Translations under genes and position numbers: made by a program
Shown: positions 1 through 64,000 of the stretch, piece by piece
Numbering within the stretch: the first letter of the stretch is position 1
Layout: every line of letters begins with the position of its first letter
The notes under the pieces: model-generated
The model's input: only the letters and a program-made list of their open reading frames with translations
What the model was told of the DNA's origin: nothing
Database searches by the model: none
Origin: an uncultured Coriobacteriia bacterium
GTDB taxonomy: Bacteria; Actinomycetota; Coriobacteriia; Anaerosomatales; Anaerosomataceae
Direction of reading: 5' to 3'
Assembly (NCBI GenBank): GCA_927439865.1
Contig: CAKMKD010000021.1
Coordinates: 2,522-66,521 of the forward strand
Length of the DNA: 64,000 nt

Positions 1-729
1 TCGCGCCTTGCCGACGTTTTCCAGTACCGGTTCCCCTCGGGCGCGGGTCTTGAAGGCCATGCTCTCGGCAACCTCATCATCGCGGCGCTTGCCGACATGC
101 GTGGTGGCTTTGCCGAGGCGATCGAGGATGCCTCGGCGTTGCTCGGCGTTCACGGTCGGGTGCTGCCGGCAACGCTCTCCGATGTCGTCTTGTTTGCCGA
201 AGACGAGAACGGTGAGCGTGTGGTGGGTCAGGAGAATGTCGCGCACAGCGCGGCGGGCGTGTGCTCCGTCCATCTCGAGCCGCCGGCGCCACCCGCATAC
301 CCGCCCGTGCTCGACGCGATCCGGGAAGCCGATGTGATCGTGCTCGGGCCTGGGAGCCTGTACACGAGCATCATGCCGAACCTTCTCATCAGCGGTGTGG
401 CCGAGGCGCTCCGTGCCTCATCGGCCCGGATCATCTACGTGTGCAACGTCGCTAATCAGCGCGGTGAGACGTCGAGTCTTGATGCGCTCGGACACGTTCG
501 AGCGCTCGAGGATCATGGGCTGCTTGGAGCCATCGACTCCGTCCTTCTGCACGATAGCGACAGTGAGATGCCCGAATCCGACGTCCTTCGCGTGGACGGC
601 GGCGAGGGTGTTCGGCGGGAGATCGAATTTCGTGGCATCACTGTGGTGGTGGCCGATCTGGTCGATCGCGCGAATCCCATGCATCACGATCCGACATTGC
701 TGTGCTCGGCGTTGAGGAGGATGGTCTAG
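1..729 (+). CDS. YvcK/CofD-like gluconeogenesis-factor family protein (5' end outside window)
   Basis: Frame 1 is open from base 1. Motifs GHALGNLIIAAL and VLGPGSLYTSIMPNLL are typical of the YvcK family. The gene sits directly upstream of whiA. Confidence 0.8.
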   Translation, partial: SRLADVFQYRFPSGAGLEGHALGNLIIAALADMRGGFAEAIEDASALLGVHGRVLPATLSDVVLFAEDENGERVVGQENVAHSAAGVCSVHLEPPAPPAYPPVLDAIREADVIVLGPGSLYTSIMPNLLISGVAEALRASSARIIYVCNVANQRGETSSLDALGHVRALEDHGLLGAIDSVLLHDSDSEMPESDVLRVDGGEGVRREIEFRGITVVVADLVDRANPMHHDPTLLCSALRRMV

Positions 730-1652
730 TGTCGTTCACAGCCGAGGTCAAAGACGAGCTTTCGCGCGTTCAGCCGAAGAGGAAGTGCTGCCCTCGGGCG
801 GAACTCTCGGCACTGGTTCGCGTTGAAGGCACGCTTCACTTCACGGGCAACGAGCGCTTTCGCCTGGAAATCGCCACGGAGACTGCCCCGGTGGCTCGAA
901 AGGCGATCAAGCTGCTGCACGGAATCTACGACCTGACGACCGAACTCACCGTACGGCGCTCCGTCCTCCATAAGTCGAACAACTACCTGATCACGGTGCC
1001 CGCGCAGCCCAAGCTCGCGCAGGCGCTACACGATCTCGGCATCCTCGACGACACGCTCTCGCCCAGTCACGGCATCCCGCGGTGGCTCGTGAAGAAGGAC
1101 TGCTGCGCCATCTCGTATCTGCGCGGGGCATTCCTCGGTGGCGGCTTCGTTGCCGACCCGCACGGTGACTTCCACTTCGAGCTCACCGCCGAGTCCGAGC
1201 AGGTGGCCGAGGATCTCCTGGCGATCATGGCGCGCTTCGAGATCAACGCCCGCATCACCCAAAGACGCGGCACATATGCGGTGTACCTCAAAGGCGCCGA
1301 ACCGATCGTGACGTTCCTCGCGCTCGTCGGCGCGCACCATGCGTTGCTCCGAACCGAGGACGTCCGCATCATCAAGGGTGTACGCAACGATGTGAACCGG
1401 CTGGTGAACGCCGAGACCGCGAATCTGCAGAAGAGCGCCGAGGCAGCGATGGCTCAGGTCGAGGCTATCCGGCATCTGGCGTCGACGCGCGGACTTGAGG
1501 GGTTGCCGCCGGCGTTGCGCGAACTCGCGGCGCTGCGGCTCGAGTACCCGGAGGCTAGTCTGCGCGAGCTGGGCGAAGTCGCTGAACCGCCGCTCTCCAA
1601 GTCCGCTGTGTACCATCGCATTCGCCGCCTGGAGGAACTCGCCTCTGAGTGA
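702..1652 (+). CDS. whiA: DNA-binding sporulation/cell-division regulator WhiA
   Basis: VSFTAEVKDELSRV N-terminus, LAGLIDADG-like middle region and C-terminal HTH (SKSAVYHRIRRLEELA). GTG at 729 is an alternative and possibly better start. Confidence 0.85.
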   Translation: MLGVEEDGLVSFTAEVKDELSRVQPKRKCCPRAELSALVRVEGTLHFTGNERFRLEIATETAPVARKAIKLLHGIYDLTTELTVRRSVLHKSNNYLITVPAQPKLAQALHDLGILDDTLSPSHGIPRWLVKKDCCAISYLRGAFLGGGFVADPHGDFHFELTAESEQVAEDLLAIMARFEINARITQRRGTYAVYLKGAEPIVTFLALVGAHHALLRTEDVRIIKGVRNDVNRLVNAETANLQKSAEAAMAQVEAIRHLASTRGLEGLPPALRELAALRLEYPEASLRELGEVAEPPLSKSAVYHRIRRLEELASE

Positions 1653-2759
<1,107 letters not shown>

Positions 2760-2831
2760 CTCGGTCACACCTACAGTGGGCGCGGCGACGCGCCCACTGT
2801 CACGTTACGGCGCCAACCACGCGGAGGTTCG

Positions 2832-4025
2832 ATGTTCGCCAAGCAGACCGTGAAAGACGTTGATGTCCGAGGCAAGCGTGTCTTAGTGCGCGTCGACTTC
2901 AATGTGCCGCTCGCCGAGGGCACCGTCACCGATGACACCCGTGTTCGCGCGGCCCTGCCAACGCTTCGGTACCTGGTGGACCACGGAGCCCGGGTCATCG
3001 TGATGAGTCATCTCGGCCGTCCCAAGGGCGAGCCGGACCCGCAGTTCAGCCTCAGGCCCGTTCGCCGGGTGCTGCAGCGCCTGCTCGGCAGGAATGTCGT
3101 CTTCGTGGACGACATCGTGGGCCCGGAAGCGCATGATGCGGTCGCGCGAATGGTTGACGGCGAGATCATCATGCTCGAGAACGTCAGGTTCAATGCCGGG
3201 GAGAAGACGAACGATCCCGAGTTCGCGAAGGCGCTGGCGTCTCTCGCCGACATTTACGTGAACGATGCGTTCGGTGCCGCGCACAGGGCGCACGCCTCCA
3301 CCGCAGGTGTGGCGCAGTACCTGCCGGCCGTCGCGGGCATGCTGCTCGCGCGCGAAGTCGAGACGCTCACGGCCATGCTCATGAACCCCGAGCGTCCATT
3401 CGTGGCAATCCTCGGCGGATCGAAGGTGTCTGACAAGATCGGGGTCATCGACCGCATGCTCGAATGCGTCGACACGCTGCTCATCGGCGGCGGTATGTGC
3501 TTCACTTTCCTCGTCGCCAAGGGCGTCGACGTTGGTCGTTCGCTGGTCGAGGATGAATGGATCGAGCACGCCGGGAAGATGATGGACAAGGCGCTCGAGA
3601 AGGGTGTCGAGATACTGCTGCCAGTCGACTTCGTCGTGGCGGATCAAATCGTCGAAGATGCCGAGACGAGCATTGTCGGCCGGGAGGAGATCCCCTCGGA
3701 CATGATGGGTCTCGACATCGGCCCCACCACGAGCGAGCTCTTCAAGGGAGCGGTCAGCACTGCACGCACGGTCTTCTGGAACGGGCCGATGGGCGTGTTC
3801 GAGATGAAGCCGTTCGAGGCCGGCACCCGCGAGGTTGCGATGGCGGTTGCGCGCAACAACCGGGCCGTCTCGGTTATCGGCGGAGGCGATTCTGTCGCAG
3901 CGCTGAAGAAGTTCGACCTGGAGGAGCGAGTGACGTTCGTGTCCACCGGGGGCGGTGCCTCGATGAAGCTGCTCGAAGGAACGGCGCTACCGGGCGTGGA
4001 AGCGCTACTGGACAAGAACGCGTAA
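2832..4025 (+). CDS. pgk: Phosphoglycerate kinase
   Basis: RVDFNVPL, MSHLGRPKG and the C-terminal STGGGASLE-like motif (VSTGGGASMKLLEG). Confidence 0.95.
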   Translation: MFAKQTVKDVDVRGKRVLVRVDFNVPLAEGTVTDDTRVRAALPTLRYLVDHGARVIVMSHLGRPKGEPDPQFSLRPVRRVLQRLLGRNVVFVDDIVGPEAHDAVARMVDGEIIMLENVRFNAGEKTNDPEFAKALASLADIYVNDAFGAAHRAHASTAGVAQYLPAVAGMLLAREVETLTAMLMNPERPFVAILGGSKVSDKIGVIDRMLECVDTLLIGGGMCFTFLVAKGVDVGRSLVEDEWIEHAGKMMDKALEKGVEILLPVDFVVADQIVEDAETSIVGREEIPSDMMGLDIGPTTSELFKGAVSTARTVFWNGPMGVFEMKPFEAGTREVAMAVARNNRAVSVIGGGDSVAALKKFDLEERVTFVSTGGGASMKLLEGTALPGVEALLDKNA

Positions 4026-4043
4026 CAGTCGAAAGGGGAGCGC

Positions 4044-4814
4044 ATGCGCCGCAAGATGGTCGCCGGCAACTGGAAGATGTACACCACCTCGGGTGAGGGT
4101 GCGGTGCTGATCCAGGACATCGCCGAGGAGCTTGAGAACGTTCTTGAGGAGGTCGAGGTTGTCGTCTGTCCGCCGTTCACCGGCATCAAGGCGGTCTCGA
4201 CCGTGATCGAGCTTGACCACGTGAACATGGGCCTCGGTGCCCAGGACATGTATTGGGAAGCCGAGGGGGCATACACCGGAGCGATCGCGCCGCGCATGCT
4301 CACCGAGCTGCGGTGCACCCACGTCATCATCGGCCACTCCGAGCGCCGGGAGTTCTTCAGCGAGACTGACGAAACCGTGAACAAGAAGGTCCGCGCGACG
4401 TTCGATGCGGGGATGACCCCCATCATGTGCTGTGGCGAAACGCTCGCAACCAGAGACGCGCTCGAGACGGACTCGTTCGTGCGGGGTCAGGTCATGGCCG
4501 GCGCCGCCGGTCTATCCGCCGAGGAAGCAGCGCGGCTTGTCGTTGCCTACGAGCCCATCTGGGCCATCGGCTCCGGCCGCACCCCAACTCCCGAAGCGGC
4601 GAACGATGTCGCCCGGGCGATTCGCGCGACGATCGGCGCGATGTACGGGCCGCCCGCAGCCATTCAGGTTCGCGTGCTCTACGGCGGGTCCGTCAAGCCG
4701 GAGAACGCGACCATGTTCTTCTCGGAGCCGGATATCGACGGTGCGCTCGTCGGGGGAGCAGCGCTCAAGGCGGATTCCTTCTCGGACATCGTGAAGGCGG
4801 CTTCCGGGCTGTGA
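4044..4814 (+). CDS. tpiA: Triose-phosphate isomerase
   Basis: VAGNWKM N-terminus, IIGHSERR and AYEPIWAIGSG catalytic motifs. Confidence 0.95.
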   Translation: MRRKMVAGNWKMYTTSGEGAVLIQDIAEELENVLEEVEVVVCPPFTGIKAVSTVIELDHVNMGLGAQDMYWEAEGAYTGAIAPRMLTELRCTHVIIGHSERREFFSETDETVNKKVRATFDAGMTPIMCCGETLATRDALETDSFVRGQVMAGAAGLSAEEAARLVVAYEPIWAIGSGRTPTPEAANDVARAIRATIGAMYGPPAAIQVRVLYGGSVKPENATMFFSEPDIDGALVGGAALKADSFSDIVKAASGL

Positions 4815-6337
4815 CATCGCCGGTTGCGCTCGTGATCATGGACGGCTTCGGGCTTGGCGCACCGGGGCCGGGGAACGCGATTTCCGAGGCGAACACCCCG
4901 AACCTGGATCGCCTGTTCGCGACGTGCCCATGGGCGCCGCTTGAGGCCTCGGGTCATGCAGTGGGCCTGCCTGAGGGCCAGATGGGCAACTCCGAGGTCG
5001 GGCACCTCAATATCGGCGCTGGTCGCATCGTCTATCAGGAGCTGACTCGCATCTCCAAGGCCATCGAGGATGGCTCGCTGCAAGAGAACGAGGTGCTGCA
5101 ATCGGCCATTGACGCTGCGGTCGCCGGAGACCGGGCGGTGCACTTTATGGGGCTGCTCTCCGACGGAGGCGTCCATAGTCACCAGCAGCACCTGTACGCG
5201 CTCGTGCGCATGGCTGCCGAGCGCGGCGCCACCCGCATCTTCATTCACGCGTTCCTCGATGGTCGTGATGTGCCGCCCGACAGCGGGCTCGGCTTCATCA
5301 AGCAGCTTGAGGGCGTGCTCTCGGTCCTCGGTGTCGGTGAAATCGCCACCGTGATGGGTCGCTACTACGCGATGGATCGCGACACGCGGTGGGAGCGCGT
5401 CGAGCGAGCGTGGCGGGCGATGACGCTCGGCGAAGGCGCGATCGCGATGGCGGCCGAGTCCGCGGTCGAGGCATCGTATGCCGAGGGGATCACCGACGAG
5501 TTCGTTGCTCCCACGGTCATAGGTCGGGACGGTCATGCTGTCGGCACGGTCTCGAGCGGAGACACGCTGGTGTTCTTCAACTTCAGGCCTGATCGTGCGC
5601 GCGAGATCACCAGGGCCTTCGTCGACCAGGACTTTAAGGGCTTCAGCCGTCCGGTCCGGCCCGACCTCAACTTCGTCTGCCTCACCGAGTACGACCCGCT
5701 CATCGCAGCGCCTGTTGCTTTCGAGAAAGGCCTGCCGTGCTGCGTGCTCGCCGACGTGCTTGCCGAGAACGGCCTCAAGCAGCTGCATATCGCCGAGACG
5801 GAGAAGTACGCGCACGTCACCTTCTTCTTGAACGGCGGCGCCGAGGCCCCGAAGGCGGGCGAGGAGCGGGTGCTCGTGCCAAGCCCGCGGGTCTCCACGT
5901 ACGATTCGCAGCCGGAGATGAGCGCGCCCGAGGTAACCCGTCTGCTTGTTGAAGCTATTCAGCAGCAACGTGCTGACTTCTACGTGGCCAACTACGCGAA
6001 CTGCGATATGGTCGGGCACACGGGCATCACGGCCGCGGCAGTCCTCGCCGTCGAGGCGGTTGATGCCGGAATTGGCCTCGTCGCTCGAGCCATTGCCGAG
6101 CAGGGGGGCGCGTTGCTCGTGACGGCGGACCACGGGAACGCCGAACAGATGACCGATCACGAAGGTAGTCCGTTCACGGCGCACACGATCGATCCGGTCC
6201 CGTTCATCTGCTGCGCTGATGGCGTGACGAGAGTTCGCACCGGCGGGATACTCGCCGACGTCGCGCCGAGCGTGCTCGACGTGCTCGGCATCAATCCTCC
6301 GGCCGAGTGGACCGGGCGGTCCTTACTGGAGCGCTAG
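4811..6337 (+). CDS. gpmI: 2,3-bisphosphoglycerate-independent phosphoglycerate mutase
   Basis: ALVIMDGFGLG and MGNSEVGHLNIGAGR motifs. GTG 4811 overlaps the tpiA stop (GTGA). The ORF-track extension from 4427 is an Arg-rich out-of-context artefact lying inside tpiA. Confidence 0.9.
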   Translation: MTSPVALVIMDGFGLGAPGPGNAISEANTPNLDRLFATCPWAPLEASGHAVGLPEGQMGNSEVGHLNIGAGRIVYQELTRISKAIEDGSLQENEVLQSAIDAAVAGDRAVHFMGLLSDGGVHSHQQHLYALVRMAAERGATRIFIHAFLDGRDVPPDSGLGFIKQLEGVLSVLGVGEIATVMGRYYAMDRDTRWERVERAWRAMTLGEGAIAMAAESAVEASYAEGITDEFVAPTVIGRDGHAVGTVSSGDTLVFFNFRPDRAREITRAFVDQDFKGFSRPVRPDLNFVCLTEYDPLIAAPVAFEKGLPCCVLADVLAENGLKQLHIAETEKYAHVTFFLNGGAEAPKAGEERVLVPSPRVSTYDSQPEMSAPEVTRLLVEAIQQQRADFYVANYANCDMVGHTGITAAAVLAVEAVDAGIGLVARAIAEQGGALLVTADHGNAEQMTDHEGSPFTAHTIDPVPFICCADGVTRVRTGGILADVAPSVLDVLGINPPAEWTGRSLLER

Positions 6338-6366
6338 TTGAGCAACGTGCCCGGTGTCGGTATACT
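6338..6366 (+). promoter_or_regulatory. Candidate sigma-70 promoter for secG (TTGAGC-17 nt-TATACT)
   Basis: -35 TTGAGC at 6338-6343, a 17-nt spacer, and -10 TATACT at 6361-6366, about 70 nt upstream of the secG GTG. Confidence 0.4.
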
Positions 6367-6434
6367 GGCACGGTTCGCCTGAGACATGCTGTTCGTCCCG
6401 TCGTAGCGCGGGGCCGCGTTTTCAAGGAGTCGTT

Positions 6435-6680
6435 GTGGAAGCCATCGCATACATCGTCATTGGTATTCATATACTATGCGCATTAGGACTCGTTTTATTC
6501 GTTCTACTGCATTCAGGTAAGGGCACCGGACTCTCATCGATGATGGGCGGCGCCGTGCCTGCAACGTCGAGCGGCACGGGCATAATCGAGAAGAACCTCG
6601 ATCGAATCACCATCGGTTTCGCCGTTGGCTACGCTGTCACCGCGTTGCTGCTCATGGTGATATACCGTCCGGGCGTCTAG
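6435..6680 (+). CDS. secG: Preprotein translocase subunit SecG
   Basis: Small two-TM protein with the LLHSGKGTGLSSMMGG motif. GTG 6435 follows AAGGAG at 6424-6429. The tpiA-secG neighbourhood is conserved. Confidence 0.85.
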   Translation: MEAIAYIVIGIHILCALGLVLFVLLHSGKGTGLSSMMGGAVPATSSGTGIIEKNLDRITIGFAVGYAVTALLLMVIYRPGV

Positions 6681-6712
6681 CACCTGACGTCATTCTCGTG
6701 GTTCATCATGCG

Positions 6713-6740
6713 ACGCCCGCCATCTGGCGGGCGTTTCTTC
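6713..6740 (+). terminator. Rho-independent terminator after secG
   Basis: ACGCCCGCC / GGCGGGCGT 9-bp stem with a 4-nt loop, followed by TTTCTTC. Confidence 0.6.
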
Positions 6741-6955
6741 GTGGGACGATACGCACGGCTCCAGGCACGGCCGTGCTTGCCTTTCTATGCAAAGAGCGGG
6801 ACTATTAGGTGTCCGTTTCAAGTCTGTACAAACGGAAGAAGGCTTCGGCCCGAGGGTCGAGTTGGATCGCCAGGGAGGGATGAACGCGCGCGATCGCTGA
6901 AACACTGAGCGGTGCACCAAGAATGTGCGTATGTGTTCCGGAGGGAGGCTGAACA

Positions 6956-8620
6956 TTGTCTAGTCGAATTCGTAAGAGCATGGCTGTCGCTCTGGCCCTG
7001 GTGATGGTTCTCGCGGTAGCAGGTATGGGTGGCTGCAAAGCCAAGACCGATACCGGCACGGGAACACCCACCGATGGCGGAGCGACCAAGGGTGGAACCC
7101 TGAGCTTCTACATCAATGAGCCTGCATTCATCGATCCGGTCAATGCCCAGGAGTCTGAGGGTATGCAGGTGGTCAACGCCGTCTTTGACAGCCTGGTTGA
7201 CTTCGACGCGGTGACGTCAGAGATTGTGCCGTCCGCAGCTGAGAGCTGGGAAGGCAATGCCGACGCGAGCGTGTGGACCTTCAGGCTCCGCAAGGGTGCC
7301 AAGTTCCACAACGGCCGTGAGGTCAAGGCGCAGGACTTCAAGTACGCATGGGAGCGCATCTGCAATCCCGAGAACAAGTCAGAGATCTCCTACCACCTCT
7401 CCGCAGTCAAGGGCTTCGATGAGATGGGAGCCGGTACGGCCAAGGAGCTGTCGGGTGTCAAGGTAGTCGATGACTACACGCTTGAGGTCACCCTCTCATA
7501 TCCATTTGGTGACTTCGAGTATGTTGTTGGTCATCCGGCACTGGCGCCGGTCCCTGCAGAGGAGCTTGACTCTGAGGACAAGGTCAAGGCGTTCCTGGAC
7601 AAGCCGGTGGGCAACGGTCCGTTCATGATGTCCGAGGCATGGTCACACAACCAGAGCATCAAGGTCGCTCGTTTCGAGGACTACTACGGCGACAAGGCCC
7701 TGCTCGACGGTGTTGACTTCAAGATCTTCAAGGACGAAGAGACCGCCTTCCTTGAGTTCAAGGCAGGCAACCTCGACTTCACCAGCATCCCCGGTGGCCA
7801 GATTGAGGCCTCTATCGCCGAGTATGGCGAGAGCTCTGACGGTTACACGGTTGAGTCTGGTAAGCAGGTCCTTACCGGTTCTGAACTCTCCACCTACTAC
7901 GTGATCTTCAACAACAAGGACGACGCTCTCAAAAACGCCGACGTTCGGCGCGCACTCTCGATGGCCGTCAACCGTGAGGTCATCGTTACGAGCGTGTACG
8001 AAGGCACCCGCAGCTCTGCCACCGGCATCGTTCCCAAGGGCATCGTCGGTTACCAGGACGGCGCATGGCCGTATGCGAAGTATGACAAGGAAGGTGCCGC
8101 AGCGCTGCTTGAGAAGGCGGGCTTCCCGGGCGGAAAGGGTCTGCCTGAGATTATGCTGTCCTTCAACTCCGGTTCCGGCCACGAGCCCGTTATGCAGCTG
8201 ATCCAGGCCGACCTTAAGGCCATCGGCGTGAACACCAAGCTCGACGGCCAGGAGTGGGCACAGTACCTGGACAAGCTGGATTCCGGCAAGTTCCAGATGG
8301 GTCGTCTCGGCTGGTTGGCTGACTACCCGATCATGGACAACTTCCTGTATCCGCTGTTCTACTCGCAGAGCGCGGACAACCACTCGTTCTACAACGACCC
8401 TGCTGTCGACACTGCGATCCTCAATGCTCGCAAGGTCACCGACCCTGCAGCCCGTGTTGAGGCGTACCGCACGATCGAGAAGACCATCGGCGAAGCTGCC
8501 CCGGTCGCCCCGATCGTCGGCTACAAGCACCAGCGCGTCGGCTCGGATCGTGTTCGCGACTTCGTCTTCAGCCCGATGAGCCTTGCGGCTCTCGACAAGG
8601 CTTGGATCGAGTCGAAGTAG
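6956..8620 (+). CDS. ABC transporter substrate-binding lipoprotein, family 5 (peptide/nickel type)
   Basis: Signal peptide with lipobox (LAVAGMGGC), typical family-5 length and motifs. First gene of a BCDF-type importer operon. TTG start is preceded by GGAGGGAGG. Confidence 0.85.
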   Translation: MSSRIRKSMAVALALVMVLAVAGMGGCKAKTDTGTGTPTDGGATKGGTLSFYINEPAFIDPVNAQESEGMQVVNAVFDSLVDFDAVTSEIVPSAAESWEGNADASVWTFRLRKGAKFHNGREVKAQDFKYAWERICNPENKSEISYHLSAVKGFDEMGAGTAKELSGVKVVDDYTLEVTLSYPFGDFEYVVGHPALAPVPAEELDSEDKVKAFLDKPVGNGPFMMSEAWSHNQSIKVARFEDYYGDKALLDGVDFKIFKDEETAFLEFKAGNLDFTSIPGGQIEASIAEYGESSDGYTVESGKQVLTGSELSTYYVIFNNKDDALKNADVRRALSMAVNREVIVTSVYEGTRSSATGIVPKGIVGYQDGAWPYAKYDKEGAAALLEKAGFPGGKGLPEIMLSFNSGSGHEPVMQLIQADLKAIGVNTKLDGQEWAQYLDKLDSGKFQMGRLGWLADYPIMDNFLYPLFYSQSADNHSFYNDPAVDTAILNARKVTDPAARVEAYRTIEKTIGEAAPVAPIVGYKHQRVGSDRVRDFVFSPMSLAALDKAWIESK

Positions 8621-8733
8621 CGTAGGGTACATATCAAGCGAAAACGTGGGAGGATGCCTTGTGCATCCTCCCACGGATTCCTTCGCAGACCGCACCCGCA
8701 ACCGGCCTATCCCGAACCCAGTTAGGCGCCGCT

Positions 8734-9711
8734 ATGCTCAAGTACATCGCCCGTAGGATTCTCCAGATGATTCCCGTCTTCATCGGAGTGACGATTCTGC
8801 TGTTCGTTCTCAAGGCCCCCGGCATTCTCCCGGGCGATCCGATACGGATGATCACTGGCGAGAAAGAGATTTCGCCCGTGCTTTACGAGACCCTGGTCAA
8901 GGAGAACGGTCTCGACAAGCCGTTGGTCCAGCAGTACTTCATCTACCTTGGAAAACTCACACAGGGTGATCTCGGAAGGTCCTATCAGAAGGATCGCCCC
9001 GTGACCGAGCTCTTCGCCAACACGTATCCGAACACGATCAAGCTGGCGCTTGCCGCCATCGTGGTTGAGATTCTCATCGGCGTTGGAGCCGGAATCATAT
9101 CTGCGATAAAGCAATACTCGTTCTGGGATGTGTTGGTGACGTTGTCTACGTCCGTCCTGGTCTCGGTGCCTGTGTTCTGGCTTGGTATGGTGCTCCAGGT
9201 CATCTTCGGCATCGAGATGAAGAAGTGGACAGGGGGCACATTCTTCTTACCGATATCGGGTATGTCGGGAAATCAGTTCCCAGACTGGGTGCACCTCATA
9301 CTGCCGGCCGTGACGCTGGCGTCGGTCTCCACAGCCTACGCGGCACGCATCATGCGGAGCCAGCTGCTTGAGGTTATGGGCCAGGACTACATCAGGACGG
9401 CCACCGCCAAAGGCCTTCGTCGCAGAGATGTCGTGTTCAAGCATGCGCTCAAGAACGCGCTCATCCCTGTCGTCACATTCATCGGGCTCGATTTGGGCGC
9501 CATGATGAGCGGGGCGATTCTCACGGAGACGATCTTCAACTGGCCAGGCGTCGGACTTGAGATCTACCTTGCGATCGGTCAGCGCGACTGGCCCATCGTC
9601 ATGGGCGGCGTCATCATCGTCGTCTTCGCCGTCATGATCATCAACCTCCTTGTCGATATCAGCTACGCCTTCCTTGATCCTCGGATCAGGTATGGCGGAG
9701 CCGCAGAGTAG
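8734..9711 (+). CDS. ABC transporter permease (DppB/OppB type)
   Basis: MLKYIARRILQMIPVFIGVTILLF N-terminus and the EAA-loop region YIRTATAKGL. Confidence 0.9.
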   Translation: MLKYIARRILQMIPVFIGVTILLFVLKAPGILPGDPIRMITGEKEISPVLYETLVKENGLDKPLVQQYFIYLGKLTQGDLGRSYQKDRPVTELFANTYPNTIKLALAAIVVEILIGVGAGIISAIKQYSFWDVLVTLSTSVLVSVPVFWLGMVLQVIFGIEMKKWTGGTFFLPISGMSGNQFPDWVHLILPAVTLASVSTAYAARIMRSQLLEVMGQDYIRTATAKGLRRRDVVFKHALKNALIPVVTFIGLDLGAMMSGAILTETIFNWPGVGLEIYLAIGQRDWPIVMGGVIIVVFAVMIINLLVDISYAFLDPRIRYGGAAE

Positions 9712-9719
9712 GGGCGACG

Positions 9720-10709
9720 ATGACTGACAAACACACACACGATCCGCTTCGAGAAGAAGGACACCCGGTCAAGGACTACCGCTCGGGATTGCCGGCGGTA
9801 CCACCATCGAGCGACATCACGAGCGCTGATCTCTCCTCGACCGCAAGCAGGACGCTCTGGGGCGACGCGTGGCGTCGTCTGCGCCGCAACAAGCTGGCGA
9901 TGGCCGGGTTGGTGTGGGCCATTCTCATCGTGATCGTCGCCGTCACCGCGGACTTCTGGGTCCCGCAGCGCTACGGCGACCCCGAGGGCCTCGATACGAG
10001 CAAGGTCGTTGAGCGCATGCTTCTCGAGCCAAGCTCCGAGCATCCCTTCGGCACTGACCGTCTCGGCCGGGACATCTTCGCACGTGTCATCTACGGCGCG
10101 AGGATCTCACTCGCCGTCGGTATCGTTGCCGAGTCGATCTCGGTCTTCATCGGCCTCATCATGGGAGCGCTTGCCGCCTACTACGGCAAGTGGTGGGACA
10201 CGCTCATAATGCGTCTCGCCGATGTGTTCCTTGCGTTTCCGTACATCCTCTTCGCCATTGCGCTCATTGCCGTTCTTGGCAGGGGTTACATCAACGTCTT
10301 CATCGCCATCGGTATCCTCGGCTGGCCAACGATCGCGCGCGTCTTCAGGAGTTCGATACTCTCCGTCAAGGAGAACGAGTACGTCGATGCCGCCCGTGCG
10401 CTTGGGGCCTCTGACCTGCGAATCATGGCTCGCCACATCATGCCGAATGCCGTGGCGCCCATCATCGTGTACGCGACCATGAGCGTGGGTGGCGCGATCC
10501 TTACCGAGGCGGCCCTTTCGTTCCTCGGCATGGGCGTGCAGCCGCCGACTCCCTCGTGGGGCCTCATGCTCTCCGAGGCACGCGCGTTCCTGTTCACAGC
10601 TCCGTGGCTGATGATCTATCCTGGCGCCGCCATTCTGACGACGGTGCTTGCCTTCGTGCTGCTCGGCGATGGCCTCCGCGATGCCCTCGACGTGAAGCTG
10701 AAGGACTGA
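9720..10709 (+). CDS. ABC transporter permease (DppC/OppC type)
   Basis: OppC-like N-terminal region and the EYVDAARALGAS EAA motif. Confidence 0.9.
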   Translation: MTDKHTHDPLREEGHPVKDYRSGLPAVPPSSDITSADLSSTASRTLWGDAWRRLRRNKLAMAGLVWAILIVIVAVTADFWVPQRYGDPEGLDTSKVVERMLLEPSSEHPFGTDRLGRDIFARVIYGARISLAVGIVAESISVFIGLIMGALAAYYGKWWDTLIMRLADVFLAFPYILFAIALIAVLGRGYINVFIAIGILGWPTIARVFRSSILSVKENEYVDAARALGASDLRIMARHIMPNAVAPIIVYATMSVGGAILTEAALSFLGMGVQPPTPSWGLMLSEARAFLFTAPWLMIYPGAAILTTVLAFVLLGDGLRDALDVKLKD

Positions 10710-10712
10710 GCC

Positions 10713-11729
10713 ATGGAGACACTGCTGGAAGTCAAAGACCTCAAGACCTACTTCACGACGCGTGACGGCATCGTCAAAGCGGTAGACGGTGTGTCGTTCG
10801 ACCTCCACCGGGGTGAGACGCTCGGTGTCGTGGGTGAGTCCGGTTCCGGCAAGTCGGTGACGGCCATGTCGATCATGCGGCTCATTCAGGGCCCGAAAGG
10901 CAAGATCGAGGGCGGGTCAATCCGGTTCCGCGATCAAGATGTGCTTGCGATGAGCGAGGAGGAGGTTCGTCATCTTCGCGGAGATCGAATCGCAATGATC
11001 TTCCAAGATCCGATGACCTCCCTCAATCCCGTGTTCCGGGTGGGCGATCAGATTGCCGAGTCGCTCATCATTCACAAGAGCATGAAGAAGAAGGCAGCGT
11101 TCCAGCGTGCGGTCGAGCTTCTCGACCTTGTCGGCATCCCGAAGCCGGAGAGTAGGGCGAAGGATTACCCGCATCAGTTCTCCGGCGGTATGCGGCAGCG
11201 AGCCATGATTGCGATGGCGCTCGCGTGCGACCCCGATATCCTGATCGCCGATGAGCCTACGACCGCGCTCGATGTGACCATCCAGGCGCAGATCCTCGAA
11301 CTCATGATGGAGCTGCAGCAGCGGACCGGCTCGGCAATCATCATGATCACCCATGACCTCGGGGTTGTGGCAGACATGGCCGACCGTGTACTCGTCATGT
11401 ACGCGGGTCGGCACGTTGAGTCCGGCACTGCCGACGAGGTCTTTTACAAGCCCCTGCATCCGTACACGTGGGGCCTGCTCGACAGCCTCCCGCGCCACGA
11501 CATCGACGAGAAGGGCGAGCTCTGCCCGATCCAAGGGCAGCCGCCGAGCCTGATCAGCGTGCCGCCCGGATGCGCCTTCTCTCCGAGGTGTCCGTATGCT
11601 CAGCCGATCTGCCGCACTGACGCGCCTGTGCTGCGTGTCATCGAGGGTGGGCACGCCGCCGCCTGTCACTTCGCCGGAGACCCGACGTTCCAACGTGGTG
11701 TCGTTGACTGTGCGGGGGTGACCTCGTGA
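10713..11729 (+). CDS. ABC transporter ATP-binding protein (DppD/OppD type)
   Basis: Walker A GESGSGKS, signature FSGGMRQR, Walker [13 protein letters not shown], and a Cys-rich oligopeptide-type C-terminal extension. Confidence 0.9.
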
Positions 11730-12766
11730 GCACGATACTCTCGGTCAAGAACCTCAAGAAGTACTTCCCCGTGAACCAGGGCGTTCTGCTATCCCGGTTG
11801 GGCGCGCACGTCAGCGCCGTCGACGACATCTCGTTCGACGTTGAGCAGGGCGAGACGCTCGGCCTGGTTGGCGAGTCGGGCTGTGGTAAGTCCACGACCG
11901 GTCGCTGCGTGATCCGTCTGCTCGAACCCACGGCGGGTACCGTTGAGTTCGAAGGCACTGATGTGGGCTCGCTTCGCGGTAAAGACCTGAAGGCGTTTCG
12001 CCGAGAAGTGCAGTTCATCTTCCAGGATCCGTACGCTTCGCTCAATCCGCGCATGACGGTCGGCGAGATCGTGTGGGAGCCCCTCGTCATCCACAAGATA
12101 GGCACCCCCGCTGAGCGCGTCGAGAAGGCACGTGAGCTTCTCGAGGTCGTCGGATTGAATCCCGAGCACATCAACCGGTATCCCCACGAGTTCTCGGGCG
12201 GTCAGCGTCAGCGCATCGGCATAGCGCGAGCGCTTGCACTGCGTCCGAAGCTCATCATCTGCGACGAGCCCGTCTCGGCGCTCGACGTTTCTATTCAGGC
12301 GCAGGTCATCAACTTGCTCGATGAGCTTCAGGACAAGTTCGGTCTGACCTACCTGTTCATCGCGCATGACCTGTCGGTCGTCCGGCACATCTCGGACCGG
12401 ATCGCGGTGATGTATCTCGGCAAGATCGTTGAGATCGGAGGCTGGAAGGGACTGTACGACGAGCCCTACCATCCGTACACGCAGTCGTTGCTTTCTGCGG
12501 TGCCGGTTCCTGATCCCGAGAAGCAGCGTGGCCGACGTCGCATCATTCTCGAAGGTGATGTGCCGAGTCCGATCAACCCGCCGAGTGGGTGCCGTTTCCA
12601 CACGCGGTGCCCGATCGCCCAACCCATCTGTTCGCAGCAGGAGCCCGAGTTGCTGGAGGTGGCTCCCGGGCATCAGGCAGCGTGTCACTTCGCCGCGGTC
12701 AACCCGATTCCGGTCGACCGGCAGCGAGTATCCACCACGGCCGAAGAAGCTGCAGTCTCGGGCTAG
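11726..12766 (+). CDS. ABC transporter ATP-binding protein (DppF/OppF type)
   Basis: Walker [10 protein letters not shown], signature FSGGQRQR and Walker [13 protein letters not shown]. The start overlaps the upstream stop (GTGA). Confidence 0.9.
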
Positions 12767-12824
12767 GCACGGCGCGCAAGCATTGCTATACTTCCGTTCG
12801 CTGCCCCTCGGGGCATCAGGGAGT

Positions 12825-12910
12825 GTCGAAGTGGCGGAACGGCAGACGCGCTAGGTTGAGGGCCTAGTGAGGGCAACCTCGTGAGGGTTCAAATCCCTCC
12901 TTCGACACCA
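12825..12910 (+). tRNA. tRNA-Leu (anticodon GAG)
   Basis: Hand-folded. Acceptor stem GTCGAAG/CTTCGAC, anticodon stem CTAGG/CCTAG with loop TTGAGGG, long variable arm, T arm GAGGG-TTCAAAT-CCCTC, encoded CCA. Confidence 0.85.
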
Positions 12911-12920
12911 TGAGTTGCAC

Positions 12921-12953
12921 GAGAGCCCCCTCGGCGAGGGGGCTCTCTTTATT
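12921..12953 (+). terminator. Rho-independent terminator after tRNA-Leu
   Basis: Perfect 12-bp stem GAGAGCCCCCTC / GAGGGGGCTCTC followed by TTTATT. It overlaps the stop of the convergent gene at 12949. Confidence 0.75.
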
Positions 12954-14991
12954 CTGCCGACGTCGGCTGGGTGATGCTCGCCGCGACGATCGCGATGTCG
13001 TCGGTGTGGCTGGAGTGCGCGAACGCCACAACTTCAGCCATCAGCGTGTCAACGATGAGCTGCGGGTCCGCTTCGCGCATAGATTCGAGGATCTCTCCGA
13101 TACGTTCCTCGCCGAAGAATTCCTTGTCATGACGCGCGTCCGGCAGTCCGTCGCTGAAAATGACGATCGACTCGCCCGGCCGAAGGGCGATCCGGAACTG
13201 GTCGAAGGTTGCGTCGGTCCAGATGCCGAGTGGACGATTTCGGAGCGCATCGTGTCGGATGCATCCGGAGGGCGTGCACACAAAGGGATCAGGGTGTCCG
13301 GCGCTGCACAGATCCACGATTCCCGTTGCAGTGTCGACGATCGCGTATGTTGCGGTGGCAAATACGCCCTCGGGCAACAATCGCTCCAGTGCCTCGTTAG
13401 CCGCGGCCAGAACGTCTTTCGGGGTCGCGCCCGGGCTGCTGAAAGCATGAAGCGTGGTTCGAACGATCGAACTCGCAGCCGCTGCGGAGATACCCTTGCC
13501 CGCGACATCCCCGAGGACAAGCGCCACGCGGTGGTCGTCCAGCTCGAATGCGTCGTAGAAGTCCCCGCCGATCCTGGCCAGCTCGTCTGCAGACCGATAT
13601 GCATGGCCGAGGGCGACACCTGGAAGCGATTCGGGGAACGTGAGCATGGCGCCCTGCAGGGTATCTGCAATCTCCCGCTGCGATGCGTACAAGCGCGCAT
13701 TCTCGAACGCGAGCGCGAGGGAGATTGCGAGCCGCGCAGCGAACTCCCTGTCTGTGTCGCGGAACTGGCGCTCGGGAGTCCGCAGGTGGAAGGTGAGTAT
13801 TCCGAACACCGTGCCAGCGCTCGATAAGGGTACCGTGAGCAGCCCGGTCACCTTTAGTCGGCGGGCCAGTTCCGGGTCCACCCGCGGGTCCGTGAGCGTG
13901 TCGAGTACGAGCAGTGGGGCGCGGGTTTCAGCGGCAGCGAAGAGATGGCGGCCGGAAGACTCATCAAGCAGCGTGCCCTTGAAGTCATCAGGAAGCATGT
14001 ACGTGTGTGCCACTCTCCATGCGGTGCCTTCCCGAACGCTGATCGCGGCCGAGTCAGCATGCACCGCCTGAGCCGCGCCGAGCAGCGCGCGCTCTAGGAT
14101 CTCGTCCAGGTCGAGCGTTGAGTTCACATTCGCATCGATGACAGCAAGGGTTTGTGCCAGTTCTGCCTCACGTCTGATAATCGCCTCACGTTCGATTAGC
14201 GTCTTGTTGGCGTCCGCGAGCTCCCTGAACAGGACAGCGTTCGGCTCGGTCAGGGCAGTCTCGATGATCGCCTTGTAGAGCAGGTACGTCGCAACGATTC
14301 GGAAGTAGTGTCCAAGCAAGTTGAGGAATCCGTATGGGTCTGAGTAGAGAGTGAATATCGCCTCGGAGAGTACTGTGACACCGATTGACCATGACAGCAG
14401 CCGCAGCACGTTCGGCGCGAAACGGTGCCCGTTCCTGCGAAGGAGGACGAGTGCGATGATGAACAGCGCGCCGATAACTATCTCGGCGCCGACCTTGAAC
14501 GACGTCAGGCCATTCTTGTTCAGGCACTCCGGAAAGATGCGCCACCAGAATACGCTCGCGAGGATCAGTACGACCGCCGCGCTCCATCCGAAAAGAGAGA
14601 CGTTCGGGTTCAGCTTCTTGCCGAACAGGAGCGGAGCGACGACTAGTGAGACTGCCTGAAGTGCCCGGGCCGCGACCCAGAGTTGCGTTGCCGCGTCAGG
14701 GGGGCCACCCGAGATGACTCCCATGCCCTGGTAGCTCAAGAGGTGCGCAGCGTCAGTGGCACAGAGCGCAAGTGCCGCGATCCCGATGAAGATTAGGTAC
14801 TCGTTCTGCATGACCCTGCGGCTGTTCCACACAACCATGAACACACACGCCGAGACCGTGATAGCGAACAGCTCTGCGATGCTGTGAAACAGTAGGTAGC
14901 TCTCAAGTCGCGCCAGATAGAGCAGCGCGAAGACGGCTGCTGCGGCAAGACCGGCTATGACCATGTCGCGCAGTGGGCGTTGCGTTTCCAT
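12949..14991 (-). CDS. Membrane sensor with GAF domain and PP2C (SpoIIE/RsbU-type) serine phosphatase domain
   Basis: About 230-aa polytopic N-terminus, a central GAF-like region, and a C-terminal PPM domain with GDVAGKGISAAAASS and FSDGLPDA motifs. Confidence 0.8.
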   Translation of the reverse strand: METQRPLRDMVIAGLAAAAVFALLYLARLESYLLFHSIAELFAITVSACVFMVVWNSRRVMQNEYLIFIGIAALALCATDAAHLLSYQGMGVISGGPPDAATQLWVAARALQAVSLVVAPLLFGKKLNPNVSLFGWSAAVVLILASVFWWRIFPECLNKNGLTSFKVGAEIVIGALFIIALVLLRRNGHRFAPNVLRLLSWSIGVTVLSEAIFTLYSDPYGFLNLLGHYFRIVATYLLYKAIIETALTEPNAVLFRELADANKTLIEREAIIRREAELAQTLAVIDANVNSTLDLDEILERALLGAAQAVHADSAAISVREGTAWRVAHTYMLPDDFKGTLLDESSGRHLFAAAETRAPLLVLDTLTDPRVDPELARRLKVTGLLTVPLSSAGTVFGILTFHLRTPERQFRDTDREFAARLAISLALAFENARLYASQREIADTLQGAMLTFPESLPGVALGHAYRSADELARIGGDFYDAFELDDHRVALVLGDVAGKGISAAAASSIVRTTLHAFSSPGATPKDVLAAANEALERLLPEGVFATATYAIVDTATGIVDLCSAGHPDPFVCTPSGCIRHDALRNRPLGIWTDATFDQFRIALRPGESIVIFSDGLPDARHDKEFFGEERIGEILESMREADPQLIVDTLMAEVVAFAHSSHTDDIAIVAASITQPTSAE

Positions 14992-14997
14992 GCTGTG

Positions 14998-15003
14998 ATT
15001 CTA
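14998..15003 (-). promoter_or_regulatory. Candidate -10 box (TAGAAT) giving a leaderless transcript of the GAF-PP2C gene
   Basis: On the minus strand TAGAAT is followed by only 6 nt (CACAGC) before the ATG at 14991. No Shine-Dalgarno sequence can fit. Confidence 0.35.
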
Positions 15004-15073
15004 GCAGGTGATTCTCGTACGAAACGGCGCGGCGGCTATACTGGACACTGCGTTGCGACGATGAGGGAGACTC

Positions 15074-15742
15074 GTGCTTGAGGTTACGCGAATCCACATA
15101 GGATCGGGTGGGCTGCCGTCGTGCGGGCGCTGTGCCGCTCCGGCGGTCGCCACGTATCGGCCCGCTGCGGATATCGTCGCCGAAATCGAAGCGCTGGCGT
15201 CATCATCGGACGGCATCCTACTCGCAGGCGCCGAGGCATTCGGCCACAGCGCGCTCCCCGAGATCATCAGCGCCGCCGCCCGCAGTGGCTCCCGCAGAAT
15301 CGGCCTCGACACGGCCGGGGCGCTCCTCGCGGTAGGCGGCAACGCAGCCGGGGCGCTCCACGCGGGTGTGCGGTACTTCGAGGTTCACTACCTGCCTGGC
15401 GACGCGCCAGATGTCGTGGCCGCCGCGCATGCGGCTCGAGTCGGTATCCGCGCGATCATTGTTGCTGCCGCCGAGGCGGGGCAATCGGTCGCGGTCTCGG
15501 CGACGATCCGGGCGTGCCGCCACACCGTCGACCGACTGCCGGGTGCTGTCGCGGACCTTGCAGCCGACGGCGTGGGTGCTGTGTGCATCACTGCCGAGGA
15601 GGGATCGTGCACCGGGCCCCTCGCGAGAGCATCCGTCTGCGCGGCCTGTGACACCGGCGCAGTAAACGGCGTCTGGGTCGATGTGCTCGGTATCGAGCTT
15701 CCCGAGAGCCACTCGCTGCATCGTCGCAGGGAGGTCTCCTGA
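15074..15742 (+). CDS. Hypothetical Ala/Gly-rich protein, translationally coupled to a B12-binding radical SAM enzyme
   Basis: GTG start after GAGGGAG. The stop overlaps the next ATG (TGATG), with GGGAGG inside its 3' end. Only a CxxC pair (SCGRC) is present and I recognise no family. Confidence 0.5.
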   Translation: MLEVTRIHIGSGGLPSCGRCAAPAVATYRPAADIVAEIEALASSSDGILLAGAEAFGHSALPEIISAAARSGSRRIGLDTAGALLAVGGNAAGALHAGVRYFEVHYLPGDAPDVVAAAHAARVGIRAIIVAAAEAGQSVAVSATIRACRHTVDRLPGAVADLAADGVGAVCITAEEGSCTGPLARASVCAACDTGAVNGVWVDVLGIELPESHSLHRRREVS

Positions 15743-17010
15743 TGAACGAGGTTCTCAAAGTTGCGCTGCTTGCGTTCAACGCCCCTGGCTATCAGTCCCT
15801 CGCCCTCGGCTACCTGCGAGCATATGCCCAGGCTGACGACCGCCTGAAAGGCAAAGTCGGGTTCCAGACGCTTGATCTCACGACGGACACGGATCCCTGG
15901 TGGGCTGCGTATCGCGTTCTCGAACTCCATCCCGATGTGCTGGGAATCTCCGTCACCTGTTGGAGTGCGAGGCACGTTTACGACCTCTGCAGGGTCGTCA
16001 AGGCGGCTAGCCCGTCGGTGCGAATCGTTCTCGGCGGTCCTGAAGTCGGACCGATCGCCGAGGAGGTCCTGGCGCGACACGCCGAGGCGGATGCTGTTGT
16101 TCGAGGCGAAGGAGAGGTGACCTTCGCCGAGTGCCTGCAGGCGATTGCGGCAGGCCGCGATGTCTGGCGGGTCGAAGGCGTTACGGCCCGGCGCCCTGAC
16201 GGAGGCGTCGTATCGGCACCGGAGCGCGCTCTCATCGCCGAGCTTGACTCGCTTCCATCGCCGTATCTGTCCGGGGTGATGGAGCCGATCGAAGGCGCCG
16301 CATACATCGAGACGTACCGCGGCTGCCCGCATCGATGCGGGTACTGCTTCGAAGGCAAGGGCTACTCGCGCATCCGATCGTTCTCGGAGAAGCGAATCGA
16401 ATCTGAGATTCGTGCGCTGGTGATGGAACACGAGGTATCGTCATTCTCCTTTATCGACCCGGTATTCAATCTCACTTCTGAGCGCCTGGAGTTCCTCTCG
16501 GCCACGCTTGCCCCGTATGCCGAGAAGGGCGTTCGGCTGCACACCGTGGAGGTCGACATCGAGCGCATCGACGACAGCGCGGCGGTGCTTCTTGCCAAGG
16601 CGGGCGTCGCTTCGGTGGAGACCGGTCCGCAGAGCGTCGGTGCGGCTGCGCTCGCTGAGTGTCAGCGTCGGTTCGATGCAGAGCGCTTCGCTTCGGGTGT
16701 CGCTGCGTTGAAGCGTGCGGGCATCTCCATCGAGTGCGACCTCATCGTCGGTCTCCCGGGTGACACCGTGGATGATTTCTTCGACGGCATGGCGTTCTGC
16801 TTCGGCCTTGATCCGGGGAAGGTGCAGACATCGACGCTCCATGTCCTGCCCGGGACCGACCTGTGGCAGCGTGCGGGTGAGCTTGGCCTGCAGTATGACT
16901 CCGAGCCACCCCATGAGATTATCGCTACGCGAACGATCGGCTATGTCGATCTGAGGCGCGCCGAAGTTAGAGCAATGTGGCTGCAGCGCGTGTACGAGGC
17001 GCACATCTAG
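15742..17010 (+). CDS. B12-binding domain-containing radical SAM protein
   Basis: N-terminal cobalamin-binding-like Rossmann region (GISVTCW..., VLGGPEV) followed by the radical SAM motif CPHRCGYC. Confidence 0.8.
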   Translation: MNEVLKVALLAFNAPGYQSLALGYLRAYAQADDRLKGKVGFQTLDLTTDTDPWWAAYRVLELHPDVLGISVTCWSARHVYDLCRVVKAASPSVRIVLGGPEVGPIAEEVLARHAEADAVVRGEGEVTFAECLQAIAAGRDVWRVEGVTARRPDGGVVSAPERALIAELDSLPSPYLSGVMEPIEGAAYIETYRGCPHRCGYCFEGKGYSRIRSFSEKRIESEIRALVMEHEVSSFSFIDPVFNLTSERLEFLSATLAPYAEKGVRLHTVEVDIERIDDSAAVLLAKAGVASVETGPQSVGAAALAECQRRFDAERFASGVAALKRAGISIECDLIVGLPGDTVDDFFDGMAFCFGLDPGKVQTSTLHVLPGTDLWQRAGELGLQYDSEPPHEIIATRTIGYVDLRRAEVRAMWLQRVYEAHI

Positions 17011-17019
17011 GGAGGGCAC

Positions 17020-18177
17020 GTGGACGAAGTCTCACACAGGGCACGAGCAGTTCGACCATTCGTGGTGATGGACGTGGTCGCCCGCGCCAAGCAGCTCGAG
17101 GCTTCCGGTCGCGACATCGTCCGGATGGAGATCGGCGACCCCGATTTCCCAACGCCCGACGTCATCAAGCATGCGGCGGAAGCGGCCATGGAGGCGGGGG
17201 ACACCGGCTACACGCAGTCAGCAGGCCTGCCGAATCTCCGCGATGCGATCCGGGATCACTATGCGCACGCGTACGGGGTCACGGTCGACCCTGATGACGT
17301 GATCGTCACCCAGGGGACATCCCCTGCGATGCTGCTGCTCTTCGGCGCGCTCCTTGATCCGGGCGACGAGGTCATCATCTCCGACCCCTGCTATCCGGCG
17401 TACTCCAACTACATCTCGTTCCTGGGCGGCGTGCCGGTGCCTATTCGCGTGTATGCCGAGGAGGGATTCCGCTTCCGCATCGAGGAGGTGCGAGCGGCGA
17501 TCACACCCCGTACCAAAGCGATCATGATCAACTCCCCGGCGAATCCGATGGGCACGGTCCTTGGACCGGATGATCTCGCAGCGCTTGCTGCACTTGCCGA
17601 GGAGTCTGGTATCTGGATCGCAAGTGACGAGATCTATCACGGTCTGCAGTTCGACGGCCCCTCGCACTCGATTCTCGAGTTCACCAAGCGCGCATTCGTT
17701 CTCAATGGTTTCTCGAAGGCGTATGCCATGACTGGCTGGCGTCTCGGCTATCTCATCGCCCCGCGGCAGTTCGTCCGACCTGCCGAGGTGATCCAGCAGA
17801 ACTTCTTCCTGTGCGCGAACCATTTCGTCCAGGTCGCGGGCACCGTGGCGCTTCTCGAGGCGCAAGGCGATGTGGCACGAATGCGAGCCGAGTACGACGC
17901 CCGTCGCAGGTACCTTGTCCCTGCGCTCAGGGAACTCGGGCTGGTGGTCGCAACAGAGCCGACCGGCGCATTCTATGTGTTTGCCGATGCTCGATCGTGG
18001 GGCGCTGACTCGCTGGCGCTGTCAGGTCGGCTGCTCGAGGAGGCTGGTGTGGCCGCAGCGCCCGGTATCGACTTCGGGGCAGGTGGCGAGGGCTTTCTCA
18101 GGTTTAGCTATGCGACATCGCTCGACCGTCTCCGCGAGGGCGTGGAGCGTTTGAGGAGATGGTCTCAGAACGGTTAG
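17020..18177 (+). CDS. Pyridoxal-phosphate-dependent aminotransferase, class I/II (aspartate-aminotransferase-like)
   Basis: INSPANPMG and the PLP-lysine motif NGFSKAYAMTGWRLGY. It starts 10 nt after the radical SAM stop. Confidence 0.85.
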   Translation: MDEVSHRARAVRPFVVMDVVARAKQLEASGRDIVRMEIGDPDFPTPDVIKHAAEAAMEAGDTGYTQSAGLPNLRDAIRDHYAHAYGVTVDPDDVIVTQGTSPAMLLLFGALLDPGDEVIISDPCYPAYSNYISFLGGVPVPIRVYAEEGFRFRIEEVRAAITPRTKAIMINSPANPMGTVLGPDDLAALAALAEESGIWIASDEIYHGLQFDGPSHSILEFTKRAFVLNGFSKAYAMTGWRLGYLIAPRQFVRPAEVIQQNFFLCANHFVQVAGTVALLEAQGDVARMRAEYDARRRYLVPALRELGLVVATEPTGAFYVFADARSWGADSLALSGRLLEEAGVAAAPGIDFGAGGEGFLRFSYATSLDRLREGVERLRRWSQNG

Positions 18178-18210
18178 GTTCCGTCGGTAGTGCGAAGGGT
18201 CGGGGTGGCA

Positions 18211-18651
18211 ATGCGACTGGAGTCTGATGGTGGTTCGATCGCACGGTACGATGATGGCGGAGTCATCTTCACCGAAGGCGAAGACGGGCTCTACCTCTAC
18301 GTGATCGTGAGCGGAGCCGTGCGCATCCGTAAGGAGGGCGACATCGTCGCCACCGTTGTCGCCGAGCTTGGACCTGGCGAGATGTTCGGCGAGTCGGCGA
18401 TCATCGAGGAGCGCCCGCGCTCCGCCACTGCCGTGGCACGTGGGGCGACCGAGCTTGCCCGGTACGATCGCGAGTCGTTCCTGGCTGCGCTTGCGGACGA
18501 TCCGGAGCTTGCGTTGCGCGCGATGTCGGCGATCATCGACAGGTTGCGGCTCACGACCGAGCGTCTGCAGCATCTGGCAACGCAGCACGTCCTGGATCGT
18601 GCCGAGATGGCGCTCACTGAGCGGGCGATACTTGAGAGCGAGCTCTCCTGA
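18211..18651 (+). CDS. Stand-alone cyclic-nucleotide-binding domain protein
   Basis: cNMP-binding beta-roll signature GPGEMFGESAIIEERPRSATAVA. About 146 aa with no HTH or enzymatic output domain. Confidence 0.7.
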   Translation: MRLESDGGSIARYDDGGVIFTEGEDGLYLYVIVSGAVRIRKEGDIVATVVAELGPGEMFGESAIIEERPRSATAVARGATELARYDRESFLAALADDPELALRAMSAIIDRLRLTTERLQHLATQHVLDRAEMALTERAILESELS

Positions 18652-18740
18652 GCCGATAGAGAGAGTGATGAGAATGCGGTACGGTAGTTGCTACATTCTC
18701 CTGGAACTACTGTCTAGCCAATACCTTTGGGGGTCCCAAC

Positions 18741-19457
18741 GTGACCGAAGTCTGGAGCAAGGCAGACTTGCACATTCACTCGAACCACAGTGATGGGCTT
18801 GCCAAGATACCCGAGATTATGGAGTACGCATCCACCCAGACGGATCTCTCGGTCATCGCGATCACGGACCACAACACCATCGAGGGTGCGCTTTTCGCGC
18901 AGTCCCTGCAGGAGATGTACGGCATCGAGGTTGTGATCGGCGAGGAGATCTCATCGAAGTCCGGCCACATCATCGGCCTGTGGCTCAAAGAGGCGATTCC
19001 ACCGAACCTCTCGGCAGCCGAGACCGTGTCGCGCATCAACGAGCAGGGCGGAATCGCCGTCATCGCGCATCCATTCGCCAACCGCGCGTTCGGGCCCTTC
19101 GGGCTCGAGAGTGTCGGGAAGGCCATCCACGACGTCGCGTTCCACGCGCTCGAGGTCTACAACTCCTCACCGTACCTGGTGTATGCGAACAAGCTTGCGG
19201 CAAAGGCGTTCGCCGGGGGGCAGGGCGTGGCTGCAACGGGCGGTTCCGATGCCCATGTCCTCAAAGCGGTGGGCAAGGGTTACACGCTCTTCCGCGGTAC
19301 TACCGCAGACGACCTTCGCTGTAGCATCGAGAACCTGGAAACGCGTGCCGAGGCGGCCCGCGGCGGACTTTCGATTGCTCTCAGGTATGCGTTCCGTTAT
19401 CCGCAGATTCGCAGGCTTCAGTCCTGGAACTGGGAACGCTGCAAGGCTACCAAGTAG
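18741..19457 (+). CDS. PHP-domain metal-dependent phosphoesterase
   Basis: DLHIHSNHSDG N-terminal motif, ITDHNT, and a GGSDAH C-terminal motif. Confidence 0.8.
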   Translation: MTEVWSKADLHIHSNHSDGLAKIPEIMEYASTQTDLSVIAITDHNTIEGALFAQSLQEMYGIEVVIGEEISSKSGHIIGLWLKEAIPPNLSAAETVSRINEQGGIAVIAHPFANRAFGPFGLESVGKAIHDVAFHALEVYNSSPYLVYANKLAAKAFAGGQGVAATGGSDAHVLKAVGKGYTLFRGTTADDLRCSIENLETRAEAARGGLSIALRYAFRYPQIRRLQSWNWERCKATK

Positions 19458-20684
19458 TCAGTCGCTCAGAAGGTCGAGCGCCGCATCAGCGGCCTGCGTG
19501 ACTGTCCCAACGATGGCCGGATCGTCGCCCCATGGCGAGAGTGTCACCACCCGCACCGTGTCATCCAGGCGGGCTGACTCCACGGCATGCTTCAGGTCCA
19601 GGGCACTGGCAAGTGTCAGGTGAGGCAGCGTCGCCGGCGCGATGATGACGTGCTGGCAGCCGAGAGCCGCCAGGTGGCGAACCGTCTCAGTCACATCCGG
19701 TGTCTGCCATTCGATCCAGCTCGCACGAATAGTGGATTCGGCAAAGCCGCGTTCAACGAGCATCATCCGGACGCGCTGGGTGAAGTAGTTCTCGACCTCG
19801 GTCCAGCCGCATTCGAGGGACGACCAGGCAGTCGGCTGGCCTTCTCCCACGAGCACAACGCCAACGCTGCCGAGCTCTTGTCCATGTGCGGTTTCGATGA
19901 TGCGGTCGACGAGACGTGCTGCGAGGTCGTCCGATCGCCAGATGCTTGGCGCCACGGACAGACGGACGCCCGTCTCATCAGCAACCGACTGGGCGGTGCG
20001 CCGCGCGTCCATGGTGGCGAACGAGTCGTCGGGCCCAAGCGTTACCACCACAACCTCACGATGACCTGCGGCGGCAAGGTCGCGAACGGCACTACCGAGC
20101 GACGGTGACCCGTCGCACCACGCGACAGTGGTCTGACCGACCCTGCTCGACAGCACTTCGGCTACCTGATCGGCGACGCCGGTCACCGTGGCCCGGGCGG
20201 GGTTGAACCCTCCAAGTGCGCGATATCTGGTCTTCTCACTCAGGAAGACGAACGGCATCGCGCTGGTTGGCAGCTGAAGTGCCCCGCTTGAAACGAGTCG
20301 CTCAATGACACGCGCCGTCGAAGCGATTCGGTACCGGGGGGCCTCGGCGCACGACAGGATCACGAGCGCAGGCTTGTCTCGGGGTTGCGACCCCTGCATG
20401 TGAGCCGCCGCCTGGCGAGGCGAATCGACCACGGCGTGCGGGAGGGCGGCCGCCGCGCACCAGTAGCCACCGGCCAGCCCGGCGGCAACGAAGAAGATGG
20501 CAAGGCCGATCGCCTCGGCATCGCCCGTGAGCACGATCGCCGAGAATGATCGAATCATCAGGTAGGCGCCAGCCGCCACACCGATGAGTGGAATGAGCTG
20601 GCTCCGGCGGGGAGCTACAAGGGTGCCCACGAGGCACGCACCGATCGTGATGCTTCCAGCGAGCAGGCCAAGCCAGTGATGCAC
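19458..20684 (-). CDS. Membrane-anchored class II chelatase-fold (ferrochelatase/CbiX-like) protein
   Basis: Three to four N-terminal TM helices, then two alpha/beta repeats resembling chelatase halves (VVVVTLGPDD..., VVLVGEGQP..., CQHVIIAPATLPHL). I moved the start to the GTG preceded by GGAGGGA. The ORF-track start at 20798 would translate through the intergenic palindrome. Confidence 0.45.
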   Translation of the reverse strand: MHHWLGLLAGSITIGACLVGTLVAPRRSQLIPLIGVAAGAYLMIRSFSAIVLTGDAEAIGLAIFFVAAGLAGGYWCAAAALPHAVVDSPRQAAAHMQGSQPRDKPALVILSCAEAPRYRIASTARVIERLVSSGALQLPTSAMPFVFLSEKTRYRALGGFNPARATVTGVADQVAEVLSSRVGQTTVAWCDGSPSLGSAVRDLAAAGHREVVVVTLGPDDSFATMDARRTAQSVADETGVRLSVAPSIWRSDDLAARLVDRIIETAHGQELGSVGVVLVGEGQPTAWSSLECGWTEVENYFTQRVRMMLVERGFAESTIRASWIEWQTPDVTETVRHLAALGCQHVIIAPATLPHLTLASALDLKHAVESARLDDTVRVVTLSPWGDDPAIVGTVTQAADAALDLLSD

Positions 20685-20749
20685 GCGACGTCCCTCCACA
20701 CGGTGTCGGCTCGACAATAGCGGGAGATGTGGTGGCACGGCAAATGCTG

Positions 20750-20780
20750 TTGCAGTTACTATACCCCAGGGGGTATAGTA
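20750..20780 (+). promoter_or_regulatory. Sigma-70-like promoter (TTGCAG-18-TATAGT) containing a 24-bp palindromic operator
   Basis: TACTATACCCC-AG-GGGGTATAGTA at 20757-20780 has perfect 11-bp arms. It fills the spacer and the -10 box of the trxA promoter, in the divergent intergenic region shared with the chelatase-like gene. Confidence 0.65.
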
Positions 20781-20816
20781 ACCCCCGATACAAACCACAA
20801 GGAAAGGGAGCGCACC

Positions 20817-21137
20817 ATGAGCGCATCTGTGAAGGACATTCAGGAGTCTGAGTTCGGGTCAGAGGTTCTAGGCGCCACGGTTCCGGTTATCGTCGACTTC
20901 TGGGCTCCCTGGTGCGGACCATGCAAGATGGTCGGGCCGGAGATCGAGAAGCTCGCTGCCCGCACCAATGACGTCAAGTTCGTAAAGGTGAACGTCGATG
21001 AAAGCCGTGAGGTTGCAATCCAGTACGGAGTCATGAGCATCCCGACCATCGCCAAGTTCGAGCATGGTACTCTGGTTTCGCAGGTGGTTGGCGCTCGAAG
21101 CGCTGACGCGCTTGCACGGGAATTCGGCTTGGCGTAG
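20817..21137 (+). CDS. trxA: Thioredoxin
   Basis: WAPWCGPCK active site, about 106 aa. ATG is preceded by GGAAAGGGAG. Confidence 0.95.
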   Translation: MSASVKDIQESEFGSEVLGATVPVIVDFWAPWCGPCKMVGPEIEKLAARTNDVKFVKVNVDESREVAIQYGVMSIPTIAKFEHGTLVSQVVGARSADALAREFGLA

Positions 21138-21169
21138 CGCGGTCGTCTGAATCGCTCGGATGGTGGCGG

Positions 21170-21541
21170 ATGGACTTCAGCTACAAACGATTCTGCCAAA
21201 TGACGTTCAGCGATGCGGTTGAGGCCGTGGAGCGCACGGTGCGCTCCCACGGCTTCATCGTTGAGCGTGCGCATGACTTGCAGGCGACGTTGGCATCCAA
21301 AGGCTTCGAAATTCAGCCGCTTCGCATCTATGAGCTTCAGTTTGCCGGAGTTGAGCCGGGGGCCGCTGAGATCGACGCAGATTTCCGGCGCTGTCGCGTT
21401 CAGGTGTATGTGGAGGGCGACGAGGTGTTCGTCTCGGCGATTCGCTCTACCGTGCTGCTCGATGAGCGCGCAGGGTCCAGCGCATTCCACACGGAGATAG
21501 AGCATCGCGTGGCGAAGCTCGTGGACGAAATCGCGGACTAG
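21170..21541 (+). CDS. DUF302 domain-containing protein
   Basis: Size and N-terminal pattern (F..A...V...L...GF.I....D) resemble DUF302. It lies 32 nt downstream of trxA on the same strand. Confidence 0.6.
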   Translation: MDFSYKRFCQMTFSDAVEAVERTVRSHGFIVERAHDLQATLASKGFEIQPLRIYELQFAGVEPGAAEIDADFRRCRVQVYVEGDEVFVSAIRSTVLLDERAGSSAFHTEIEHRVAKLVDEIAD

Positions 21542-21844
21542 CTACTGCACGCAGCTGGAGTACTTCAAGAAGACCTTGATCGCTTCGTCAATGAGTTCGT
21601 CGCGCGACTTCTCTCCGTCTTCCACAAGGCACGTCTTCATCGAGTAGCCGATGATGTGCAGCCCAACCTGGTTCAGCGCCGACTTGGCTGCCATGATCTG
21701 CGTGAGAACGGCCTCACAGTCCTTGCCAGAGTCGATCATGGTCTGGAGACCGCGAATCTGGCCTTCGAGCCGCTTCAGTCTGTTGATGATGCGTCGACGC
21801 TCTTCCTCGGTGCCGATAGACTCGCTCTGCTGTGGCATGCTCAA
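21542..21844 (-). CDS. CsoR/RcnR/FrmR-family (DUF156) metal- or thiol-sensing transcriptional repressor, C-x-C type
   Basis: The RLKRLEGQIRGLQTMI helix is diagnostic of the family. Cys43 and Cys72 are present, but the position 4 residues before Cys72, which is the Cu(I) His ligand in CsoR, is Ser68. Confidence 0.85.
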   Translation of the reverse strand: MSMPQQSESIGTEEERRRIINRLKRLEGQIRGLQTMIDSGKDCEAVLTQIMAAKSALNQVGLHIIGYSMKTCLVEDGEKSRDELIDEAIKVFLKYSSCVQ

Positions 21845-21900
21845 GGTGGCTCCCTTGCGTCATTCGAACGGTGCCCTACAATGATGAAGTTTAGCTAACC

Positions 21901-21917
21901 ATACCCCCTGGGGGTAT
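21901..21917. promoter_or_regulatory. Palindromic operator ATACCCCC-T-GGGGGTAT in the repressor/CDF divergent region
   Basis: Perfect 8-1-8 inverted repeat, 57 nt upstream of the repressor start codon and 25 nt upstream of the CDF start. Confidence 0.65.
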
Positions 21918-21941
21918 GTCGCAGCAAGGGCGGGGGACGGC

Positions 21942-22883
21942 ATGGGGTACACGAAAGCCAGGCAGGGTGCCGATGGGTCGCGTGCCCGCAGCATCCAGAA
22001 GGTCCTGTGGATTATCCTCGGACTCAATGTCCTGGTGGCAGCGGCGAAACTGGTGTACGGACTCATTACCAGATCAGTCGGCATGACCGCCGACGGGTTC
22101 CACTCTATGTTCGACGGTACCTCGAATGTCATCGGGCTCCTCGGGATGGGTATCGCAGCGCGCCCGGCTGACAGCGATCATCCGTACGGGCACTCAAAGT
22201 ACGAGACGTTCGCGTCGGTCGTCATCGGCGCGATGCTCTTGCTGGCCGCGTGGCGTGTCGGCACGTCGGCGTTCGACCGACTCATGAGCCCCGGAGAGCC
22301 GGCTCGCGTTGATGCGCTGTCGTTCGCCATCATGTTCGGGACGCTCTGCATCAATATCCTCGTCACCCGCTACGAGCGCCGGGTGGGGGAGCAGTTGGGG
22401 AGCGAGATTCTCATCGCCGACGCCAGCCATACCGGCAGCGACGTTCTCGTCAGCATCGGCGTCATCATCGGGCTTGTTGCGGTGAAGCTCGGCTTCCCGA
22501 TTGCCGACCCTATCGTTGGTTTGGTCGTCGCGGGATTCATCGTTGTTGCTGCGCTGCGTGTCTTCCGGGCCGCGCAAGCCACGCTCTCCGATACCGCTCG
22601 CATCGCGCCGGACATGATCCGGGATGTTGCGCTCTCGGTCCCGGGCGTGCTCGGGTGCCATGAGGTCCGCACGCGAGGTCCTGTCGCCGAGGTCTACGTC
22701 GACCTGCACATTCAGGTCGATCCATCGGTGAGCGTGTCCGAGGGGCATGCTATCGCTGAGCGAGTTGAGAAGACCATCTGCGAAGCCCTGCATCAGGTGA
22801 CGGACGTCATCGCTCACCTCGAGCCACTTGACGAGTACCAGAAGCGCAAGACGGCACAGCACGACAGTGATGGGATGGCCTAG
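21942..22883 (+). CDS. Cation diffusion facilitator (CDF) family divalent-metal efflux transporter
   Basis: Six-TM N-terminal domain with HSMFDG and HTGSDVL metal-site motifs, plus a cytoplasmic C-terminal domain. Confidence 0.85.
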   Translation: MGYTKARQGADGSRARSIQKVLWIILGLNVLVAAAKLVYGLITRSVGMTADGFHSMFDGTSNVIGLLGMGIAARPADSDHPYGHSKYETFASVVIGAMLLLAAWRVGTSAFDRLMSPGEPARVDALSFAIMFGTLCINILVTRYERRVGEQLGSEILIADASHTGSDVLVSIGVIIGLVAVKLGFPIADPIVGLVVAGFIVVAALRVFRAAQATLSDTARIAPDMIRDVALSVPGVLGCHEVRTRGPVAEVYVDLHIQVDPSVSVSEGHAIAERVEKTICEALHQVTDVIAHLEPLDEYQKRKTAQHDSDGMA

Positions 22884-22886
22884 CGT

Positions 22887-23867
22887 ATGGAGCAGACCGC
22901 CGCCGATCGCGACCGGCGCGACCGGCTCACCGGTTACGGCCTCGCTGTGCTTGCCGCGGCCTGTTGGGCAACGGGTGGCCTGGCCGCGAAGTGGCTCTTC
23001 TCGCCACTCGATGCGACGACCAGCGGGTGGCCGTTTCCGCCGCTGGGTATCGCCATCGACCCTGTCATGCTTTCGGCTACTCGGGCGTTACTGGCCTTCG
23101 GGATGCTGTTCACATACATGGTAATCGCGCGCCGAGACGCTCTGAGGGTCAAACTGCGCGAGCTACCCTTCCTGATCTTCTTCGGAGTGGTCGGATTGGC
23201 ACTCGTGCACTTCACGTACTTCAAGGCCATATCTCTTACGAGCGTCGCAACCGCGATTCTGCTCGAGTACTTGGCGCCGGTGCTTGTTCTGCTTGTTTCT
23301 GTCGTCGTACTCAGGGACCGGTTCACGTGGTCGCTACCGATGTCGGTTGTGATGTCCGTGACAGGGTGTGCGCTCGTGGTGGGGGCGATTGGCGGAACGG
23401 GGTTGCGCGTCTCGCCCGAGGGACTCGCCTGGGGTCTGGGCTCAGCGGTCTTCTTCGCAGGCTACACGATCATGGGCCGCTGGGCCGCTCACAGGTTCTC
23501 CTCATGGACGCTCCTCACCTATGGCCTCGGTGCTGCCACGCTGTTCTGGTTCGTCGTCCTCGGCGGTCCCGCGCCTGTGTTCGCGACGCTTTCGAACCCG
23601 AAGACCCTTGCCGCGGTCACGTTCATCGCTTTCACAAGCACGGTCGTTCCTTTCGGTGCGTTTCTGAAGGCGCTGAGGCACATTCGGGCCACTGAGGCAT
23701 CGGTAACCGCCACCCTCGAGCCAGTGCTCGCTGCCGTGCTCGCGTGGCTGCTCTTCGGCGAGTCGCTGGGAACAGCTCAGATACTTGGTGGACTGCTTGT
23801 TATCGGCGCCATCATGGTTTCGCAGAGACCGGGTTCGACCGTCTCGGAGCTGCCTCCTGCGGTGTGA
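22887..23867 (+). CDS. EamA/DMT-family transporter
   Basis: Ten predicted TM helices arranged as two EamA-like repeats. Confidence 0.7.
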   Translation: MEQTAADRDRRDRLTGYGLAVLAAACWATGGLAAKWLFSPLDATTSGWPFPPLGIAIDPVMLSATRALLAFGMLFTYMVIARRDALRVKLRELPFLIFFGVVGLALVHFTYFKAISLTSVATAILLEYLAPVLVLLVSVVVLRDRFTWSLPMSVVMSVTGCALVVGAIGGTGLRVSPEGLAWGLGSAVFFAGYTIMGRWAAHRFSSWTLLTYGLGAATLFWFVVLGGPAPVFATLSNPKTLAAVTFIAFTSTVVPFGAFLKALRHIRATEASVTATLEPVLAAVLAWLLFGESLGTAQILGGLLVIGAIMVSQRPGSTVSELPPAV

Positions 23868-23971
23868 AGCCAGGTGGTAAAGCGCCGCTCTTCGTGGGAA
23901 TATACATCTGGTACGTAGTTTGCTAAGGGCCGTGCCCGCGATGGCGCGGATCGGCGTTCCGGAGGCCTCCG

Positions 23972-25366
23972 ATGGAACTCACTCACAGACCGGAACTCAG
24001 GCAGAAGGTCACACTGTCACCCCAGGTCTACCAGGGGCTTACTATACTCGCCATGCCTGTAGTCGAACTGCAGACGCTGATAGACACCGAGCTTCTCGAG
24101 AACCCGGTGTTGGAGCTTGAGGAAGACGAGCTTGAGCCAGCCGAGGAATCTGACGACCGGGTAGACGACGCCGAGGAAGAGCGCGCCTGGGACGATTGGC
24201 TCGATCAGTACGACGACCTTGAGAACCTCGATGCCGGCAGTCCGCGTGATCCGAACCAGGAGGAGATCAACTCCGATGAGTTCGTTGGGGGCGTGCGGAC
24301 GTTCGATGATTACCTGATCGACCAGCTCGGCATGCTCGACATTCCCGAGGACGTTGCGCGCGCGGCCCGAGCTATCGTCGGATCACTTGATGACGACGGC
24401 CTTTTCGTGGGCACGTGTGCCGAGATAGCCGCCATAACCGGTGTCACAGCTGCTGTTGTAGAGCAGGCGCTTTCCGTTGTGCAGCAGCTGGATCCTCCAG
24501 GCGTGGGGGCACGCACTGTTCGCGAGGCTCTGAAGATTCAGGCTGCGTATCTCGGCATCGATACGCCGCTGGTGATCGCGCTGATAGAGCGTCACCTCGA
24601 CGCTGTGGCCGCCAGCCATACACGCAAGGTCTCGCGGGCCGAACATGTGACGGAAGACGAGGTGCGCGACGCGGTTGAGCTGCTCAAGCAACTCAACCCC
24701 CGTCCTGCCGGCTCGTTCTCGCCCGGCCAGGCACCGTCGTACGTCATCCCTGATCTCACGCTTCGACGCTTCGGCGAGGACTGGCTCATCATTCCGAACA
24801 ATGAGGCTGTGCCGACCCTGAAAGTCAGCCCCCGTTATCGTCAGATGCTCCGCTCTCAGTCCAAGGTCGACGATGAGACACGCAAATACCTGAAAGACAA
24901 GATCCGCTCCGCTGAGTCGTTCATGCGCAACGTCGACAGGCGCCGCGACACGGTCACCCGAATCGCCGAGATCATCTTGGAGACGCAGAAGGACTTCTTC
25001 GAGGACGGAAAGGGCGACATGCGGCCGCTACGCCTTGAGGATGTGTCCTCGGAGATCGGCGTGCATCTGAGCACCGTCAGCCGTGGGGTGACCGGCAAGT
25101 ACATGGCCACGCCGTACGGCCTGTTCGAGCTGAAGCACTTCTTCTCGGGAGGCTACAGGAGCTCGAGCGGGATGGATGTTGCGGCCACAACCGTTAAGCG
25201 GCGAATTCGAGATCTGCTGGAGGCGGAAGATCAAAGCCGACCGCTCTCGGATCAGAAGCTCGCCGAGGCTCTGTCTGCGGACGGCGTCGACGTGGCTCGC
25301 CGCACGGTGGCGAAGTACCGGGAGGAGCTCGGGATCGAGCCCTCGTGGGCGAGGAAGCGTCGATGA
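23972..25366 (+). CDS. rpoN: RNA polymerase sigma-54 factor
   Basis: N-terminal region I (LRQKVTLSPQVYQGLTILAMPVVELQ), an acidic region II, and a C-terminal HTH plus RpoN box (ARRTVAKYRE). Confidence 0.9.
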   Translation: MELTHRPELRQKVTLSPQVYQGLTILAMPVVELQTLIDTELLENPVLELEEDELEPAEESDDRVDDAEEERAWDDWLDQYDDLENLDAGSPRDPNQEEINSDEFVGGVRTFDDYLIDQLGMLDIPEDVARAARAIVGSLDDDGLFVGTCAEIAAITGVTAAVVEQALSVVQQLDPPGVGARTVREALKIQAAYLGIDTPLVIALIERHLDAVAASHTRKVSRAEHVTEDEVRDAVELLKQLNPRPAGSFSPGQAPSYVIPDLTLRRFGEDWLIIPNNEAVPTLKVSPRYRQMLRSQSKVDDETRKYLKDKIRSAESFMRNVDRRRDTVTRIAEIILETQKDFFEDGKGDMRPLRLEDVSSEIGVHLSTVSRGVTGKYMATPYGLFELKHFFSGGYRSSSGMDVAATTVKRRIRDLLEAEDQSRPLSDQKLAEALSADGVDVARRTVAKYREELGIEPSWARKRR

Positions 25367-26907
25367 CGCCTGAGCCAACGCCAACAGGTCGTCGTATCGA
25401 CGAGAGTCGGGGCGATGATGGACTCATCTCTGGTCGCAGGAGCGAGGTGCGTGACGTAGCGCTCATCGTCATCTTGCTTGCGTCGATCACCATCCTGCAT
25501 CTGTTCACGTCCGCAGCGCCTCAGGCGATGTCGATGCATCTGCTCTACCGCAAGCTGTATTACCTGCCCATCATGTTTGCGGGGTTTGTTTTCGGCCGAC
25601 GAGGCGGATTCATTACTGCGGTCGCGGCGAGCCTGCTGTTCGCCCTGCACGCTACAGTTTCGCTCGGCGGACTCCTCGGCGAGCACATCGACAACCTGTA
25701 CGAAATCGTCATGTATGTGGCGATTGGCGTTATGTTCGGGTGGCTCCGTGACCTCTCCGAAGTCAAGACGCAGGATCTCAGACAACTCAGCAGACAGCTT
25801 GAGGATGCGTACAGAAAGCTCGAGGAACGCGCGATTCAGCTCGTCAACATCCAGGACTACACGCAATCGATCCTGAGGTCGATCACGTCGGGCGTCGTTA
25901 CCGTCGGGCCGGACGGGTCGGTCGCTACTGCGAACCCTGCGGCCGAGAGGATGCTCGGTGTCCGTGAGGTCGACATCGTGCCTCGTCGCATCGGTACGCT
26001 CTTTGCCGACGACTCTGGGCTCGACGACGAGGTCTGGAAGGTGCTCAAAGGGCGGATTCCGAAGTCAGTGAAGGACATGCGACTCGTCACACGAGCCGGT
26101 CGGGTGCTCCACGTGCAGGCGTCGACATCCCGGATGCGTGATGTCGATGGCCGAATCCTCGGCGCAGTTGTCACGGTGGAAGACGTATCCGAGGTCAAGG
26201 CTCTTACCGACCAGCTCATCCGAGCCGACCGGCTGGCGGCCATGGGGGAGCTGACCGCAGGCGTAGCACACGAGGTGCGCAACCCTCTTGGTATCATCAG
26301 AGCATCGGTACAGCTCGTCGAAGAGTCCGGCGCCGATCGTGAACGGGTGCTCGAAGCTACGAGTGTGATCAAGCAGGAAATCGACCGCCTGGATCGGGTG
26401 ATCAAGGCGCTTCTCGATTTTGGTCGACCATCAAAGCCGTACCTTCGACTCACGGATCTCGGCGAAGTCATCGAAGACGTCGTGCTATTCACGAGGCGCT
26501 TCGCAGGGCAGTCGAAGGTGACCATCTCGGCGAAGGATATCGGCTCGCTGCCGAGCATAATGGCGGATCCCGACCAGATGAAGCAGGTGTTCGTCAACCT
26601 CATATCGAACGCCGTGCAGGCTATGGACAGCTCAGGCGGTACCATCTCGGTGAGTGGCAGAAGTGACGAAGGATTCCTCTCGATCGTTGTCTCGGATGAC
26701 GGCCCCGGAATCGCGGAGTCCGAGCTCAAGAAGGTGTTCGATCCGTTCTTCTCAACACGGGACGCAGGAACAGGTCTGGGACTCACGATCGTTCATAGGA
26801 TTCTTGACGAGCACGATGGGCACATAGAAGTCGCGAGTGTTCCGGGGCAGGGGACGACCTTCACAGTGTCGCTCCCCGTGTTCCAGACAGGCGAGGAGGA
26901 TCGATGA
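25363..26907 (+). CDS. Membrane sensor histidine kinase (PAS-HisKA-HATPase, NtrB-like)
   Basis: N-terminal TM bundle, PAS region, H-box HEVRNPL, and N/G boxes (NLISNAVQA, GTGLGL). ATGA overlap with rpoN. Confidence 0.85.
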   Translation: MTPEPTPTGRRIDESRGDDGLISGRRSEVRDVALIVILLASITILHLFTSAAPQAMSMHLLYRKLYYLPIMFAGFVFGRRGGFITAVAASLLFALHATVSLGGLLGEHIDNLYEIVMYVAIGVMFGWLRDLSEVKTQDLRQLSRQLEDAYRKLEERAIQLVNIQDYTQSILRSITSGVVTVGPDGSVATANPAAERMLGVREVDIVPRRIGTLFADDSGLDDEVWKVLKGRIPKSVKDMRLVTRAGRVLHVQASTSRMRDVDGRILGAVVTVEDVSEVKALTDQLIRADRLAAMGELTAGVAHEVRNPLGIIRASVQLVEESGADRERVLEATSVIKQEIDRLDRVIKALLDFGRPSKPYLRLTDLGEVIEDVVLFTRRFAGQSKVTISAKDIGSLPSIMADPDQMKQVFVNLISNAVQAMDSSGGTISVSGRSDEGFLSIVVSDDGPGIAESELKKVFDPFFSTRDAGTGLGLTIVHRILDEHDGHIEVASVPGQGTTFTVSLPVFQTGEEDR

Positions 26908-28253
26908 AGCGGCGCGTACTGATCGCCGACGACGAGAAGAACATGCGGTGGGTGCTCGGCCAGGCGCTGAGCGCCGAGGGCTACGAGATCATCGAGGCAG
27001 CCGACGGCAAGGAAGTCCTTGCGGCGATCGCCGATCAGCCCCCGGAACTCATGGTGCTCGATCACAAGATGCCGGCACCGGATGGCATGGAGGTGCTCCG
27101 ACGCCTCAGGGCGAAAGGGCACACGTTCCCGATCATCATGTTGACCGCTCACGGCAACGTAGCGAGCGCGGTTGAAGCGATGAAGGCGGGCGCGAGCGAG
27201 TACCTCACCAAACCGTTTGACCTCGAAGAGCTGAAGCTCAGCATCGAAAAGGCACTCAAGGTCGGCGATCTTGCCGCGGAAGTGACCCGGTTGCGCGAGG
27301 AGCTCGACCGAGATTACGACGTCTCCGGAATCGTCGCAGCAGATCCGACGATGCTTGCCATTCTCGAGACGACACACAAGGTGGCACCTACGAGTGCGAC
27401 GGTCATGATCTACGGCGAGTCAGGCACGGGCAAAGAGCTCGTCGCACGGGCGCTGCACACGCTCTCGAATCGCGCGAGCAAGCCGTTTGTCTCAGTCAGC
27501 GCTGGCGCACTGCCCGAAACACTTCTCGAAAGTGAGCTATTCGGCTACGAGAAGGGTGCGTTCACCGGGGCGATGCAGGCGAAACCAGGCCGCTTCGAGC
27601 TGGCGAACGGAGGCACGCTCTTCCTCGATGAAATCGGAGATATCACCCCCGGTGTGCAGGTGAAGCTGCTCCGCGTGATGCAGGAGCGGACCTTTGAACG
27701 CCTTGGCGGAACGCGTCCAATCGAGGTCGACGTGCGCGTGGTGGCTGCAACGAACAAGGATCTACAGCAGCTGATCGCGGATGGTCAGTTCCGGGAGGAC
27801 CTTTACTACCGGCTCAACGTGGTGCCGATCACGCTGCCGCCTCTCAGGCAGCGGCCAAGCGAGATTCCGCTCCTGGTTGCACTCTTCCTTGAGAAGCAGA
27901 AGGCCGGCTCCAAGCACATTTCGTCCGAGGCGATGCAGTTGCTCGTCGAGTATCAATGGCCGGGCAACGTTCGCGAGCTCGAGAACACCATCGAGCGGAT
28001 AGCGATCCTCTCGCGCAACGACGAGATCACTGTGGATGATCTGCCCGCCGAGGTACGCTCGGGCGTGGCGATGTGCTCCCCCGGCGAGCGTTGCTTCGTC
28101 CTGCCCGAGGGTGGGCTCGACCTCGAGGAGGTCGAACTGGAGTTTGTGAAACAGGCACTTGAGCGGACTGGCGGCTCGTCCCCCAAAGCGGCCAAGCTCC
28201 TCGGTCTCACCACGAAGACGATCGAGGCGCGCATGGAAAAATTCGGGCTCTGA
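26904..28253 (+). CDS. Sigma-54-dependent response regulator (REC-AAA+-Fis HTH, NtrC family)
   Basis: REC domain, Walker A GESGTGKE, the sigma-54 contact motif GAFTGA, and a C-terminal HTH (AAKLLGLTTKTI). ATGA overlap with the kinase gene. Confidence 0.9.
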   Translation: MKRRVLIADDEKNMRWVLGQALSAEGYEIIEAADGKEVLAAIADQPPELMVLDHKMPAPDGMEVLRRLRAKGHTFPIIMLTAHGNVASAVEAMKAGASEYLTKPFDLEELKLSIEKALKVGDLAAEVTRLREELDRDYDVSGIVAADPTMLAILETTHKVAPTSATVMIYGESGTGKELVARALHTLSNRASKPFVSVSAGALPETLLESELFGYEKGAFTGAMQAKPGRFELANGGTLFLDEIGDITPGVQVKLLRVMQERTFERLGGTRPIEVDVRVVAATNKDLQQLIADGQFREDLYYRLNVVPITLPPLRQRPSEIPLLVALFLEKQKAGSKHISSEAMQLLVEYQWPGNVRELENTIERIAILSRNDEITVDDLPAEVRSGVAMCSPGERCFVLPEGGLDLEEVELEFVKQALERTGGSSPKAAKLLGLTTKTIEARMEKFGL

Positions 28254-28280
28254 CGGCGGTGCCCATGCTCTGCCCACCCT

Positions 28281-28296
28281 TGGCATGCGTATTGCA
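28281..28296 (+). promoter_or_regulatory. Sigma-54 (-24/-12) promoter TGGCAT-GCGTA-TTGCA
   Basis: Matches TGGCAC-N5-TTGCW with correct GG/GC spacing and one core mismatch. It lies 27 nt after the activator stop and about 40 nt before the next ATG. Confidence 0.65.
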
Positions 28297-28336
28297 AAGC
28301 TGAACGTATCGACTCTCAACGTCGCAAGGTGAAGGC

Positions 28337-28696
28337 ATGCAGTCTCGAGGCAACCGGACCACCATCGCCACGATTCTCGGCGCGCTCCTGCTGGTCGCGT
28401 TCGTCGGCGGGCTCGTTATGGTTGTGAATGCCGAGGACGGTTTTGCCAACTGCACCGGTGCGGCGGAATTCGGCTGGATGGCACCATTGTTCGCTGCTGC
28501 GATAATCGGTGGCCTCGCCTGGGTACTACTTCGCCAAGACCCGCGATCACCTGATGATGCACAGGCTGCTCCGTTTGAGGAGTGCCCCGAATGCGGCCGC
28601 TCCGTTCTCGGGCAGTGGCGCATGTGTCCTTACTGCGGCGAGATGCTCGATCCTCGTTACTCTATCCGCGCCGCCGCATCGCGAGGCGAGCAGTAG
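28337..28696 (+). CDS. Two-TM membrane protein with C-terminal zinc-ribbon (CPECG...CPYCG)
   Basis: Two hydrophobic helices followed by a CxxC-N12-CxxC motif. RBS AAGGTGAAGG. Confidence 0.55.
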   Translation: MQSRGNRTTIATILGALLLVAFVGGLVMVVNAEDGFANCTGAAEFGWMAPLFAAAIIGGLAWVLLRQDPRSPDDAQAAPFEECPECGRSVLGQWRMCPYCGEMLDPRYSIRAAASRGEQ

Positions 28697-28721
28697 TCCG
28701 TATTCAATGAGGAGGCCGACG

Positions 28722-28946
28722 ATGGCTGAGCCCCAGACCACACGCTTCACTACGACCGGCATGCACTGCCATTCATGCTCGATGCTCATTCAGATGACGG
28801 TGAGCGATCTTGACGGAGTCGACTCGGTCGAGGTCGATAACGCTGCCGGTCTGACTGAGGTCACCTACGATCCGGACAAGGTCACGCCCGAGGGGATCAT
28901 CACAGAGATCGTGGCTGTGGGTTATGGCGCCGAGGTTGCAGGGTAG
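28722..28946 (+). CDS. Heavy-metal-associated (HMA, CopZ-like) domain protein with variant GMHCHSC site
   Basis: About 74 aa with a ferredoxin-like HMA pattern (TTGMHCHSCSMLIQMTVSDLDGV...). ATG follows GAGGAGG. The ORF-track start at 28509 lies inside the previous gene. Confidence 0.8.
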   Translation: MAEPQTTRFTTTGMHCHSCSMLIQMTVSDLDGVDSVEVDNAAGLTEVTYDPDKVTPEGIITEIVAVGYGAEVAG

Positions 28947-28962
28947 CGAGGACTAGACGCAA

Positions 28963-28982
28963 ATACCCCCAGGGGGTATAGT
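28963..28982 (+). promoter_or_regulatory. Palindromic operator ATACCCCC-A-GGGGGTAT overlapping a TATAGT -10 box upstream of ccdA
   Basis: Perfect 8-1-8 inverted repeat at 28963-28979. TATAGT at 28977-28982, with TAGACG 17 nt upstream as a possible -35. Confidence 0.6.
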
Positions 28983-29051
28983 ACGTAGGTGTTACGGAGG
29001 CCGCGATGAGCGGCTTCCTGTACCTGACCAGTCGTACTGATTGGACGTGCT

Positions 29052-29798
29052 ATGCCGGATGCAACAGTTGGATTCTTTGGCGCGTTTCTTGGCGGGCTCT
29101 TGTCGTTCCTTTCCCCGTGCGTGCTGCCTCTCATTCCCGGGTACCTCTCGTTCATGACCGGCCTGAGTGCTGGTGACCTGAAGAGCGGTGAGTCCAGGGT
29201 TAGCCGAATACTCGTGCCGAGCGCGCTGTTCACCTTGGGCTTCTCAGTCGTCTTCGTGCTCCTTGGTGCTGCTGCCGGCTTTGCGAGCGATGCGCTTCGG
29301 CCGTTCATGGCTACCTATCAGAGTGCCATCAGCGTCGCTGCTGGAATCCTTATCGTGCTCGTCGGCATCTTCATGCTTGGGATCATCAAGGTTCCCTGGC
29401 TCTACGGTGAAGCCCGGTTTGACCTGGCGAAGTCCAGGCGATTCGGCAGTGGAGCCGCGTTCGTGATGGGACTGGCATTCGGGTTCGGTTGGACGCCGTG
29501 TGTGGGTCCGATTCTTGCCGTGATACTGGGGCTTGCCGCGCAGACTGGCGACGTCACACGGGCAGCGCTGATGCTCGGAGCCTACTCGCTCGGCCTCGCC
29601 CTTCCATTCCTGCTGACAGCGGCCTTCTTCGGCAAGCTGACGCGTACCCTCGGGTGGTTCAACCGGCATTCTGTCGCCCTGTCACGAGCTGCCGGCGTCA
29701 TGCTGATCGTGATGGGCGTGCTGATCGCATCAGGTCAGCTTGGCCGACTCTCAGCGCTCATGATCAAAGCCATGCCGTTCCTCTCCAAGCTTGGGTGA
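29052..29798 (+). CDS. ccdA: Cytochrome c biogenesis / thiol-disulfide electron transporter CcdA (DsbD family)
   Basis: LSPCVLPLIPGYL and WTPCVGPIL, the two conserved Cys-containing TM motifs. Confidence 0.85.
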   Translation: MPDATVGFFGAFLGGLLSFLSPCVLPLIPGYLSFMTGLSAGDLKSGESRVSRILVPSALFTLGFSVVFVLLGAAAGFASDALRPFMATYQSAISVAAGILIVLVGIFMLGIIKVPWLYGEARFDLAKSRRFGSGAAFVMGLAFGFGWTPCVGPILAVILGLAAQTGDVTRAALMLGAYSLGLALPFLLTAAFFGKLTRTLGWFNRHSVALSRAAGVMLIVMGVLIASGQLGRLSALMIKAMPFLSKLG

Positions 29799-29864
29799 GA
29801 GCTATCTGCCCTGGCACGGCTCGTCGCTTCGGTCTAGGATTGGGGCGAGTCCAACAGGCAGGCG

Positions 29865-32800
29865 GTGACAATGGCGGGCCCCTGGCCGATCAAGCGGAGT
29901 CTTGCGAACAGGTACACGCTGCTTGTAGCGGTAGCTGTGGCTTTGACAACCCTGATTCTGGCAAGCGCCCTCGCACGCGGCGTCTATTCGATGGCATCCC
30001 GTGAGGAGACGGCACGCCAACGAGCCCAGAGCGACCTCGTCGTTCGTGACATCTCGTCCCGGCTGCTCGCATCCTCTCGCGTGCTGCGAACGCTGTCCGA
30101 TAGGGAGGCGATCCTTGGCACGGATGAGCGGGCCGCGGGCAAGGCTCTCGCGAGTGCCTATGTGGCCAATGCAGAGTATCTCCAGGGTGTCGCGGTGCTC
30201 GATGCGGACGGCGCTCCCATCGTTGCGTACCCTTCGGACAGCCCGATGCCCCCCGTCGCGACCGTTCGTGCTGCGGATTTCACCGAAGGGGTCGCGTACC
30301 TTTGGCTCGATGCCACCGATGACTCACAGGGTGTGCTCTGGGTCGCGGTGCCAACGCGCGGTACAGGCGGGGATGACAGGCTTCTCGTCGGCGTTGCGCG
30401 GACCGGGTTCATCGATGAAGCGCTGAAACAGGTCACGTTCTCCGAGATGCGCCCGACGGCAGTCGTTGCAGATGTCGCAGGTCGGAGTGTGTTTACGGCC
30501 GGCGACCCGCAGGCATACCTGGGTTCCACTATCAACTACGACCCATCAGCCGATGACCCCAATCTGGGCTCGGTTTCTATCGAGTCGGAAAGCGGGCAAC
30601 GGTTCACGGGGGTGTACGCGTCAATGTCGGGACTCAGGGGCCTCGACTGGCGCGTGATTATTGCCGAGAACGAGAGTGTGGTAGCGACTGAGACCTGGAA
30701 TGCGCTGCGCCCGGCGGTGATCGCCTGGTCAATATCGTCGTTCGTGGCGATGGCACTCGCGCTCATATCTGCTTCGTTTCTTGCGCGCCCGCTTCGGATG
30801 CTCGACCAGCGTGCGCGCGCAGCGGCTTCCGGGGCCATCCTCGAGCCTTTGCCCGTGAACCGGAACGATGAGATAGGCAGATTGATTGAGTCGTTCAACT
30901 CCGTGGCGCTCAGGCTCAATGGGATGCACGACATCAGCCAGTTGCTGGCAAGCGCGTCTGATGTGGAAGAGGTCCTCGACAGGATACTTGTCTCGCTCTC
31001 GCACATCCTTGGTGCACGAGACGTGGAGATTCTCCTGCTGGAAGACGAGGGCACGACGCTTCACCTTGTGCGGGCATCAGGGGCGCTGGTTCACGTGAGG
31101 GGTGCGAGAATCTCGGTCGATGCATCGACATGGCTCGGGGGCTCGATCACTACTCGCGCGGTCGAGCGTTTCTCGGGCGCGGTCGCGCTTGACCCTTTGA
31201 TGCACCTGCATGAGTCTCACTCGGACACGGCGTGCGCTATCGCGGTCCCGCTCGCAAAGGGCCATTCGGTGCTCGGCGTTGTGGTGATCGTCTGTGATGA
31301 GAGACAGCCATTCTCTGAGGCGGAAGTTGAAGTCGCGCGCTCGTTCGCCGCGCAGGCCGCGCTTGCTCTGGACAATGCTCGGCTCTTCGAAGACGAGCGC
31401 CGGTCGCGACGCGACGCCGAAGCGCTGCGACAAGTGGCCGAATCGATGAGCAGTCGCGCTTCGCTGGCCGGGTCGCTCAATGACATCGGCGCCATCGAGG
31501 CCGATCTTCTCGGTGCCGACAAGTCGTGGGTGTTCCTTGAGGAACCAGGCGATGGCAGCGGTGAGACTGAAGAAGTGTCCGCCCTATGCTTCTCGTTGTG
31601 GAGACGCATCAAGGATGAACGCGGGTTCTCGGAGAACGCCCTGCCTGTTGTACTCTCCGCGGATGATCACGATCAAGGGGTGCGAGCCCTGATGGGTGTG
31701 CTTGGGGCTGAATCGGTCGTGATCACGCCGGTTTCGGTCCATGAAGCGCTTACTGGTCTATTGGTCGTGGGCTGGGTCGACCGAACGTATGCTTTGGATC
31801 AGCGTGGCATCGGGCTGGGTTCGGCTATTGGTCAGCAGATAGCTCTCGCTTTGGAGAATGCTGCGCTGTTTGACGAGGCACGAACACGGGCCGATAACCT
31901 CGAGACGATCTTCCGCATATCCCAGGCGGTGAGCTCATCGCTCCAGAGCAAAGTCGTGCTCAACAGGGTACTGGACGTGGTGCAGAAGATCCTCTCGGCA
32001 GACGCAGTCATGCTGATGACGCTCGACCCGAGTCGCGGTCTCATGGTGGTGCCGATGGCGCGTGGCATCCTGAATCCGGAGATGCTGAAGATGGAGTTCC
32101 GCGCCGGCGAGGACATCCCTGGTGAGGTGTTTGAGACGAAGGAGCCGATAGCCGTACCCGACCTGAACGAGTCCGACTCATTCCTCTCGCGCGTTGCGGT
32201 GGGACAGAATCTCAGCTCAGCCGTCTTCGTTCCGCTTCTGGCCCGAGGCAGGTCGATCGGAGTCCTTGCGGTGCTGGCGCGCATGAAGGGCGCCTTCACG
32301 GCAGATGACACCGAGCTCTTGCGAACGTTCGCGACTCAGGCTGCTCTTGCAATCGACACGGCCGACCTGTTCAGCCGAGAGCATCACGTGGCAACAGTGC
32401 TCCAGCAGAGCATCCTGCCAACGCGACTCCCCGTGATTCACGGCATCGAGTCGGCGAGCGTGTACGTCCCCGCTAGCAGTGAGGTTGAGATCGGCGGTGA
32501 CTACTACGACCTGTTCCTGGCCCCCGATGGACGTGTCGTGATTGCCATTGGAGACGTGTGCGGCAAGGGGGTGGAGGCCGCGACGAAGACGTCGATGATC
32601 AAGTACTCGATCAGGGGGATGATAGCTGCGGGTGCCATGCCCTCCGCTGTGCTGAGCGAGCTCAATGCGGCGCTGGTTGCTGCGGGAGATCCTGCGGATA
32701 TCGTCACGCTCTGGCTCGGGTTGCTCGATATTGATACAGGGAGGCTTGTCTGGGCGAACGGCGGACATCCACCCGCGATGTTGCTGCAAGCAGATACGAG

Positions 32801-33131
32801 CGAGATACTCCGGCTGAGCACGACGGGGGCACTTCTCGGCGCAGTTCGAGCTGCCGAGTACGCTGAGTCCGAGGTCGTTGTCACGCCACAAGGAACGCTG
32901 CTGCTCTACACTGATGGTGTCACTGAGGCGCGAAATCGCGGTCGGTTCTTTGGCGAAGGACGGGTGCGCCGCGCGCTTCGCCAGGGCGGATCGGCTACAG
33001 CTGTCACCCAACGAATGCTCACCCTGGTTCAACGATTCTCCCACGGCGAGCTCCGCGACGACGCTGCGATTCTTGCGGTGGTGCTCGGCCCGGTGCCCGA
33101 GGGCGACGCCGCGGAGGTTACTGCCGACTGA
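29865..33131 (+). CDS. Large sensor phosphatase: TM-extracytoplasmic (Cache-like)-TM-HAMP-3xGAF-PP2C (SpoIIE/RsbU type)
   Basis: Two TM segments flank a roughly 250-aa loop. HAMP region (NDEIGRLIESFN). Three GAF-like repeats each end in FA.QAALA..NA.LF. C-terminal PPM domain (GGDYYD, GDVCGKG, YTDGVTEA). Confidence 0.8.
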   Translation: MTMAGPWPIKRSLANRYTLLVAVAVALTTLILASALARGVYSMASREETARQRAQSDLVVRDISSRLLASSRVLRTLSDREAILGTDERAAGKALASAYVANAEYLQGVAVLDADGAPIVAYPSDSPMPPVATVRAADFTEGVAYLWLDATDDSQGVLWVAVPTRGTGGDDRLLVGVARTGFIDEALKQVTFSEMRPTAVVADVAGRSVFTAGDPQAYLGSTINYDPSADDPNLGSVSIESESGQRFTGVYASMSGLRGLDWRVIIAENESVVATETWNALRPAVIAWSISSFVAMALALISASFLARPLRMLDQRARAAASGAILEPLPVNRNDEIGRLIESFNSVALRLNGMHDISQLLASASDVEEVLDRILVSLSHILGARDVEILLLEDEGTTLHLVRASGALVHVRGARISVDASTWLGGSITTRAVERFSGAVALDPLMHLHESHSDTACAIAVPLAKGHSVLGVVVIVCDERQPFSEAEVEVARSFAAQAALALDNARLFEDERRSRRDAEALRQVAESMSSRASLAGSLNDIGAIEADLLGADKSWVFLEEPGDGSGETEEVSALCFSLWRRIKDERGFSENALPVVLSADDHDQGVRALMGVLGAESVVITPVSVHEALTGLLVVGWVDRTYALDQRGIGLGSAIGQQIALALENAALFDEARTRADNLETIFRISQAVSSSLQSKVVLNRVLDVVQKILSADAVMLMTLDPSRGLMVVPMARGILNPEMLKMEFRAGEDIPGEVFETKEPIAVPDLNESDSFLSRVAVGQNLSSAVFVPLLARGRSIGVLAVLARMKGAFTADDTELLRTFATQAALAIDTADLFSREHHVATVLQQSILPTRLPVIHGIESASVYVPASSEVEIGGDYYDLFLAPDGRVVIAIGDVCGKGVEAATKTSMIKYSIRGMIAAGAMPSAVLSELNAALVAAGDPADIVTLWLGLLDIDTGRLVWANGGHPPAMLLQADTSEILRLSTTGALLGAVRAAEYAESEVVVTPQGTLLLYTDGVTEARNRGRFFGEGRVRRALRQGGSATAVTQRMLTLVQRFSHGELRDDAAILAVVLGPVPEGDAAEVTAD

Positions 33132-33181
33132 GGTCGGGTACACCTGTTGCAGCGAATCCGCGCGTACGAGGAGCCATTTTC

Positions 33182-33955
33182 TTGAAGATCGATCTTGAAC
33201 ATCGTTTCGATGCGCGAGTCTGTGTTGTGCGCATGGATGGTGACCTCGACATGGGAAGCGTCCCGCGAGTGCGCCATAGAATCTCGGAGGCGCTGTCCGG
33301 CGGATGTGTGAACGTGGTTCTCGATATGTCGCGTGTCGATTACGCCGACAGCTCTACGTTTAGTCTTCTGGTCTGGCTCGATAGGGAACTTGATCCGCGT
33401 GGTGGGAAGCTCGTGCTCGCAGGGGCGAATGCGAACGTCGGGCGCGTGCTAGAGCTCTCGGGCCTTATCGGCGCTGCTCCGACGATTGCCGCGGCTGACG
33501 ATGTGACGGTGGCCCTTTCAGGCCTGGACTCTATGGAGGACCTATCAGCGCCGGTCTGGGTCGAGCACATGGTGCTTCCAGCCACGCCCGACACCCTGGC
33601 CTCCGCTCGCGGGCAAGTGTGCGACGTGCTTGAGCCCGTAGGGATTGCCGAGTCGACCATGTTCGACATCAGGGTTGCGGTGGGAGAGGCGCTTGCCAAC
33701 GCCATCCGCCACGGTTCTCCCGGCGGCGAGGATGACGTTGTCTCCGTCGAGGTAAGTATGTTTGCGAACCGAGTGATGATACGAGTATCTGACTCCGGCA
33801 ACGGCTTTGACGGGTGTTCGATTCCGAGCGAGGATCTTTACGCATCATCAGGCCGTGGTGTGATGTTCATGCGAGCTTTGATGGACAAAGTCGAGTTCGA
33901 ATCGTGCGTCGACGGCGGCACGGTCGTGACGCTGGTGAAGCACATAACCACGTGA
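33182..33955 (+). CDS. Fusion protein: STAS anti-sigma-antagonist domain + RsbW/SpoIIAB-type anti-sigma serine kinase domain
   Basis: N-terminal half has the STAS pattern with a phosphorylatable DSS motif (VDYADSSTFSLL). C-terminal half has the GHKL N-box EALANAIRHG and the G-box region SDSGNGFD...GRGVMFM. TTG start after GAGGAG. Confidence 0.75.
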   Translation: MKIDLEHRFDARVCVVRMDGDLDMGSVPRVRHRISEALSGGCVNVVLDMSRVDYADSSTFSLLVWLDRELDPRGGKLVLAGANANVGRVLELSGLIGAAPTIAAADDVTVALSGLDSMEDLSAPVWVEHMVLPATPDTLASARGQVCDVLEPVGIAESTMFDIRVAVGEALANAIRHGSPGGEDDVVSVEVSMFANRVMIRVSDSGNGFDGCSIPSEDLYASSGRGVMFMRALMDKVEFESCVDGGTVVTLVKHITT

Positions 33956-34068
33956 TTCTGGCGGGAGCACGCGTGGGTGCGCGTCTGTGCCGGAACTAGT
34001 ATGCTGTTCAGAACCGGACACCGGCAGTGCGGCGTGATGTTCCTGCCGGTCTTCTACGGAGGTGTTCC

Positions 34069-34638
34069 ATGGAGCTGCTCGACTCGCTGCGGAGCCGCCA
34101 TTCCACCAGGCTCTTCAAGGATGAGCCTGTGTCTGATGACGAAGTCCGCGCCCTCTGCGATGCAGCGTCCCTGGCGCCATCGCCGATGAACAGCCAACCA
34201 TGGCATTTCCACGTCGCCACAGGGGACGTGCGCATCGAGGTGGGTGAGGTGATGGCGCTCACCACCCAGTACCTTCAAGAGTACCTGGAGGTTCTTGGAG
34301 CGGAGGGTGTTGAGCGTGCGGCGCGGTTCTACGAGGATATGGGCAAGGCACCGGTCGTCATCGCCGTATCGGTCCCTATACTCACCGATCCGTCCGAGCA
34401 CAACAACGCTCTCATCGCCGTTGGCGCAGCAGTGGAGAACTTCATGCTGGCAGCGCTCGACTCTGGGTTGGGATCGTGCAATCTCTCGGCTCCCCGGTGG
34501 GTCGTCGATCGGCTCCTGGATGTCTTCGAGGTTCCTTCAGATCGCATGATCGCATCGCTGATCATCGTGGGACACCCCGATGAGACCCCGCTGGTGCATG
34601 ACCGCAAGCACGACGTGGTGACCTTCGTCGGCAGATGA
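34069..34638 (+). CDS. Nitroreductase-family FMN oxidoreductase
   Basis: RHSTRLF N-terminal motif, PSPMNSQPWHF, and typical size. Confidence 0.8.
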   Translation: MELLDSLRSRHSTRLFKDEPVSDDEVRALCDAASLAPSPMNSQPWHFHVATGDVRIEVGEVMALTTQYLQEYLEVLGAEGVERAARFYEDMGKAPVVIAVSVPILTDPSEHNNALIAVGAAVENFMLAALDSGLGSCNLSAPRWVVDRLLDVFEVPSDRMIASLIIVGHPDETPLVHDRKHDVVTFVGR

Positions 34639-35342
34639 CGCTCAAGGCGGTCTTCTTCGACGTTGGCAACACGCTTCTGGCGCCCTTTCCGAGCGTTTCC
34701 GAGGTCTGCCGTCAGGTACTTGCCGAGGCCGGTCATGTGCACGACCTGTCCGCGATTGATGCTCTGATGCCGCTTGTGGACGAGTACTACGAGGATCGCT
34801 ACCGTGCCGATGACACCTTCTGGACAGACGAGGAGGAGACCTCCTCGGTGTGGGTGGGAATGTACTCGCTCATGTGCCGACGTCTCGGTATCGAGGATGA
34901 TGCGGTGCGCTTGGCCAGGCGGGTCTATGACGAGTTCGGCAAACCGGAGCGCTGGGCGCCGTACCCCGATGTCCTGCCCGCCCTCGATCGCTTGCGGCTT
35001 AAGGGCCTTCAGCTCGGCATCATCTCTAACTGGGACGGCCGTCTTGTATCGTTGCTCGGTGCCCTTGGCATCGAGCAACGCGTTGACGTTGTGCTTTCAT
35101 CGGCCGACGTCGGGCTTCGAAAGCCCGATCCACGCATCTTCGAGCTGGCATGCAGCAGGCTGGGAGTTGCACCTGAAGAGGCCGCACACGTTGGCGACCA
35201 TCACTACTCGGATATTCTAGGAGCCCGAGCCGTGGGCATGCTGCCGGTGTTGATTGACCGAAGCGGCAGGGTACCGCTGCCTGTGGGTCCGGCTCCGATC
35301 ACAGGTTTCGATTCGCTCGAGGCAGCCCTCGGGCTGAGTTAA
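34635..35342 (+). CDS. HAD-superfamily hydrolase (subfamily IA)
   Basis: Motif I FFDVGNTL (DxG variant), ISNWDG, KPDPRIF, and motif IV GDHHYSDI. Confidence 0.75.
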   Translation: MTLKAVFFDVGNTLLAPFPSVSEVCRQVLAEAGHVHDLSAIDALMPLVDEYYEDRYRADDTFWTDEEETSSVWVGMYSLMCRRLGIEDDAVRLARRVYDEFGKPERWAPYPDVLPALDRLRLKGLQLGIISNWDGRLVSLLGALGIEQRVDVVLSSADVGLRKPDPRIFELACSRLGVAPEEAAHVGDHHYSDILGARAVGMLPVLIDRSGRVPLPVGPAPITGFDSLEAALGLS

Positions 35343-35352
35343 GGGAGGACCG

Positions 35353-36837
35353 ATGGCGGTCAAGGATCTGCGGGAGTTCATCACGTTGCTGGAAAGCAGG
35401 GGCGAGTTGCGTCGTGTCTCGGCCGAGCTCGATCCCGTTCTGGAAATCGGCGAAGTGACTGACCGTGTGAGCAAGGCGTTCGGTCCCGGGCTGCTATTCG
35501 AGAATCCGATGGACCGGGAAACCGGCCGGCGCTACTCCATACCGGTGGCGATCAATCTCATGGGGTCCTACGACCGCATGGCATGGGCGATGGGCGTTGA
35601 CGCCGACTCGGGGTCGTGGAAGGACCTGGACGCCGTTGCACGGCGGGTCATGGACAAGCTTCCGCTCGACATGCCGTCGTCGATGAAGGGCAAGCTCGAC
35701 GTGCTGATGGGCCTCAAAGATCTTGCTGGTGCGGGCCCTAAGGAGATTAAGAAGGCCCCATGTCAGGAGGTCGTGCTCAGGGGTGATGACGTCGACCTCG
35801 GCATGCTGCCAATTCTGAAGACCTGGCCTGATGACGGCGGCAGATTCATAACGCTGCCACTTGTTGTCACTGCCGACCTCAAAGGCAAGCTCAACATCGG
35901 CATGTACCGGATGCAGGTCTTCGACAAGAACTCCACCGGAATGCACATCCATGAACACCACGACGGGGCCAGGAACATGCGCGAGCAGTTCGCCGCCGGC
36001 GTTGAGCGGGTCCCAGTGTCAGTTGCCCTCGGAGCCGATCCGGTGACGATCTTCTCGGCCACTGCACCCGTTCCGCCGATTATCGACGAATACCTGTTCA
36101 GCGGGATCCTGCGCGGTGAAAGCGTCGAGGTCGTGAAATGCGTGACGAACGACCTGCTTGTGCCCGCGCATGCGGAGATCATTCTCGAAGGCTACGTCAC
36201 GGCTGGAGAGACGCGGTGGGAGGGTCCCTTCGGCGATCACACGGGGTACTACTCACTTGCCGACGACTTCCCCGTATTCCATGTCGAAGTCATGACGATG
36301 CGCAACGATGCGATCTATCCGGCCACCATTGTCGGCCGGCCACCCATGGAGGACTGCTACATGGGGAAGGCAACCGAGCGGCTCTTCCTGCCTGTGATCA
36401 AGGCGATGATGCCGGAGGTCGTGGACTACGATCTGCCGCTTGAGGGAGTCTTCCACAACTGCGTCATCTTCCAGATCAAGAAGGAGTTTGCCGGGCAGGC
36501 GTTCAGAGTCATGAACTTCGCATGGTCCATGGGACAGATGATGTTCACGAAGTTCGTGATCGTCGTGGACGAAGACGTCGACTGTCATGACTACTCTCAG
36601 GTGGCGTGGCGGTGCTTCAACAACGTCGACCCAAGCAGGGACGTACTCATCAACAAGGGGCCCCTGGACCGGCTCGATCACAGCAGCAACTACCAGTCGT
36701 TCGGCTTCAAGATGGGTATCGATGCGACGAAGCCGCTGCCCGGCGAGGGTCACGAACGCGGCTGGCCGGAAGCACTTGAGATGGACGCACAGGTGAAGGA
36801 GCGCATCGACGAACTGTGGGGGAGTCTCGGACTGTGA
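35353..36837 (+). CDS. ubiD: UbiD-family (prenylated-FMN-dependent) decarboxylase
   Basis: DLREFI..LE..GEL N-terminus, the IGMYRMQV motif, and about 494 aa. The symbol is family-level only. It could be the menaquinone (MqnL-type) enzyme. Confidence 0.85.
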   Translation: MAVKDLREFITLLESRGELRRVSAELDPVLEIGEVTDRVSKAFGPGLLFENPMDRETGRRYSIPVAINLMGSYDRMAWAMGVDADSGSWKDLDAVARRVMDKLPLDMPSSMKGKLDVLMGLKDLAGAGPKEIKKAPCQEVVLRGDDVDLGMLPILKTWPDDGGRFITLPLVVTADLKGKLNIGMYRMQVFDKNSTGMHIHEHHDGARNMREQFAAGVERVPVSVALGADPVTIFSATAPVPPIIDEYLFSGILRGESVEVVKCVTNDLLVPAHAEIILEGYVTAGETRWEGPFGDHTGYYSLADDFPVFHVEVMTMRNDAIYPATIVGRPPMEDCYMGKATERLFLPVIKAMMPEVVDYDLPLEGVFHNCVIFQIKKEFAGQAFRVMNFAWSMGQMMFTKFVIVVDEDVDCHDYSQVAWRCFNNVDPSRDVLINKGPLDRLDHSSNYQSFGFKMGIDATKPLPGEGHERGWPEALEMDAQVKERIDELWGSLGL

Positions 36838-37772
36838 GCAAGCTCGCCGAGAAGGTCCGGATCCTCCTAGAGCTCGTCAAGTTCGAGCACTCGGTGTTCG
36901 CGCTCCCATACGCATACATCGGCGCGCTCTACGGCGCAGCGACAGTGGCCTTCGCGGTGCCGGCCATCTATCCAGCACCCGACCCTGCGCCGACCCCCTG
37001 GGTGACACTCGCCAATTGGCCGACGATTGCCGCAATTGTGTGGATTACTGTTGCCATGGTGGGCGCGCGGGCGTTCGCGTTCGTTCTTAACCGTGCCATA
37101 GACAAGGAGATTGACGCTCGGAATCCCCGCACTGCAGGACGTGCGGTGCCAGCCGGGTTGATCAAGGCGTGGGAACTGTGGCTCTTCGCGGCGTTCATGC
37201 TGGCAGCGTACCTGCATGCCGTGTTCCAGCTTGATCCGATCACCAGGTGGCTCTCGCCGATTCCGCTTGCCGCGTTCGTCGCGTACCCGTACATGAAGCG
37301 GTTCACGCCGCTCTGCCATTACTGGCTCGGGCTCTGTCTCGGTCTCGCTCCCGTGGCCGGGTGGGTGGCTGTGGGCGGGTCGATCACCGCGGTCGCACCC
37401 TGGGTGCTTGGCGCGGCCGTGACGTTGTGGACAGCCGGCTTCGATATGATCTACGCGACTCAGGACGTCACCTGCGACGTTAGAGACGGCATACACAGCA
37501 TGCCCGCAGATATCGGAATTGCCGGCGCGCTCTTACAGACCAGGATTGCACACACGCTCGCGGTCGCTCTACTGCTGGGCGGAGGCATTCTTGCGGGCGC
37601 GGGGTGGCCATGGCATCTCGGTGTCGGTGTGGCAGCAGCACTACTGTGGTATGAGAACAGCATCGTGCGCGCGGACGACCTGTCCCGTGTGAACGCGGCT
37701 TTCTTCCAGGTGAACGGCGTAATCGCGCTCGTCGTGCTGGCGGGCGCGCTCGCCGACCGGCTACTCGGCTAG
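36834..37772 (+). CDS. ubiA: UbiA-family aromatic polyprenyltransferase
   Basis: Nine-TM protein with NRAIDKEIDARNPRT and the second Asp-rich motif region. GTGA overlap with the UbiD-family gene. The symbol is family-level only. Confidence 0.8.
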   Translation: MSKLAEKVRILLELVKFEHSVFALPYAYIGALYGAATVAFAVPAIYPAPDPAPTPWVTLANWPTIAAIVWITVAMVGARAFAFVLNRAIDKEIDARNPRTAGRAVPAGLIKAWELWLFAAFMLAAYLHAVFQLDPITRWLSPIPLAAFVAYPYMKRFTPLCHYWLGLCLGLAPVAGWVAVGGSITAVAPWVLGAAVTLWTAGFDMIYATQDVTCDVRDGIHSMPADIGIAGALLQTRIAHTLAVALLLGGGILAGAGWPWHLGVGVAAALLWYENSIVRADDLSRVNAAFFQVNGVIALVVLAGALADRLLG

Positions 37773-37782
37773 GAGAAGCTCG

Positions 37783-38379
37783 ATGAAACACTACGTCGTG
37801 GTGATAACGGGCGCGTCAGGCTCGGTCTACGGACTTCGGGCGATTGAGCAGCTGCTGACCTCCGGACACGAGGTCTCGCTCGTTGCTACGCCCACCGGCG
37901 CTGAGGTGATGGCGTACGAAACCGGTCTTAGGCTGCCGGAAACCGCCGCAAAGGAGAGTGTGCTCCGCTTCCTTGAACTGCCGCTCGATTCAAGGCTGCG
38001 TGTGGTTGCCGACAGCGATTTGTTCGACGCCGTAGCAAGCGGCTCAAGTGCGGTCGACGGCGTGGTCGTGATCCCGGCTTCCATGGGCTTCGTCGGCTCG
38101 GTTGCGGCCGGCCTCGGCTCGGATCTCGCCGAGCGGGCCGCCGATGTGGCTCTTAAGGAGCGGCGGCCGCTCGTACTGGTCCCGCGTGAGACGCCATTCA
38201 ACCTCATTCACTTGAGGAATCTCACGTCACTTGCTGAGGCTGGCGCCGTGATCGTTCCGGCAATGCCAGCGTTCTATCAGCGCCCCGAGACCCTGGACGA
38301 CATGGTCAATTTCGTGGTGGGCAAGGCGCTTGATGTGCTGGGCGTGGAGCATCAGCTGTTTCCTCGCTGGCGGGAGTAG
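37783..38379 (+). CDS. ubiX: UbiX-family flavin prenyltransferase
   Basis: VVITGASGSVYG N-terminus, about 198 aa, clustered with the UbiD-family gene. Confidence 0.85.
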   Translation: MKHYVVVITGASGSVYGLRAIEQLLTSGHEVSLVATPTGAEVMAYETGLRLPETAAKESVLRFLELPLDSRLRVVADSDLFDAVASGSSAVDGVVVIPASMGFVGSVAAGLGSDLAERAADVALKERRPLVLVPRETPFNLIHLRNLTSLAEAGAVIVPAMPAFYQRPETLDDMVNFVVGKALDVLGVEHQLFPRWRE

Positions 38380-38482
38380 TCTGCCTGTGCTTGACGCACG
38401 CGCGACCCGGGCGCAGAATCACACATATAGCAGGGGTCTATCACACCACACGTCGTAGCAGTAGTCGTAGAAGGAGACAGCC

Positions 38483-38635
38483 ATGACCCTGGCACAGGCG
38501 CGTAAGCGCTATCCGCTCGTTCCCCGTGAGATCCTCAAGTGGGCGATCGACAACATCTCGAATCCCCAGGATCTTGAGCGCGGGCTCTATCGCCTCGAGC
38601 AGGCCAAGCAGATTCAGGTGAAGTACGGCGTCTAG
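38483..38635 (+). CDS. Small hypothetical protein (50 aa), missed by the 60-aa ORF cutoff
   Basis: ATG is preceded by AAGGAGA with a 5-nt spacer. Translation is MTLAQARKRYPLVPREILKWAIDNISNPQDLERGLYRLEQAKQIQVKYGV. The competing minus-strand ORF 38441..38722 has no RBS and an Arg/Leu-rich composition. Confidence 0.4.
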   Translation: MTLAQARKRYPLVPREILKWAIDNISNPQDLERGLYRLEQAKQIQVKYGV

Positions 38636-38759
38636 TTGTTTGACGCCCTGTTGCACCACCCTCACCACTGCATGCGGCCGCGTAAGGCGCCCCCCTTCGG
38701 CTTCCGCGACCCCCAGCCGCATGCACTGTCAGGTGCATTCCGGTGCGTCTGACGCACGC

Positions 38760-38793
38760 GAAACGGCCCGTCTGCTTCTGGCAGACGGGCCGT
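38760..38793 (-). terminator. Rho-independent terminator downstream of tRNA-Cys
   Basis: 13-bp perfect stem ACGGCCCGTCTGC / GCAGACGGGCCGT, followed on the minus strand by TTTCG. Confidence 0.6.
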
Positions 38794-38802
38794 AGTCGTG
38801 CT

Positions 38803-38876
38803 TGGAGGCGACGCCCGGATTCGAACCGGGGATAGAGGCTTTGCAGGCCTCTGCCTTACCACTTGGCGACGTCGCC
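38803..38876 (-). tRNA. tRNA-Cys (anticodon GCA)
   Basis: Hand-folded reverse complement GGCGACG...CGTCGCC-T-CCA. Anticodon stem GAGGC/GCCTC with loop CTGCAAA. T loop GGTTCGAATCC. Confidence 0.85.
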
Positions 38877-38969
38877 CTGATGAGGGAGCACGTGCGCTCC
38901 CGACTCAAGAAAAGAAGGCCGGCCCCGAGGGGCTTGATGAGCCTCGGACCAACCTTCCGGGGTGTGCTA

Positions 38970-39045
38970 TGGAGCGGACGACCGGATTCGAACCGGCGAC
39001 CCCAACCTTGGCAAGGTTGTGCTCTACCAACTGAGCCACGTCCGC
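38970..39045 (-). tRNA. tRNA-Gly (anticodon GCC)
   Basis: Reverse complement GCGGACGTGGCTCAGTTGGTAGAGC... Anticodon stem CAACC/GGTTG with loop TTGCCAA. T loop GGTTCGAATCC. Encoded CCA. Confidence 0.9.
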
Positions 39046-39172
39046 GCGCAAGGGGTAGTCTACCAACGGTCCACCAGGGTGGCAAGGGCGAATTCTCGGA
39101 TGGCCAATATGGGTCTAGCGCGCGGGCGCGATACTGCTACAATAGTCGTCGCTGTTCGTTGGAGCAGCAGAT

Positions 39173-39247
39173 GGGCGCTTAGCTCAGGGGGAGAGCACTT
39201 CCTTGACGCGGAAGGGGTCAGAGGTTCAAATCCTCTAGCGCCCACCA
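39173..39247 (+). tRNA. tRNA-Val (anticodon GAC)
   Basis: GGGCGCTTAGCTCAGGGGGAGAGC... Anticodon stem CTTCC/GGAAG with loop TTGACGC. T loop GGTTCAAATCC. Encoded CCA. Confidence 0.9.
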
Positions 39248-39257
39248 TGAAGTACCA

Positions 39258-39286
39258 GGAGCCCCGGCAAGCGCCGGGGCTCCTTT
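39258..39286 (+). terminator. Rho-independent terminator after tRNA-Val
   Basis: GGAGCCCCGGC / GCCGGGGCTCC 11-bp stem with a 4-nt loop, then TTT. Confidence 0.7.
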
Positions 39287-39370
39287 GCGTTCGAGGGTGC
39301 GATGGTCGCTCGGGGTGTTGTGACGGTATACTTGCGGAGTCAGTCGACGACCCACGAAGGGGTTCACACC

Positions 39371-41083
39371 ATGAAGAGACTCAATCGTTGGCTTGTGAGC
39401 GTTTCGGTGGTCGTCGTGCTAGCTGTGACCGCAGCTCCTGCTGCTGGAGTCGAGTGGCCCGCCGGAGGCGTACGCGTCGCTCTTGACACACGGCGCGTGG
39501 GTGGCGCTGATCGCTACGCGACATCAGTCGCGATCGCCAGGGACGCGTTCCCAGCCTGGGCCGACGTCGCTCATGTGGTCATAGCATCGGGCGAGACACG
39601 CGCGCTTCCGGATGCTGTTGCCGCCAGTGGACTCGTTTGGGCTTACGATGCTCCTGTCCTGCTCGTGCGCGGCAACGATGTGCCTGCCTCCGTGCGGACG
39701 GCGCTCCAGGAGATACGCTCGGCAAACACGACCGTCACAGTCACTATCGTCGGCGGTACGGCCGCGGTGAGCGCCAACTGCGCCAACCAGATCAAGTCGA
39801 TCATGGGCGCGGCACAGGTGCGCAGGCCGTTTACCGGCGGCGACAGATACACGACTGCAGCCGGCGTCGCAGCGTTGATGCGTAAGGCTGCAGCAGACAC
39901 CTCTCGGACCATGCCTTCGGTCGCGCTGGTCGCGAACGGGACCAACGAGTTCGGCTTCTACGATGCACTTGCGCTGTCGGCTGTCTCAGCGAGGACCGGT
40001 GCACCGGTCCTGTTCGTGAGCAAGACGGCCGTGCCCGCTGCCACGCGTTCAATGCTCACAACACTCGCACCGGCAGAGGTTGTCGTTGCGGGCAGTACTG
40101 CCGCGGTCAGCGCAGCTGTATACAGTGGCGTTCACGGTACCGTTCGACCTGCTGGCGCGGATCGCTACGGCACGGCCGTAGCTGTCGGGCGCCTGGCGCG
40201 AACTCGCGGATGGCTGGCGGGTACAGGCGTTGGGGTTGCCGGATCCGTTATCGATGCTGTGAGCGGCTCAGGCGCATCAGGTCGCGCAGGTGAACCGGTG
40301 CTCTTCTCGGAGAAGGATCGCTTGAGTGCGACTGCTGCGCGCTACCTCGGCGAGCTCGGATCTGTCGTGTCTTCGGCGACGGTGTACGGTTCGTCGGCGA
40401 TTGTAAGCGACGCGGCAGTTGCTGAACTGAAAGGCGCGCCGGCGGTCCCCGTGCTTATCGCACCCGCAGCAGGAAACTATGTGGCCAAGTATGCCAATGT
40501 GACTGTGCGAACGGGCGTCAACACGACCCAGATCGACCTGTACGCGGGTGAGAGTCTCGTGGGTACCGCAGCGGTGAACAGCTTCGGAACAGCTGACTTC
40601 GGCAAGCGCACGATGCCGGCGTCGGGCGTCACATTCAAGGTCGTGGCGTCGAATCCTGACGGCAAGACGAACACGCGCTCTGCAACGTACAAACGACTGA
40701 CGTATCCAGCGAGCACATCGATCGTGGTCGACAAGTCGGACTTCAAACTCTACTGGATCCGCGATGATGTACTCGTGAAGGCGTATCCGATTGCAACCGG
40801 GCGACCGGGTAAGGAGACGCCGGTGGCAACGTGGAAGATTCTGGCCAAGTACCACAGCGATCCGGCAGGCGTCTACGGTCCGCGTAAGATGAGGTTGTTT
40901 CGCAAGGTGAACACGAGCACCGGCACCAAGTTCGTGTACACCGCGTACCTTATCCACGGGACCAATCAGCCATGGGTCATCGGAACCAAGGCGTCGGCCG
41001 GGTGTGTCCGCATGTACAACTCGGATGCGCTGCAGCTGTGGCCGCAGGTCCCGCTCGGCACGGTCGTTCAGACCCGGGAGTAG
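39371..41083 (+). CDS. Secreted cell-wall-binding (3x CWB2 repeat) protein with C-terminal L,D-transpeptidase (YkuD) domain
   Basis: Signal peptide MKRLNRWLVSVSVVVVLAVTAAPAAG. Three G(A/G)DRY(A/T/G)T(A/S) repeats. YkuD catalytic motif HGTNQPWVIGTKASAGCVRM. Confidence 0.8.
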   Translation: MKRLNRWLVSVSVVVVLAVTAAPAAGVEWPAGGVRVALDTRRVGGADRYATSVAIARDAFPAWADVAHVVIASGETRALPDAVAASGLVWAYDAPVLLVRGNDVPASVRTALQEIRSANTTVTVTIVGGTAAVSANCANQIKSIMGAAQVRRPFTGGDRYTTAAGVAALMRKAAADTSRTMPSVALVANGTNEFGFYDALALSAVSARTGAPVLFVSKTAVPAATRSMLTTLAPAEVVVAGSTAAVSAAVYSGVHGTVRPAGADRYGTAVAVGRLARTRGWLAGTGVGVAGSVIDAVSGSGASGRAGEPVLFSEKDRLSATAARYLGELGSVVSSATVYGSSAIVSDAAVAELKGAPAVPVLIAPAAGNYVAKYANVTVRTGVNTTQIDLYAGESLVGTAAVNSFGTADFGKRTMPASGVTFKVVASNPDGKTNTRSATYKRLTYPASTSIVVDKSDFKLYWIRDDVLVKAYPIATGRPGKETPVATWKILAKYHSDPAGVYGPRKMRLFRKVNTSTGTKFVYTAYLIHGTNQPWVIGTKASAGCVRMYNSDALQLWPQVPLGTVVQTRE

Positions 41084-41193
41084 AGCCGACGAACGTCATC
41101 GCCGACGAATTTGCTCACCGTACTCGCCATGGGAGCCAGCTTCTGGCAGAGTGAAGGTGTTCCGCACGTGCGCGCACACTCACGGGGGGCGAG

Positions 41194-41424
41194 ATGGCGG
41201 CGCTAATGGAGTGCGTTATCGAGGTACTGGAGCCGTTCGTAGGCCGAATGGTGGCGGACACATGTGTTCGCGCGACGGCGCTCTCGCTTGGCAAGAGTGG
41301 AGATGAACTCGAGAGCGATGACTTGCCTGCTCTCGAGAGCAACGTCAGGCGACTACTCGGTCCTATTGCGCCGCGCGAGACGGTTGACGCAATCATCTTG
41401 GAGATCGAGGGGGGCATCCGATGA
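41194..41424 (+). CDS. Small acidic hypothetical protein (76 aa)
   Basis: ATG after a GGGGGG run. The stop overlaps the next ATG (ATGA). I recognise no family. Confidence 0.45.
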   Translation: MAALMECVIEVLEPFVGRMVADTCVRATALSLGKSGDELESDDLPALESNVRRLLGPIAPRETVDAIILEIEGGIR

Positions 41425-42242
41425 CGGCGACCGGAACGTTCTCTAGGAGGACGTGGGCGGTGCTCGTACTGGGGCTTGCCGGTGCGCTCGCCGTTCAGAT
41501 TCTCGTGGCGACCGGCATTGGTGGTGAGCGGGCGAGCATAGCCATCAGCGATCTTGGTGGTGTGGCGGTCATTGGCATGGCCGCAGCGGTCACCATCCGC
41601 ACAGCGCTTCGATTCGGCAAGGGTGAGCCGCTGCAGAAGCAGTGGCTGGCCATTGGCGCGGGCATCACGCTGTACGTGCTGGGTGACCTGGTCTGGACGT
41701 ACATCGAAGTAGTGCAGGGCCTTGAGCCGCCCTTCCCGGGCCTGCCCGACATCTTCTACACGTCCATGTACATCTTTATGGGATACGGCATTGTGAGTGC
41801 GGCGTTGGCGTACCGGGGGCTTGTCCGAATCAAAGCCGCCATCATCGGCTCGGCAGCCATCGCCGTAGTGAGCGGTGGCGCCATCTACCTCGTTCTTCTG
41901 AGAGAAGTCCTGGCCGATCCCGAAGTCGGTCTGCTTGAGAAGGTGCTGAACGTCTATTACCCCCTCGGGGACGTGCTGCTCTTGCTCGCGCCCGCCGTGT
42001 TCATTGTGCTCGTCGTTGCACAGCTCGGCAGGGGAGCGCTTGCGGTACCCTGGCGCCTTGTGGTCGCCGGTCTCGCGATTCTTGCGGTCGCAGACTCGGT
42101 CTACCAGTGGATGGAGTGGCAAGGCACCTATCAGACCGGCTCGATCGTCGACCTGGGCTGGATGATCGGATACGTGCTACTGGCTGCTGGTGCGTCCGTC
42201 ATGCGAGACCTGATCGCCCCGGCTCGCCGTTCGGTGCGCTAG
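41421..42242 (+). CDS. Polytopic membrane protein (about 8 TM), sensor-module-like, with no output domain
   Basis: Regularly spaced hydrophobic helices. Translationally coupled to the upstream small ORF. Confidence 0.55.
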   Translation: MTATGTFSRRTWAVLVLGLAGALAVQILVATGIGGERASIAISDLGGVAVIGMAAAVTIRTALRFGKGEPLQKQWLAIGAGITLYVLGDLVWTYIEVVQGLEPPFPGLPDIFYTSMYIFMGYGIVSAALAYRGLVRIKAAIIGSAAIAVVSGGAIYLVLLREVLADPEVGLLEKVLNVYYPLGDVLLLLAPAVFIVLVVAQLGRGALAVPWRLVVAGLAILAVADSVYQWMEWQGTYQTGSIVDLGWMIGYVLLAAGASVMRDLIAPARRSVR

Positions 42243-43174
42243 GGAGACACGTCCGGGGTCAGGATGGTATCGACAGGCAACGCACCGGTCGGAAGCACCA
42301 CAAGGAGCGCACCAGGCAACACCCGCGCGCTCAGCGGTGTCTTGCGCTCGATGACCTCTCCGTCGGCCTGAACCGGAAGCGGTGGCTCCGCTATCACCTC
42401 GATCTCCCTCGCCGTATGAATCTCGAGCCCGGGCCGAGCAGAATGCTCCCCAAGTCTGTCGAGGAGCGCAGCCCACACTGCAGGTAGAAGACCGGCGACC
42501 GAGCGTGTCTTGATGACGACGACTTCAAGCATGCCATCCTGTGCGTCGCTGCCGTGTGTGAGCGAAAGGTCGAACTGTATTCGCGCGAGGTTGACAAGCA
42601 ACACCGCGATGCCCTCGGTCATGACCCGGCGACCGTCCAGTCGCATGATGAACGTGGCGACCGTCGGTTGCGGCGTCTGGATCGCTGAGAGCAGGTAGGC
42701 GCCCTCACCAAGTACCTGCTTGAGGTCCCGGGCACCATCGATGATGTTCGCGTCGAAGCCGGCACCCGCCATCACGAGAAACCCGATCCCGCCGTCGTAG
42801 TCGAGCTCTCCGATGTCGATCGCCACAGGCGTTCCGTCGAGCGTAAGCGCCGCGAGCTCGATTGGGTCACTCGGCACGCGGACGTTGAGAGCGAAGAGGT
42901 TGGCAGTCCCCGACGGGTACGGAACGAACGGAATCTGGCTGAATCTCAGCGCATACGCTACCGCGGATATCGTGCCGTCCCCTCCTGCAGCAACCACGCG
43001 ATCGTAGTCATGCATGTCCTGGAGAAGGGAGCCCAGATCGCTGCCTTCGCGCATGAATCTGAGGGTTACGTCTGCCCCACGTTCGCTGAGCTCCCGAACG
43101 TAGTCGAGGATTCCCGACTCTCCGGTTCCGGCGCGCAGATTCGCAATCATCAAGATGTTCATCTCGGCGCGCAC
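42239..43174 (-). CDS. Diacylglycerol/lipid kinase family protein (YegS/DagK type)
   Basis: GGDGTISAV nucleotide-binding motif, about 300 aa. ATG at codon 5 (MNILMIAN) is an alternative start. Confidence 0.8.
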   Translation of the reverse strand: MRAEMNILMIANLRAGTGESGILDYVRELSERGADVTLRFMREGSDLGSLLQDMHDYDRVVAAGGDGTISAVAYALRFSQIPFVPYPSGTANLFALNVRVPSDPIELAALTLDGTPVAIDIGELDYDGGIGFLVMAGAGFDANIIDGARDLKQVLGEGAYLLSAIQTPQPTVATFIMRLDGRRVMTEGIAVLLVNLARIQFDLSLTHGSDAQDGMLEVVVIKTRSVAGLLPAVWAALLDRLGEHSARPGLEIHTAREIEVIAEPPLPVQADGEVIERKTPLSARVLPGALLVVLPTGALPVDTILTPDVSP

Positions 43175-43258
43175 CCCCGCGAGTCAGACCGATGGGATAA
43201 ACTCGATACCAGGCATTCTACGGCATCGGCGCACCGGGCGTGCCGAGAGGGAGGCAGC

Positions 43259-44428
43259 GTGTACGTTCGTGATGACGAGGGTCTTCGGTCGCTGGTAGAG
43301 AGCATGCGTGGTTCCGACGTCCTCGCGGTCGACACCGAATTCATGCGCGAGCGAACGTACTACGCGAGACTCTGTCTGGTGCAGGTGGCCACTGACGATG
43401 TGGCTGCAATTATCGACCCGTTCGTGGTAAGCGATCTCGAACCGCTCTTCGAGCTCCTTCGCGATCCCTCGATCACGAAGGTCTTCCACGCGGGGTCGCA
43501 GGATCTCGAGATCCTGGTTCGCATGATGGGCGAGGCACCTGCACCGGTGTTCGACACACAGGTCGCGGCCACGCTTGCGGGGCTTCCTAGCCAGGTGGGC
43601 TATCAGGCGCTCATCAAGGCGCTTGTCGGCGTGGAGCTTGGCAAGGCGCATACGTTCACTGACTGGGCGAAACGGCCGCTCTCCGAAGATCAGATTCGGT
43701 ACGCGCTTGACGACGTCGTCTACATGCCCGAGGCGTATCGTTCACTTGTGAAGCAGCTTGCCGAGGGCGGACGTCTCGCATGGCTTGCCGAGGACTTTGC
43801 TCGCATGGCAGATCCAGCCACTTACGAGTGCGTGCTCTCCGAGCAGTACCGACGCGTGAAGCGCGCGTCATCGCTCGATCGCCGCTCCCTTGCGGTGCTC
43901 CGGGAAGTGGCTGCGTGGCGCGAGCTTGAGGCCCAGACGCGTGACGTCCCGAAGCGCTGGCTGGTCTCGGATGAGAGTCTGGTTGAGCTAGCGCGGCGTG
44001 CACCGGAGAGTCGTGACGCGCTGGCTGCAGTTCGCGGGCTTAATGAGCAGGTCGCCCGCCGGAGTGGCGATGCGATCCTCGATGCTGTTCGCATAGGCAC
44101 AGCGGTTCCGGACGATGAGCTCCCGCGTTTCGAGAAGCGCAAGCGACTGGAAGGCGAACTCGATGAACTCGCCGACGCGATGTCTGCCGTCGTTCGCGTC
44201 CGTGCCAAGGAACACGGCGTCGCACCCACGCTGTTCGCGACACGAGATGACCTTGAGCGGTTCGCAGGCGGCGAGCGTGACGCGAGTCCCCTGAGCCACG
44301 GCTGGCGCCATTCGCTCGTCGGCGCAGATCTTGAGGCGCTGCTGGACGGGCGCATCGGGCTGAGCGTCGCGGGGGGTCGCATAGTCATTGGCGAGCCCTG
44401 TACGCGTCTCGAGCCGGAGGACCAATGA
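43259..44428 (+). CDS. rnd: Ribonuclease D (DEDD 3'-5' exonuclease + HRDC)
   Basis: ExoI LAVDTEF, ExoII HAGSQDLE, ExoIII YALDDVVYM. GTG 43259 follows GAGAGGGAGG. The upstream part of the ORF-track call overlaps the divergent kinase gene. Confidence 0.85.
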   Translation: MYVRDDEGLRSLVESMRGSDVLAVDTEFMRERTYYARLCLVQVATDDVAAIIDPFVVSDLEPLFELLRDPSITKVFHAGSQDLEILVRMMGEAPAPVFDTQVAATLAGLPSQVGYQALIKALVGVELGKAHTFTDWAKRPLSEDQIRYALDDVVYMPEAYRSLVKQLAEGGRLAWLAEDFARMADPATYECVLSEQYRRVKRASSLDRRSLAVLREVAAWRELEAQTRDVPKRWLVSDESLVELARRAPESRDALAAVRGLNEQVARRSGDAILDAVRIGTAVPDDELPRFEKRKRLEGELDELADAMSAVVRVRAKEHGVAPTLFATRDDLERFAGGERDASPLSHGWRHSLVGADLEALLDGRIGLSVAGGRIVIGEPCTRLEPEDQ

Positions 44429-45768
44429 CAGAGGCGGCCACGACATCGGTTGGCGTCAGCGAGGCTCTGAGGCGCGCTAAGAGCGTTCTTGAGACGATCA
44501 CGCTGACCATCGTAGGCGAGGTTTCCGAATGCACCACGAAGCCCGGATACAAGGCCGTCTACTTCTCGCTCAGCGACGACACGTCCGTGCTGCCGTGCCT
44601 CATGTGGCGAGATAGCTATGACGCGTGTGGGTTCGAACTGCGGCCCGGAATGCTTGTCGAGGTGGCAGGTGTCTTCACGGCATACGCAGCGAAAGGCCGG
44701 TTGCAGTTTCAGGTGCGTCGCCTGACCCCGGCAGGGGAGGGTGTGCTGCGGATGCAGGTGGCTGCGCTTGCACGCAAGCTCGAGGCCGAGGGACTCATGT
44801 CCGCATCACGAAAGCGACCGCTCCCTGCATTCCCGGCGAAGATTGGCCTGGTAACGTCGCCTCGCGGCAAGGCGGTCCACGACGTGATTCGAACACTGCG
44901 TCGCCGCTACCCGGTCGCCGAGCTCGTGATCGCCGGTGTCCAGGTGGAGGGCGACGGCGCGGTGGCAGCGCTCATCGAAGGCCTTCGCCTGGCAGGCGCA
45001 CACCCCGGGGTGGAAGTCGTCATTCTTGCCAGGGGCGGGGGCTCGTACGAGGATCTCATGCCGTTCAACGCCGAGCAGGTCGCGCGTGCGGTCGCTCAGT
45101 GCCCCGTCCCGGTGGTGACCGGCATCGGACACGAGCCTGATGACTCGATCGCCGATATGGTGGCCGACGTACGCGCTTCAACCCCGACCGCTGCGGCGGA
45201 GGCAGCTGCACCGTCGGTCATCGAGATCGCTGCACGGGTGGATGCGGCTGCGCGTCTTCTCGGTAAGGCACTCTCGCACTCAGTGACGGAGCGGACGCAT
45301 CGGCTGCGGCTGATTGCGCATCGGCCGGTGTTCCGCGACGCGAACTGCCTGATGTCGGCTCGCATGCAGGCGCTCGATTCCACAGCGGAGTCGCTCGACA
45401 GGGCGTTGCCTGCCGGGATCGCGCGCGCTGAGCAGCTCGTGCTGCGCAGCGCTGAGGGGCTTGCGAGAATCGCTGAGCGGATTGCCGAGCGGCACCAGCT
45501 GGCGCTCGATGTCGCGGCGCGCAACCTGGCGCATCAGGGTCCCGCATTCATAGAGCGGGCCGATCGGCGCTGGGCGCTCTCGTCGGCACGTCTGGACGAC
45601 CTGTCGCCGCTTGCAGTCCTTGGTCGTGGCTTCGCTGTATGCTATGACCATGGTGGAGGGCGCGTGCTCCGTTCGGCGGCCGAGGTTGCCAGTGGCGACC
45701 GCGTACGGGTTCGTCTTGCCGAGGGAACGCTCGGCTGTACTGTTGAGAACACCTACCCGGAGGTCTGA
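44425..45768 (+). CDS. xseA: Exodeoxyribonuclease VII large subunit
   Basis: N-terminal OB fold (VVGEVSE...GH.YF.L.D), catalytic region IGLVTSPRGKAVHDV, and ARGGGS.EDL. Confidence 0.9.
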   Translation: MTEAATTSVGVSEALRRAKSVLETITLTIVGEVSECTTKPGYKAVYFSLSDDTSVLPCLMWRDSYDACGFELRPGMLVEVAGVFTAYAAKGRLQFQVRRLTPAGEGVLRMQVAALARKLEAEGLMSASRKRPLPAFPAKIGLVTSPRGKAVHDVIRTLRRRYPVAELVIAGVQVEGDGAVAALIEGLRLAGAHPGVEVVILARGGGSYEDLMPFNAEQVARAVAQCPVPVVTGIGHEPDDSIADMVADVRASTPTAAAEAAAPSVIEIAARVDAAARLLGKALSHSVTERTHRLRLIAHRPVFRDANCLMSARMQALDSTAESLDRALPAGIARAEQLVLRSAEGLARIAERIAERHQLALDVAARNLAHQGPAFIERADRRWALSSARLDDLSPLAVLGRGFAVCYDHGGGRVLRSAAEVASGDRVRVRLAEGTLGCTVENTYPEV

Positions 45769-45769
45769 C

Positions 45770-46003
45770 GTGGAGACGATTGAGAGTGCTGGCGCGCCCG
45801 AGGACCTCACGTTCGGGGCGGCACTGGCGGAGCTGGAAGAGATCGTGAAGGCGCTCGAGAGCGGGCAGCTTGAGCTTGAGGACAGCCTCGGCCGATACGA
45901 GCGCGGCGTTTCGCTGTTGCGTGCGTGTCGCACGAAGCTCGCGGATGCGCAGCAGCGAGTTACGATGCTGGTTGGGGAGATAGAGGAAGACGACGCCGAG
46001 TAA
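45770..46003 (+). CDS. xseB: Exodeoxyribonuclease VII small subunit
   Basis: LTFGAALAELEEIVKALESGQLELEDSLGRYERGVSLLRACRTKL is the typical XseB helix-hairpin. GTG 45770 lies 2 nt after the xseA stop. Confidence 0.9.
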   Translation: METIESAGAPEDLTFGAALAELEEIVKALESGQLELEDSLGRYERGVSLLRACRTKLADAQQRVTMLVGEIEEDDAE

Positions 46004-46037
46004 CGTCGTTCATGCCGCATAGATTGAGGAGGAGACC

Positions 46038-46394
46038 GTGTCGGAATGCATTTTCTGCATGATCGCGAACGGCGACATTCCCGCGAACGTCGTTCTTGAT
46101 GATGGCGACATCATGGCGTTCGACGACATCGCCCCGCAAGGCCCCGTGCACACCCTCATCATTCCGAAGCACCACTACTCGCACATGGGAGACGACGTGC
46201 CCGTCGCGATGATGGCATCCCTGTTCTCGGCTGTTCCCAGGATCGCCGAGATGAAGGGCGTCAGCGAGAGCGGCTACCGGGTGATCGTCAACAACGGGCG
46301 GGATGCCGCGCAGACAGTCGGGCACCTGCATGTTCACGTCATAGGCGGCAAGCCGATGGCGCACGGTATGGTCAGATTCGAAAGCGTCGGCTAG
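46038..46394 (+). CDS. HIT-family nucleotide hydrolase/transferase
   Basis: CIFC N-terminus and the histidine triad HLHVHVIGG. Confidence 0.9.
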   Translation: MSECIFCMIANGDIPANVVLDDGDIMAFDDIAPQGPVHTLIIPKHHYSHMGDDVPVAMMASLFSAVPRIAEMKGVSESGYRVIVNNGRDAAQTVGHLHVHVIGGKPMAHGMVRFESVG

Positions 46395-46403
46395 GAGGCC
46401 ACA

Positions 46404-47246
46404 ATGAGAGAAGTTGCGATAGTCACGGACAGCACGTCGGATATCACGCCTGCGCTTGCGGAAAGCCTCGGAGTTGCCGTGGTGCCGCTTTCACTTGCGT
46501 TTGGCGAAGAGGTATTCGAGGACGGTGTGCTTACACAGCAGGAGTTCTTCGACCGGATGAAGGCGGCCCCCGCGTTGCCGACCACGTCGCAGCCTTCTGT
46601 GGGCGCGTTCGCCGAGATGTACGGACGCCAGCTTGAGACCGCGAAGAACGTGGTCTCGGTGCACATCTCCTCCGCGCTGTCGGGAACGATCGAGTCGGCA
46701 ACTGAAGCTGCCCGTCAGTTCGGTGACCGGGTCCACATCTTCGATACGCGTAATCTCGCCTGGGGTGAAGCGCTCCAGGTGATCGAGGCGGCACGGGCTG
46801 CGTCTGCCGGCGCCGGAGTGTCGGGCGTGCTTGCTGCTGCGGAGCGGGCGCGGGAGCGCGTGAGGATGATCGTGGGAATCGACAAGCTCGACAACCTCGC
46901 CAGGGGTGGACGCATCGGCACCGTCTCGGCGTTTCTCGGCAGCATGCTGAACCTGAAGGTGCTCTTCACAGTGAACTCGAGTGGTTCGTTCGAGCCGGTC
47001 GCGAAGGTTCGGGGTGCGCAGACTGCCATCGACCACACCATGAGCTGGGTTGCGGAGCAGATGGGGGATCGTCGCCGGGGCACATTTGCAGTGATGCACG
47101 CACTCTCAGCCGAGAAGGCAGCGGTGCTTGCGGAACTGATCCGCGCCCGGTTCGATGTCGCCGAGCTCTTCGTGGTCGAGGCCGGACCTGTCATAGCCAC
47201 TCACACCGGAACCGGGTGGGGCGTCGCTGTGTTGCCGGCCGACTGA
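46404..47246 (+). CDS. DegV-family fatty-acid-binding protein
   Basis: VAIVTDSTSDI N-terminus, PTTSQPS motif, about 280 aa. Confidence 0.85.
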   Translation: MREVAIVTDSTSDITPALAESLGVAVVPLSLAFGEEVFEDGVLTQQEFFDRMKAAPALPTTSQPSVGAFAEMYGRQLETAKNVVSVHISSALSGTIESATEAARQFGDRVHIFDTRNLAWGEALQVIEAARAASAGAGVSGVLAAAERARERVRMIVGIDKLDNLARGGRIGTVSAFLGSMLNLKVLFTVNSSGSFEPVAKVRGAQTAIDHTMSWVAEQMGDRRRGTFAVMHALSAEKAAVLAELIRARFDVAELFVVEAGPVIATHTGTGWGVAVLPAD

Positions 47247-47253
47247 GCAGCTG

Positions 47254-47556
47254 ATGCCCGAGAGCGTTTGCGTGACGTTTGACCCGCCCGGCGTGTCGAT
47301 CGATGTCGCGCCGGGGACGACGGTTCTTGAGGCGGCGCATGCGGCAGGAGTGCAAATCCTGGCCACATGCGCCGGCCGGGGCACGTGCGGCAACTGCGCG
47401 GTTCGTCTCACAGAAGGCCTGTCCGGTCGGATTCGAACCGCTCCACGCAGTGCGCCGATGCCGAAGGGGATGTACCTCGCCTGTCTGCTTGAGGTGAGCA
47501 CCCCGGTCACAGTGCGCGCGATGAAGCTCGTTCGCCTGTCTGATTCAGGGCAATAG
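47254..47556 (+). CDS. 2Fe-2S ferredoxin (plant-type fold)
   Basis: CAGRGTCGNCAV plus a distal Cys (LACLL), about 100 aa. Confidence 0.75.
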   Translation: MPESVCVTFDPPGVSIDVAPGTTVLEAAHAAGVQILATCAGRGTCGNCAVRLTEGLSGRIRTAPRSAPMPKGMYLACLLEVSTPVTVRAMKLVRLSDSGQ

Positions 47557-47558
47557 GT

Positions 47559-47595
47559 AAGGCCCCGACCTTCGAGTCAGGGCCTTCCTTATTCC
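47559..47595 (+). terminator. Probable terminator after the ferredoxin gene
   Basis: AAGGCCCCGAC / GTCAGGGCCTT stem with one mismatch, followed by a pyrimidine/T-rich tract CCTTATTCCTT. Confidence 0.5.
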
Positions 47596-47775
47596 TTCCC
47601 GTAATACCCCTGAGTCTCCTGTGGCCATTCGCGGCTCTCGCCGCATCATCGCGATGCCGGTCGTCGATGGGCCAACTCTTCAGTTCTGCGGGTTCTCCGC
47701 TGGAACCGACTTGCAAGGGAAGGGAAACGTATCACTGCATTTAATCTACACTTGCCAATCACACATTGCAACAGT

Positions 47776-47789
47776 TGTTACATGTAACA
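47776..47789. promoter_or_regulatory. Perfect 14-bp palindrome TGTTACATGTAACA in the acs upstream region
   Basis: 5-4-5 architecture (TGTTA-CATG-TAACA) inside the only clearly AT-rich stretch of a 438-bp intergenic region. Confidence 0.4.
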
Positions 47790-47994
47790 TGACGGACACA
47801 TTTTGACTCGCTGCCCGGTGTGTCCGTTCGGCTGCCGCTGACCGAGAAAACGCCGCCACACGGCTGAGCTGCGGGACAGTTTCAGCGATGTCCCAGCTAC
47901 CATGTGCGTAGGGGTATCGCCCCGCCTGCTTGATCCTGCTGCGGTTCGCCCGGATGGCGTTCCGCGATGCGTACCGAGTGAGGGAGGCGCACGT

Positions 47995-49983
<1,989 letters not shown>

Positions 49984-50005
49984 TCTGGCTTGAAGCGCAT
50001 ACAAG

Positions 50006-50037
50006 GAGGGGCTCCGGCTGAGTAGTCGGAGCCCCTC
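50006..50037. terminator. Bidirectional terminator hairpin between acs and the convergent IMPase gene
   Basis: GAGGGGCTCCG / CGGAGCCCCTC 11-bp stem, with TCTGCTTT on the plus side. Confidence 0.6.
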
Positions 50038-50043
50038 TCTGCT

Positions 50044-50874
50044 TTACAGTCCGAGTGAGGACCTGATGACCGCGAGTAGCTCCGCGTGCAAGGCCGGGTT
50101 TGCGGCACAGACGTCCCGGACGGAGGGCGACCAGTCGCCGCCGTCGAATCCGGTGATGATCGCTCCCGATTCGCGCAGCACGAGCACCCCTGCGGCGAGA
50201 TCCCAGGGCATCAGACCGAACTCCCAGAACGCGTCTGCTCTCCCCGCTGCCACATGGCAGCAGTCGATCGCTGACGAGCCATCGCGGCGGACATCGTGCA
50301 CATCCCGTATGATTCGCTCGAAGACCAGCAGCTGGCGGTCAAGCGTGGTCGTGCGATCGTAAGGAAACCCGGTGATCATGAGCGATTCTGGTATGGTCTG
50401 CGTCGTGGTGCACGTGAGACGCTTGCCATCAAGAAACGCTCCCTGTCCGAGCGATGCCCAGGTGCTCTCTGCGGCGGGCACGTTGCGGACCGCGCCTGCG
50501 ACTGGCTGCCCGTCCCGAAGGCACGCCACGCTGACTGAGTAGCACGGGTATCCGTGAATGAACGATGTGGTTCCGTCGAGCGGGTCGATGACCCAGACCT
50601 CCGGGTCGTCCAACTCCCCGCGGGTCACACCTGCGAGGTCGTAGACCTCCGGTTCCTCCACAACGAAGCGCGCATGCTCGAGTCGTTCGGCAATCGTTCG
50701 GACCACTGCAACGCCTGAGGCGATGTCCGCCTCGGTGACCATATCGAACGTGCTCGACTTCGTGCGAACCTGTCCGAGATTTCCGGCACGCTCGGATAGG
50801 ACGACGCCGCCAGCGCATGCGGCGTCGATCGCTGCCTGGAGCACAGTATCCACGGGGACCACCTCCGGTCGCAT
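50044..50874 (-). CDS. suhB: Inositol monophosphatase family protein
   Basis: WVIDPLDGTTSF and WDLAAG motifs. The symbol is family-level. Confidence 0.8.
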   Translation of the reverse strand: MRPEVVPVDTVLQAAIDAACAGGVVLSERAGNLGQVRTKSSTFDMVTEADIASGVAVVRTIAERLEHARFVVEEPEVYDLAGVTRGELDDPEVWVIDPLDGTTSFIHGYPCYSVSVACLRDGQPVAGAVRNVPAAESTWASLGQGAFLDGKRLTCTTTQTIPESLMITGFPYDRTTTLDRQLLVFERIIRDVHDVRRDGSSAIDCCHVAAGRADAFWEFGLMPWDLAAGVLVLRESGAIITGFDGGDWSPSVRDVCAANPALHAELLAVIRSSLGL

Positions 50875-50990
50875 CGGGTATCCTCAGTGTAGCGATTCGC
50901 GGCGCCGCACGAGCTTCGCGTATCGGCTTCACAGTCAATTCACACAGTCAGGGCATCATCGGTACGTTGAGTCCGAGAGGAAGCGGGTGT

Positions 50991-51677
50991 GTGGTGAGCA
51001 GAACCGTGCTCGTCGTTGATGACAACGCGAAGATCGTCGAGGTTCTCTCGGCGTACCTGAAGTCAGAAGGGTTCGATGTCCGCACTGCGTTCGACGGTCC
51101 CTCGGCTGCGAACTCAGTGGCCGAGCAGCGTCCGGATCTGGCATTGCTCGACATCATGCTGCCGGGAATCGACGGCATCGAGCTCACGCGGCGCTTTCAG
51201 CGCGACTACGACCTTCCGGTCATTCTCGTGACGGCAAAGACCGAGGAGATCGACCGACTGATCGGTCTCGAGGTTGGGGCGGATGACTATGTCTCCAAAC
51301 CCTTCAGCCCGCGCGAAGTCGTCGCCCGTGTGAAAGCGGTTCTGCGACGTGTCGACGGCTCGCATCCGATTGATTCGCCACCCGTGATCGAGGTGGATGA
51401 GATGCGAATCGACAACGAGCGACGTGAGGTCACCGTCGCGGGCGTGGTGGTGGAGTTGACGCGCACCGAATTCGAGCTGCTCGGGACGATGGCATCGCAT
51501 CCCGGCCGCGTCTACGGTCGGCTACAGCTGCTCGAGGCCGTCTCGGGCGACGCATTCGAAGGGTACGAGCGCACGATCGACGCGCACGTGAAGAACCTCC
51601 GCAAGAAGATCGGCGATGACCCCAAGAACCCGCGGTATGTGAAGACCGTTTTCGGCGTCGGATACAAGGTGGGCTGA
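50991..51677 (+). CDS. OmpR-family response regulator
   Basis: REC domain (VLVVDDN..., LLDIMLPGIDG, KPF) plus a winged helix (LTRTEFELL..., VFGVGYKV). GTG start after GAGAGGAAG. Confidence 0.9.
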   Translation: MVSRTVLVVDDNAKIVEVLSAYLKSEGFDVRTAFDGPSAANSVAEQRPDLALLDIMLPGIDGIELTRRFQRDYDLPVILVTAKTEEIDRLIGLEVGADDYVSKPFSPREVVARVKAVLRRVDGSHPIDSPPVIEVDEMRIDNERREVTVAGVVVELTRTEFELLGTMASHPGRVYGRLQLLEAVSGDAFEGYERTIDAHVKNLRKKIGDDPKNPRYVKTVFGVGYKVG

Positions 51678-51682
51678 CGCTG

Positions 51683-52819
51683 ATGCGCAATAAGCTCATC
51701 TGGCAGGTCTTCGTCTCCATCCTTGCCGTTTCGCTCGCGTCGATTCTCGTCACCGGAATCATCGCTCGGCGAGCCCTGTCGGCCGCATTCGAAGCGTATC
51801 TGGTGGCGGCACCCACACACATGGGCATCGTTCAAGGGCACGGGGGCATGGGACTCGGCCGCGTCTTCCTCGGCGTGGCAGAGCAGAGCTTCATGAGTGG
51901 TGTGGATCGGGGCATCATGCTCTCAGCGCTCGCGGCGGTTGGATTCGCCGCGCTCGCGGCGCTGCTGCTGGCGCGCTACCTCACCAGGCCGCTGCGGCTG
52001 CTCACCGACGGTGCCAGAGCTGTCGCCCGGGGCGATCTTGAGCACCGGGTTGATGTCGGCGGGCCCGGAGAGGTGAGCGAGCTCGCCGAGGCGTTCAACG
52101 ACATGGCCGGCTCGTTGCAGGGTAGTGAAACAATGCGGCGTCGGCTTGTGAGCGACGTAGCACATGAACTCCGCAATCCGCTCGCTGCGCTCCGTGCGCA
52201 GGCCGAGGCGATGTCGGAGGGCGTCTTGCCGATGACCGGTGAGCGCATGGACTCCATCGTGGAGGACCTGGCGCACCTGTCCCGGATTGTCGGGGACCTG
52301 CAGGAGTTCTCTACCGCTGAGGCCGGCGGACTCCGCTACGATCGTGAGCAGTTCGACCTGTGTGAGCTCGCACGTCGCGAATCCGAGCGAGCAGACCTGC
52401 TCGCTGCCGGCACGGTCTCGATTCTGACCGAGTTTTCAGAACCGGTGTGCATCGTGGAAGCCGACGCCTTCCGCGTGGCACAGGTGCTCCGTAATCTCCT
52501 CGGCAATGCTGTTCGTCACACGACGGAGGGGTCGATTACGGTGCGCGTGGAATCTGTGGACGGCTGGGTTCGGTTGTCCGTGGAGGACACGGGCGAGGGG
52601 ATTCCGGCAGAGGACCTGCCGTTCATCTTCGAGCGCTTCTATCGGGCAGACGCTTCCCGCGCTTCTGCCACAGGCGGCGTGGGGCTCGGCCTGTCAATTT
52701 CCAAGCACATCATCGAGGACCAGGGTGGTCAGGTCTTCGCAACCAGCACCGAAGGCGTTGGCTCCATCGTCGGGTTTGTTCTGCCGGCGGCAGCCGCTGC
52801 GGCCCCCGTAGCGAGCTAG
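51683..52819 (+). CDS. Sensor histidine kinase (TM-HAMP-HisKA-HATPase)
   Basis: Two TM segments, HAMP (EVSELAEAFNDM), H-box HELRNPL, N-box LLGNAVRHT, G-boxes DTGEGI and GGVGLGLS. Confidence 0.9.
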   Translation: MRNKLIWQVFVSILAVSLASILVTGIIARRALSAAFEAYLVAAPTHMGIVQGHGGMGLGRVFLGVAEQSFMSGVDRGIMLSALAAVGFAALAALLLARYLTRPLRLLTDGARAVARGDLEHRVDVGGPGEVSELAEAFNDMAGSLQGSETMRRRLVSDVAHELRNPLAALRAQAEAMSEGVLPMTGERMDSIVEDLAHLSRIVGDLQEFSTAEAGGLRYDREQFDLCELARRESERADLLAAGTVSILTEFSEPVCIVEADAFRVAQVLRNLLGNAVRHTTEGSITVRVESVDGWVRLSVEDTGEGIPAEDLPFIFERFYRADASRASATGGVGLGLSISKHIIEDQGGQVFATSTEGVGSIVGFVLPAAAAAAPVAS

Positions 52820-53385
52820 GGCTGAGAGCGCTTGGCCCGCATCTCCTCGCGTGCTGTTCGCACCGTTCCGAGGAACGCGTCTGACTCGCCGGGAGTCTCC
52901 GACACCTCGATCCCGTGCTCCGCAAGCAGCGTGAGCGCTGCCGCGACGGCGCGAGGAACCGCGTGCTCGACTTCCGGCGTGAGCCCGACGCTGAACTCCT
53001 TGGGTGCGATATCGCGAATCTGAACGCCGACGCACTCTGTGAGCTTGGGTTGCGCCCCGATGAGGCTCGCGGCGTTCAGGACGTCGACGAGCCGGATGTC
53101 GTGGAGTGAGTGCATCACCTGGTTCGGCGCGAAATCGTCGGGTGAGATCTGCACGACCGTGCCTGGCACGTGACCGGTACCGTCGATCGCGTCGACGATC
53201 AGCATGTACTCAACGCCCCTGAACAGGTGGAGCATGCCGAGCCCCATCGTCCCGGCGTCGATGACCTCGACGTCATCCGGGAAGATGAACCGTGTGCGCA
53301 ACTCCTCGGCGATTCGAGGGCCGACGCCTTCGTCGCGCATGAGCGTGTTGCCGACTCCGATGACGAGAACGCGGCGCTGCGACAC
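52816..53385 (-). CDS. Hydrogenase maturation endopeptidase (HyaD/HybD family)
   Basis: VLVIGVGNTLMRDEGVG N-terminus, DA(I/V)D and H motifs. GTG start after GGGAGG. Last gene of the hydrogenase operon. Confidence 0.85.
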   Translation of the reverse strand: MSQRRVLVIGVGNTLMRDEGVGPRIAEELRTRFIFPDDVEVIDAGTMGLGMLHLFRGVEYMLIVDAIDGTGHVPGTVVQISPDDFAPNQVMHSLHDIRLVDVLNAASLIGAQPKLTECVGVQIRDIAPKEFSVGLTPEVEHAVPRAVAAALTLLAEHGIEVSETPGESDAFLGTVRTAREEMRAKRSQP

Positions 53386-53492
53386 GTGATGACCTCCCTG
53401 TTGGTGAATATCCTCATGATAACGGAACGGGCCCCGGAGTAGCTCCGGGGCCCGTCCGCTTCTGACAGCTCACGCTGCCAGCTGATCACAGA

Positions 53493-54125
53493 TTAGTGAT
53501 CGGTCTCTTTCCACAGGAAGATGATCTTCGAGGGATTGAGGTTGTAGATGTTCGCCAGGTAAGCGTGGATCATCGTGAACACGATGAACACCCACATCAT
53601 GAAGTAGTGGATGATCCGCATGTTCATCGGACCGCCGACCATGTCCAGACCACCGGAGAAGATGCCCATGTTCATCGTGGGCCCGTAGATCGCGAAGCCG
53701 GTGTAGGCCTGCAGGTAGGTGAGCGGAATGGTCGCCAGATACGCGATCTTCTGGAGCGAGCCATACTTCGCCGAGATGACGCCTTCCTTGCGGAAGAACA
53801 GGTAGTACTTCACGGTCTCGAACAGCTGATGCTTGTTCTCCTCCTGCGGCAGCCAGTTCTTGATGTCCGTGTCGACCTCGCGGCTACCGAGCTGTGTCGC
53901 TGTCTTCACGAAGAAGGCGGCGATGATGCGGTAGGTGAGGTTGATGATGATCACGTACATCGCGACGAAGTGCATGCCGCGGGCTACGCCCATGAACCCG
54001 TTGAAGAACGGGAAGTGGATGTAGAAGCCCGAGAAGGCGAGCATGATCATGCATATCAGGTTGATGTAGTGCGTGATCACGAAGACCAGCGGGTGCGCCT
54101 CACGATAGTGAGCGTGGCCTGACAT
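53493..54125 (-). CDS. Ni/Fe-hydrogenase b-type cytochrome subunit
   Basis: Four TM helices with conserved His residues (HYREAHP..., HFVAMY...). Its ATG directly abuts the readthrough stop of the large subunit. Confidence 0.85.
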   Translation of the reverse strand: MSGHAHYREAHPLVFVITHYINLICMIMLAFSGFYIHFPFFNGFMGVARGMHFVAMYVIIINLTYRIIAAFFVKTATQLGSREVDTDIKNWLPQEENKHQLFETVKYYLFFRKEGVISAKYGSLQKIAYLATIPLTYLQAYTGFAIYGPTMNMGIFSGGLDMVGGPMNMRIIHYFMMWVFIVFTMIHAYLANIYNLNPSKIIFLWKETDH

Positions 54126-55781
54126 CTACATCACCCCCAGCGGTGAAGACATGACCGTGGTTCCCTTGCCGGTCGTTGTGTCCACAACGTGGACGGCACA
54201 ACCGATTCAAGGGTCGAAGCTATGAGCGACCTGCAGGATCTCAAGCGGACGCTCGGTGTCGAAGACCGGGGTGCCGACCAGAGCCTGCTCCATCGGGCCA
54301 AGGACGCCCTTGTCGTCGCGCGGTGCGATGTCCCAGGTGGTCGGTGCGACGACCTGGTAGTTCGCGATCTTACCGCCCTTGACTGACATCCAGTGACCAA
54401 CGGAGCCGCGGGGAGCTTCCCAGAGACCGGCGCCTTCGCCGTCGGACCCACGTGCGGTCACGAAGTAGTCGCTGTCGCCGCCCTTGATGGCGCCGATGAG
54501 CTCGTTGACCCACTCGACCGTCCACTGGGCAACGACTGCTGTCTCGAGGTTACGAGCAGCGATGCGGCCGAGCAGAGAGACGAGAACCGTCGGAGGCAAC
54601 GTTGCGCCGGCGGCCTTGCTGAGCGCGGCGAGCGCGACGTCGATGATCTCCACAACCGGCTTCACGCCGCTGAGGTAGCCGACGAGCATGCGGGAGAGCG
54701 GACCGACCTCAGCCGGGAGATCCTTGCAGCGAGCGGCCTTGCCCCACGTGTACTTGCCGTCAACGCTGTACTCCTCGTACTTCGCCTCGGTCTTGCCCTT
54801 GTCAGGCGTAAGACCGGTGGTCTTGTCGTCATACCACGAGTGGGCGACGTACTCGGTGACATCCTCGGGGCCGACCTTGTCGACCGTGAGGCCCTTGGCG
54901 CTCTCGATGAAGCCGCGAGGCAGGGAGCGCTTGTAGGGGTCGTTGTCGGCGGCCTCGAAGACGCCCCACGACAGGAAGTTGCCGCAGCCGCCACCGAAGG
55001 AGGCAGCGCCGAGCAGGAACGGTGCGATTGCGAGCGTGTCCGGGATGAGCGCGGTATCGACGAAGTTCTTGACCGCGAGAAGGCGGAAGAGGATGTCGTC
55101 GAGCTTCTGCTCGGTCGGAACGAACGCGGTACCACCCGGGATCGATGTCATCGGGTGCGGGAACTTGCCGCTCATGATGGCGATGATCTCGGCCGCAACA
55201 GCCTGCATCTCGAGAGCCTCGAGGTAGTGGGCGGTTGCGATCAGGTCAAGCTCCGGCGGAAGCACATAGCCGGGGTGGTCGAAGTAGTGACCGGTGAAGA
55301 TGGAGAGCTGGCCATTCTCGGCAAACGCAGCCAGACGCTTCTGGACTGCGCCGAAGTCGGCTACGCGCGTACCTGCAGCCTCGGCGAGCGCGTACGTGTC
55401 AGCGATGTTCGCCTTGAGGGCGTTCAGCGGGTTCACGTAGTCGAGCGCCGTGAGGGTGTAGAACCACAGGATGTGGCTGTGCAGATACTGTGCGCCCTCG
55501 ATGATGTTGCGGATGATGCGCGCATTGTTCGGGATCGTGATGCCCAGAGCCTGCTCCGTGGACTGTGCTGAAGCGTGGCTATGAGAAATCGGGCAAACAC
55601 CGCAGATGCGCTGGGAGACCCAGAACGCATCCTCGGGGTGGCGATCCTGCAAAACGAGCTCCATGCCGCGCCACAGCGTACCTGATACCCAGGCGTCGGT
55701 TACCTTGCCGTTTTCAACCTCAACCTCGACACGCAGGTGACCTTCGATTCGGGTCAACGGATCAACAACGGTGCGAGCCAC
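54126..55781 (-). CDS. [NiFeSe]-type hydrogenase large subunit with in-frame TGA (selenocysteine) at 54209-54207
   Basis: N-terminal RIEGH and RICGVC motifs. The ORF track stops at ...HSFDP-TGA. Readthrough gives DP-U-IGCAVH plus a 20-aa protease-cleaved-type tail and a TAG at 54128-54126. Confidence 0.75.
54173..54205 (-). promoter_or_regulatory. SECIS-like mRNA hairpin downstream of the hydrogenase TGA
   Basis: Lower stem UCG(G)UUGU/ACAACGA, 3-nt bulge GCC, upper stem GUCCAC/GUGGAC, apical GUU. The upper stem starts 12 nt after the UGA. Confidence 0.6.
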
Positions 55782-57004
55782 TATTTATCGCCTCCCTTCT
55801 TTGCTCCGCGCTTACGGTCGTACGCCTTCGCCGTCTCCATGGGAGGACCGTCGCCAACGCGACCGGCGGCTTTCATGCCGAGGCCGTGCGCAACGAGTGC
55901 AGCGGCTGCGACGCCGCCGACGACTGCACCAACGGTACCGGGCTGGACGTTGCCCAGCGCGCCACCGAGCTGCATGTCAGACATACGCATGAGGAACGGT
56001 GCGTTGTTATCGACCCAGTTGAGTCCACCACAGCCGATGCACGGGCTGCCAGCTTCGACACACCAGCTAACGCGGCGGTTCCAGCGGGTGACCGGGCACT
56101 GCGTGAACGTCTGGGGACCCTTGCAGCCAACCTTGTAGAGGCAGTAGCCCATGGCCTCCTGCTCGCTGCCGAGCACGTCAACGAACTCGCCGTTCTCGAA
56201 ATGACCACGACGCGGGCAGTTGTCGTGGATGCTCTGGCCGTAGATGCCGGCAGGCATGAGAAGGCTGACCGAGGCATCGGTTACCTCATCCGCGTACTCA
56301 CGCGTGACCCACTTCGTGGCGGCGACGAACTTGTCGACGTCACGGTCGGCCACGAGCAGCAGCTGGACGACCATCGCAACGATCCACTCCGGGTTGACCG
56401 GGCAGGTGGGAAGGTTGACGACGGGGGTCTTGATGTTCTGCTTCTGCAGCCATGCGGCAACACCTGTTGCTCCGGCAGGGTTCGGGTGGGCCTTGACCCA
56501 GCCACCGTCAACCGCGCACGAGCCAACCGCGATGACCGCGAGGGCGTTCGATGCGACCTCTTCAAGAATCGCAAGGCCGGTCTTGTCGGGGGTTCCGGCG
56601 GTCTGAGCGCGACCCTCGAAGCCCGTCATGACAGAGCCCTCATAGATGACGATATAGCCGCCCTCTTCGACTCTCTTGGTGATGTTGTGCTCGGCCTGCG
56701 TTCCGGCCGTCGCCATGATCGTCTCGAAGTATTCGAATGACAGGTAATCGAGGACGATCGTTGCGACGTCGGGCGAATCGACCTGAGCGATCGACTCGGT
56801 GCAGCCGGTGCACGAACCGCCGTTGATCCACAGAGCGGGCAGAAGCTTCTGCGCCCCCTCCAGTGCGGCGGCGATCTGAGGAGCCATCGTCTCGGACAAC
56901 CCGAGCATCGCGGCTACGGAGCCGCAATACTTGAGGAAGTCGCGACGGGTCACGCCACGGACCTCAAGCAGGTCGTGCAGCGCGCCGTGCGCCTCTTGCG
57001 CCAT
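55781..57004 (-). CDS. [NiFe] hydrogenase small subunit with Tat signal and C-terminal membrane anchor
   Basis: Twin-arginine motif TRRDFLKYCG, Fe-S cluster Cys patterns, and a C-terminal hydrophobic helix (VGAVVGGVAAAALVAHGL). ATG 57004 lies 9 nt after AAGGAGG. The ORF-track GTG 57013 abuts the RBS. Confidence 0.9.
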   Translation of the reverse strand: MAQEAHGALHDLLEVRGVTRRDFLKYCGSVAAMLGLSETMAPQIAAALEGAQKLLPALWINGGSCTGCTESIAQVDSPDVATIVLDYLSFEYFETIMATAGTQAEHNITKRVEEGGYIVIYEGSVMTGFEGRAQTAGTPDKTGLAILEEVASNALAVIAVGSCAVDGGWVKAHPNPAGATGVAAWLQKQNIKTPVVNLPTCPVNPEWIVAMVVQLLLVADRDVDKFVAATKWVTREYADEVTDASVSLLMPAGIYGQSIHDNCPRRGHFENGEFVDVLGSEQEAMGYCLYKVGCKGPQTFTQCPVTRWNRRVSWCVEAGSPCIGCGGLNWVDNNAPFLMRMSDMQLGGALGNVQPGTVGAVVGGVAAAALVAHGLGMKAAGRVGDGPPMETAKAYDRKRGAKKGGDK

Positions 57005-57657
57005 GCCATACACCTCCTTGGTGTCGTACAGGAACCAACAGTACTGGCAAAGTACGAGTCTCGTCGGGCTTCAGCCCGACACGTGCGCTATGCGAACGCC
57101 ACTCCTCCTTTCGCGCACAAAGATGGGATACTCTCAGCCGCAAACGGGAATGCGACGACAGCCGTGACCGGTGCGGCGTGGCGTCTCCCGGGGCCTACAG
57201 GAGGAAGAAGCGGCAAGGGCTGCGGCGACGGTGTAGCTGTTCTCACCATCAGATGGGGCAGACCTGCCCGGAGGTTCGATCAAGATGAGCCGATAAGATG
57301 AAAGGGGTCGCAAGATTGCACAGGCATCAAGCGGACATCCTGGGCAGATGTCGCGATCCCGTTTGCTGAGCCCTCCCGCACAGACCAGATGCTGTCCATG
57401 TCCCCCTCGGCTGTGTGCATAGAACACCTGCTGCTCAGTGTAGCAAGAGCGTAACAAGTTCGGAACGTGATTTCTTCGATTACCTTACGAGAGGGATTCT
57501 GCGCGCGTCGCCTGCAACCTGCTAGGATTCACTGAATCGTGCAGGAATTCGGGCACGGATGCCTAATTTCACCTATGAACGCTCTCCTGCGTTCTTCCGC
57601 CCCGGGGAGGAATCCGCTCGTGATCGTCCGTTCTCTACAGCGCGAAGGGTTTTCGGC

Positions 57658-57918
57658 ATGAGCCCTGCAGCGCATGGTCTTGTAGTCGATCTGCGTGGAC
57701 TTGCGCCTGCGATGCGCAGGCCCATCGTATTCTCAATCGTGGACAAGATGATCGAGGTCGACTGTCAGGACAGTCTCGTTCTCATCTGCGACCACGATCC
57801 CTCAGGGCTTGGCTATCAGCTCGACCTGCGGCGCGAGTCTCGCGGGTGCTACGAGTTTGATTGCGACCAGCGGATGGACGGCGCATGGGTGGCGCTTGTC
57901 AGGCGTCGTCTGACGTAG
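57658..57918 (+). CDS. DUF2249-like small protein
   Basis: The pattern VDLRGL.P..RRP.I......L.....L.L..DHDP..L..QL....G.Y.F........W.V.V.R resembles DUF2249. The start is uncertain. The ORF-track start at 57559 adds a non-conserved-looking N-terminus. Confidence 0.5.
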   Translation: MSPAAHGLVVDLRGLAPAMRRPIVFSIVDKMIEVDCQDSLVLICDHDPSGLGYQLDLRRESRGCYEFDCDQRMDGAWVALVRRRLT

Positions 57919-58612
57919 CGGCCAGGCGCGGCAAGAGCTCCGCGAACTCACTGAGCGTCCCCCGGTAATCTGATGCCGCGTCTTCGTGCGATCCCACGTA
58001 GAAGGTGCGCATTCCCACGTCTGCGGCAGGCAGGTCTAGGTAGCGGTCGTCGCCGACCATGATACAGTCGCGCGGGTCGACTCCCAGGTGCGCGGCAACC
58101 TGCCTGTAGTACTCCCCATGCGGCTTGCATGCCGTCATATCCTCGTAGCTTGTGACGAGCGCGAACCCGATATCGGCGAGTCCCGCCCATGCGAGGCGAT
58201 GCTGCACTGCCTGCCGAGGGAAGATCGGATTCGTCGCCACGGCGACAGGCAGCCCGAGCCGCAGCGCGGCTTCCACCGCGTCGCGGGCGCCAGCGGCCGG
58301 TCCGGCATCATCGATGAGCGTGGAGAATACCTCGGCATAGAAGCGCTCGTAGGCGGGCCACACCTCCGACAGGACGCTCCCTGAGACTCGCGCGAACTCC
58401 TCCTCGAAGACTGCCTGGTTCGTGACTCCCGGATGCGGCTCGCACATCGCACGCACGGCGCTCTGGATGGCGCTCATCACGGTGTCCGCGTGGGGTTCGC
58501 CGGCGTAGCCTACGGCCACATCTCGAAGCGCAGCGAAGTACCTGCCGAGGAAGCTCTCAAGATCGATACGGAGCAGGGTGCCATCAAGATCGAATAGGAC
58601 CGCGCGCACCAT
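57899..58612 (-). CDS. HAD-superfamily hydrolase
   Basis: Motif I LFDLDGTLL, motif III K (CKPHGEYY), motif IV VGDDRYLD. Confidence 0.8.
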   Translation of the reverse strand: MVRAVLFDLDGTLLRIDLESFLGRYFAALRDVAVGYAGEPHADTVMSAIQSAVRAMCEPHPGVTNQAVFEEEFARVSGSVLSEVWPAYERFYAEVFSTLIDDAGPAAGARDAVEAALRLGLPVAVATNPIFPRQAVQHRLAWAGLADIGFALVTSYEDMTACKPHGEYYRQVAAHLGVDPRDCIMVGDDRYLDLPAADVGMRTFYVGSHEDAASDYRGTLSEFAELLPRLAATSDDA

Positions 58613-58696
58613 GTGAACCCCCGTCGATGTTGCTGGCTAAGGGTGAGGATTCTATCACGTGAGCAGTTCAGGGGCATCGTTGTGCCCGGTGCGTCG

Positions 58697-58747
58697 TTGA
58701 CTCGAAATACCAGGGGGGGTATGCTTCGCGGGTACCCGATGGGGGTA
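58697..58747 (+). promoter_or_regulatory. Sigma-70-like promoter (TTGACT-17-TATGCT) with two tandem CsoR-type operator-like sites
   Basis: ATACCAGGGGGGGTAT at 58707-58722 fills the spacer and the -10 box. TACCC-GAT-GGGGGTA at 58733-58747 lies about at the predicted transcript start. Confidence 0.5.
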
Positions 58748-58798
58748 GAGCGATGTGTCTGCTGTCGGGTCAGGCCCGGCAGGAAGGAATGGATAGCG

Positions 58799-61700
58799 AT
58801 GCCGGTATTGAGCGCGCGGGTTGAGTCAGGGTTGAGGGACATCTTCGGCGACCGGATGCGGACCGATCGGGTTGAACGGAAGCTCTACTCGGCAGACATC
58901 GGGTCGCTACCCAAACTCGTGAAGCCTCTGATGCCGACCGGTGTCGCCGGAGCCGTCGTGCGGCCGAAGACTGAAGAGGAAATTGTCGCTCTCGTCCGGC
59001 TTGCCCGTGCCGAGAAGGTAAGCATCGTGCCTCGCGGGATGTCCACTTCGGGTTACGGTGGCGTCCTGCCGCTGCCCGGCGCGATCGTTGCCGACATCTC
59101 CGGCATGGGAAAGCTTCTCGAGATCGATCACGCCGCCAAGACAGCTCGCGTACAGGCGGGTGCGCTCTGGGAACCGCTCCAGAAGACCTTGAACGCCGAA
59201 GGGTTGGATCTGCGCGTGTACCCCTCGTCCCTGCCGTCATCGACCGTAGCCGGATGGCTTGCGCAGGGTGGCGCCGGGTTCGGCTCTTTCGAGTACGGCT
59301 TCTTCAAGGACAGCGTTCTTGCGGCGCGTGTTGTCGGACCCGACGGAACGGTCACCACATTCACGGGCGTCGAGCTTGAGACGCTTGTTGCCGATGCCGA
59401 GGGAATCACCGGCATCATTACCGAGGTGACCATCGCGCTTCGCGATCTTGAACCTGAGGTGCACCGCGTTCTCACGTTTCCGGTGATTGCTGACTTGCAG
59501 GCCGCTCTGAACGCCATCTCGGTGCAGAAGCTCCCGATCTGGTCGCTCACGTTCCTCAACCCGGAATCGGTACGGCTGAAGCGAACCATTCCGCACCGCC
59601 ACGGTCACCCCTGGGAGATGCGCCACCCCGGCTATGAGCCCGAACTGCCCGAGGCATTCATCGTTGTGATCGCGTACCCCGGTTCCCGACGTGGCGCGAT
59701 TGATACCGCGCTAGGAGCCATTCTCTCGGCGAACAACGGCAGCGAGCTCGACGCTCAGGCCGCGGAGCACGAGTGGGAGCAGCGTTTCGCGCCGATGCGC
59801 CTGAAGCGCGTCGGGCCGTCGATCGTTCCTACTGAGGTCGTCGTTCCGCTTGAGGAACTCGGCGCTGTGCTCGGCGAGATCGACACACGCGTCAAGCAGC
59901 CGTTCGTGCTCGAAGGGATGCTCGGCAAGGGCGACAAGGTCGTGCTGCTCGGGTTCATCCCGCACGACGAGCGCTCCCTGGCGTTCAACCTCGCGTTCGC
60001 GCTGTCGCTTGTTGTCATCAAGATCGCGAAGCAGCATCACGGCGGTGCGTACTCCACCGGGCTCTTCTTCCGTCAGGAGGCCAAGAGCGTTCTCGGCGAG
60101 AAGAAGTATCGGGCACTGGAGGAGTACAAGCGCGCGAACGATCCCGAGAACGTGATGAATCCCAAGAAAGTCCTCGGCACGGGCGCAATAAACGCGCTCA
60201 TGGGCGCTGCGCTTGCGTTCGAACCACTGGTGCGGCCGATCGCCAATGCGGCGAAGGCTCCGACCGGTGATATGGTCGGCGCCAAGGACAAGAACGGTAT
60301 ACCTGCTGATGTCGCCTTCTACAGCTATGCGTGCGCGCAGTGTGGCTACTGCGTGCCCACATGCGAGGAGTACAGCGTTCGCGGATGGATGTCGCATTCG
60401 CCGAGAGGCAAGTACCTCTATCTGCGTGAGGTCATCGAGGGCCGGGAAAAGTTCGACCAGCACATGGTCGATACGTTCCTGGTGTGTACGACCTGCGAGG
60501 TCTGCAACACGCGATGCCAGCTGCAACTGCCGGTGGAGCACTCATGGATGACCATGCGAGGCAAACTGATCCAGGATGAGGGCCGAATGACCTTCCCGCC
60601 ATTCGAGATGATGGCTGCGTCGCTGCGTGGTGAGCTCAACATCTGGGCGGCGAAGAGGGAGAAGCGCGCAGACTGGGTGCCCGAGCACATCAAGCCCAAG
60701 ATCGATGAGACCTCCGACATCCTGTACTTCGCCGGATGCACGGCAAGCTTCGTGAACACCGATGTTGCACAGGCTTCTGTCGAGCTGTTGGACAGGGCCG
60801 GCGTGAAGTTCAACTACATGGGTGAAGATGAGGCGTGCTGTGGCATCCCGATGAAGGTCGCAGGGCGGTGGGACACGTTTGAGGAGATCTACCTGCATAA
60901 CACGTCCGAGGCACGCAAACGTGGCGCGAAGACGATCGTGACCTCGTGTCCGGCATGTGGCCTGGTCTGGAAGGAACTTTACGCGAACCTTGCCGCCGAG
61001 CGCGGTGACGAGTACGAGTTCGAGGTGAAGCACTACTCGGAGCTTGTGGCTGACGCTATCGCCGACGGGTCGCTTGTGTTCGATCACGAGGTAAACAAGA
61101 AGCTGACCTTCCACGACTCGTGTCATATGGGCCGTGCTCAAGGCAACTACGAGCCGCCGCGGGATCTTATCAAGGCCATCCCTGGAGTCGAGTTCGTGGA
61201 GATGGAGCATCACCACGAGGACGCCCTGTGCTGCGGTTCGGTTCTGACGCTCATCGGCGAAACACCGGTGGCGCCGGAGCTTGGCAAAATGCGCCTTGAT
61301 GAGGCGGTCGCGGTTGAGGCGGACGCCATGGTTGCGCTCTGCCCCTGCTGCCAGGTCCAGTTCCGCGACTCGATCGCCAAGAAGGACATCCCGATGGAGG
61401 TCGTCGACCTCGCGCATCTGGCAATGGACGGCCTCGGCATAGCGCATCCGGATCCATCGGCATACGCGAATGAGATGTGGGGCTATTTCGAGAAGTTCAT
61501 CTGGCTAATGAAGCCGGAGTCGATCACCGACATCATGGTCACCCTGCTCCCGGAGATGATGAAGGCGATGCCAACGGGCATGCTCCCGATGATGAAGGCG
61601 GCGCGTGCGGTCCCCGGCGGCCTTGCGGCGATGGGCGCCATGATGCCCGCGATGATGCCGAAGATGTTGCCCGCGATGATGCCGAAGGTCATGCCTGCCA

Positions 61701-61870
61701 TGCTGGTCGAGGTGTCGAGGCGCGTCGGTCCTCTGCCCGAGGACATGGAAGCGCTCATGCCCTCGCTGCTCCCTGAGACGATGGACGCGCTGCTGCCCAA
61801 CATGCTGCCGCTCATCATGGACGACTTCGTACCGAAGATGCTGGAGTACGTGAAGAACGAATTGAAGTAG
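58799..61870 (+). CDS. Fusion oxidoreductase: FAD-binding (GlcD/PCMH-type) dehydrogenase + 2x[4Fe-4S] + 2x CCG (HdrD/GlcF-like) domains + Met/Pro-rich C-terminal module
   Basis: FAD_binding_4 region (VVRPKTEEEIVALVRLA...PRGMSTSGYGG). CxxCxxCxxxC motifs CAQCGYCVPTC and CTTCEVCNTRC. CCG motifs (CCGIPM, CCGSV, CPCCQ). ATG 58799 follows AGGAAGGAA. The ORF-track start at 58613 runs through the promoter and operators. Confidence 0.8.
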   Translation: MPVLSARVESGLRDIFGDRMRTDRVERKLYSADIGSLPKLVKPLMPTGVAGAVVRPKTEEEIVALVRLARAEKVSIVPRGMSTSGYGGVLPLPGAIVADISGMGKLLEIDHAAKTARVQAGALWEPLQKTLNAEGLDLRVYPSSLPSSTVAGWLAQGGAGFGSFEYGFFKDSVLAARVVGPDGTVTTFTGVELETLVADAEGITGIITEVTIALRDLEPEVHRVLTFPVIADLQAALNAISVQKLPIWSLTFLNPESVRLKRTIPHRHGHPWEMRHPGYEPELPEAFIVVIAYPGSRRGAIDTALGAILSANNGSELDAQAAEHEWEQRFAPMRLKRVGPSIVPTEVVVPLEELGAVLGEIDTRVKQPFVLEGMLGKGDKVVLLGFIPHDERSLAFNLAFALSLVVIKIAKQHHGGAYSTGLFFRQEAKSVLGEKKYRALEEYKRANDPENVMNPKKVLGTGAINALMGAALAFEPLVRPIANAAKAPTGDMVGAKDKNGIPADVAFYSYACAQCGYCVPTCEEYSVRGWMSHSPRGKYLYLREVIEGREKFDQHMVDTFLVCTTCEVCNTRCQLQLPVEHSWMTMRGKLIQDEGRMTFPPFEMMAASLRGELNIWAAKREKRADWVPEHIKPKIDETSDILYFAGCTASFVNTDVAQASVELLDRAGVKFNYMGEDEACCGIPMKVAGRWDTFEEIYLHNTSEARKRGAKTIVTSCPACGLVWKELYANLAAERGDEYEFEVKHYSELVADAIADGSLVFDHEVNKKLTFHDSCHMGRAQGNYEPPRDLIKAIPGVEFVEMEHHHEDALCCGSVLTLIGETPVAPELGKMRLDEAVAVEADAMVALCPCCQVQFRDSIAKKDIPMEVVDLAHLAMDGLGIAHPDPSAYANEMWGYFEKFIWLMKPESITDIMVTLLPEMMKAMPTGMLPMMKAARAVPGGLAAMGAMMPAMMPKMLPAMMPKVMPAMLVEVSRRVGPLPEDMEALMPSLLPETMDALLPNMLPLIMDDFVPKMLEYVKNELK

Positions 61871-61934
61871 TTCGCCCGCCACCGAGAGCGCACAAACGGA
61901 GGGCGACGGCTTCAAATGGCGTCGTCCTTCGTGT

Positions 61935-62669
61935 ATGAGTGTACTGTGTAACTTACAGGCAACCACGCCGAAGGGCGGGCTCGTGCAGCAGGAACCCATC
62001 ATTGGCAAGCTGAGATCGTTCCCGATGTTCTCGGATCTGTCTGCTGACGATCTGTCGGCTCTTGCTGCCATGGTGACCCTGCGCCAATTCCCCAAAGGCT
62101 CGTTCGTGATATCCCAGAACGACAAGGGCTCGGTCATGTACTTGCTGGTTGCGGGCAGGGTGAAGGTGTCTCTCGCATCGCCGGAAGGTAAGGAGCTGGC
62201 CCTCAATTACCTTGAGGCGCCGTCCCACTTCGGCGAGATGAGCCTTGTTGACGCGGAACCTCGCTCGGCAGACGTCATCGCGGTTACCGACGTCGAGGTG
62301 CTGAGTCTCGACGCGAAGGATCTCTCGGCAGCGATTCAGGTGCAACCGAAGCTGGCGCTCACGCTCATCGCGACGCTGTCGCGCAGGGTGCGCAACCTCA
62401 TCGGACGCCTTGAGGATATGGCGTTCCACGATGCGACGCATCGCGTGATGAGGGTGCTGCTCAACGTTGCGACGGCGTCGTATGAAGCGCGCGGTGTGCC
62501 GGTCGTTGAGGGGCTCACACACTACGAGGTCGCCACGCTTGCCGGTACCTCGCGCGAGACTGCAAGCCGGGTCATCTCGCAACTCGCCAAAGATGGAGTC
62601 GTGGGAACGAAGGGTCGCCGGGTTATCGTCGACCTCTTCGCGCTCCGGGACCGGATCGAGCACGACTAG
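61935..62669 (+). CDS. Crp/Fnr-family transcriptional regulator
   Basis: cNMP-binding-like beta roll (FGEMSLVDAEPRSADVIA) and C-terminal HTH (ATLAGTSRETASRVISQL). No FNR-type N-terminal Cys cluster. GTG 61983 is an alternative start. Confidence 0.85.
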   Translation: MSVLCNLQATTPKGGLVQQEPIIGKLRSFPMFSDLSADDLSALAAMVTLRQFPKGSFVISQNDKGSVMYLLVAGRVKVSLASPEGKELALNYLEAPSHFGEMSLVDAEPRSADVIAVTDVEVLSLDAKDLSAAIQVQPKLALTLIATLSRRVRNLIGRLEDMAFHDATHRVMRVLLNVATASYEARGVPVVEGLTHYEVATLAGTSRETASRVISQLAKDGVVGTKGRRVIVDLFALRDRIEHD

Positions 62670-62808
62670 CAACTGCCGCAAGTCCGTTGGGCGTCTTATT
62701 TCGACCTTTCGTCTGCTCAGCCGTCACACAGTGATGTGAGTCACTCCTATGCGTCGCGCTCGTCCCGATACTCGGACACAAGGAACCGAGCGCTGGGAGG
62801 TGGGCGTG

Positions 62809-63171
62809 ATGTCGGGACGTGTCAGGGCTTGTGTGTCGCTTGCCTTCGCAGTTCTCATCGGTGCGGCGTTTGTTGCTCCTGCAGTCGCGGTTCCGGCGGA
62901 CGCGGTCGTGGTTTCCCAAAAGACCGAGACCGTCAGCGGCGTCGAGCTCGTCTCTCAGGTGCTCAGCAATCTCGACAAAGTCGCGCTCGGAGCCAACGGC
63001 GCGACCGTCACCCTAGATGTCGACGGTCAACCGCACGACATCGCACTCGATCTGGGCGATGCCGTGCAGGGCGGCGTTGGTTCTCGCGGACTTGGCGGGC
63101 TGGCCGTCGTGGCGGCAGTGGCTGCAGGGCTCTTCAAGGGAGCGGCCATGCTGGTTCGCGCTATGCGGTGA
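62809..63171 (+). CDS. Small secreted hypothetical protein with C-terminal hydrophobic/basic tail
   Basis: ATG after GGGAGGTGGG. Signal peptide ...FVAPAVAVPADA. C-terminus is GLGGLAVVAAVAAGLFKGAAMLVRAMR. Confidence 0.5.
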   Translation: MSGRVRACVSLAFAVLIGAAFVAPAVAVPADAVVVSQKTETVSGVELVSQVLSNLDKVALGANGATVTLDVDGQPHDIALDLGDAVQGGVGSRGLGGLAVVAAVAAGLFKGAAMLVRAMR

Positions 63172-63233
63172 ACAGGCCGAGCTCAGATGGGAATACTCAC
63201 ATGGACAGTCCGTGAAGCGTCCAGGAGGTTGCG

Positions 63234-63461
63234 ATGAAGGAGTTCACGCTCGAAGACCTTAAGCAGTTCGACGGCCAGGAGGGCCGCCCTGCGTACGTCG
63301 CATACAAGGGTATGGTCTACGATCTCACCGAGAGCTCGATGTGGATCGACGGGGATCACGAAGGTATGCACGCTGCCGGGGGCGACCTGACTGCTGACCA
63401 TGACGATGCTCCGCACGATGAGCACGTGCTCGACTTCCCCGAGGTGGGCAAGCTCGTCTAG
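63234..63461 (+). CDS. Cytochrome b5-like heme/steroid-binding domain protein
   Basis: FTLEDLKQFDGQEGRPAYVAYKGMVYDLTES pattern, 75 aa. RBS AGGAGG. Confidence 0.65.
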   Translation: MKEFTLEDLKQFDGQEGRPAYVAYKGMVYDLTESSMWIDGDHEGMHAAGGDLTADHDDAPHDEHVLDFPEVGKLV

Positions 63462-64000
63462 TTATCCCGGGTGAGCGTTGCCACTGTCTCGACGTGATAC
63501 GTCTGCGGGAACAAGTCGACGGCGCTCACGGTGCTCAAGCGGTATCCCGATTCGGCGAACGTCCGGATGTCGCGGGCGAGGGTCGTGGGGTCGCACGAAA
63601 CGTAGACGATCGTTTGAGGGTGGGCCTCCATAAGGGCCCGCCCCGCGCGTTCCGAGAGCCCCGCCCTCGGCGGGTCGACCACGACGGTGTCGACGCCTTC
63701 GAGTTCCTCGGCGATGCGACCCGCGTCCCCGGGCATGATGTCGGCCTCAAGTCCAGCAGCGTCCAGATTGCGGCGCAGGTCCGATAGCGCGTGCGAGGAT
63801 GACTCCACGGCGACCACCTCGCATGCAGCGGCGGCGAGTGGCAGCGTGAAGGTGCCGACTCCCGCGTAGAGGTCCGCTACGAGCGTGGTACCATCTGCAC
63901 CGACCGCCGAGAGGACTGCCGCCTGCAGGAGCTCGGCGGCCCGGGTGTTCACCTGGAAGAAGGACGGCGCCGAGACGAGATAGTCGTAGCCACCGAGCTT
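63458..64000 (-). CDS. TrmA/RumA-family SAM-dependent RNA (uracil-5)-methyltransferase, C-terminal part (5' end outside window)
   Basis: Frame is open to base 64000. Motifs FFQVN, DLYAGVGTF, VVDPPRAG, and the catalytic region YVSCDPTTLARD. Confidence 0.85.
   Translation of the reverse strand, partial: KLGGYDYLVSAPSFFQVNTRAAELLQAAVLSAVGADGTTLVADLYAGVGTFTLPLAAAACEVVAVESSSHALSDLRRNLDAAGLEADIMPGDAGRIAEELEGVDTVVVDPPRAGLSERAGRALMEAHPQTIVYVSCDPTTLARDIRTFAESGYRLSTVSAVDLFPQTYHVETVATLTRDN

Follow-up and report, generated by a model that had tools for sequence, protein, structure and literature searches.

The palindrome upstream of the thioredoxin gene trxA is very probably the operator of the CsoR-family repressor encoded at 21542-21838, built into the sigma-70-type promoter of trxA. 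Within the window, meaning the whole stretch of 64 kb that was analysed, the regulator gene lies 0.8 kb from this operator and carries the same motif in its own promoter, and further copies stand before ccdA and a FAD/Fe-S/CCG oxidoreductase gene (Table 1). The predicted layout at these four promoters is that of repressor occlusion. Specifically, the unmodified tetrameric repressor would lie across the TAC-N8/9-GTA dyad and block RNA polymerase, and modification of its sensory site would make it leave, so that trxA and the DUF302 gene are transcribed; in characterised relatives, two tetramers occupy each operator, with a 2:1 tetramer-to-DNA ratio (PMC3902906). The same design would serve the promoter of the regulator (autoregulation, beside the CDF-EamA pair), ccdA and the oxidoreductase gene. 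The motif is shown, together with its statistics, conservation and placement in promoters, as are the regulator's family and sensory pattern, and binding, repression and the inducer are inferred.

The operator mechanism is ordinary and textbook, unsurprising to a specialist, and it is the gene set (thioredoxin, CcdA, Fe-S oxidoreductase, exporters) that is unusual. Regulon and sensor variant are uncharacterised and belong to one of the uncharacterised branches of the CsoR superfamily, for which they provide a defined regulon in a widespread, barely cultivated subsurface lineage: a predicted operator at four target promoters, and a sensor that combines the x-C-x-C pattern with His61 and Cys96.

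Table 1. Positions of the predicted operators, promoter elements and associated genes in the 64-kb window
Feature	Positions	Strand	Description	Basis
Membrane-anchored ferrochelatase/CbiX-fold protein	19458..20684	-	divergent from trxA	Pfam
Putative -35 of trxA promoter	20750..20755	+	TTGCAG, 3/6 to consensus	sequence read
Operator 1 (predicted)	20756..20781	.	conserved core ATACCCCAGGGGGTAT at 20761-20776, N6 form	sequence read, pattern search, orthologue alignment
Putative -10 of trxA promoter	20774..20779	+	TATAGT, 5/6 to consensus	sequence read
trxA, thioredoxin	20817..21137	+	WCGPC active site	PF00085 E = 8e-29; TIGR01068 109.9 bits (above NCBIfam cut-off)
DUF302-family protein, 123 aa	21170..21541	+	probably co-transcribed with trxA	assigned through orthologues
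CsoR-family (PF02583) repressor, 98 aa	21542..21838	-		PF02583 89 bits versus cut-off 22.8
Operator 2 (predicted)	21901..21917	.	ATACCCCCTGGGGGTAT, N7 form	pattern search, synteny, alignment
Cation diffusion facilitator (CDF) exporter	21942..22883	+		Pfam Cation_efflux and ZT_dimer
EamA/DMT-family exporter	22887..23867	+	downstream of CDF	Pfam EamA; in 16/16 syntenic loci
Operator 3 (predicted)	28963..28979	.	ATACCCCCAGGGGGTAT, inside promoter-like TAGACG-17-TATAGT (28954-28982)	pattern search, promoter scan
ccdA (DsbD_TM family)	29052..29798	+	both transmembrane Cys motifs, SPCVLP and WTPCVGP	PF02683
Operator 4a (predicted)	58707..58722	.	ATACCAGGGGGGGTAT, inside promoter-like TTGACT-17-TATGCT (58697-58725)	pattern search, promoter scan
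Operator 4b (degenerate, predicted)	58732..58748	.	GTACCCGATGGGGGTAG	second member of tandem pair
FAD-binding/4Fe-4S/2x CCG-domain oxidoreductase (GlcD-GlcF/HdrD-like fusion)	58799..61870	+		Pfam

Architecture of the trxA promoter

The palindrome reads TTACTATACCCC-AG-GGGGTATAGTAA (20756-20781), with perfect arms of 12 bp. A preliminary description had placed it at 20757-20780 as TACTATACCCC-AG-GGGGTATAGTA, which is accurate, and the symmetry extends by one base on each side (T20756/A20781). Both hexamers that it had assigned to the trxA promoter are present, separated by 18 bp, and the right arm (GGGGTAT) forms the first bases of the TATAGT -10 hexamer; the -35 half of the assignment is weak, and because TTGCAG agrees with the consensus at only three of six positions the promoter is not called by the consensus promoter scan. 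The promoter assignment at site 1 is therefore based on orthologue conservation: when 12 upstream regions of trxA orthologues are aligned, the -10 has the consensus TATAnT with an invariant TATA, and TTGACA occupies the equivalent -35 place in most of them, just 5' of the motif. The longest invariant runs in this alignment (49% mean column identity) are ATACCC and GGGTATA; besides these, only four isolated bases of the upstream DNA and the start codon's TG do not vary. ATACCC..GGGTATA is thus the only conserved part of operator 1, and the perfect 12-bp arms are unique to this genome.

The location of the palindrome, described beforehand as a divergent intergenic region between a membrane chelatase-fold gene and trxA-DUF302, agrees with the Pfam and orthologue assignments. 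The interval originally drawn around it ends at 20817, where the trxA ATG begins, so that its last base is already the first one of trxA. The 123-aa ORF downstream of trxA has by itself no significant Pfam or NCBIfam match (DUF302, E = 0.29, below significance); DUF302 is matched by 7 of its 13 orthologues (best E 2.9e-8), and the profile of the ORF family matches PDB 1q9u (4.6e-10). The chelatase-fold gene was considered as the primary target of the operator and rejected, since no motif adjoins it in the four syntenic loci that lack trxA.

The motif and its four promoters

In the pattern search of the 64-kb window, ATACCCC-N0-6-GGGGTAT occurs at 20761, 21901 and 28963 and not once in 100 shuffles; a fourth copy at 58707, ATACCAGGGGGGGTAT, has two mismatches, and the recurrence noted earlier at 21901, 28963 and 58707 is thereby recovered. 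The looser core ATACC-N6/7-GGTAT has exactly four matches in the window, these same sites and no others. All four copies are intergenic and within promoter regions, in a window of which about 11% is non-coding. Two of the points on which the preliminary description had staked its reading, the contrast with coding DNA and the presence in orthologous trxA promoters, turn out in its favour: the motif is absent from the coding DNA of the window and present at 11 of 11 intact trxA genes.

At sites 1-3, ATACCCC-N2/3-GGGGTAT has the form of a type-2 CsoR-family operator, a TAC-N8/9-GTA inverted repeat flanking C/G tracts over 16-19 bp, and the location is equally typical, with the -10 and the spacer overlapped at four promoters that include the regulator's own. 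The motif matches published operators, namely the Streptomyces CsoR type-2 consensus ATATACCCCTNAGGGGTATAT (PMC3902906), the ATACCn6GGTAT operator of the sulfane-sulfur sensor ScCsoR (PMC7533328) and the Streptococcus mitis cst operator ATATACCCTTATGGGGTATAT (PMC8643695); together with the nearby PF02583 gene, this bears out the operator type and the repressor occlusion that had been proposed. At trxA, the regulator gene, ccdA and the oxidoreductase gene alike, the first bases of the -10 hexamer come from the right half-site. Operator 2 is located, on the minus strand, inside TTGCTG-18-TATGGT, the promoter of the regulator, and lies 24 bp ahead of the start codon of the CDF gene, while at operators 3 and 4a the promoter scan calls the promoter-like elements and the operator occupies their spacer and -10. 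Operator 3 lies just past the stop codon of a CopZ-like HMA gene that ends 17 bp upstream of it. The oxidoreductase has only partial NCBIfam matches, none above the cut-off. MerR-type activation from an over-long spacer was rejected, as the spacers measure 16-18 bp and neither the window's surveyed ORFs nor the 16 syntenic loci include a MerR gene.

It is very unlikely that a different factor binds the palindrome, or that it serves as a DNA or RNA hairpin (terminator, attenuator, repeat element) unrelated to the CsoR-family gene. A transcript of it would fold into a stable stem of 12 bp (z = -2.25), and operator 3 directly follows the HMA stop codon; however, no T-run follows the palindrome, sites 1, 2 and 4 have no upstream co-directional gene, and the free variation of the central bases between fixed TAC/GTA arms is a pattern of protein contact and not of stem maintenance. 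An RNA element or terminator was rejected because Rfam gives no match, the scans call no terminator and the folding energy of the hairpin is but modestly better than that of shuffles. As for another factor, the motif accompanies the regulator gene in 16/16 loci and fits the published operators of that very family.

Conservation across related loci

The comparison set consisted of 16 syntenic genomes or loci from uncultured Coriobacteriia/OPB41-like Actinomycetota, amounting to about 300 kb. The exact core precedes the regulator gene in 16/16, intact trxA in 11/11 and ccdA in 7/14, and no exact core occurs in these loci beyond the regulator, trxA and ccdA promoters. In the regulator promoter, for which 17 sequences were aligned, the motif block is invariant, as is the last T of TATnnT. 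The upstream DNA has otherwise diverged, and conservation is confined to the motif, the -10 hexamer and a -35 resembling TTGACA. Moreover, the motif precedes orthologues of the oxidoreductase in 33 of 37 metagenomic loci, with 48 exact cores in 5.5 kb of upstream DNA versus 1 in 188 kb elsewhere; the tandem second site is retained as two exact cores in 15/37 and, with mismatches, in further loci.

Since four syntenic genomes lack trxA at this position and one has a truncated remnant, the gene looks like an accessory, inducible copy. The label of housekeeping thioredoxin in the preliminary description is therefore doubtful.

The CsoR-family regulator and its sensory residues

The regulator matches the PDB structures of CsoR, InrS, CstR and FrmR with E from 1e-12 to 1e-5, the best match being 4m1p (E = 9.5e-13), at the level of family similarity only. 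Its R20-L-K-R23 motif and Gln47 align to the RLKR and Gln of Geobacillus CsoR, residues whose DNA-binding roles are established in CsoR-type members (PMC3902906). No second CsoR-family gene and no second trx gene was found in the 64-kb window; a CsoR-family paralogue outside these 64 kb could be the true binder.

The placement of the regulator within the family is based on its sensory residues and its nearest relatives. The sensory pattern is x-C-x-C, with Cys41 at position X, Ser66 at Y and Cys70 at Z and with the copper-ligand His missing. Among 120 orthologues, Cys41 and Cys70 are invariant, position Y is Ser in 114 and Ala in 6, so that the His of Cu(I)-CsoR is nowhere found there, His61 is kept in 118/120 and the C-terminal Cys96 in 120/120, position 65 is His or Tyr by turns, and no His is conserved in the variable N-terminus. 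Cysteines at X and Z without His at W or Y correspond to the CstR type. The His at W and Y of the Ni/Co sensors RcnR, InrS and DmeR have no counterpart, as there is no conserved N-terminal His and Y is Ser. Nor does the protein follow the P-C-H-x pattern of FrmR: it does have Pro2, but Y is Ser and Z is Cys, and FrmR-like Pro2 chemistry was rejected, position 2 of the orthologues being mostly Asp, Ser, Asn or Ala. Known thiol-switch members make no use of His61 and Cys96, which could bind a metal. The nearest non-orthologous relatives (40-51% identity) are also x-C-x-C proteins, and some of them adjoin a Lactamase_B+rhodanese (persulfide-dioxygenase-like), a pyridine-nucleotide-disulfide oxidoreductase or a DsbA-like gene; at the Lactamase_B+rhodanese and pyridine-nucleotide-disulfide oxidoreductase loci, a motif of this kind is present as well.

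A canonical copper-sensing CsoR operator, which would place trxA in a Cu(I) stress regulon, is very improbable because the His at Y is replaced by Ser, or by Ala, in 120/120 orthologues. The operator is almost identical to the Streptomyces Cu-CsoR type-2 consensus (PMC3902906), a CopZ-like HMA gene lies upstream of operator 3, and the best NCBIfam match of the regulator is RicR; however, this match reaches 52 bits versus a cut-off of 175, the HMA gene apparently depends on a conserved sigma-54 promoter of its own, and no CopA P-type ATPase was found among the ORFs of the window, which leaves the regulator without a copA/copZ neighbourhood. Also against copper, CDFs are not known to export Cu(I).

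Candidate signals

Granted the operator reading, there is about an even chance that the signal acts as in CstR, ScCsoR and TTHA1953, with reactive sulfur species, or some other electrophile or oxidant of thiols, chemically modifying the intersubunit thiol pair Cys41/Cys70'. A thiol switch responding to persulfide or disulfide stress is favoured because of the x-C-x-C pattern and because the nearest relatives stand beside persulfide-dioxygenase- and rhodanese-type genes; x-C-x-C clusters are assigned as persulfide sensors (PMC8643695, PMC11672702). The thioredoxin so induced would repair damage and help to reset the sensor. The classical CstR targets (SQR, the persulfide dioxygenase CstB, the rhodanese CstA, TauE) are found neither in the window nor in the 16 syntenic loci, and sulfide or persulfide detoxification genes adjoin only the more distant relatives of the regulator. 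For dithiol CsoR proteins in general, inducer specificity is poorly understood, and no H2O2- or disulfide-specific member has been characterised (PMC11672702).

Alternatively, the same operator and repressor may respond to a thiophilic divalent metal (Zn, Co, Cd, Ni) through Cys41/Cys70' and/or a site made of His61 and Cys96, the regulon then being one of metal stress that combines CDF efflux with thiol repair by TrxA and CcdA; this is possible, if on the unlikely side. The divergent gene adjacent to operator 2 encodes a CDF with an HD-HD quartet in its translation (H54/D58 and H163/D167), which among NCBIfam families comes closest to Cdf31, a Zn efflux family, with a score below the cut-off. 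A near-invariant His61 and an invariant Cys96 come in addition to the two canonical cysteines, and the sole syntenic locus whose regulator misses both of them (L016) is also without CDF, trxA and ccdA. Moreover, family members of the RcnR/DmeR type control metal exporters (PMC8643695). Conversely, two loci without the CDF (L008 and L011) retain the regulator, His61, Cys96 and the operators; the His at W or Y used by all characterised Ni/Co and Cu members is lacking, position 65 varies between His and Tyr, the closest relatives are the x-C-x-C proteins beside genes of sulfur-detoxification type, and a CsoR-family Zn sensor is not described in the reviews consulted (PMC11672702). A metal signal would represent a new metal-sensing solution within the CsoR family.

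Returning to the favoured thiol switch, those members of the lineage that have been cultivated live strictly anaerobically, one of two isolates reducing sulfur and thiosulfate (PMC9686372), and an O2-dependent dioxygenase route would therefore fail in it. If the signal is reactive sulfur, the regulon would show how persulfide and polysulfide defence operates through thioredoxin and CcdA in strict anaerobes that are unable to use persulfide dioxygenase. A broader and tentative proposal, which we consider rather doubtful in its entirety, is that a CstR-derived thiol switch controls a reductive, O2-independent response to reactive-sulfur or disulfide stress in the strictly anaerobic OPB41/Anaerosomatales-like Actinomycetota, in which TrxA with DUF302, CcdA as a membrane electron conduit, the HdrD-like FAD/Fe-S/CCG oxidoreductase and the EamA and CDF exporters would take the place of the oxidative SQR, persulfide dioxygenase and rhodanese that aerobes use, and in which His61/Cys96 would form a second (metal or redox) sensory site, making the regulator a dual-input CsoR-family sensor of an undescribed type.

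Comparison with known systems

With the Cu(I)-sensing CsoR proteins of Streptomyces lividans, Geobacillus and Mycobacterium tuberculosis (PMC3902906), the regulator shares the fold, the RLXR and Gln residues, autoregulation and a type-2 operator (ATATACCCCTNAGGGGTATAT) of 16-19 bp that overlaps promoter elements; unlike them, it has no Cu-ligand His and no copA nearby. The x-C-x-C pattern is shared with CstR of Staphylococcus, Enterococcus and Streptococcus, which recognises ATATACCC-N-GGGGTATAT and is released by the persulfide-driven crosslinking of its two cysteines (PMC8643695). Firmicute CstRs, with identities in the 30-40% range, have a wedge Asn at Y, where Ser is found here, and control the cst sulfide-oxidation genes.

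TTHA1953 of Thermus thermophilus is likewise a two-Cys, thiol-switched CsoR-family repressor of a thioredoxin gene (soxW), which it represses 113-fold, and under reducing conditions it does not respond to Cu, Ni or Co (PMC10318464). Its palindrome has doubled TAC/GTA repeats and site 1 reads TAC-TA-TAC...GTA-TA-GTA, but the outer repeat is not kept in the aligned orthologues, the TTHA1953 operator has a 4-bp centre and no C/G tracts, and its target SoxW is a periplasmic thioredoxin of the Sox pathway, unlike trxA here.

ScCsoR (SCO0620) of Streptomyces coelicolor and the actinobacterial x-C-x-C "cluster 3" CstR-like proteins are, like the regulator described here, PF02583 repressors that have cysteines at X and Z and lack a His at Y as well as the wedge Asn (PMC7533328, PMC8643695). 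Also shared are the ATACC-N6-GGTAT operator, autoregulation and the occurrence of two sites at some promoters, in the present case that of the oxidoreductase gene. In place of persulfide dioxygenase, rhodanese and TauE, the predicted targets here are trxA-DUF302, ccdA, the FAD/Fe-S/CCG oxidoreductase gene and the CDF/EamA pair; the regulator further differs from ScCsoR and cluster 3 in its extra conserved His61 and C-terminal Cys96, and in a host lineage that is strictly anaerobic.

Lastly, the control of trxBA by RsrA-SigR in actinomycetes relies on an anti-sigma/sigma pair, rather than on a repressor and an operator, and has no sequence relationship to the present regulator; it follows the same feedback logic, in which a thiol sensor induces thioredoxin and thioredoxin reduces the sensor.

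Predicted palindromic operators in the window

The trxA promoter contains a palindrome (within ...ctgTTGCAGTTACTATACCCCAGGGGGTATAGTAAccccc...) whose arms, TACTATACCCC and GGGGTATAGTA, match perfectly as reverse complements on either side of a central AG (20757-20780), and reading of the sequence extended the 11-bp arms of the preliminary description to 12 bp (operator 1). The promoter boxes proposed there, TTGCAG (20750-20755) and TATAGT (20774-20779), are present 18 bp apart, and the trxA ATG is at 20817, but the promoter scan left this promoter uncalled because TTGCAG is only a 3/6 match to the consensus.

ATACCCC-N0-6-GGGGTAT has three exact matches in the window (20761, 21901, 28963) and none in 100 dinucleotide-preserving shuffles. 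The recurrence reported earlier holds: the copies at 21901 and 28963 are exact and the one at 58707 (ATACCAGGGGGGGTAT) has two mismatches, with a degenerate fifth copy 10 bp past it, at 58732. The looser core ATACC-N6/7-GGTAT is limited to four places in the 64 kb (operators 1-4), and every copy falls in non-coding DNA, which makes up ~11% of the window. Operator 4 sits between a HAD hydrolase gene and an oxidoreductase gene.

Features in and around the operator-bearing regions; gene context from Pfam and NCBIfam scans
Feature	Position	Strand	Remark
GC-rich dyad	12801-12816		CTGCCCCTCGGGGCAT
Isolated tRNA gene	12825-12907	+	
GAF-SpoIIE (PP2C) phosphatase	12949-14991	-	
Membrane protein, ferrochelatase/CbiX fold	19458-20684	-	
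Operator 1	20756-20781		
trxA	20817-21137	+	
123-aa ORF	21170-21541	+	DUF302 via orthologues
Regulator	21542-21838	-	PF02583 'metal-sensitive repressor', 89 bits
Operator 2	21901-21917		
Cation diffusion facilitator (CDF) exporter	21942-22883	+	
EamA exporter	22887-23867	+	
rpoN, PAS histidine kinase, NtrC-type activator	23972-28253	+	
Sigma-54 -24/-12 element	28281-28296	+	TGGCATGCGTATTGCA
Small transmembrane/zinc-ribbon ORF	28337-28696	+	
CopZ-like HMA gene	28723-28946	+	MHCHSC
Operator 3	28963-28979		
ccdA	29052-29798	+	DsbD_TM
HAMP-GAF-SpoIIE phosphatase	29865-33131	+	
STAS + HATPase_c_2 fusion	33182-33955	+	
Three clustered tRNA genes	38806-39244	both	
NiFe hydrogenase cluster	52816-57013	-	
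Two-operator layout (operator 4)	58697-58748		
Oxidoreductase, 1,023 aa	58799-61870		FAD-binding / 4Fe-4S / 2x CCG

The 123-aa ORF by itself is below DUF302 significance (E = 0.29); 7 of 13 orthologues match this family, with a best E of 2.9e-8, and the DUF302 structure 1q9u is retrieved by their profile (4.6e-10). The ferrochelatase/CbiX-fold protein has a hydrophobic, membrane-like N-terminal region of roughly 80 aa and matches HemH and CfbA far under the family cut-offs.

Conservation of the operator motif

Homologues of the regulator with 78-95% identity belong to uncultured Coriobacteriia/Anaerosomatales-type Actinomycetota, and a scan of species-representative genomes yielded 16 syntenic loci (66-95% identity) that keep the order PHP-chelatase-trxA-DUF302-regulator-CDF-EamA-rpoN-HK-ntrC-HMA-ccdA-SpoIIE. 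In ~300 kb of these loci, exact ATACC-N6/7-GGTAT is confined to three orthologous promoter positions: adjoining the regulator gene (16/16), upstream of ccdA (7/14) and, as the preliminary operator assignment implied for orthologous trxA promoters, upstream of every intact trxA (11/11). Four loci (L004, L007, L013, L016) have neither trxA at this position nor a motif by the chelatase-fold gene, which makes this trxA look like an accessory gene and not a housekeeping one; L010 retains a 5'-truncated remnant (10890-11200) devoid of promoter and operator. The chelatase-fold gene is kept in 16/16 loci, and the DUF302 gene occurs in two tandem copies in L012 (10382-11196). The regulator of L016 (JANYKZ010000073.1, 9899-10258) is the most divergent syntenic orthologue (66% identity), and that locus retains the autoregulatory operator and EamA.

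When the upstream regions of 12 trxA genes were aligned (columns averaging 49% identity), the longest invariant runs were ATACCC and GGGTATA; beyond these, invariance was limited to the start-codon TG and four scattered upstream bases. TTGACA lies three bases 5' of the motif in most of these sequences, and the right arm forms TATAnT. Upstream of the regulator gene (17 sequences), ATACCCC...GGGGTAT and the final T of TATnnT are invariant, with TTGC upstream. Around operators 3 and 4a (58707), the promoter scan made independent calls of TAGACG-17-TATAGT and TTGACT-17-TATGCT, respectively. At least four promoters, that of the regulator itself included, have a conserved dyad embedded in their spacer/-10 region, and this dyad agrees with published CsoR-family operators, as the preliminary description had suggested. 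The arms are fixed and the central 2-3 bases freely variable, as would be predicted for a protein-contact dyad and not for a maintained stem. A maintained RNA stem or terminator was rejected on this pattern, and also because no terminator was called around the operators and no Rfam family matched.

Spacing depends on position: it is always N7 at the regulator/CDF site and N6 at the trxA site. At the ccdA site, the window, L001 and L002 have N7, and the five remaining motif-bearing loci have N6. Since a one-base change in spacing costs TTHA1953, a family member, 10-15-fold in affinity (PMC10318464), locus-specific spacing may set a hierarchy of derepression.

As for the fourth site, 59 metagenomic loci with relatives of the oxidoreductase were fetched, and 37 with an anchorable gene start were analysed. 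The 150 bp upstream of these genes hold 48 exact ATACC-N6-GGTAT cores, against only 1 in the remaining 188 kb; at least one core is present in 33/37 loci and two exact tandem cores in 15/37, most others having a mismatched second site. Typically, the first of the two sites comes after TTGAC and extends into the -10, and the second lies ~25-35 bp downstream, a layout kept in most of the 37 orthologues (L081-L128), whereas the trxA, ccdA and regulator genes have a single site each. These cores and tandem sites mark the oxidoreductase gene as a predicted conserved regulon member with a two-operator promoter, which is reminiscent of the pair of ScCsoR sites in the pdo promoter of S. coelicolor (PMC7533328).

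The regulator and its putative signal

Alignment to solved structures places Cys41 and Cys70 of the regulator at the X and Z sensory positions of the family and Ser66 at Y, a position held by His in Cu(I)-CsoR, InrS and FrmR and by Asn in firmicute CstR. Across 120 orthologues, three cysteines are invariant (Cys41, Cys70 and Cys96 near the C-terminus), His61 is found in 118, position 65 alternates between His and Tyr, and the N-terminus, including Pro2, is variable. These residues give an x-C-x-C pattern, which in the family literature is the mark of persulfide and thiol sensors (PMC8643695, PMC11672702). Of the DNA-binding surface as defined in S. lividans CsoR (PMC3902906), the regulator keeps the RLKR motif and the Gln.

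The x-C-x-C pattern recurs in the closest relatives that are not orthologues (40-51% identity; Acidimicrobiia, Armatimonadota and others). Some of them adjoin a Lactamase_B+rhodanese fusion, a pyridine-nucleotide-disulfide oxidoreductase or a DsbA-like gene, with ATACCC...GGGTAT motifs at the first two of these loci. Two or three ATACCC-N-GGGTAT sites also surround distant x-C-x-C relatives (L038, 8011-9953; L022, 850-2672; L025, 9911-11475) from Acidimicrobiales, Miltoncostaea and an unclassified Actinomycetota genome; this operator type therefore extends well beyond the Coriobacteriia clade.

Functional statements here draw on sequence, conservation and analogy, and cover 64 kb of genome. 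The unmodified tetramer would bind the operator and occlude RNA polymerase, and modification of the sensory site would release it; S. lividans CsoR places two tetramers on each operator (PMC3902906). The favoured signal, held with about even confidence, is a thiol switch, given the x-C-x-C pattern, the relatives and the fact that the targets share a thiol/disulfide theme (TrxA, CcdA and the HdrD-like CCG-domain enzyme). CcdA takes electrons from thioredoxin across the membrane. Two precedents in the literature favour this reading. The thiol-switched TTHA1953 represses a thioredoxin gene 113-fold and, in its reduced form, is insensitive to Cu, Ni and Co (PMC10318464). The lineage's cultivated members are strict anaerobes, and sulfide is produced from sulfur and thiosulfate by one of the two isolates (PMC9686372), which makes oxygen-free exposure to polysulfide plausible.

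The main rival, a thiophilic metal sensed by the regulator, is less likely. It would account for the operator-adjacent CDF, which has an HD-HD quartet (H54/D58, H163/D167) and a Zn exporter as its best family match, and for the conserved His61 and Cys96, which have no role in known thiol-switch members; the sole locus whose regulator lacks both residues (L016) is also without CDF, trxA and ccdA. However, L008 and L011 lack the CDF and keep everything else. Copper as the signal is highly improbable: the regulator has no Y-position His, no copA was found in the window, and CDFs are not known to carry Cu(I).

Other elements in the window

The sigma-54 element, the sole match in the window, lies just downstream of the rpoN, PAS-kinase and activator genes and upstream of the zinc-ribbon ORF and the CopZ-like gene, at an identical place in the 14/14 syntenic loci covering the region; together they look like a self-contained sigma-54 module between two CsoR-type operators. 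Two large sensor phosphatases, one with a MASE3 and the other with a HAMP domain, and a fusion of an anti-sigma-antagonist with an anti-sigma-kinase domain suggest a partner-switching network; the gap from ccdA to the HAMP-GAF-SpoIIE gene is 67 bp, and transcription from the operator-3 promoter could continue into this gene. The rest is ordinary chromosome (whiA-gap-pgk-pgm, an Opp-type ABC transporter, UbiD/A/X, hydrogenase, tRNAs), and a search of the window for SQR, persulfide dioxygenase and rhodanese found none. The hydrogenase cluster encodes a small subunit, cytochrome b, a HycI-type maturation protease and a 524-aa ORF in the large-subunit position, and fits the Coriobacteriia-type uptake hydrogenase of group 1i that has been described for Anaerosomatales (PMC9686372). 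The GC-rich dyad just before the first of four tRNA genes, a weak operator-scan match (3 mismatches), is probably unrelated to the operators.

Comparison with known systems

By its sequence, the operator reads as a textbook type-2 CsoR-family site, with a position over the -10 and -35 elements already described for M. tuberculosis CsoR, among others (PMC10318464, introduction; PMC3902906). Interest lies somewhat more in the uncharacterised sensor and regulon than in the operator, which holds a modest amount. A literature search found no paper linking a CsoR-family protein to trxA plus ccdA, and the system is unlike every characterised member of the family in both the set of targets and the set of conserved residues.

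Follow-up and report, generated by a model that had tools for sequence, protein, structure and literature searches.

A CsoR-family repressor with an x-C-x-C fingerprint as a candidate thiol-oxidation switch over thioredoxin and CcdA genes in uncultured Coriobacteriia

The CsoR family is a well-known example of how a single small fold can be adapted to different inducers (Cu, Ni/Co, formaldehyde, or persulfide), and the locus described here raises the question of which signal is sensed by a family member whose gene lies near a thioredoxin gene, and which genes it governs. The locus belongs to the window, that is, the whole 64-kb stretch of DNA that we analysed. The regulator is encoded by a predicted gene at 21542..21844 on the minus strand, which opens with a TTG start codon and yields a product of 100 amino acids (99–101 in its homologs), and it was studied by means of its Pfam match, PDB alignments, conservation among 121 homologs, an AF2 model, and Foldseek. 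Its match to PF02583 (Trns_repr_metal) reached 88.9 bits (E = 3e-25) with a cut-off of 22.8 bits, and the AF2 model, a monomer, is an all-alpha three-helix protomer with helices at residues 13–39, 43–72, and 81–98. By this profile match and this protomer, the regulator belongs to the CsoR/RcnR superfamily (PF02583), thereby confirming the open reading frame and the CsoR-family identity, with C43 and C72 spaced by 29 residues, that a first-pass annotation of the same DNA had proposed. The only significant Foldseek matches of the model were CsoR, CstR, FrmR, and InrS, and because these four scored about equally, the structure was discarded as a discriminator between CstR and CsoR. A CsoR-family paralog was sought in the 64-kb window and none was found, and the hosts of the regulator's clade are Coriobacteriia-type MAGs.

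A Cu(I) sensor was rejected on the ligand set of the protein (S68 and D42) together with the gene context described below. In the HMMER alignment with Geobacillus CsoR (4m1p), the segment 'iigySmktC' of the regulator pairs with 'llerHanhC', which places S68 at the position of the ligand histidine, and the same register was found in an alignment with 80 genomic relatives. Position 68, or position Y of the family fingerprint, is Ser in 115 and Ala in 6 of the 121 close homologs and His in none of them, as the first-pass annotation had anticipated from an alignment by eye. C43 and C72, in turn, are invariant in these homologs and conserved in all the relatives. In about 38 true CsoRs among the 80 relatives the pattern is YC...H...C, and in the query clade it is [D/E/Q]C...[S/A]...C; D42 stands where the copper sensors have the second-shell Tyr before Cys X, this residue being [D/E/Q] in all orthologs and Tyr in all YC-H-C relatives, so that the proposed x-C-x-C fingerprint lacks both the Cu(I) ligand histidine and the preceding tyrosine. 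The adjoining position 67 is His in 69 of the 121 homologs, and it cannot replace the i-4 ligand, given that the i-5 residue sits about 140 degrees around the helix from C72. The N-terminal 12 residues (MSMPQQ... in the regulator) are variable and not conserved, with no conserved His and no Pro2 among the 121 homologs and the relatives, and ligand residues are missing at positions W and Y alike. Considering that the Ni/Co sensor fingerprint is H-C-H-H or H-C-H-C, N-terminal His included, an RcnR/InrS/NreA-type sensor was rejected for want of a His at position Y and of an N-terminal His, and the RcnR NCBIfam model gave 39 bits with a cut-off of 138. An FrmR-type formaldehyde sensor was rejected as well, since the P2-C35-H60 fingerprint is missing and the FrmR NCBIfam model gave 40.8 bits with a cut-off of 133. 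As read from these alignments, the regulator has no ligand set for Cu, Ni, or Co.

Two more residues, whose conservation had been missed in the first-pass annotation, set this clade apart. C98, in the tail KYSSCVQ and the last residue of helix 3, is present in 121 of 121 homologs, and H63 is kept in 118 of them. C98 is clade-specific: none of the 64 out-group relatives has it, nor does L016, the most divergent of the orthologs, which also lacks H63 and yet retains the operator and the EamA target. Both residues are without a role in a model built on two cysteines, which suggests that the mechanism proposed below is incomplete.

The genes under control were predicted from a palindrome of the form ATACCCC-N1-3-GGGGTAT, with tracts of C4-5 and G4-5, and this TAC/GTA-flanked G/C-tract inverted repeat, present at the regulator's own promoter too, is the operator type of the CsoR/RcnR superfamily. 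The broader pattern TACC-N4-8-GGTA occurs six times in the window (at 20762, 21902, 28964, 58708, 58733, and 9248) when 0.66 matches are expected by chance, and a stricter pattern occurs 4 times vs. 0.04 expected. The match TACCGATATCGGGTA at 9248 is intragenic and has no G/C tract, and it was regarded as the expected chance match. The remaining five predicted operators, given without strand, overlap the spacer and −10 box of sigma-70-type promoters of four units, in agreement with the first-pass claim that the palindrome is carried by the genes of thioredoxin, CcdA, and a CCG-domain oxidoreductase. Operator ATACCCCCTGGGGGTAT (21902..21916) lies in the divergent promoter region between the regulator and a gene for a CDF-family cation efflux transporter (21942..22883, plus strand; PF01545, PF16916), 25 bp upstream of its ATG. 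The CDF protein, whose best NCBIfam match is Zn_efflux_Cdf31 (233 bits, below the cut-off of 460), is the first gene product of the divergent operon; an EamA/DMT-family transporter gene (22887..23867, plus strand; PF00892 in two stretches) begins 3 bp downstream and is, by this short gap, assigned to the same operon. Neither the regulator nor the CDF translation has the Met-rich tail that had been noted before and counted in favour of a metal signal.

Operator TACCCCAGGGGGTA (20762..20775) lies within the promoter of a gene for a cytoplasmic-type thioredoxin with the WCGPC motif (20817..21137, plus strand; PF00085; TIGR01068 with 109.9 bits and a cut-off of 96.8). The orthologous trx promoters read TTGACA-N3-4-ATACCCC..GGGGTATA(A/C/G)T, a design in which the spacer is taken up by the operator, whose right arm doubles as the −10 box. 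Upstream of trx, the putative sigma-54 promoter TGGCACGGCAAATGCT at 20733, which a nearby rpoN had made plausible, is not conserved in 14 orthologous trx promoters, all with a clean TTGACA/−10 sigma-70 design, and was taken as a chance match. The possibility that the trx operator is common to the divergent gene for a CbiX-like membrane protein was also rejected, given that the site disappears with trx while the CbiX-like gene stays, and the operator was therefore assigned to trx. Co-oriented and 32 bp downstream of trx lies a gene for a 123-aa protein (21170..21541, plus strand), for which direct Pfam and PDB searches gave no significant match (its own Pfam match was weak, E = 0.29); its orthologs in L082, L134, and L135, with tblastn identities of 38–82%, carry PF03625 matches, and on these it was identified as a DUF302-family protein.

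The gene for a CcdA/DsbD-type transmembrane thiol-disulfide electron transporter (29052..29798, plus strand; PF02683, PF13386) has operator ATACCCCCAGGGGGTAT (28964..28978) 73 bp upstream, in the promoter-like TAGACG-17-TATAGT. This operator begins 18 bp past the stop codon of an HMA gene, which is therefore directly upstream of the site and not downstream. The fourth unit is a gene for a 1023-aa fusion oxidoreductase (58799..61870, plus strand), preceded by a tandem pair of operators, the upstream one, TACCAGGGGGGGTA (58708..58721), covering the spacer and −10 box of the promoter-like TTGACT-17-TATGCT, and the downstream one, TACCCGATGGGGGTA (58733..58747), 51 bp upstream of the start codon. 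It had been called HdrD-like, and its two CCG domains stand, but that description is incomplete because Pfam also finds FAD_binding_4, FAD-oxidase_C, and 4Fe-4S dicluster domains, a GlcD-GlcF or YdiJ-type architecture. Its NCBIfam matches (TfrB, LdhH, GlcD, GlpC, and YdiJ) are all below their cut-offs, and E. coli YdiJ, of the same architecture, goes by the NCBIfam model name D-2-hydroxyglutarate dehydrogenase; this most consistently regulated target may thus be unrelated to thiols. No P-type ATPase was found under any of the operators.

Judged from its recurrence in related genomes, the predicted palindrome regulon is real and conserved. The operator between the regulator and the transporters is present in 16 of 16 orthologous loci, all of which have the EamA gene and 13 of which have the CDF gene; in the other three (L008, L011, and L016) the CDF gene is missing and the operator lies directly upstream of EamA. 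The trx operator is missing in orthologous loci without trx. The ccdA operator was found in 5 of 7 genomes examined; L083, L133, L134, and L135 share the arrangement, L081 and L082 do not, and in L082 a CopA/HMA/cupredoxin cluster occupies the ccdA position with no operator. Upstream of the oxidoreductase gene, one or two sites lie at 47–145 bp in 34 of 40 orthologous loci, with a density of 4.2 per kb vs. 0.043 per kb in the rest of the loci, which is an enrichment of about 100-fold. Among the relatives, CopZ-like HMA genes adjoin YC-H-C regulators only, and thioredoxin genes adjoin non-YC-H-C regulators only; together with the CopA cluster of L082 that has no operator, this bears out the earlier opinion that copper is unlikely to be the signal.

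The first-pass annotation had also called the regulator CstR-like, a term that holds for the fingerprint but not for the family assignment. In an EFI-style network built with the query and 16 orthologs, these sequences remained isolated at alignment scores of 28 and 24, the former being the threshold that defines the CsoR-family SSN clusters (Fakhoury et al. 2021, PMC8643695), so that, when compared with sequences of clusters 10 and 4, the regulator fell outside both of these CstR clusters at score 28. Its alignment score was 12.7 with SpCstR (cluster 10) vs. 15.1 with Cu-CsoR, and with SaCstR (cluster 4, a provisional sequence) it was about 15, with 40% identity and 63.5 bits. CstR clusters 3, 4, and 10 have been validated by their sulfide/sulfite-detoxification neighbourhoods (PMC8643695). 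Such genes (sqr, pdo, rhodanese, tauE, or a CoA-persulfide-reductase type) did not turn up here, whether one looks at the stretches of the window that were scanned, at six 20-kb orthologous loci, or at the operator-linked genes; the scan covered about 19.5–33.9 kb, most open reading frames of 35–64 kb, and all operator-linked genes, with most of 1–19 kb judged via orthologous genes. "CstR-like" would therefore describe a probable mechanism, as read from the sequence, and not a family membership.

What the regulator shares with the CstRs of S. aureus, E. faecalis, and S. pneumoniae (clusters 4 and 10, with candidate cluster 3 in actinomycetes) is the PF02583 fold, the x-C-x-C fingerprint with cysteines at the N- and C-termini of helix 2, a D-C rather than Y-C before Cys X, the G/C-tract TAC/GTA palindromic operator, and probably inter-protomer Cys-Cys' oxidation as the switch. 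It differs from them in that identity is only about 32–40%, the wedge Asn of cluster 10 at position Y is Ser or Ala, the invariant C98 and conserved H63 fall outside the CstR paradigm, the hosts are anaerobic Coriobacteriia-type MAGs, and the regulon comprises trx, DUF302, CcdA, CDF-EamA, and the FAD/Fe-S/CCG oxidoreductase in place of sqr, cstA, cstB, tauE, rhodanese, and CoAPR genes. TTHA1953 of Thermus thermophilus HB8 is, by its description, alike in having two cysteines 29 residues apart (C39 and C68); it binds DNA only when reduced, disulfide formation abolishes this binding, Cu, Ni, or Co do not release it, and it represses the thioredoxin gene soxW 113-fold (PMC10318464). Unlike the sites reported here, with their C4-5/G4-5 tracts, its operator TACNNTACNNNNGTANNGTA has no G/C tract, and its regulon is that of periplasmic Sox thiosulfate oxidation, whereas the scanned regions of the present DNA yielded no sox genes. 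The Cu(I)-CsoRs of B. subtilis, Geobacillus (4m1p), S. lividans, and M. tuberculosis have both cysteines and the operator type in common with the regulator and are its best sequence and structure matches (4m1p, E = 9e-13, TM about 0.63–0.65), but the regulator has Ser for the ligand His and Asp for the second-shell Tyr, and there is no copA/copZ operon under its operators.

The explanation we lean towards, by a modest balance of the evidence, is that of a CsoR-family thiol-oxidation switch that governs thiol/disulfide homeostasis in uncultured anaerobic actinobacteria, with thiol-oxidising stress as its signal. The reduced repressor, as a tetramer of CsoR fold, would bind its palindromes where these cover the spacer and −10 box of sigma-70-type promoters, at least four in number, and block RNA polymerase, thus repressing its own promoter with the divergent CDF-EamA operon, trx-DUF302, ccdA, and the FAD/Fe-S/CCG oxidoreductase. 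Copper would play no part in sensing, which would proceed by cysteine chemistry: C43, at the N-terminal end of helix 2 in one protomer, and C72', at the C-terminal end of helix 2 in the partner protomer, would be oxidised to an inter-protomer disulfide or polysulfide bridge, and DNA would be released, as with CstR and the Thermus protein. Derepression would then provide more cytoplasmic thioredoxin, reducing equivalents carried across the membrane via CcdA, and export through the EamA and CDF proteins, and thioredoxin would probably re-reduce the repressor and close a feedback loop. Most likely, a strict anaerobe would meet such a signal as disulfide stress, oxidants, or possibly persulfides or polysulfides, with no dedicated sulfide-oxidation circuit; reactive sulfur, general disulfide stress, and a thiophilic metal are all possible inducers. 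Thioredoxin is controlled in a comparable way under thiol stress by sigmaR-RsrA in Actinobacteria, Spx in Firmicutes, and OxyR, where a Cys-based switch turns on genes of the thioredoxin system and is reset by the reductant so induced, although these proteins are unrelated in fold and mechanism (an anti-sigma factor, an RNAP-binding protein, and a LysR activator) and the switch proposed here would be a CsoR-fold repressor. Against a thiol switch we count the CDF exporter as first gene of the divergent operon in 13 of 16 loci, the HMA gene adjoining the ccdA operator, and the absence of this operator in 2 of 7 genomes.

A dedicated CstR-type sensor of persulfides and polysulfides, as had been proposed in the first-pass annotation, is in our opinion unlikely, even though a strict anaerobe could detoxify reactive sulfur reductively, thioredoxin reducing persulfides to H2S, and not oxidatively, which would account for the absence of SQR and PDO genes. 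According to the title of one study, E. coli OxyR reportedly senses sulfane sulfur and activates the genes for its removal, which speaks for such a sensor, as does the x-C-x-C fingerprint. CstR chemistry uses exactly a cysteine pair of the C43/C72 type (PMC8643695), the DUF302 gene predicted to be co-transcribed with trx belongs to a family found inside the sox clusters of sulfur oxidisers (PMC5037610), and TTHA1953 ties a two-cysteine CsoR-family protein to sulfur metabolism and thioredoxin (PMC10318464). It is opposed by the lack of sulfurtransferase, SQR, PDO, TauE, and CoA persulfide reductase genes throughout the regions scanned, by the position of the clade, which at the published threshold falls outside the CstR clusters compared and whose score with SpCstR does not exceed that with Cu-CsoR, and by Ser or Ala in place of the wedge Asn. 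Moreover, besides giving Cys-Cys' cross-links as di-, tri-, and tetrasulfides, CstRs show reactivity towards H2O2, GSSG, and tetrathionate, a chemical promiscuity in vitro on account of which the fingerprint alone is no proof of specificity for reactive sulfur (PMC8643695).

We give rather less credit to the idea that the regulator works as a sensor for a thiophilic metal (Zn, Cd, or another soft metal) or metalloid (As/Sb), bound through C43, C72, and possibly C98 and H63, in which case the CDF exporter would be the primary target and the thiol-homeostasis genes would be co-induced because thiophilic metals attack thiols. PF02583 is primarily a metal-sensor family, the regulator has three invariant cysteines and a conserved histidine, and an HMA gene adjoins ccdA; the directly divergent CDF gene, with an operator 25 bp from its start and a Zn-efflux CDF model as its best NCBIfam match, also speaks for it, but its score is only half of the cut-off of that model, and the operator is kept upstream of EamA in the three genomes without the CDF gene. 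Besides, the ccdA operator follows the HMA gene rather than preceding it, and the L082 CopA cluster has no operator. By helical geometry, H63 and H67 would be on the face of helix 2 opposite to C72, and C98 would lie where helix 3 ends, away from the X-Y-Z site and at the tetramer interface. Every known metal site of the CsoR family has His at position Y (PMC8643695). Less probable again is that C98, with or without H63, makes up a further site at the tetramer interface, sensory or structural in nature, with an inter-dimer disulfide, an Fe-S cluster, or a bridging metal as candidates, and that DNA binding or the oligomeric state depends on this site instead of on C43 and C72. C98 is, in its favour, as invariant as the other two cysteines and clade-specific, and it ends helix 3 in the AF2 model, which in CstR is at the tetramer interface (PMC8643695); such a site, however, has no precedent in the CsoR family, L016 keeps its operator and EamA target without either residue, and the conservation of C43 and C72 in all relatives suggests that they are the core switch.

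Returning to the favoured thiol-oxidation switch, we suggest only tentatively, and with doubts, that the clade may be the first CsoR-family regulator with a physiological role in general thiol/disulfide (oxidative) stress and not in the response to metals, formaldehyde, or sulfide oxidation, with a second clade-specific site of C98, with or without H63, at the tetramer interface. If this is true, anaerobic Coriobacteriia would have in it a CsoR-fold counterpart to sigmaR-RsrA, Spx, or OxyR, in direct control of thioredoxin, CcdA, thiol/metal export, and a substrate-linked Fe-S/CCG oxidoreductase, and the regulation of redox stress in uncultured Coriobacteriia of the subsurface would become accessible for the first time. 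A 2024 review noted that no H2O2/ROS-specific CsoR-family sensor had been characterised, which prevents a side-by-side analysis of the specificity of CstR for reactive sulfur (PMC11672702). The clade is a concrete candidate for this comparison, with the same dithiol pair, a small residue for the wedge Asn, an extra invariant cysteine, and a conserved regulon centred on thioredoxin and CcdA and not on sulfide oxidation. The placing of the large FAD/Fe-S/CCG oxidoreductase and the DUF302 protein in a defined stress regulon would provide a testable clue to their functions. Finally, distant non-Cu relatives form bicistrons of regulator followed by trx in Armatimonadota, Anaerolineae, and Methylocystaceae, and on this reading a widespread and as yet undescribed module would have its minimal form in these regulator-thioredoxin bicistrons of Armatimonadota, Chloroflexota, and Alphaproteobacteria.

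The regulator gene is an ORF of 100 codons on the minus strand (21542-21844), for which we favour the TTG start over an alternative ATG two codons inward, giving 98 aa, because its homologs measure 99-101 aa. The product matches PF02583 (Trns_repr_metal) at E = 3e-25, and among solved structures its best sequence match is the Geobacillus CsoR 4m1p (E = 9e-13), with further matches to 6ahx (CsoR), InrS 5fmn, S. pneumoniae CstR 7mq1-3, S. lividans CsoR, and FrmR. In the 4m1p alignment, C43 stands opposite the first ligand Cys and the segment 'iigySmktC' opposite 'llerHanhC', so that S68, four residues before C72, occupies the position of the Cu(I)-ligand His. The same register was found in an alignment with 80 genomic relatives, where the motif is YC...H...C in about 38 genuine CsoRs and [D/E/Q]C...[S/A]...C in the query and its orthologs; the first-pass annotation, which had placed Ser68 at the ligand His by eye, was thus correct. 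A copper sensor is ruled out, given that there is no His at the second ligand position (Y) and no Tyr before the first Cys (X), and a Ni/Co or formaldehyde sensor is likewise ruled out, as the N-terminus has neither a conserved His nor a conserved Pro and Y, again, is not a His; the NCBIfam RicR, FrmR, and RcnR scores fall far under their cut-offs. Gene neighbourhoods divide along the same fingerprint: CopZ-like HMA genes adjoin only YC-H-C regulators (six loci), and thioredoxin genes lie immediately downstream only of non-YC-H-C regulators, in five loci of Armatimonadota, Anaerolineae, and Methylocystaceae (L017, L018, L024, L041, and L055).

The putative operators of this regulator are G/C-tract palindromes. 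The form TACCC-N1-7-GGGTA occurs 4 times in the window vs. 0.04 expected by chance, and the looser TACC-N4-8-GGTA occurs 6 times vs. 0.66 expected, with five of the six intergenic. Putative operators lie at 20762, 41 bp before trx; at 21902, between the regulator and the divergent CDF gene, 25 bp before the CDF ATG; at 28964, 73 bp before ccdA and 18 bp past the stop codon of the HMA gene; and in tandem at 58708 and 58733, 77 and 51 bp before the gene of a 1023-aa protein with FAD_binding_4, FAD-oxidase_C, 4Fe-4S dicluster, and two CCG domains. The ccdA and oxidoreductase operators fall within promoter-like TAGACG-17-TATAGT and TTGACT-17-TATGCT, respectively, with the right arm of the operator forming the -10 box. 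Fourteen orthologous trx promoters have the layout TTGACA-N3-4-ATACCCC..GGGGTATA(A/C/G)T, which reads as a near-consensus sigma-70 promoter with the predicted operator embedded between the -35 and -10 boxes. A sigma-54-like motif, TGGCACGGCAAATGCT, just upstream of the trx operator (20733-20748), is probably a chance occurrence, and it is not conserved in these 14 promoters.

Orthologs of the regulator were found in sixteen GTDB genomes at 66-95% identity, the next relatives dropping sharply to 51% or less. Their conserved synteny is rpoN <- EamA <- CDF, an operator, and the regulator, next to a convergent DUF302 <- trx, an operator, and a CbiX-like gene. The self/transporter operator is present in 16/16 orthologous loci, and in the three genomes that have no CDF gene it stands directly upstream of EamA; the second operator precedes trx in most trx-bearing loci and is missing wherever trx is missing. 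For ccdA, six 20-kb loci retrieved through homologs were surveyed together with the window, and the operator was found in five of these seven (present in the window, L083, L133, L134, and L135, not in L081 and L082). For the oxidoreductase, a metagenome scan gave 40 loci with an intact 5' end (29-89% identity), and in 34 of them TACC-N6-GGTA sites stand 47-145 bp upstream, singly or in pairs, while two of the loci counted as negative have degenerate copies; the site density is 4.2 per kb upstream of the gene vs. 0.043 per kb elsewhere in those loci. Two of the oxidoreductase contigs also bear the regulator, 35-40 kb apart, as in the window. This conservation across genomes makes the palindrome-marked genes a predicted regulon instead of a chance grouping. 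The 123-aa gene that follows trx matched nothing in Pfam significantly (DUF302, E = 0.29), although its orthologs are recorded as PF03625 DUF302; one orthologous genome (L012, 6382-7196) has this gene in tandem duplication. The gene divergent from trx (19458-20798, minus strand) is kept in 16/16 orthologous loci; its product is membrane-anchored and has weak ferrochelatase/CbiX-type chelatase domains. The true start of this gene is probably further downstream, since the longest ORF overlaps the trx operator.

The first-pass annotation had also called the regulator CstR-like, and the x-C-x-C fingerprint bears this out, but neither similarity clustering nor a sulfide/sulfite gene context does. 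Fakhoury et al. placed CstRs in clusters 3, 4, and 10 of a sequence similarity network at alignment score 28, and validated them via neighbourhoods encoding sulfide or sulfite detoxification (PMC8643695). In our EFI-style network of 80 genomic relatives plus four PDB references, the query forms an isolated group with its 16 orthologs at scores 28 and 24; this group first joins other non-copper 'DC-x-C' groups at 20 (the trx-linked Armatimonadota/Anaerolineae proteins and an Acidimicrobiia group) and is merged with everything at 18. The query scores 12.7 to SpCstR, below its 15.1 to Geobacillus CsoR. Against what we take to be the SaCstR sequence, which matches the published C31/C60 numbering, the regulator shows 40% identity, 63.5 bits, and a score of ~15. 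Cluster-10 CstRs have a wedge Asn, whereas the query clade has Ser or Ala. No sqr, PDO, rhodanese, TauE, or CoA-persulfide-reductase genes were found among the scanned window genes or the orthologous 20-kb loci. Most likely, the regulator acts in the manner of CstR, without qualifying as a member of that group.

We propose a thiol-switch repressor, given the precedents of CstR and of Thermus TTHA1953. The latter, whose C39/C68 pair has the same 29-residue spacing as C43/C72, stays on its DNA in the presence of Cu, Ni, or Co as long as conditions are reducing, comes off once its cysteines form a disulfide, and represses a thioredoxin gene 113-fold (PMC10318464). In CstRs, the same Cys pair is the site of reaction with persulfide, tetrathionate, H2O2, and GSSG (PMC8643695). 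Reduced tetramers would sit on operators overlapping the -10 box and spacer of four promoters, and oxidation would join C43 of one protomer to C72' of its dimer partner through a disulfide or polysulfide bridge, with release of the DNA. The genes so induced would be a cytoplasmic thioredoxin; CcdA, carrying reducing equivalents across the membrane; an EamA-family exporter, a relative of the cysteine/O-acetylserine exporter of E. coli; a CDF exporter, perhaps clearing metal freed from oxidised thiolate sites; and the FAD/Fe-S/CCG enzyme, whose CCG module serves heterodisulfide reductases but also GlcF, GlpC, and LutA-type dehydrogenases, which would allow more than one role. This set is coherent with thiol/disulfide homeostasis.

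As to the inducer, reactive sulfur is plausible in sulfidic anaerobic habitats, and the link of DUF302 to sox clusters hints that way (PMC5037610); general disulfide or oxidant stress agrees with the regulon no less well. The signal could also be a thiophilic metal, in view of the CDF gene and of the regulator's conserved His and three invariant Cys; the Met-rich tail once counted in favour of a metal signal was not found in the translations of the regulator or the CDF protein.

The third of these cysteines, C98 in the C-terminal motif KYSSCVQ, had been overlooked. A set of 121 close homologs (80-95% identity), for the most part from MAGs labelled Coriobacteriia, Anaerosomatales, or 'Actinobacteria bacterium', shows C43, C72, and C98 to be invariant and H63 to be conserved in 118; at position 67, 69 have His and 49 have Tyr. 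An equivalent tail Cys was found in 0/64 out-group relatives, and the most divergent ortholog (L016) has neither C98 nor H63. In the AlphaFold2 monomer model (pLDDT 77), the helices span residues 13-39, 43-72, and 81-98. As they do in CsoR and CstR, C43 and C72 cap helix 2 at either end, and C98 is the final residue of helix 3, a helix which in CstR is the tetramer interface (PMC8643695). By helical geometry, H63 and position 67 would face away from C72, on the other side of helix 2, with C98 at the far end of helix 3, which makes their participation in the X-Y-Z site unlikely. C98 and H63 fit no known CsoR-family mechanism, and may form a separate interface site. One metagenomic homolog (P0073, 162 aa) has two CsoR-like units in tandem, the first truncated and without the tail Cys, the second complete and ending RYSACVS, which could be a gene fusion or mis-called neighbouring paralogs.

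In Armatimonadota, Anaerolineae, and one Methylocystaceae MAG (L017, 5986-6867; L018 and L024, around 6001-6660; L041, 2622-3290; L055, 1222-1859), a thioredoxin gene comes directly after a distant non-copper CsoR-family gene (35-50% identity), with a CsoR-type palindrome upstream of the pair in L017, L018, and L024. The recurrence of this bicistron in phyla so far apart points to thioredoxin as the ancestral core target, and probably also as the reductant by which the sensor is reset. Neither the fold nor the operator type nor the probable chemistry of the regulator is new; in the literature searched, the sequence cluster with its third invariant Cys, the thioredoxin/CcdA/oxidoreductase/transporter regulon, and the wider two-gene regulator-thioredoxin module appear undescribed. 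A 2024 review found no ROS-type CsoR-family sensor characterised for comparison with CstR (PMC11672702).

Around ccdA, a near-perfect sigma-54 promoter consensus, TGGCATGCGTATTGCA (28281-28296), stands just past a cluster of rpoN, PAS-histidine kinase, and NtrC-type activator genes (23972-28253), and precedes a zinc-ribbon ORF (28337-28696) and then the 74-aa HMA protein (28722-28946, plus strand). Because of this site, the HMA gene seems to be part of a sigma-54/NtrC circuit instead of the CsoR-like regulon; the ccdA operator starts past the HMA stop codon. The metal-binding loop of the HMA protein is unusual, reading GMHCHSC (C-H-S-C with a flanking His) where MxCxxC is common, and its best NCBIfam match is the 'UxxU metal-binding (seleno)protein' model, under the cut-off. 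In place of HMA-ccdA, the L082 locus (1-3092) has a DsbD_TM-cupredoxin fusion, an HMA gene, a cupredoxin gene, and a CopA-type P-type ATPase, a copper cluster where no CsoR-type operator was found, and L135 has an additional cupredoxin gene between HMA and ccdA; both arrangements suggest a link of this CcdA with extracytoplasmic copper proteins. After ccdA and a 66-bp gap comes a 1088-aa HAMP-GAF-GAF-SpoIIE (PP2C) phosphatase (29865-33131, plus strand), which may be co-transcribed with ccdA and thus be a regulon member, since it follows ccdA in six of the seven genomes (not L082); with the next gene, a STAS + HATPase_c_2 protein (33182-33955, plus strand), it makes up a partner-switching module. 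Further on, UbiD-family decarboxylase, UbiA prenyltransferase, and UbiX-like flavoprotein genes in a row (35353-38379, plus strand) form a prenylated-FMN/quinone biosynthesis cassette. A membrane-bound [NiFe] hydrogenase cluster (52816-57013, minus strand), with small and large subunits, cytochrome b, and a HycI-type maturation protease, lies ~1.7 kb upstream of the oxidoreductase gene, with DUF2249 and HAD hydrolase genes between.

Follow-up and report, generated by a model that had tools for sequence, protein, structure and literature searches.

The question raised by this locus is whether an in-frame TGA in the large-subunit gene of a hydrogenase acts as a terminator or as a sense codon. 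Gene callers end the open reading frame at 54207 of the window (the whole 64-kb stretch of DNA that was analysed). When the minus strand is read further, the codons CAG GTC GCT CAT AGC TTC GAC CCT are followed by the TGA (54209-54207), by ATC GGT TGT GCC GTC CAC GTT GTG GAC and, at the far end of the frame, by GTG ATG TAG (54128-54126) and the ATG of the next gene (54125), yielding the peptide ...LQVAHSFDP-U-IGCAVH-VVDTTTGKGTTVMSSPLGVM-stop. The probability that this UGA is a selenocysteine codon, in a gene for the catalytic subunit of a [NiFeSe] hydrogenase, is put at roughly 90%. The features on which this reading draws are collected in Table 1.

Table 1. Features of the hydrogenase operon, in window coordinates.
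Feature	Position	Strand	Remarks
Hydrogenase small subunit gene	55781..57013	minus	Tat motif RRDFLK, Fe-S ligands, C-terminal membrane helix
Large (catalytic) subunit gene, UGA read through	54126..55781	minus	Precursor of 551 codons, then TAG; Pfam PF00374
N-terminal nickel-binding motif RICGVCPISH (Cys60, Cys63)	55581..55610	minus	Translation; positions invariant in alignment A2
C-terminal nickel motif D523-P-U-I-G-C528-A-V-H531	54189..54215	minus	Alignment to DPCIACGVH of 1h2a and 1frf
In-frame UGA, probable selenocysteine 525, first ligand of DP-U-IGC-AVH	54207..54209	minus	Read from sequence and conservation
Full predicted SECIS-like hairpin: outer stem including the UGA, middle stem, apical stem-loop	54163..54213	minus	-28.9 kcal/mol
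Apical stem-loop GUCCAC-GUU-GUGGAC, 12 nt after the UGA	54180..54194	minus	Codons of Val530-His531 / Val532-Val533-Asp534
20-residue C-terminal extension VVDTTTGKGTTVMSSPLGVM	54129..54188	minus	Open frame in 19/19 sequences; predicted removal after His531
b-type cytochrome subunit, 210 aa	53493..54125	minus	Pfam Ni_hydr_CYTB; ATG right after the readthrough stop
Hydrogenase maturation endopeptidase, HyaD/HybD-like, 189 aa	52816..53385	minus	Pfam HycI; NCBIfam TIGR00072, 125.7 bits (cut-off 47.45)

An earlier, sequence-only reading had placed the TGA on the first cysteine of a DPCxxCxxH motif and had followed the frame through IGCAVH and 20 further residues to a TAG that abuts the cytochrome b start codon. 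Rereading of the minus strand returned the same frame and the same junction, and homologues with cysteine align with the site residue for residue, the database protein P0046 having DPCVACAVHVVEPKTGKACTVLSSPMGVM and enzymes in the PDB having DPCIACGVH. The tail of P0046 is the same as the window extension, which is predicted from knowledge of the family to be cleaved after His531 by the maturation protease. The position of a nickel-ligand cysteine is therefore occupied by a UGA within a C-terminal UxxC, as in the [NiFeSe] class of hydrogenases.

The hairpin that follows the UGA had been described as GUCCAC-GUU-GUGGAC, 12 nt downstream, seated on a 7-bp lower stem. The apical part and its spacing stand as described; the lower stem differs slightly, being 8 bp with G-U pairs, and a further outer stem of 6 bp takes in the UGA itself. 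The apical stem-loop is presumed to be the part bound by SelB. The fold is more stable than dinucleotide shuffles of the same segment (z = -3.1), and when compared with 300 synonymous recodings of the same peptide (z = -3.74) none of the recodings was as stable. In all 27 distinct TGA sequences the stem-loop starts 10-12 nt 3′ of the UGA. Of these 27, 26 have an uninterrupted stem of 6 bp or longer, against none of 51 Cys sequences, and lowering the bound to at least 5 bp admits 27/27 TGA against 11/51 Cys sequences (Fisher 1.8e-12). Likewise, TGA genes have a mean z of -1.64 relative to synonymous recoding, and Cys genes one of -0.22.

The apical stem is invariant within the clade to which the window belongs, and so has no covariation signal of its own there; the apical helix was analysed on the other clades, and the window was then tested with a model built from those clades. 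Among 20 distinct sequences outside the window clade, three of the seven apical pairs carry compensatory changes, and the covariation score of 0.132 compares with 0.028 in shuffles, none of 500 shuffles reaching the observed value. Sliding the register as a control brought the score to zero at every offset from -3 to +2 and to 0.022 at +3. The covariance model made from these 20 sequences matches positions 54156-54215 of the minus strand with 41.4 bits (E about 1e-9), the only significant match in the 64 kb, while Cys loci score at most 31 bits. The suggested resemblance to bacterial SECIS elements is thus borne out by the fixed distance from the UGA, by covariation in orthologues, and by the confinement of the element to TGA genes to the exclusion of Cys homologues; as in the [NiFeSe] class, the candidate hairpin is placed where it could decode the UGA.

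Several features of the hairpin are less regular. The apical loop in the window clade has only 3 nt (GUU), and the stem lies one base off the commoner GGUUCA-CGUGAU-UGAACC form. RNAalifold, run on the codon alignment, kept only the outer stem in its consensus fold because the window clade pairs one base out of register with the others, and in some orthologues (L007, L017) pairing is interrupted in the outer and middle stems. No SECIS family of Rfam was matched, either in the whole window at gathering thresholds or in a 161-nt region at E values up to 10. In E. coli fdhF and fdnG the SECIS is a stem-loop within the coding region, whose apical part lies some 11 nt downstream of the UGA and has G and U in its loop. 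The window hairpin is similar to these in placement but differs in sequence and loop size, besides matching no Rfam model. The same hairpin architecture is seen in canonical-type genes (L100 and the second gene of L088), where GUGCA-CGUG..-UGCAC lies over the VH codons.

Alternatively, the hairpin might simply follow from the conserved peptide, or might act in the mRNA to promote stability or translational coupling to cytochrome b. Its sequence is indeed partly fixed by the conserved peptide AVH-V[VI][DE], the stem being made of the codons of conserved residues (AVH-VVD in the window); Cys-type enzymes have similar peptides, such as VHVIEP in 1frf, and a few gut Cys homologues have a 5-bp GUUCA/UGAAC stem at the same place, which may reflect low-GC codon use and is not claimed as a relic. 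Against this, Cys homologues encode the same or a similar peptide with different codons and lack the longer stem, as does L022, with GTA CAC GTC GTC GAG. Amino-acid changes in TGA genes are moreover paired across the two arms (A/P to G/R in L028 and L079; E to A together with GTT to GTG in L100), and it is the distance to the UGA that is held constant, the cytochrome b start lying about 50 nt away. An origin of the hairpin unrelated to decoding is accordingly considered very unlikely, and a SECIS-like function is preferred.

Decoding of the UGA as selenocysteine would depend on machinery encoded elsewhere in the genome. Reading by eye of 53 predicted-gene translations revealed no selA, selB or selD in the 64-kb window, and only four ordinary tRNAs, none of them a tRNA-Sec, were found in it. 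A scan of the window for other selenoprotein genes, based on ORFs split by TGA with coding-like composition on both sides, returned only adjacent same-frame genes and antisense shadows. Among relatives, sel genes are present both in the wider lineage and in a congeneric MAG that has the same TGA. In two TGA-type homologous loci (L028 and L079) a tRNA-Sec adjoins the hydrogenase, called by ARAGORN as tRNA-SeC of 97 nt, and in L028 selA (589 bits, cut-off 268) and selB (374 bits, cut-off 242) lie directly upstream of this tRNA and the hydrogenase operon. The congeneric MAG, GCA_004348925.1, has an orthologue (L001) that is collinear with the window at 93% protein and 82.7% nucleotide identity, and a different contig of this MAG carries selD (378 bits), yedF, selA (613 bits) and selB (379 bits), the selD having an in-frame TGA at its active site. 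SelA is also on record for the cultured Anaerosoma tenue and for Anaerosomatales MAGs.

Recoding from selenocysteine to cysteine, with SelB-like factors and tRNAs with a UCA anticodon, has been reported in a few bacteria. Hairpin-aided insertion of cysteine or another residue at the present UGA, for example by a UCA-anticodon tRNA charged with cysteine, has accordingly to be weighed, the more so since the amino acid carried by a tRNA is not distinguishable with sequence tools. This would sit poorly with relatives that have a full set for selenocysteine synthesis, with selA and selD far above their curated cut-offs, with a selenium-metabolism gene (yedF) and with a selD that has a UGA at its own catalytic position, and the tRNAs adjacent to the hydrogenase are those called as tRNA-SeC. 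It is regarded as improbable to a high degree, and selenocysteine remains the favoured residue.

Conservation of the codon and of the frame behind it bears on whether translation passes the TGA at all. In each of the 20 orthologous loci for which the C-terminus was recovered (64-93% amino-acid identity), drawn from species-representative genomes (Coriobacteriia and Anaerosomatales MAGs), the TGA falls at the same codon, and it is kept in further metagenome loci. In 19 sequences compared (the window, 17 of the 20 orthologous loci and the metagenome locus L023) the frame behind it begins with [IV]GC[AG]VH, comprises 26 sense codons in all, and ends in TAG at the same codon. Variable columns number 14, 8 and 22 at the first, second and third codon positions, respectively, and this preponderance of third-position change indicates a coding pattern behind the TGA. 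Among the best 120 database proteins (protein clusters with 63-100% identity), 118 terminate at ...SFDP, and P0046, with Cys at the UGA site, is the sole complete homologue. No orthologue among those examined has a CxxCxxH segment supplied from elsewhere. The recurrence of TGA, open frame and hairpin in every orthologue examined is more than chance. Reassignment of TGA throughout the genome was considered and rejected, since TGA still serves as terminator of 21 of the 54 other predicted genes in the window.

That the TGA is a true stop, in a decaying or truncated pseudogene or through a TGC or TGT misread in sequencing or assembly, is scarcely credible and was rejected: gene callers and public annotation do end the protein at ...SFDP, and both cysteine codons are one base from TGA, but the same TGA recurs in independent assemblies of many studies and in the 118 of 120 protein clusters, the 26 codons are open in 19/19 sequences with invariant GC.VH ligands, and a product stopped at this point would be without two nickel ligands and the protease recognition end in an operon whose protease and cytochrome b genes are intact.

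The remaining subunits support assignment as a membrane-bound, cytochrome b-linked hydrogenase. The small subunit matches the NCBIfam hydA family TIGR00391 (267.8 bits, cut-off 179.5) and the Pfam families Oxidored_q6 and NiFe_hyd_SSU_C. Alignment to PDB structures shows that it has a Cys, in VSWCVEAGSPCIGC, where Cys-type enzymes have a Pro, with a 3Fe-4S medial cluster as the result; in the solved [NiFeSe] small subunit there is a Cys at this position, as in the window. The cytochrome b gene and the HyaD-type protease gene had both been recognized in the sequence-only reading, and family matches agree with it: the former belongs to the Ni/Fe-hydrogenase b-type cytochrome family, its sole NCBIfam match being TIGR02125 at 94.7 bits, under the cut-off of 121.5 bits, and the latter matches HycI and TIGR00072. 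With RICGVCPISH and DPUIGCAVH in the large subunit, a Tat-type small subunit with Fe-S ligands, and the protease, the operon has the attributes of a Group 1 respiratory uptake [NiFe] hydrogenase.

The best NCBIfam match of the large subunit, queried as its 524-residue part without the last 27 residues, is NF033181 (NiFeSe_hydrog) at 482.9 bits, below the cut-off of 600. Scores against the HysA and HysB families (NF045518 and NF045520) also fall below their cut-offs, at 388.5 against 780 bits for the large and 229.6 against 470 bits for the small subunit, as does the score of the protease in the same comparison with the Desulfovibrio-type NiFeSe system (98.9 bits, cut-off 190). As judged from these comparisons, the enzyme would work in the same way as HysA-type proteins and is not a HysA orthologue or a member of that family. 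The attribution of DPUxxCxxH to Desulfomicrobium/Desulfovibrio-type enzymes needs refining: the selenocysteine motif is the same, but the protein is not a close HysA relative, Cys-type enzymes being closer.

The same gene cluster in cultured Anaerosomatales has been assigned to HydDB Group 1i (PMC9686372), and the window protein probably belongs there as well. A four-gene cluster of small subunit, large subunit, cytochrome b and protease is shared with Group 1i members of the gut Eggerthellaceae type and of Anaerosoma tenue and Parvivirga hydrogeniphila, and the Group 1i trait of membrane attachment by a cytochrome b encoded after the large subunit is found here (ORF 54125-53493). Identity to the window protein is 64-68% for orthologues from Anaerosomatales MAGs and 52-54% for gut-type homologues, which have the cytochrome b neighbour in common, and a neighbour-joining tree places the window clade and the gut Coriobacteriia-type clade as sisters. 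The two differ in that gut-type Group 1i members have Cys (DPCTACAVH) and lack a SECIS stem of at least 6 bp, whereas the window has the TGA and the stem. HydDB lists [NiFeSe] variants for groups 1a, 3a and 3c only.

The periplasmic [NiFeSe] enzymes of Desulfovibrionales (HysAB of D. vulgaris Hildenborough, PDB 2WPN/5JSH, and the Desulfomicrobium baculatum enzyme, 1CC1/4KL8; HydDB Group 1a) offer the nearest parallel in mechanism. As in the window, selenocysteine replaces the first Cys of DPCxxCxxH, a hairpin within the coding region follows just after the UGA, the precursor is extended at its C-terminus and served by a protease of its own, and Cys is found at the medial-cluster position of the small subunit. 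The window enzyme differs in its added cytochrome b subunit and small-subunit membrane helix, in its apical loop of 3 nt, and in its host, a Gram-positive actinobacterium rather than a sulfate reducer. In sequence the solved [NiFeSe] large subunits are not the closest, as they align to the window protein with 295-331 bits and the Cys-type 1H2A with 443 bits. The closest solved structures are Cys-type Desulfovibrio [NiFe] enzymes of Group 1b (Miyazaki F 1H2A, D. fructosovorans 1FRF, D. gigas 2FRV), which align over the full length (438-443 bits for the best few) and have the same nickel motifs and a similar tail (DPCIACGVHVIEPETN). They differ in having Cys in place of Sec, and Pro at the small-subunit position where the window has Cys. 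The Group 1b Desulfovibrio enzymes are soluble and reduce cytochrome c3.

From these elements a course of synthesis and function can be proposed. As the ribosome nears the UGA, SelB·GTP·Sec-tRNA(Sec) would bind the apical stem-loop 12 nt downstream (54194-54180) and SelB would hand selenocysteine to the ribosome, after which the hairpin would be melted by translation of 26 more codons to the TAG at 54128-54126. Sec525 and Cys528, together with Cys60 and Cys63, would then provide the ligands of the Ni-Fe centre, and the co-encoded HyaD-type protease would cut off the last 20 residues after His531. The large subunit would pair with the Tat-signal small subunit, for which three [4Fe-4S] clusters are predicted, and the exported complex would be held at the membrane by the small-subunit C-terminal helix and cytochrome b, with electrons from H2 presumably passing to the quinone pool.

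According to a 2026 review, [NiFeSe] hydrogenases occur in sulfate reducers and methanogens only, and the open-access and bioRxiv full texts searched likewise confine them to these organisms, in keeping with the earlier impression that such an enzyme was undescribed for a genome of this kind. The window almost certainly holds a selenium hydrogenase of a subsurface actinobacterial lineage in which none has been described and whose protein is truncated in databases. The odds lean slightly towards the broader view that the environmental branch of Coriobacteriia-type Group 1i (subsurface, OPB41/Anaerosomatales and allied) is uniformly [NiFeSe]. On that view the selenocysteine state would mark a single clade, with Cys in sister lineages, and so would record a Cys/Sec switch separate from the Desulfovibrio HysA line.

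If this broader view is correct, no selenium hydrogenase would previously have been known outside sulfate reducers and methanogens, nor one that is wired via cytochrome b to a quinone pool in a Gram-positive bacterium respiring iron or sulfur. With the UGA read as selenocysteine, the class would reach a whole clade of membrane-bound, cytochrome b-linked enzymes of Actinomycetota, which are frequent in metagenomes from the deep subsurface and from sediments. [NiFeSe] hydrogenases are valued for their high H2-production activity and fast recovery from O2, and the selenocysteine clade with its Cys sister lineages (L022 and gut Coriobacteriia) would constitute a natural Sec/Cys comparison within one enzyme type, in which the switch would be open to experiment in cultured relatives (Anaerosoma and Parvivirga). 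The large-subunit gene is systematically mis-annotated; entries cut at the TGA lack two nickel ligands, so that the metabolism reconstructed for these organisms builds on a mis-called gene. A selenium dependence of H2 oxidation would thus have been overlooked, including in the account of the first cultured Anaerosomatales (PMC9686372).

The sequence-only reading had the large-subunit frame running on past a TGA to a TAG that directly abuts the cytochrome b ATG, with a HyaD-type protease in the same operon, and both hold in the sequence. After the TGA the frame gives ATC GGT TGT GCC GTC CAC (IGCAVH) and 20 more sense codons before the TAG. At 50817-52819 (+), a response regulator of OmpR type and a HAMP/HisKA sensor kinase, recognised by eye, converge on the end of the operon, and similar pairs also flank the sel clusters of relatives (L105-L107). 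Divergent and upstream lies a 1085-residue ORF (58613-61870, +; by eye) in which an FAD-linked oxidase domain is joined by Fe-S and CCG-type Cys motifs and by a tail rich in Met and Pro. Translations read by eye elsewhere in the window include a UbiD/UbiA/UbiX-like trio (35353-38379, +) and rpoN with a PAS sensor kinase and then an NtrC-type activator behind it (23972-28253, +).

Features of the hydrogenase operon in the window and of the homologous metagenome locus L028
Feature	Position	Strand	Remarks
Small subunit	57013-55781	minus	Tat motif RRDFLK; NCBIfam hydA 267.8 bits (cut-off 179.5)
Large subunit	GTG start 55781; TGA 54209-54207; readthrough stop TAG 54128-54126	minus	...LQVAHSFDP before TGA
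Apical stem-loop GUCCAC-GUU-GUGGAC	54194-54180	minus	12 nt after UGA, atop two further stems
b-type cytochrome	54125-53493 (ATG at 54125)	minus	Pfam Ni_hydr_CYTB
Maturation endopeptidase	53385-52816	minus	TIGR00072 125.7 bits (cut-off 47.45)
L028 gene order	3894-11605, metagenome contig Ga0123357_10004884		regulator, selA, selB, tRNA-Sec, small subunit, large subunit (TGA), cytochrome b, protease

A scan of one genome per species yielded 21 related loci (64-93% identity), all from Coriobacteriia, Anaerosomatales or 'Actinobacteria' MAGs, and in 20 of the 20 with a recovered C-terminus the TGA occupies the identical codon and is followed by [IV]GC[AG]VH. When the window was compared with 17 of these loci and the metagenome locus L023, all 19 sequences had 26 sense codons after the UGA and the TAG at the same position, and the variable columns behind the UGA fell on first, second and third codon positions 14, 8 and 22 times, a pattern indicative of translated sequence. 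The conservation and open frame exclude a sequencing error converting TGC or TGT to TGA, which the earlier reading had named as a possible refutation; a pseudogene is excluded by the conserved TGA, the 26 open codons and the common TAG. Nor is TGA reassigned genome-wide, since it closes 21 of the 54 other predicted genes in the window. Among the best 120 protein-database matches (63-100% identity), 118 end at ...SFDP and one is a fragment; the remaining homologue, P0046 (64% identity), reads on past SFDP as DPCVACAVHVVEPKTGKACTVLSSPMGVM. It has Cys in place of Sec and continues into the same tail, and the read-through segment is therefore the true C-terminus.

A metagenome scan added 80 more distant loci (41-66% identity), with TGA at this codon in L023-L028, L050, L074, L079, L090 and L100 and Cys in all others, including every human-gut Coriobacteriia-type gene (DPCTACAVH, then the same cytochrome b). 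Across all loci, Sec forms almost always read U-x-G-C (the exception being L090, U-M-A-C) and Cys forms C-x-A/S-C. The Gly codon of U-x-G-C pairs with CC in the lower stem of the hairpin; the bias could reflect RNA structure or space for the larger selenium atom.

The hairpin claimed for the mRNA just behind the UGA, with its apical stem-loop on a lower stem, was borne out by folding (whole hairpin 54213-54163, -28.9 kcal/mol, z = -3.1 against dinucleotide shuffles). A stem-loop starts 10-12 nt past the UGA in 27/27 distinct TGA sequences, and four forms are seen: GGUUCA-CGUGAU-UGAACC in the majority, GUCCAC-GUU-GUGGAC in the window's clade, GCGUUCA/UGAACGC in L028 and L079, and GUGCA/UGCAC in L100. 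An unbroken stem of 6 bp or more is present in 26/27 TGA and 0/51 Cys sequences, and one of at least 5 bp in 27/27 and 11/51 (Fisher 1.8e-12). Relative to synonymous recodings of the same peptide, TGA genes have a mean stability z of -1.64 and Cys genes one of -0.22; for the window z is -3.74, with none of 300 recodings as stable, and the nearest Cys homologue encodes a near-identical peptide as GTA CAC GTC GTC GAG, without such a stem. The hairpin is thus limited to TGA genes and goes beyond what the encoded peptide would impose. The codons that form the stem flank the point of protease cleavage (Val530-His531 / Val532-Val533-Asp534), and in the canonical-type [NiFeSe] genes of the data set (L100 and the second gene of L088) the stem is built likewise.

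Covariation in orthologues, proposed earlier as a check on the hairpin, was found in the apical helix. Among 20 distinct TGA sequences, all outside the window's clade, this 7-bp helix is paired in 93.6% of cells with compensatory changes in three pairs, and it scores 0.132 for covariation, a value that 0/500 shuffles reach (shuffles 0.028); when the register is slid, the score is zero from -3 to +2 and 0.022 at +3. The apical stem shows no variation inside the window's clade, where its pairing register lies one base off that of other clades, so its support there is stability, position and analogy, not covariation of its own. The lower stems are imperfect in some orthologues. A covariance model trained on the 20 sequences has its sole significant match in the 64 kb at 54156-54215 (-), with 41.4 bits and E about 1e-9; scores are 39-48 bits for sequences of the window's clade kept out of the training set and no more than 31 bits for Cys loci. 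No Rfam family matches the hairpin. Three gut-type Cys homologues (L034, L055, L059) have a 5-bp GUUCA/UGAAC stem at the SECIS position (22-28 bits with the covariance model), which might be left over from a Sec ancestor or have arisen by chance from low-GC codon use. One metagenome contig, L088 (positions 2148-2207, -, and 7783, +), holds two large-subunit genes, one Cys-type (DPCIACGVH) and the other Sec-type (AFDP-U-LGCAVH) with a CGUGCA/UGCACG hairpin, the latter revealed only through its covariance-model match.

No Sec machinery is found in the 64-kb window, and the evidence for it comes from relatives. ARAGORN places a tRNA-SeC (anticodon UCA) 1.5-3.3 kb from the TGA-type large subunit in L028 and L079. 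L028 has selA (589 bits, cut-off 268), selB (374 bits, cut-off 242) and a Se-associated LysR-type regulator slightly under its cut-off (244 against 250 bits), and L079 (6725-11605) has selA and tRNA-Sec at the matching position upstream of its hydrogenase operon. In these loci the Sec machinery apparently shares a single genomic neighbourhood with the gene it serves. The L028 SelA has homologues in MAGs of Coriobacteriia and of Anaerosomatales and in the cultured Anaerosoma tenue. One of these lies on RCMX01000007.1 of GCA_004348925.1, the MAG that also carries, on RCMX01000001.1, the orthologue nearest the window (L001; 93% aa, 82.7% nt over 7.5 collinear kb). This sel locus (L107) encodes selD (378 bits), yedF (126 bits), selA (613 bits) and selB (379 bits), with an NTP_transf_2/HEPN gene pair inserted between selA and selB. 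In its selD (4534-5577) the catalytic position is taken by an in-frame TGA (KSG-U-AAK), a recognised Sec site and the second one in that organism, where selenophosphate synthetase would itself be a selenoprotein. The selD-yedF-selA-selB block also occurs in other relatives, in one case with tRNA-Sec nearby.

The earlier assignment to a [NiFeSe] hydrogenase of Desulfomicrobium/Desulfovibrio signature stands as to the Sec codon in the motif and needs refining as to family. NCBI HysA models are not reached: the large subunit scores 388 bits against a cut-off of 780, and the small subunit 230 against 470. NF033181, the family that the large subunit matches best, also stays under its cut-off (483 against 600 bits), and these missed cut-offs are suspected to be why automatic annotation leaves the Sec unmarked. 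Among solved structures, the Cys-type [NiFe] enzymes of Desulfovibrio lie nearest (443 bits over the full length for 1H2A); solved [NiFeSe] enzymes reach 295-331 bits. The small subunit has Cys in VSWCVEAGSPCIGC, as in the [NiFeSe] enzyme 2WPN, where 1H2A and 1FRV have Pro, and a [4Fe-4S] medial cluster is thus predicted. Judged by sequence, the enzyme would work like a [NiFeSe] hydrogenase, yet is no HysA orthologue. The same four-gene cluster was put in HydDB Group 1i for the first cultured Anaerosomatales, selenium being unmentioned (PMC9686372), and the window enzyme is inferred to belong there; HydDB lists [NiFeSe] variants for 1a, 3a and 3c only.

In a rough NJ tree, from which L050 and L074 were left out, the window falls inside an all-Sec clade whose sister is the Cys form L022, followed by a Cys-type gut and termite clade; Sec also turns up on separate branches with L090 and with L100, the latter nearest to the D. 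vulgaris Hildenborough [NiFeSe] enzyme. L050 (7042) and L074 (6212) both have TGA-type large subunits. For L050 the closest solved relative is not a [NiFeSe] enzyme but the [NiFe] enzyme of D. gigas, which is Cys-type (540 bits), and this suggests that Sec variants may occur in a Group 1b-like lineage too.

Codon, frame, hairpin and operon are observed here, as is the Sec machinery in relatives; the steps between are supplied by what is known of how bacteria insert Sec and mature [NiFe] enzymes. SelB·GTP·Sec-tRNA would bind the apical stem-loop and decode the UGA, and translation would proceed to the TAG. Sec525 and Cys528 would bind the Ni-Fe centre with Cys60 and Cys63, the protease would cleave after His531 with the loss of 20 residues, and the heterodimer, exported by Tat, would pass electrons through three Fe-S clusters to haem b and quinone.

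Neither the position of the Sec nor the way it is decoded departs from the canonical scheme, so this is not a new kind of system. A 2026 review places [NiFeSe] enzymes exclusively in sulfate reducers and methanogens. In the open full-text literature searched, NiFeSe and Coriobacteriia-type names are combined nowhere except in the HydDB paper, and no paper pairs 'Group 1i' with selenocysteine. New here are the phylum and the subgroup for a [NiFeSe] enzyme; its membrane-bound, cytochrome b-linked context, the many truncated database entries and the existence of cultured relatives add to its interest.
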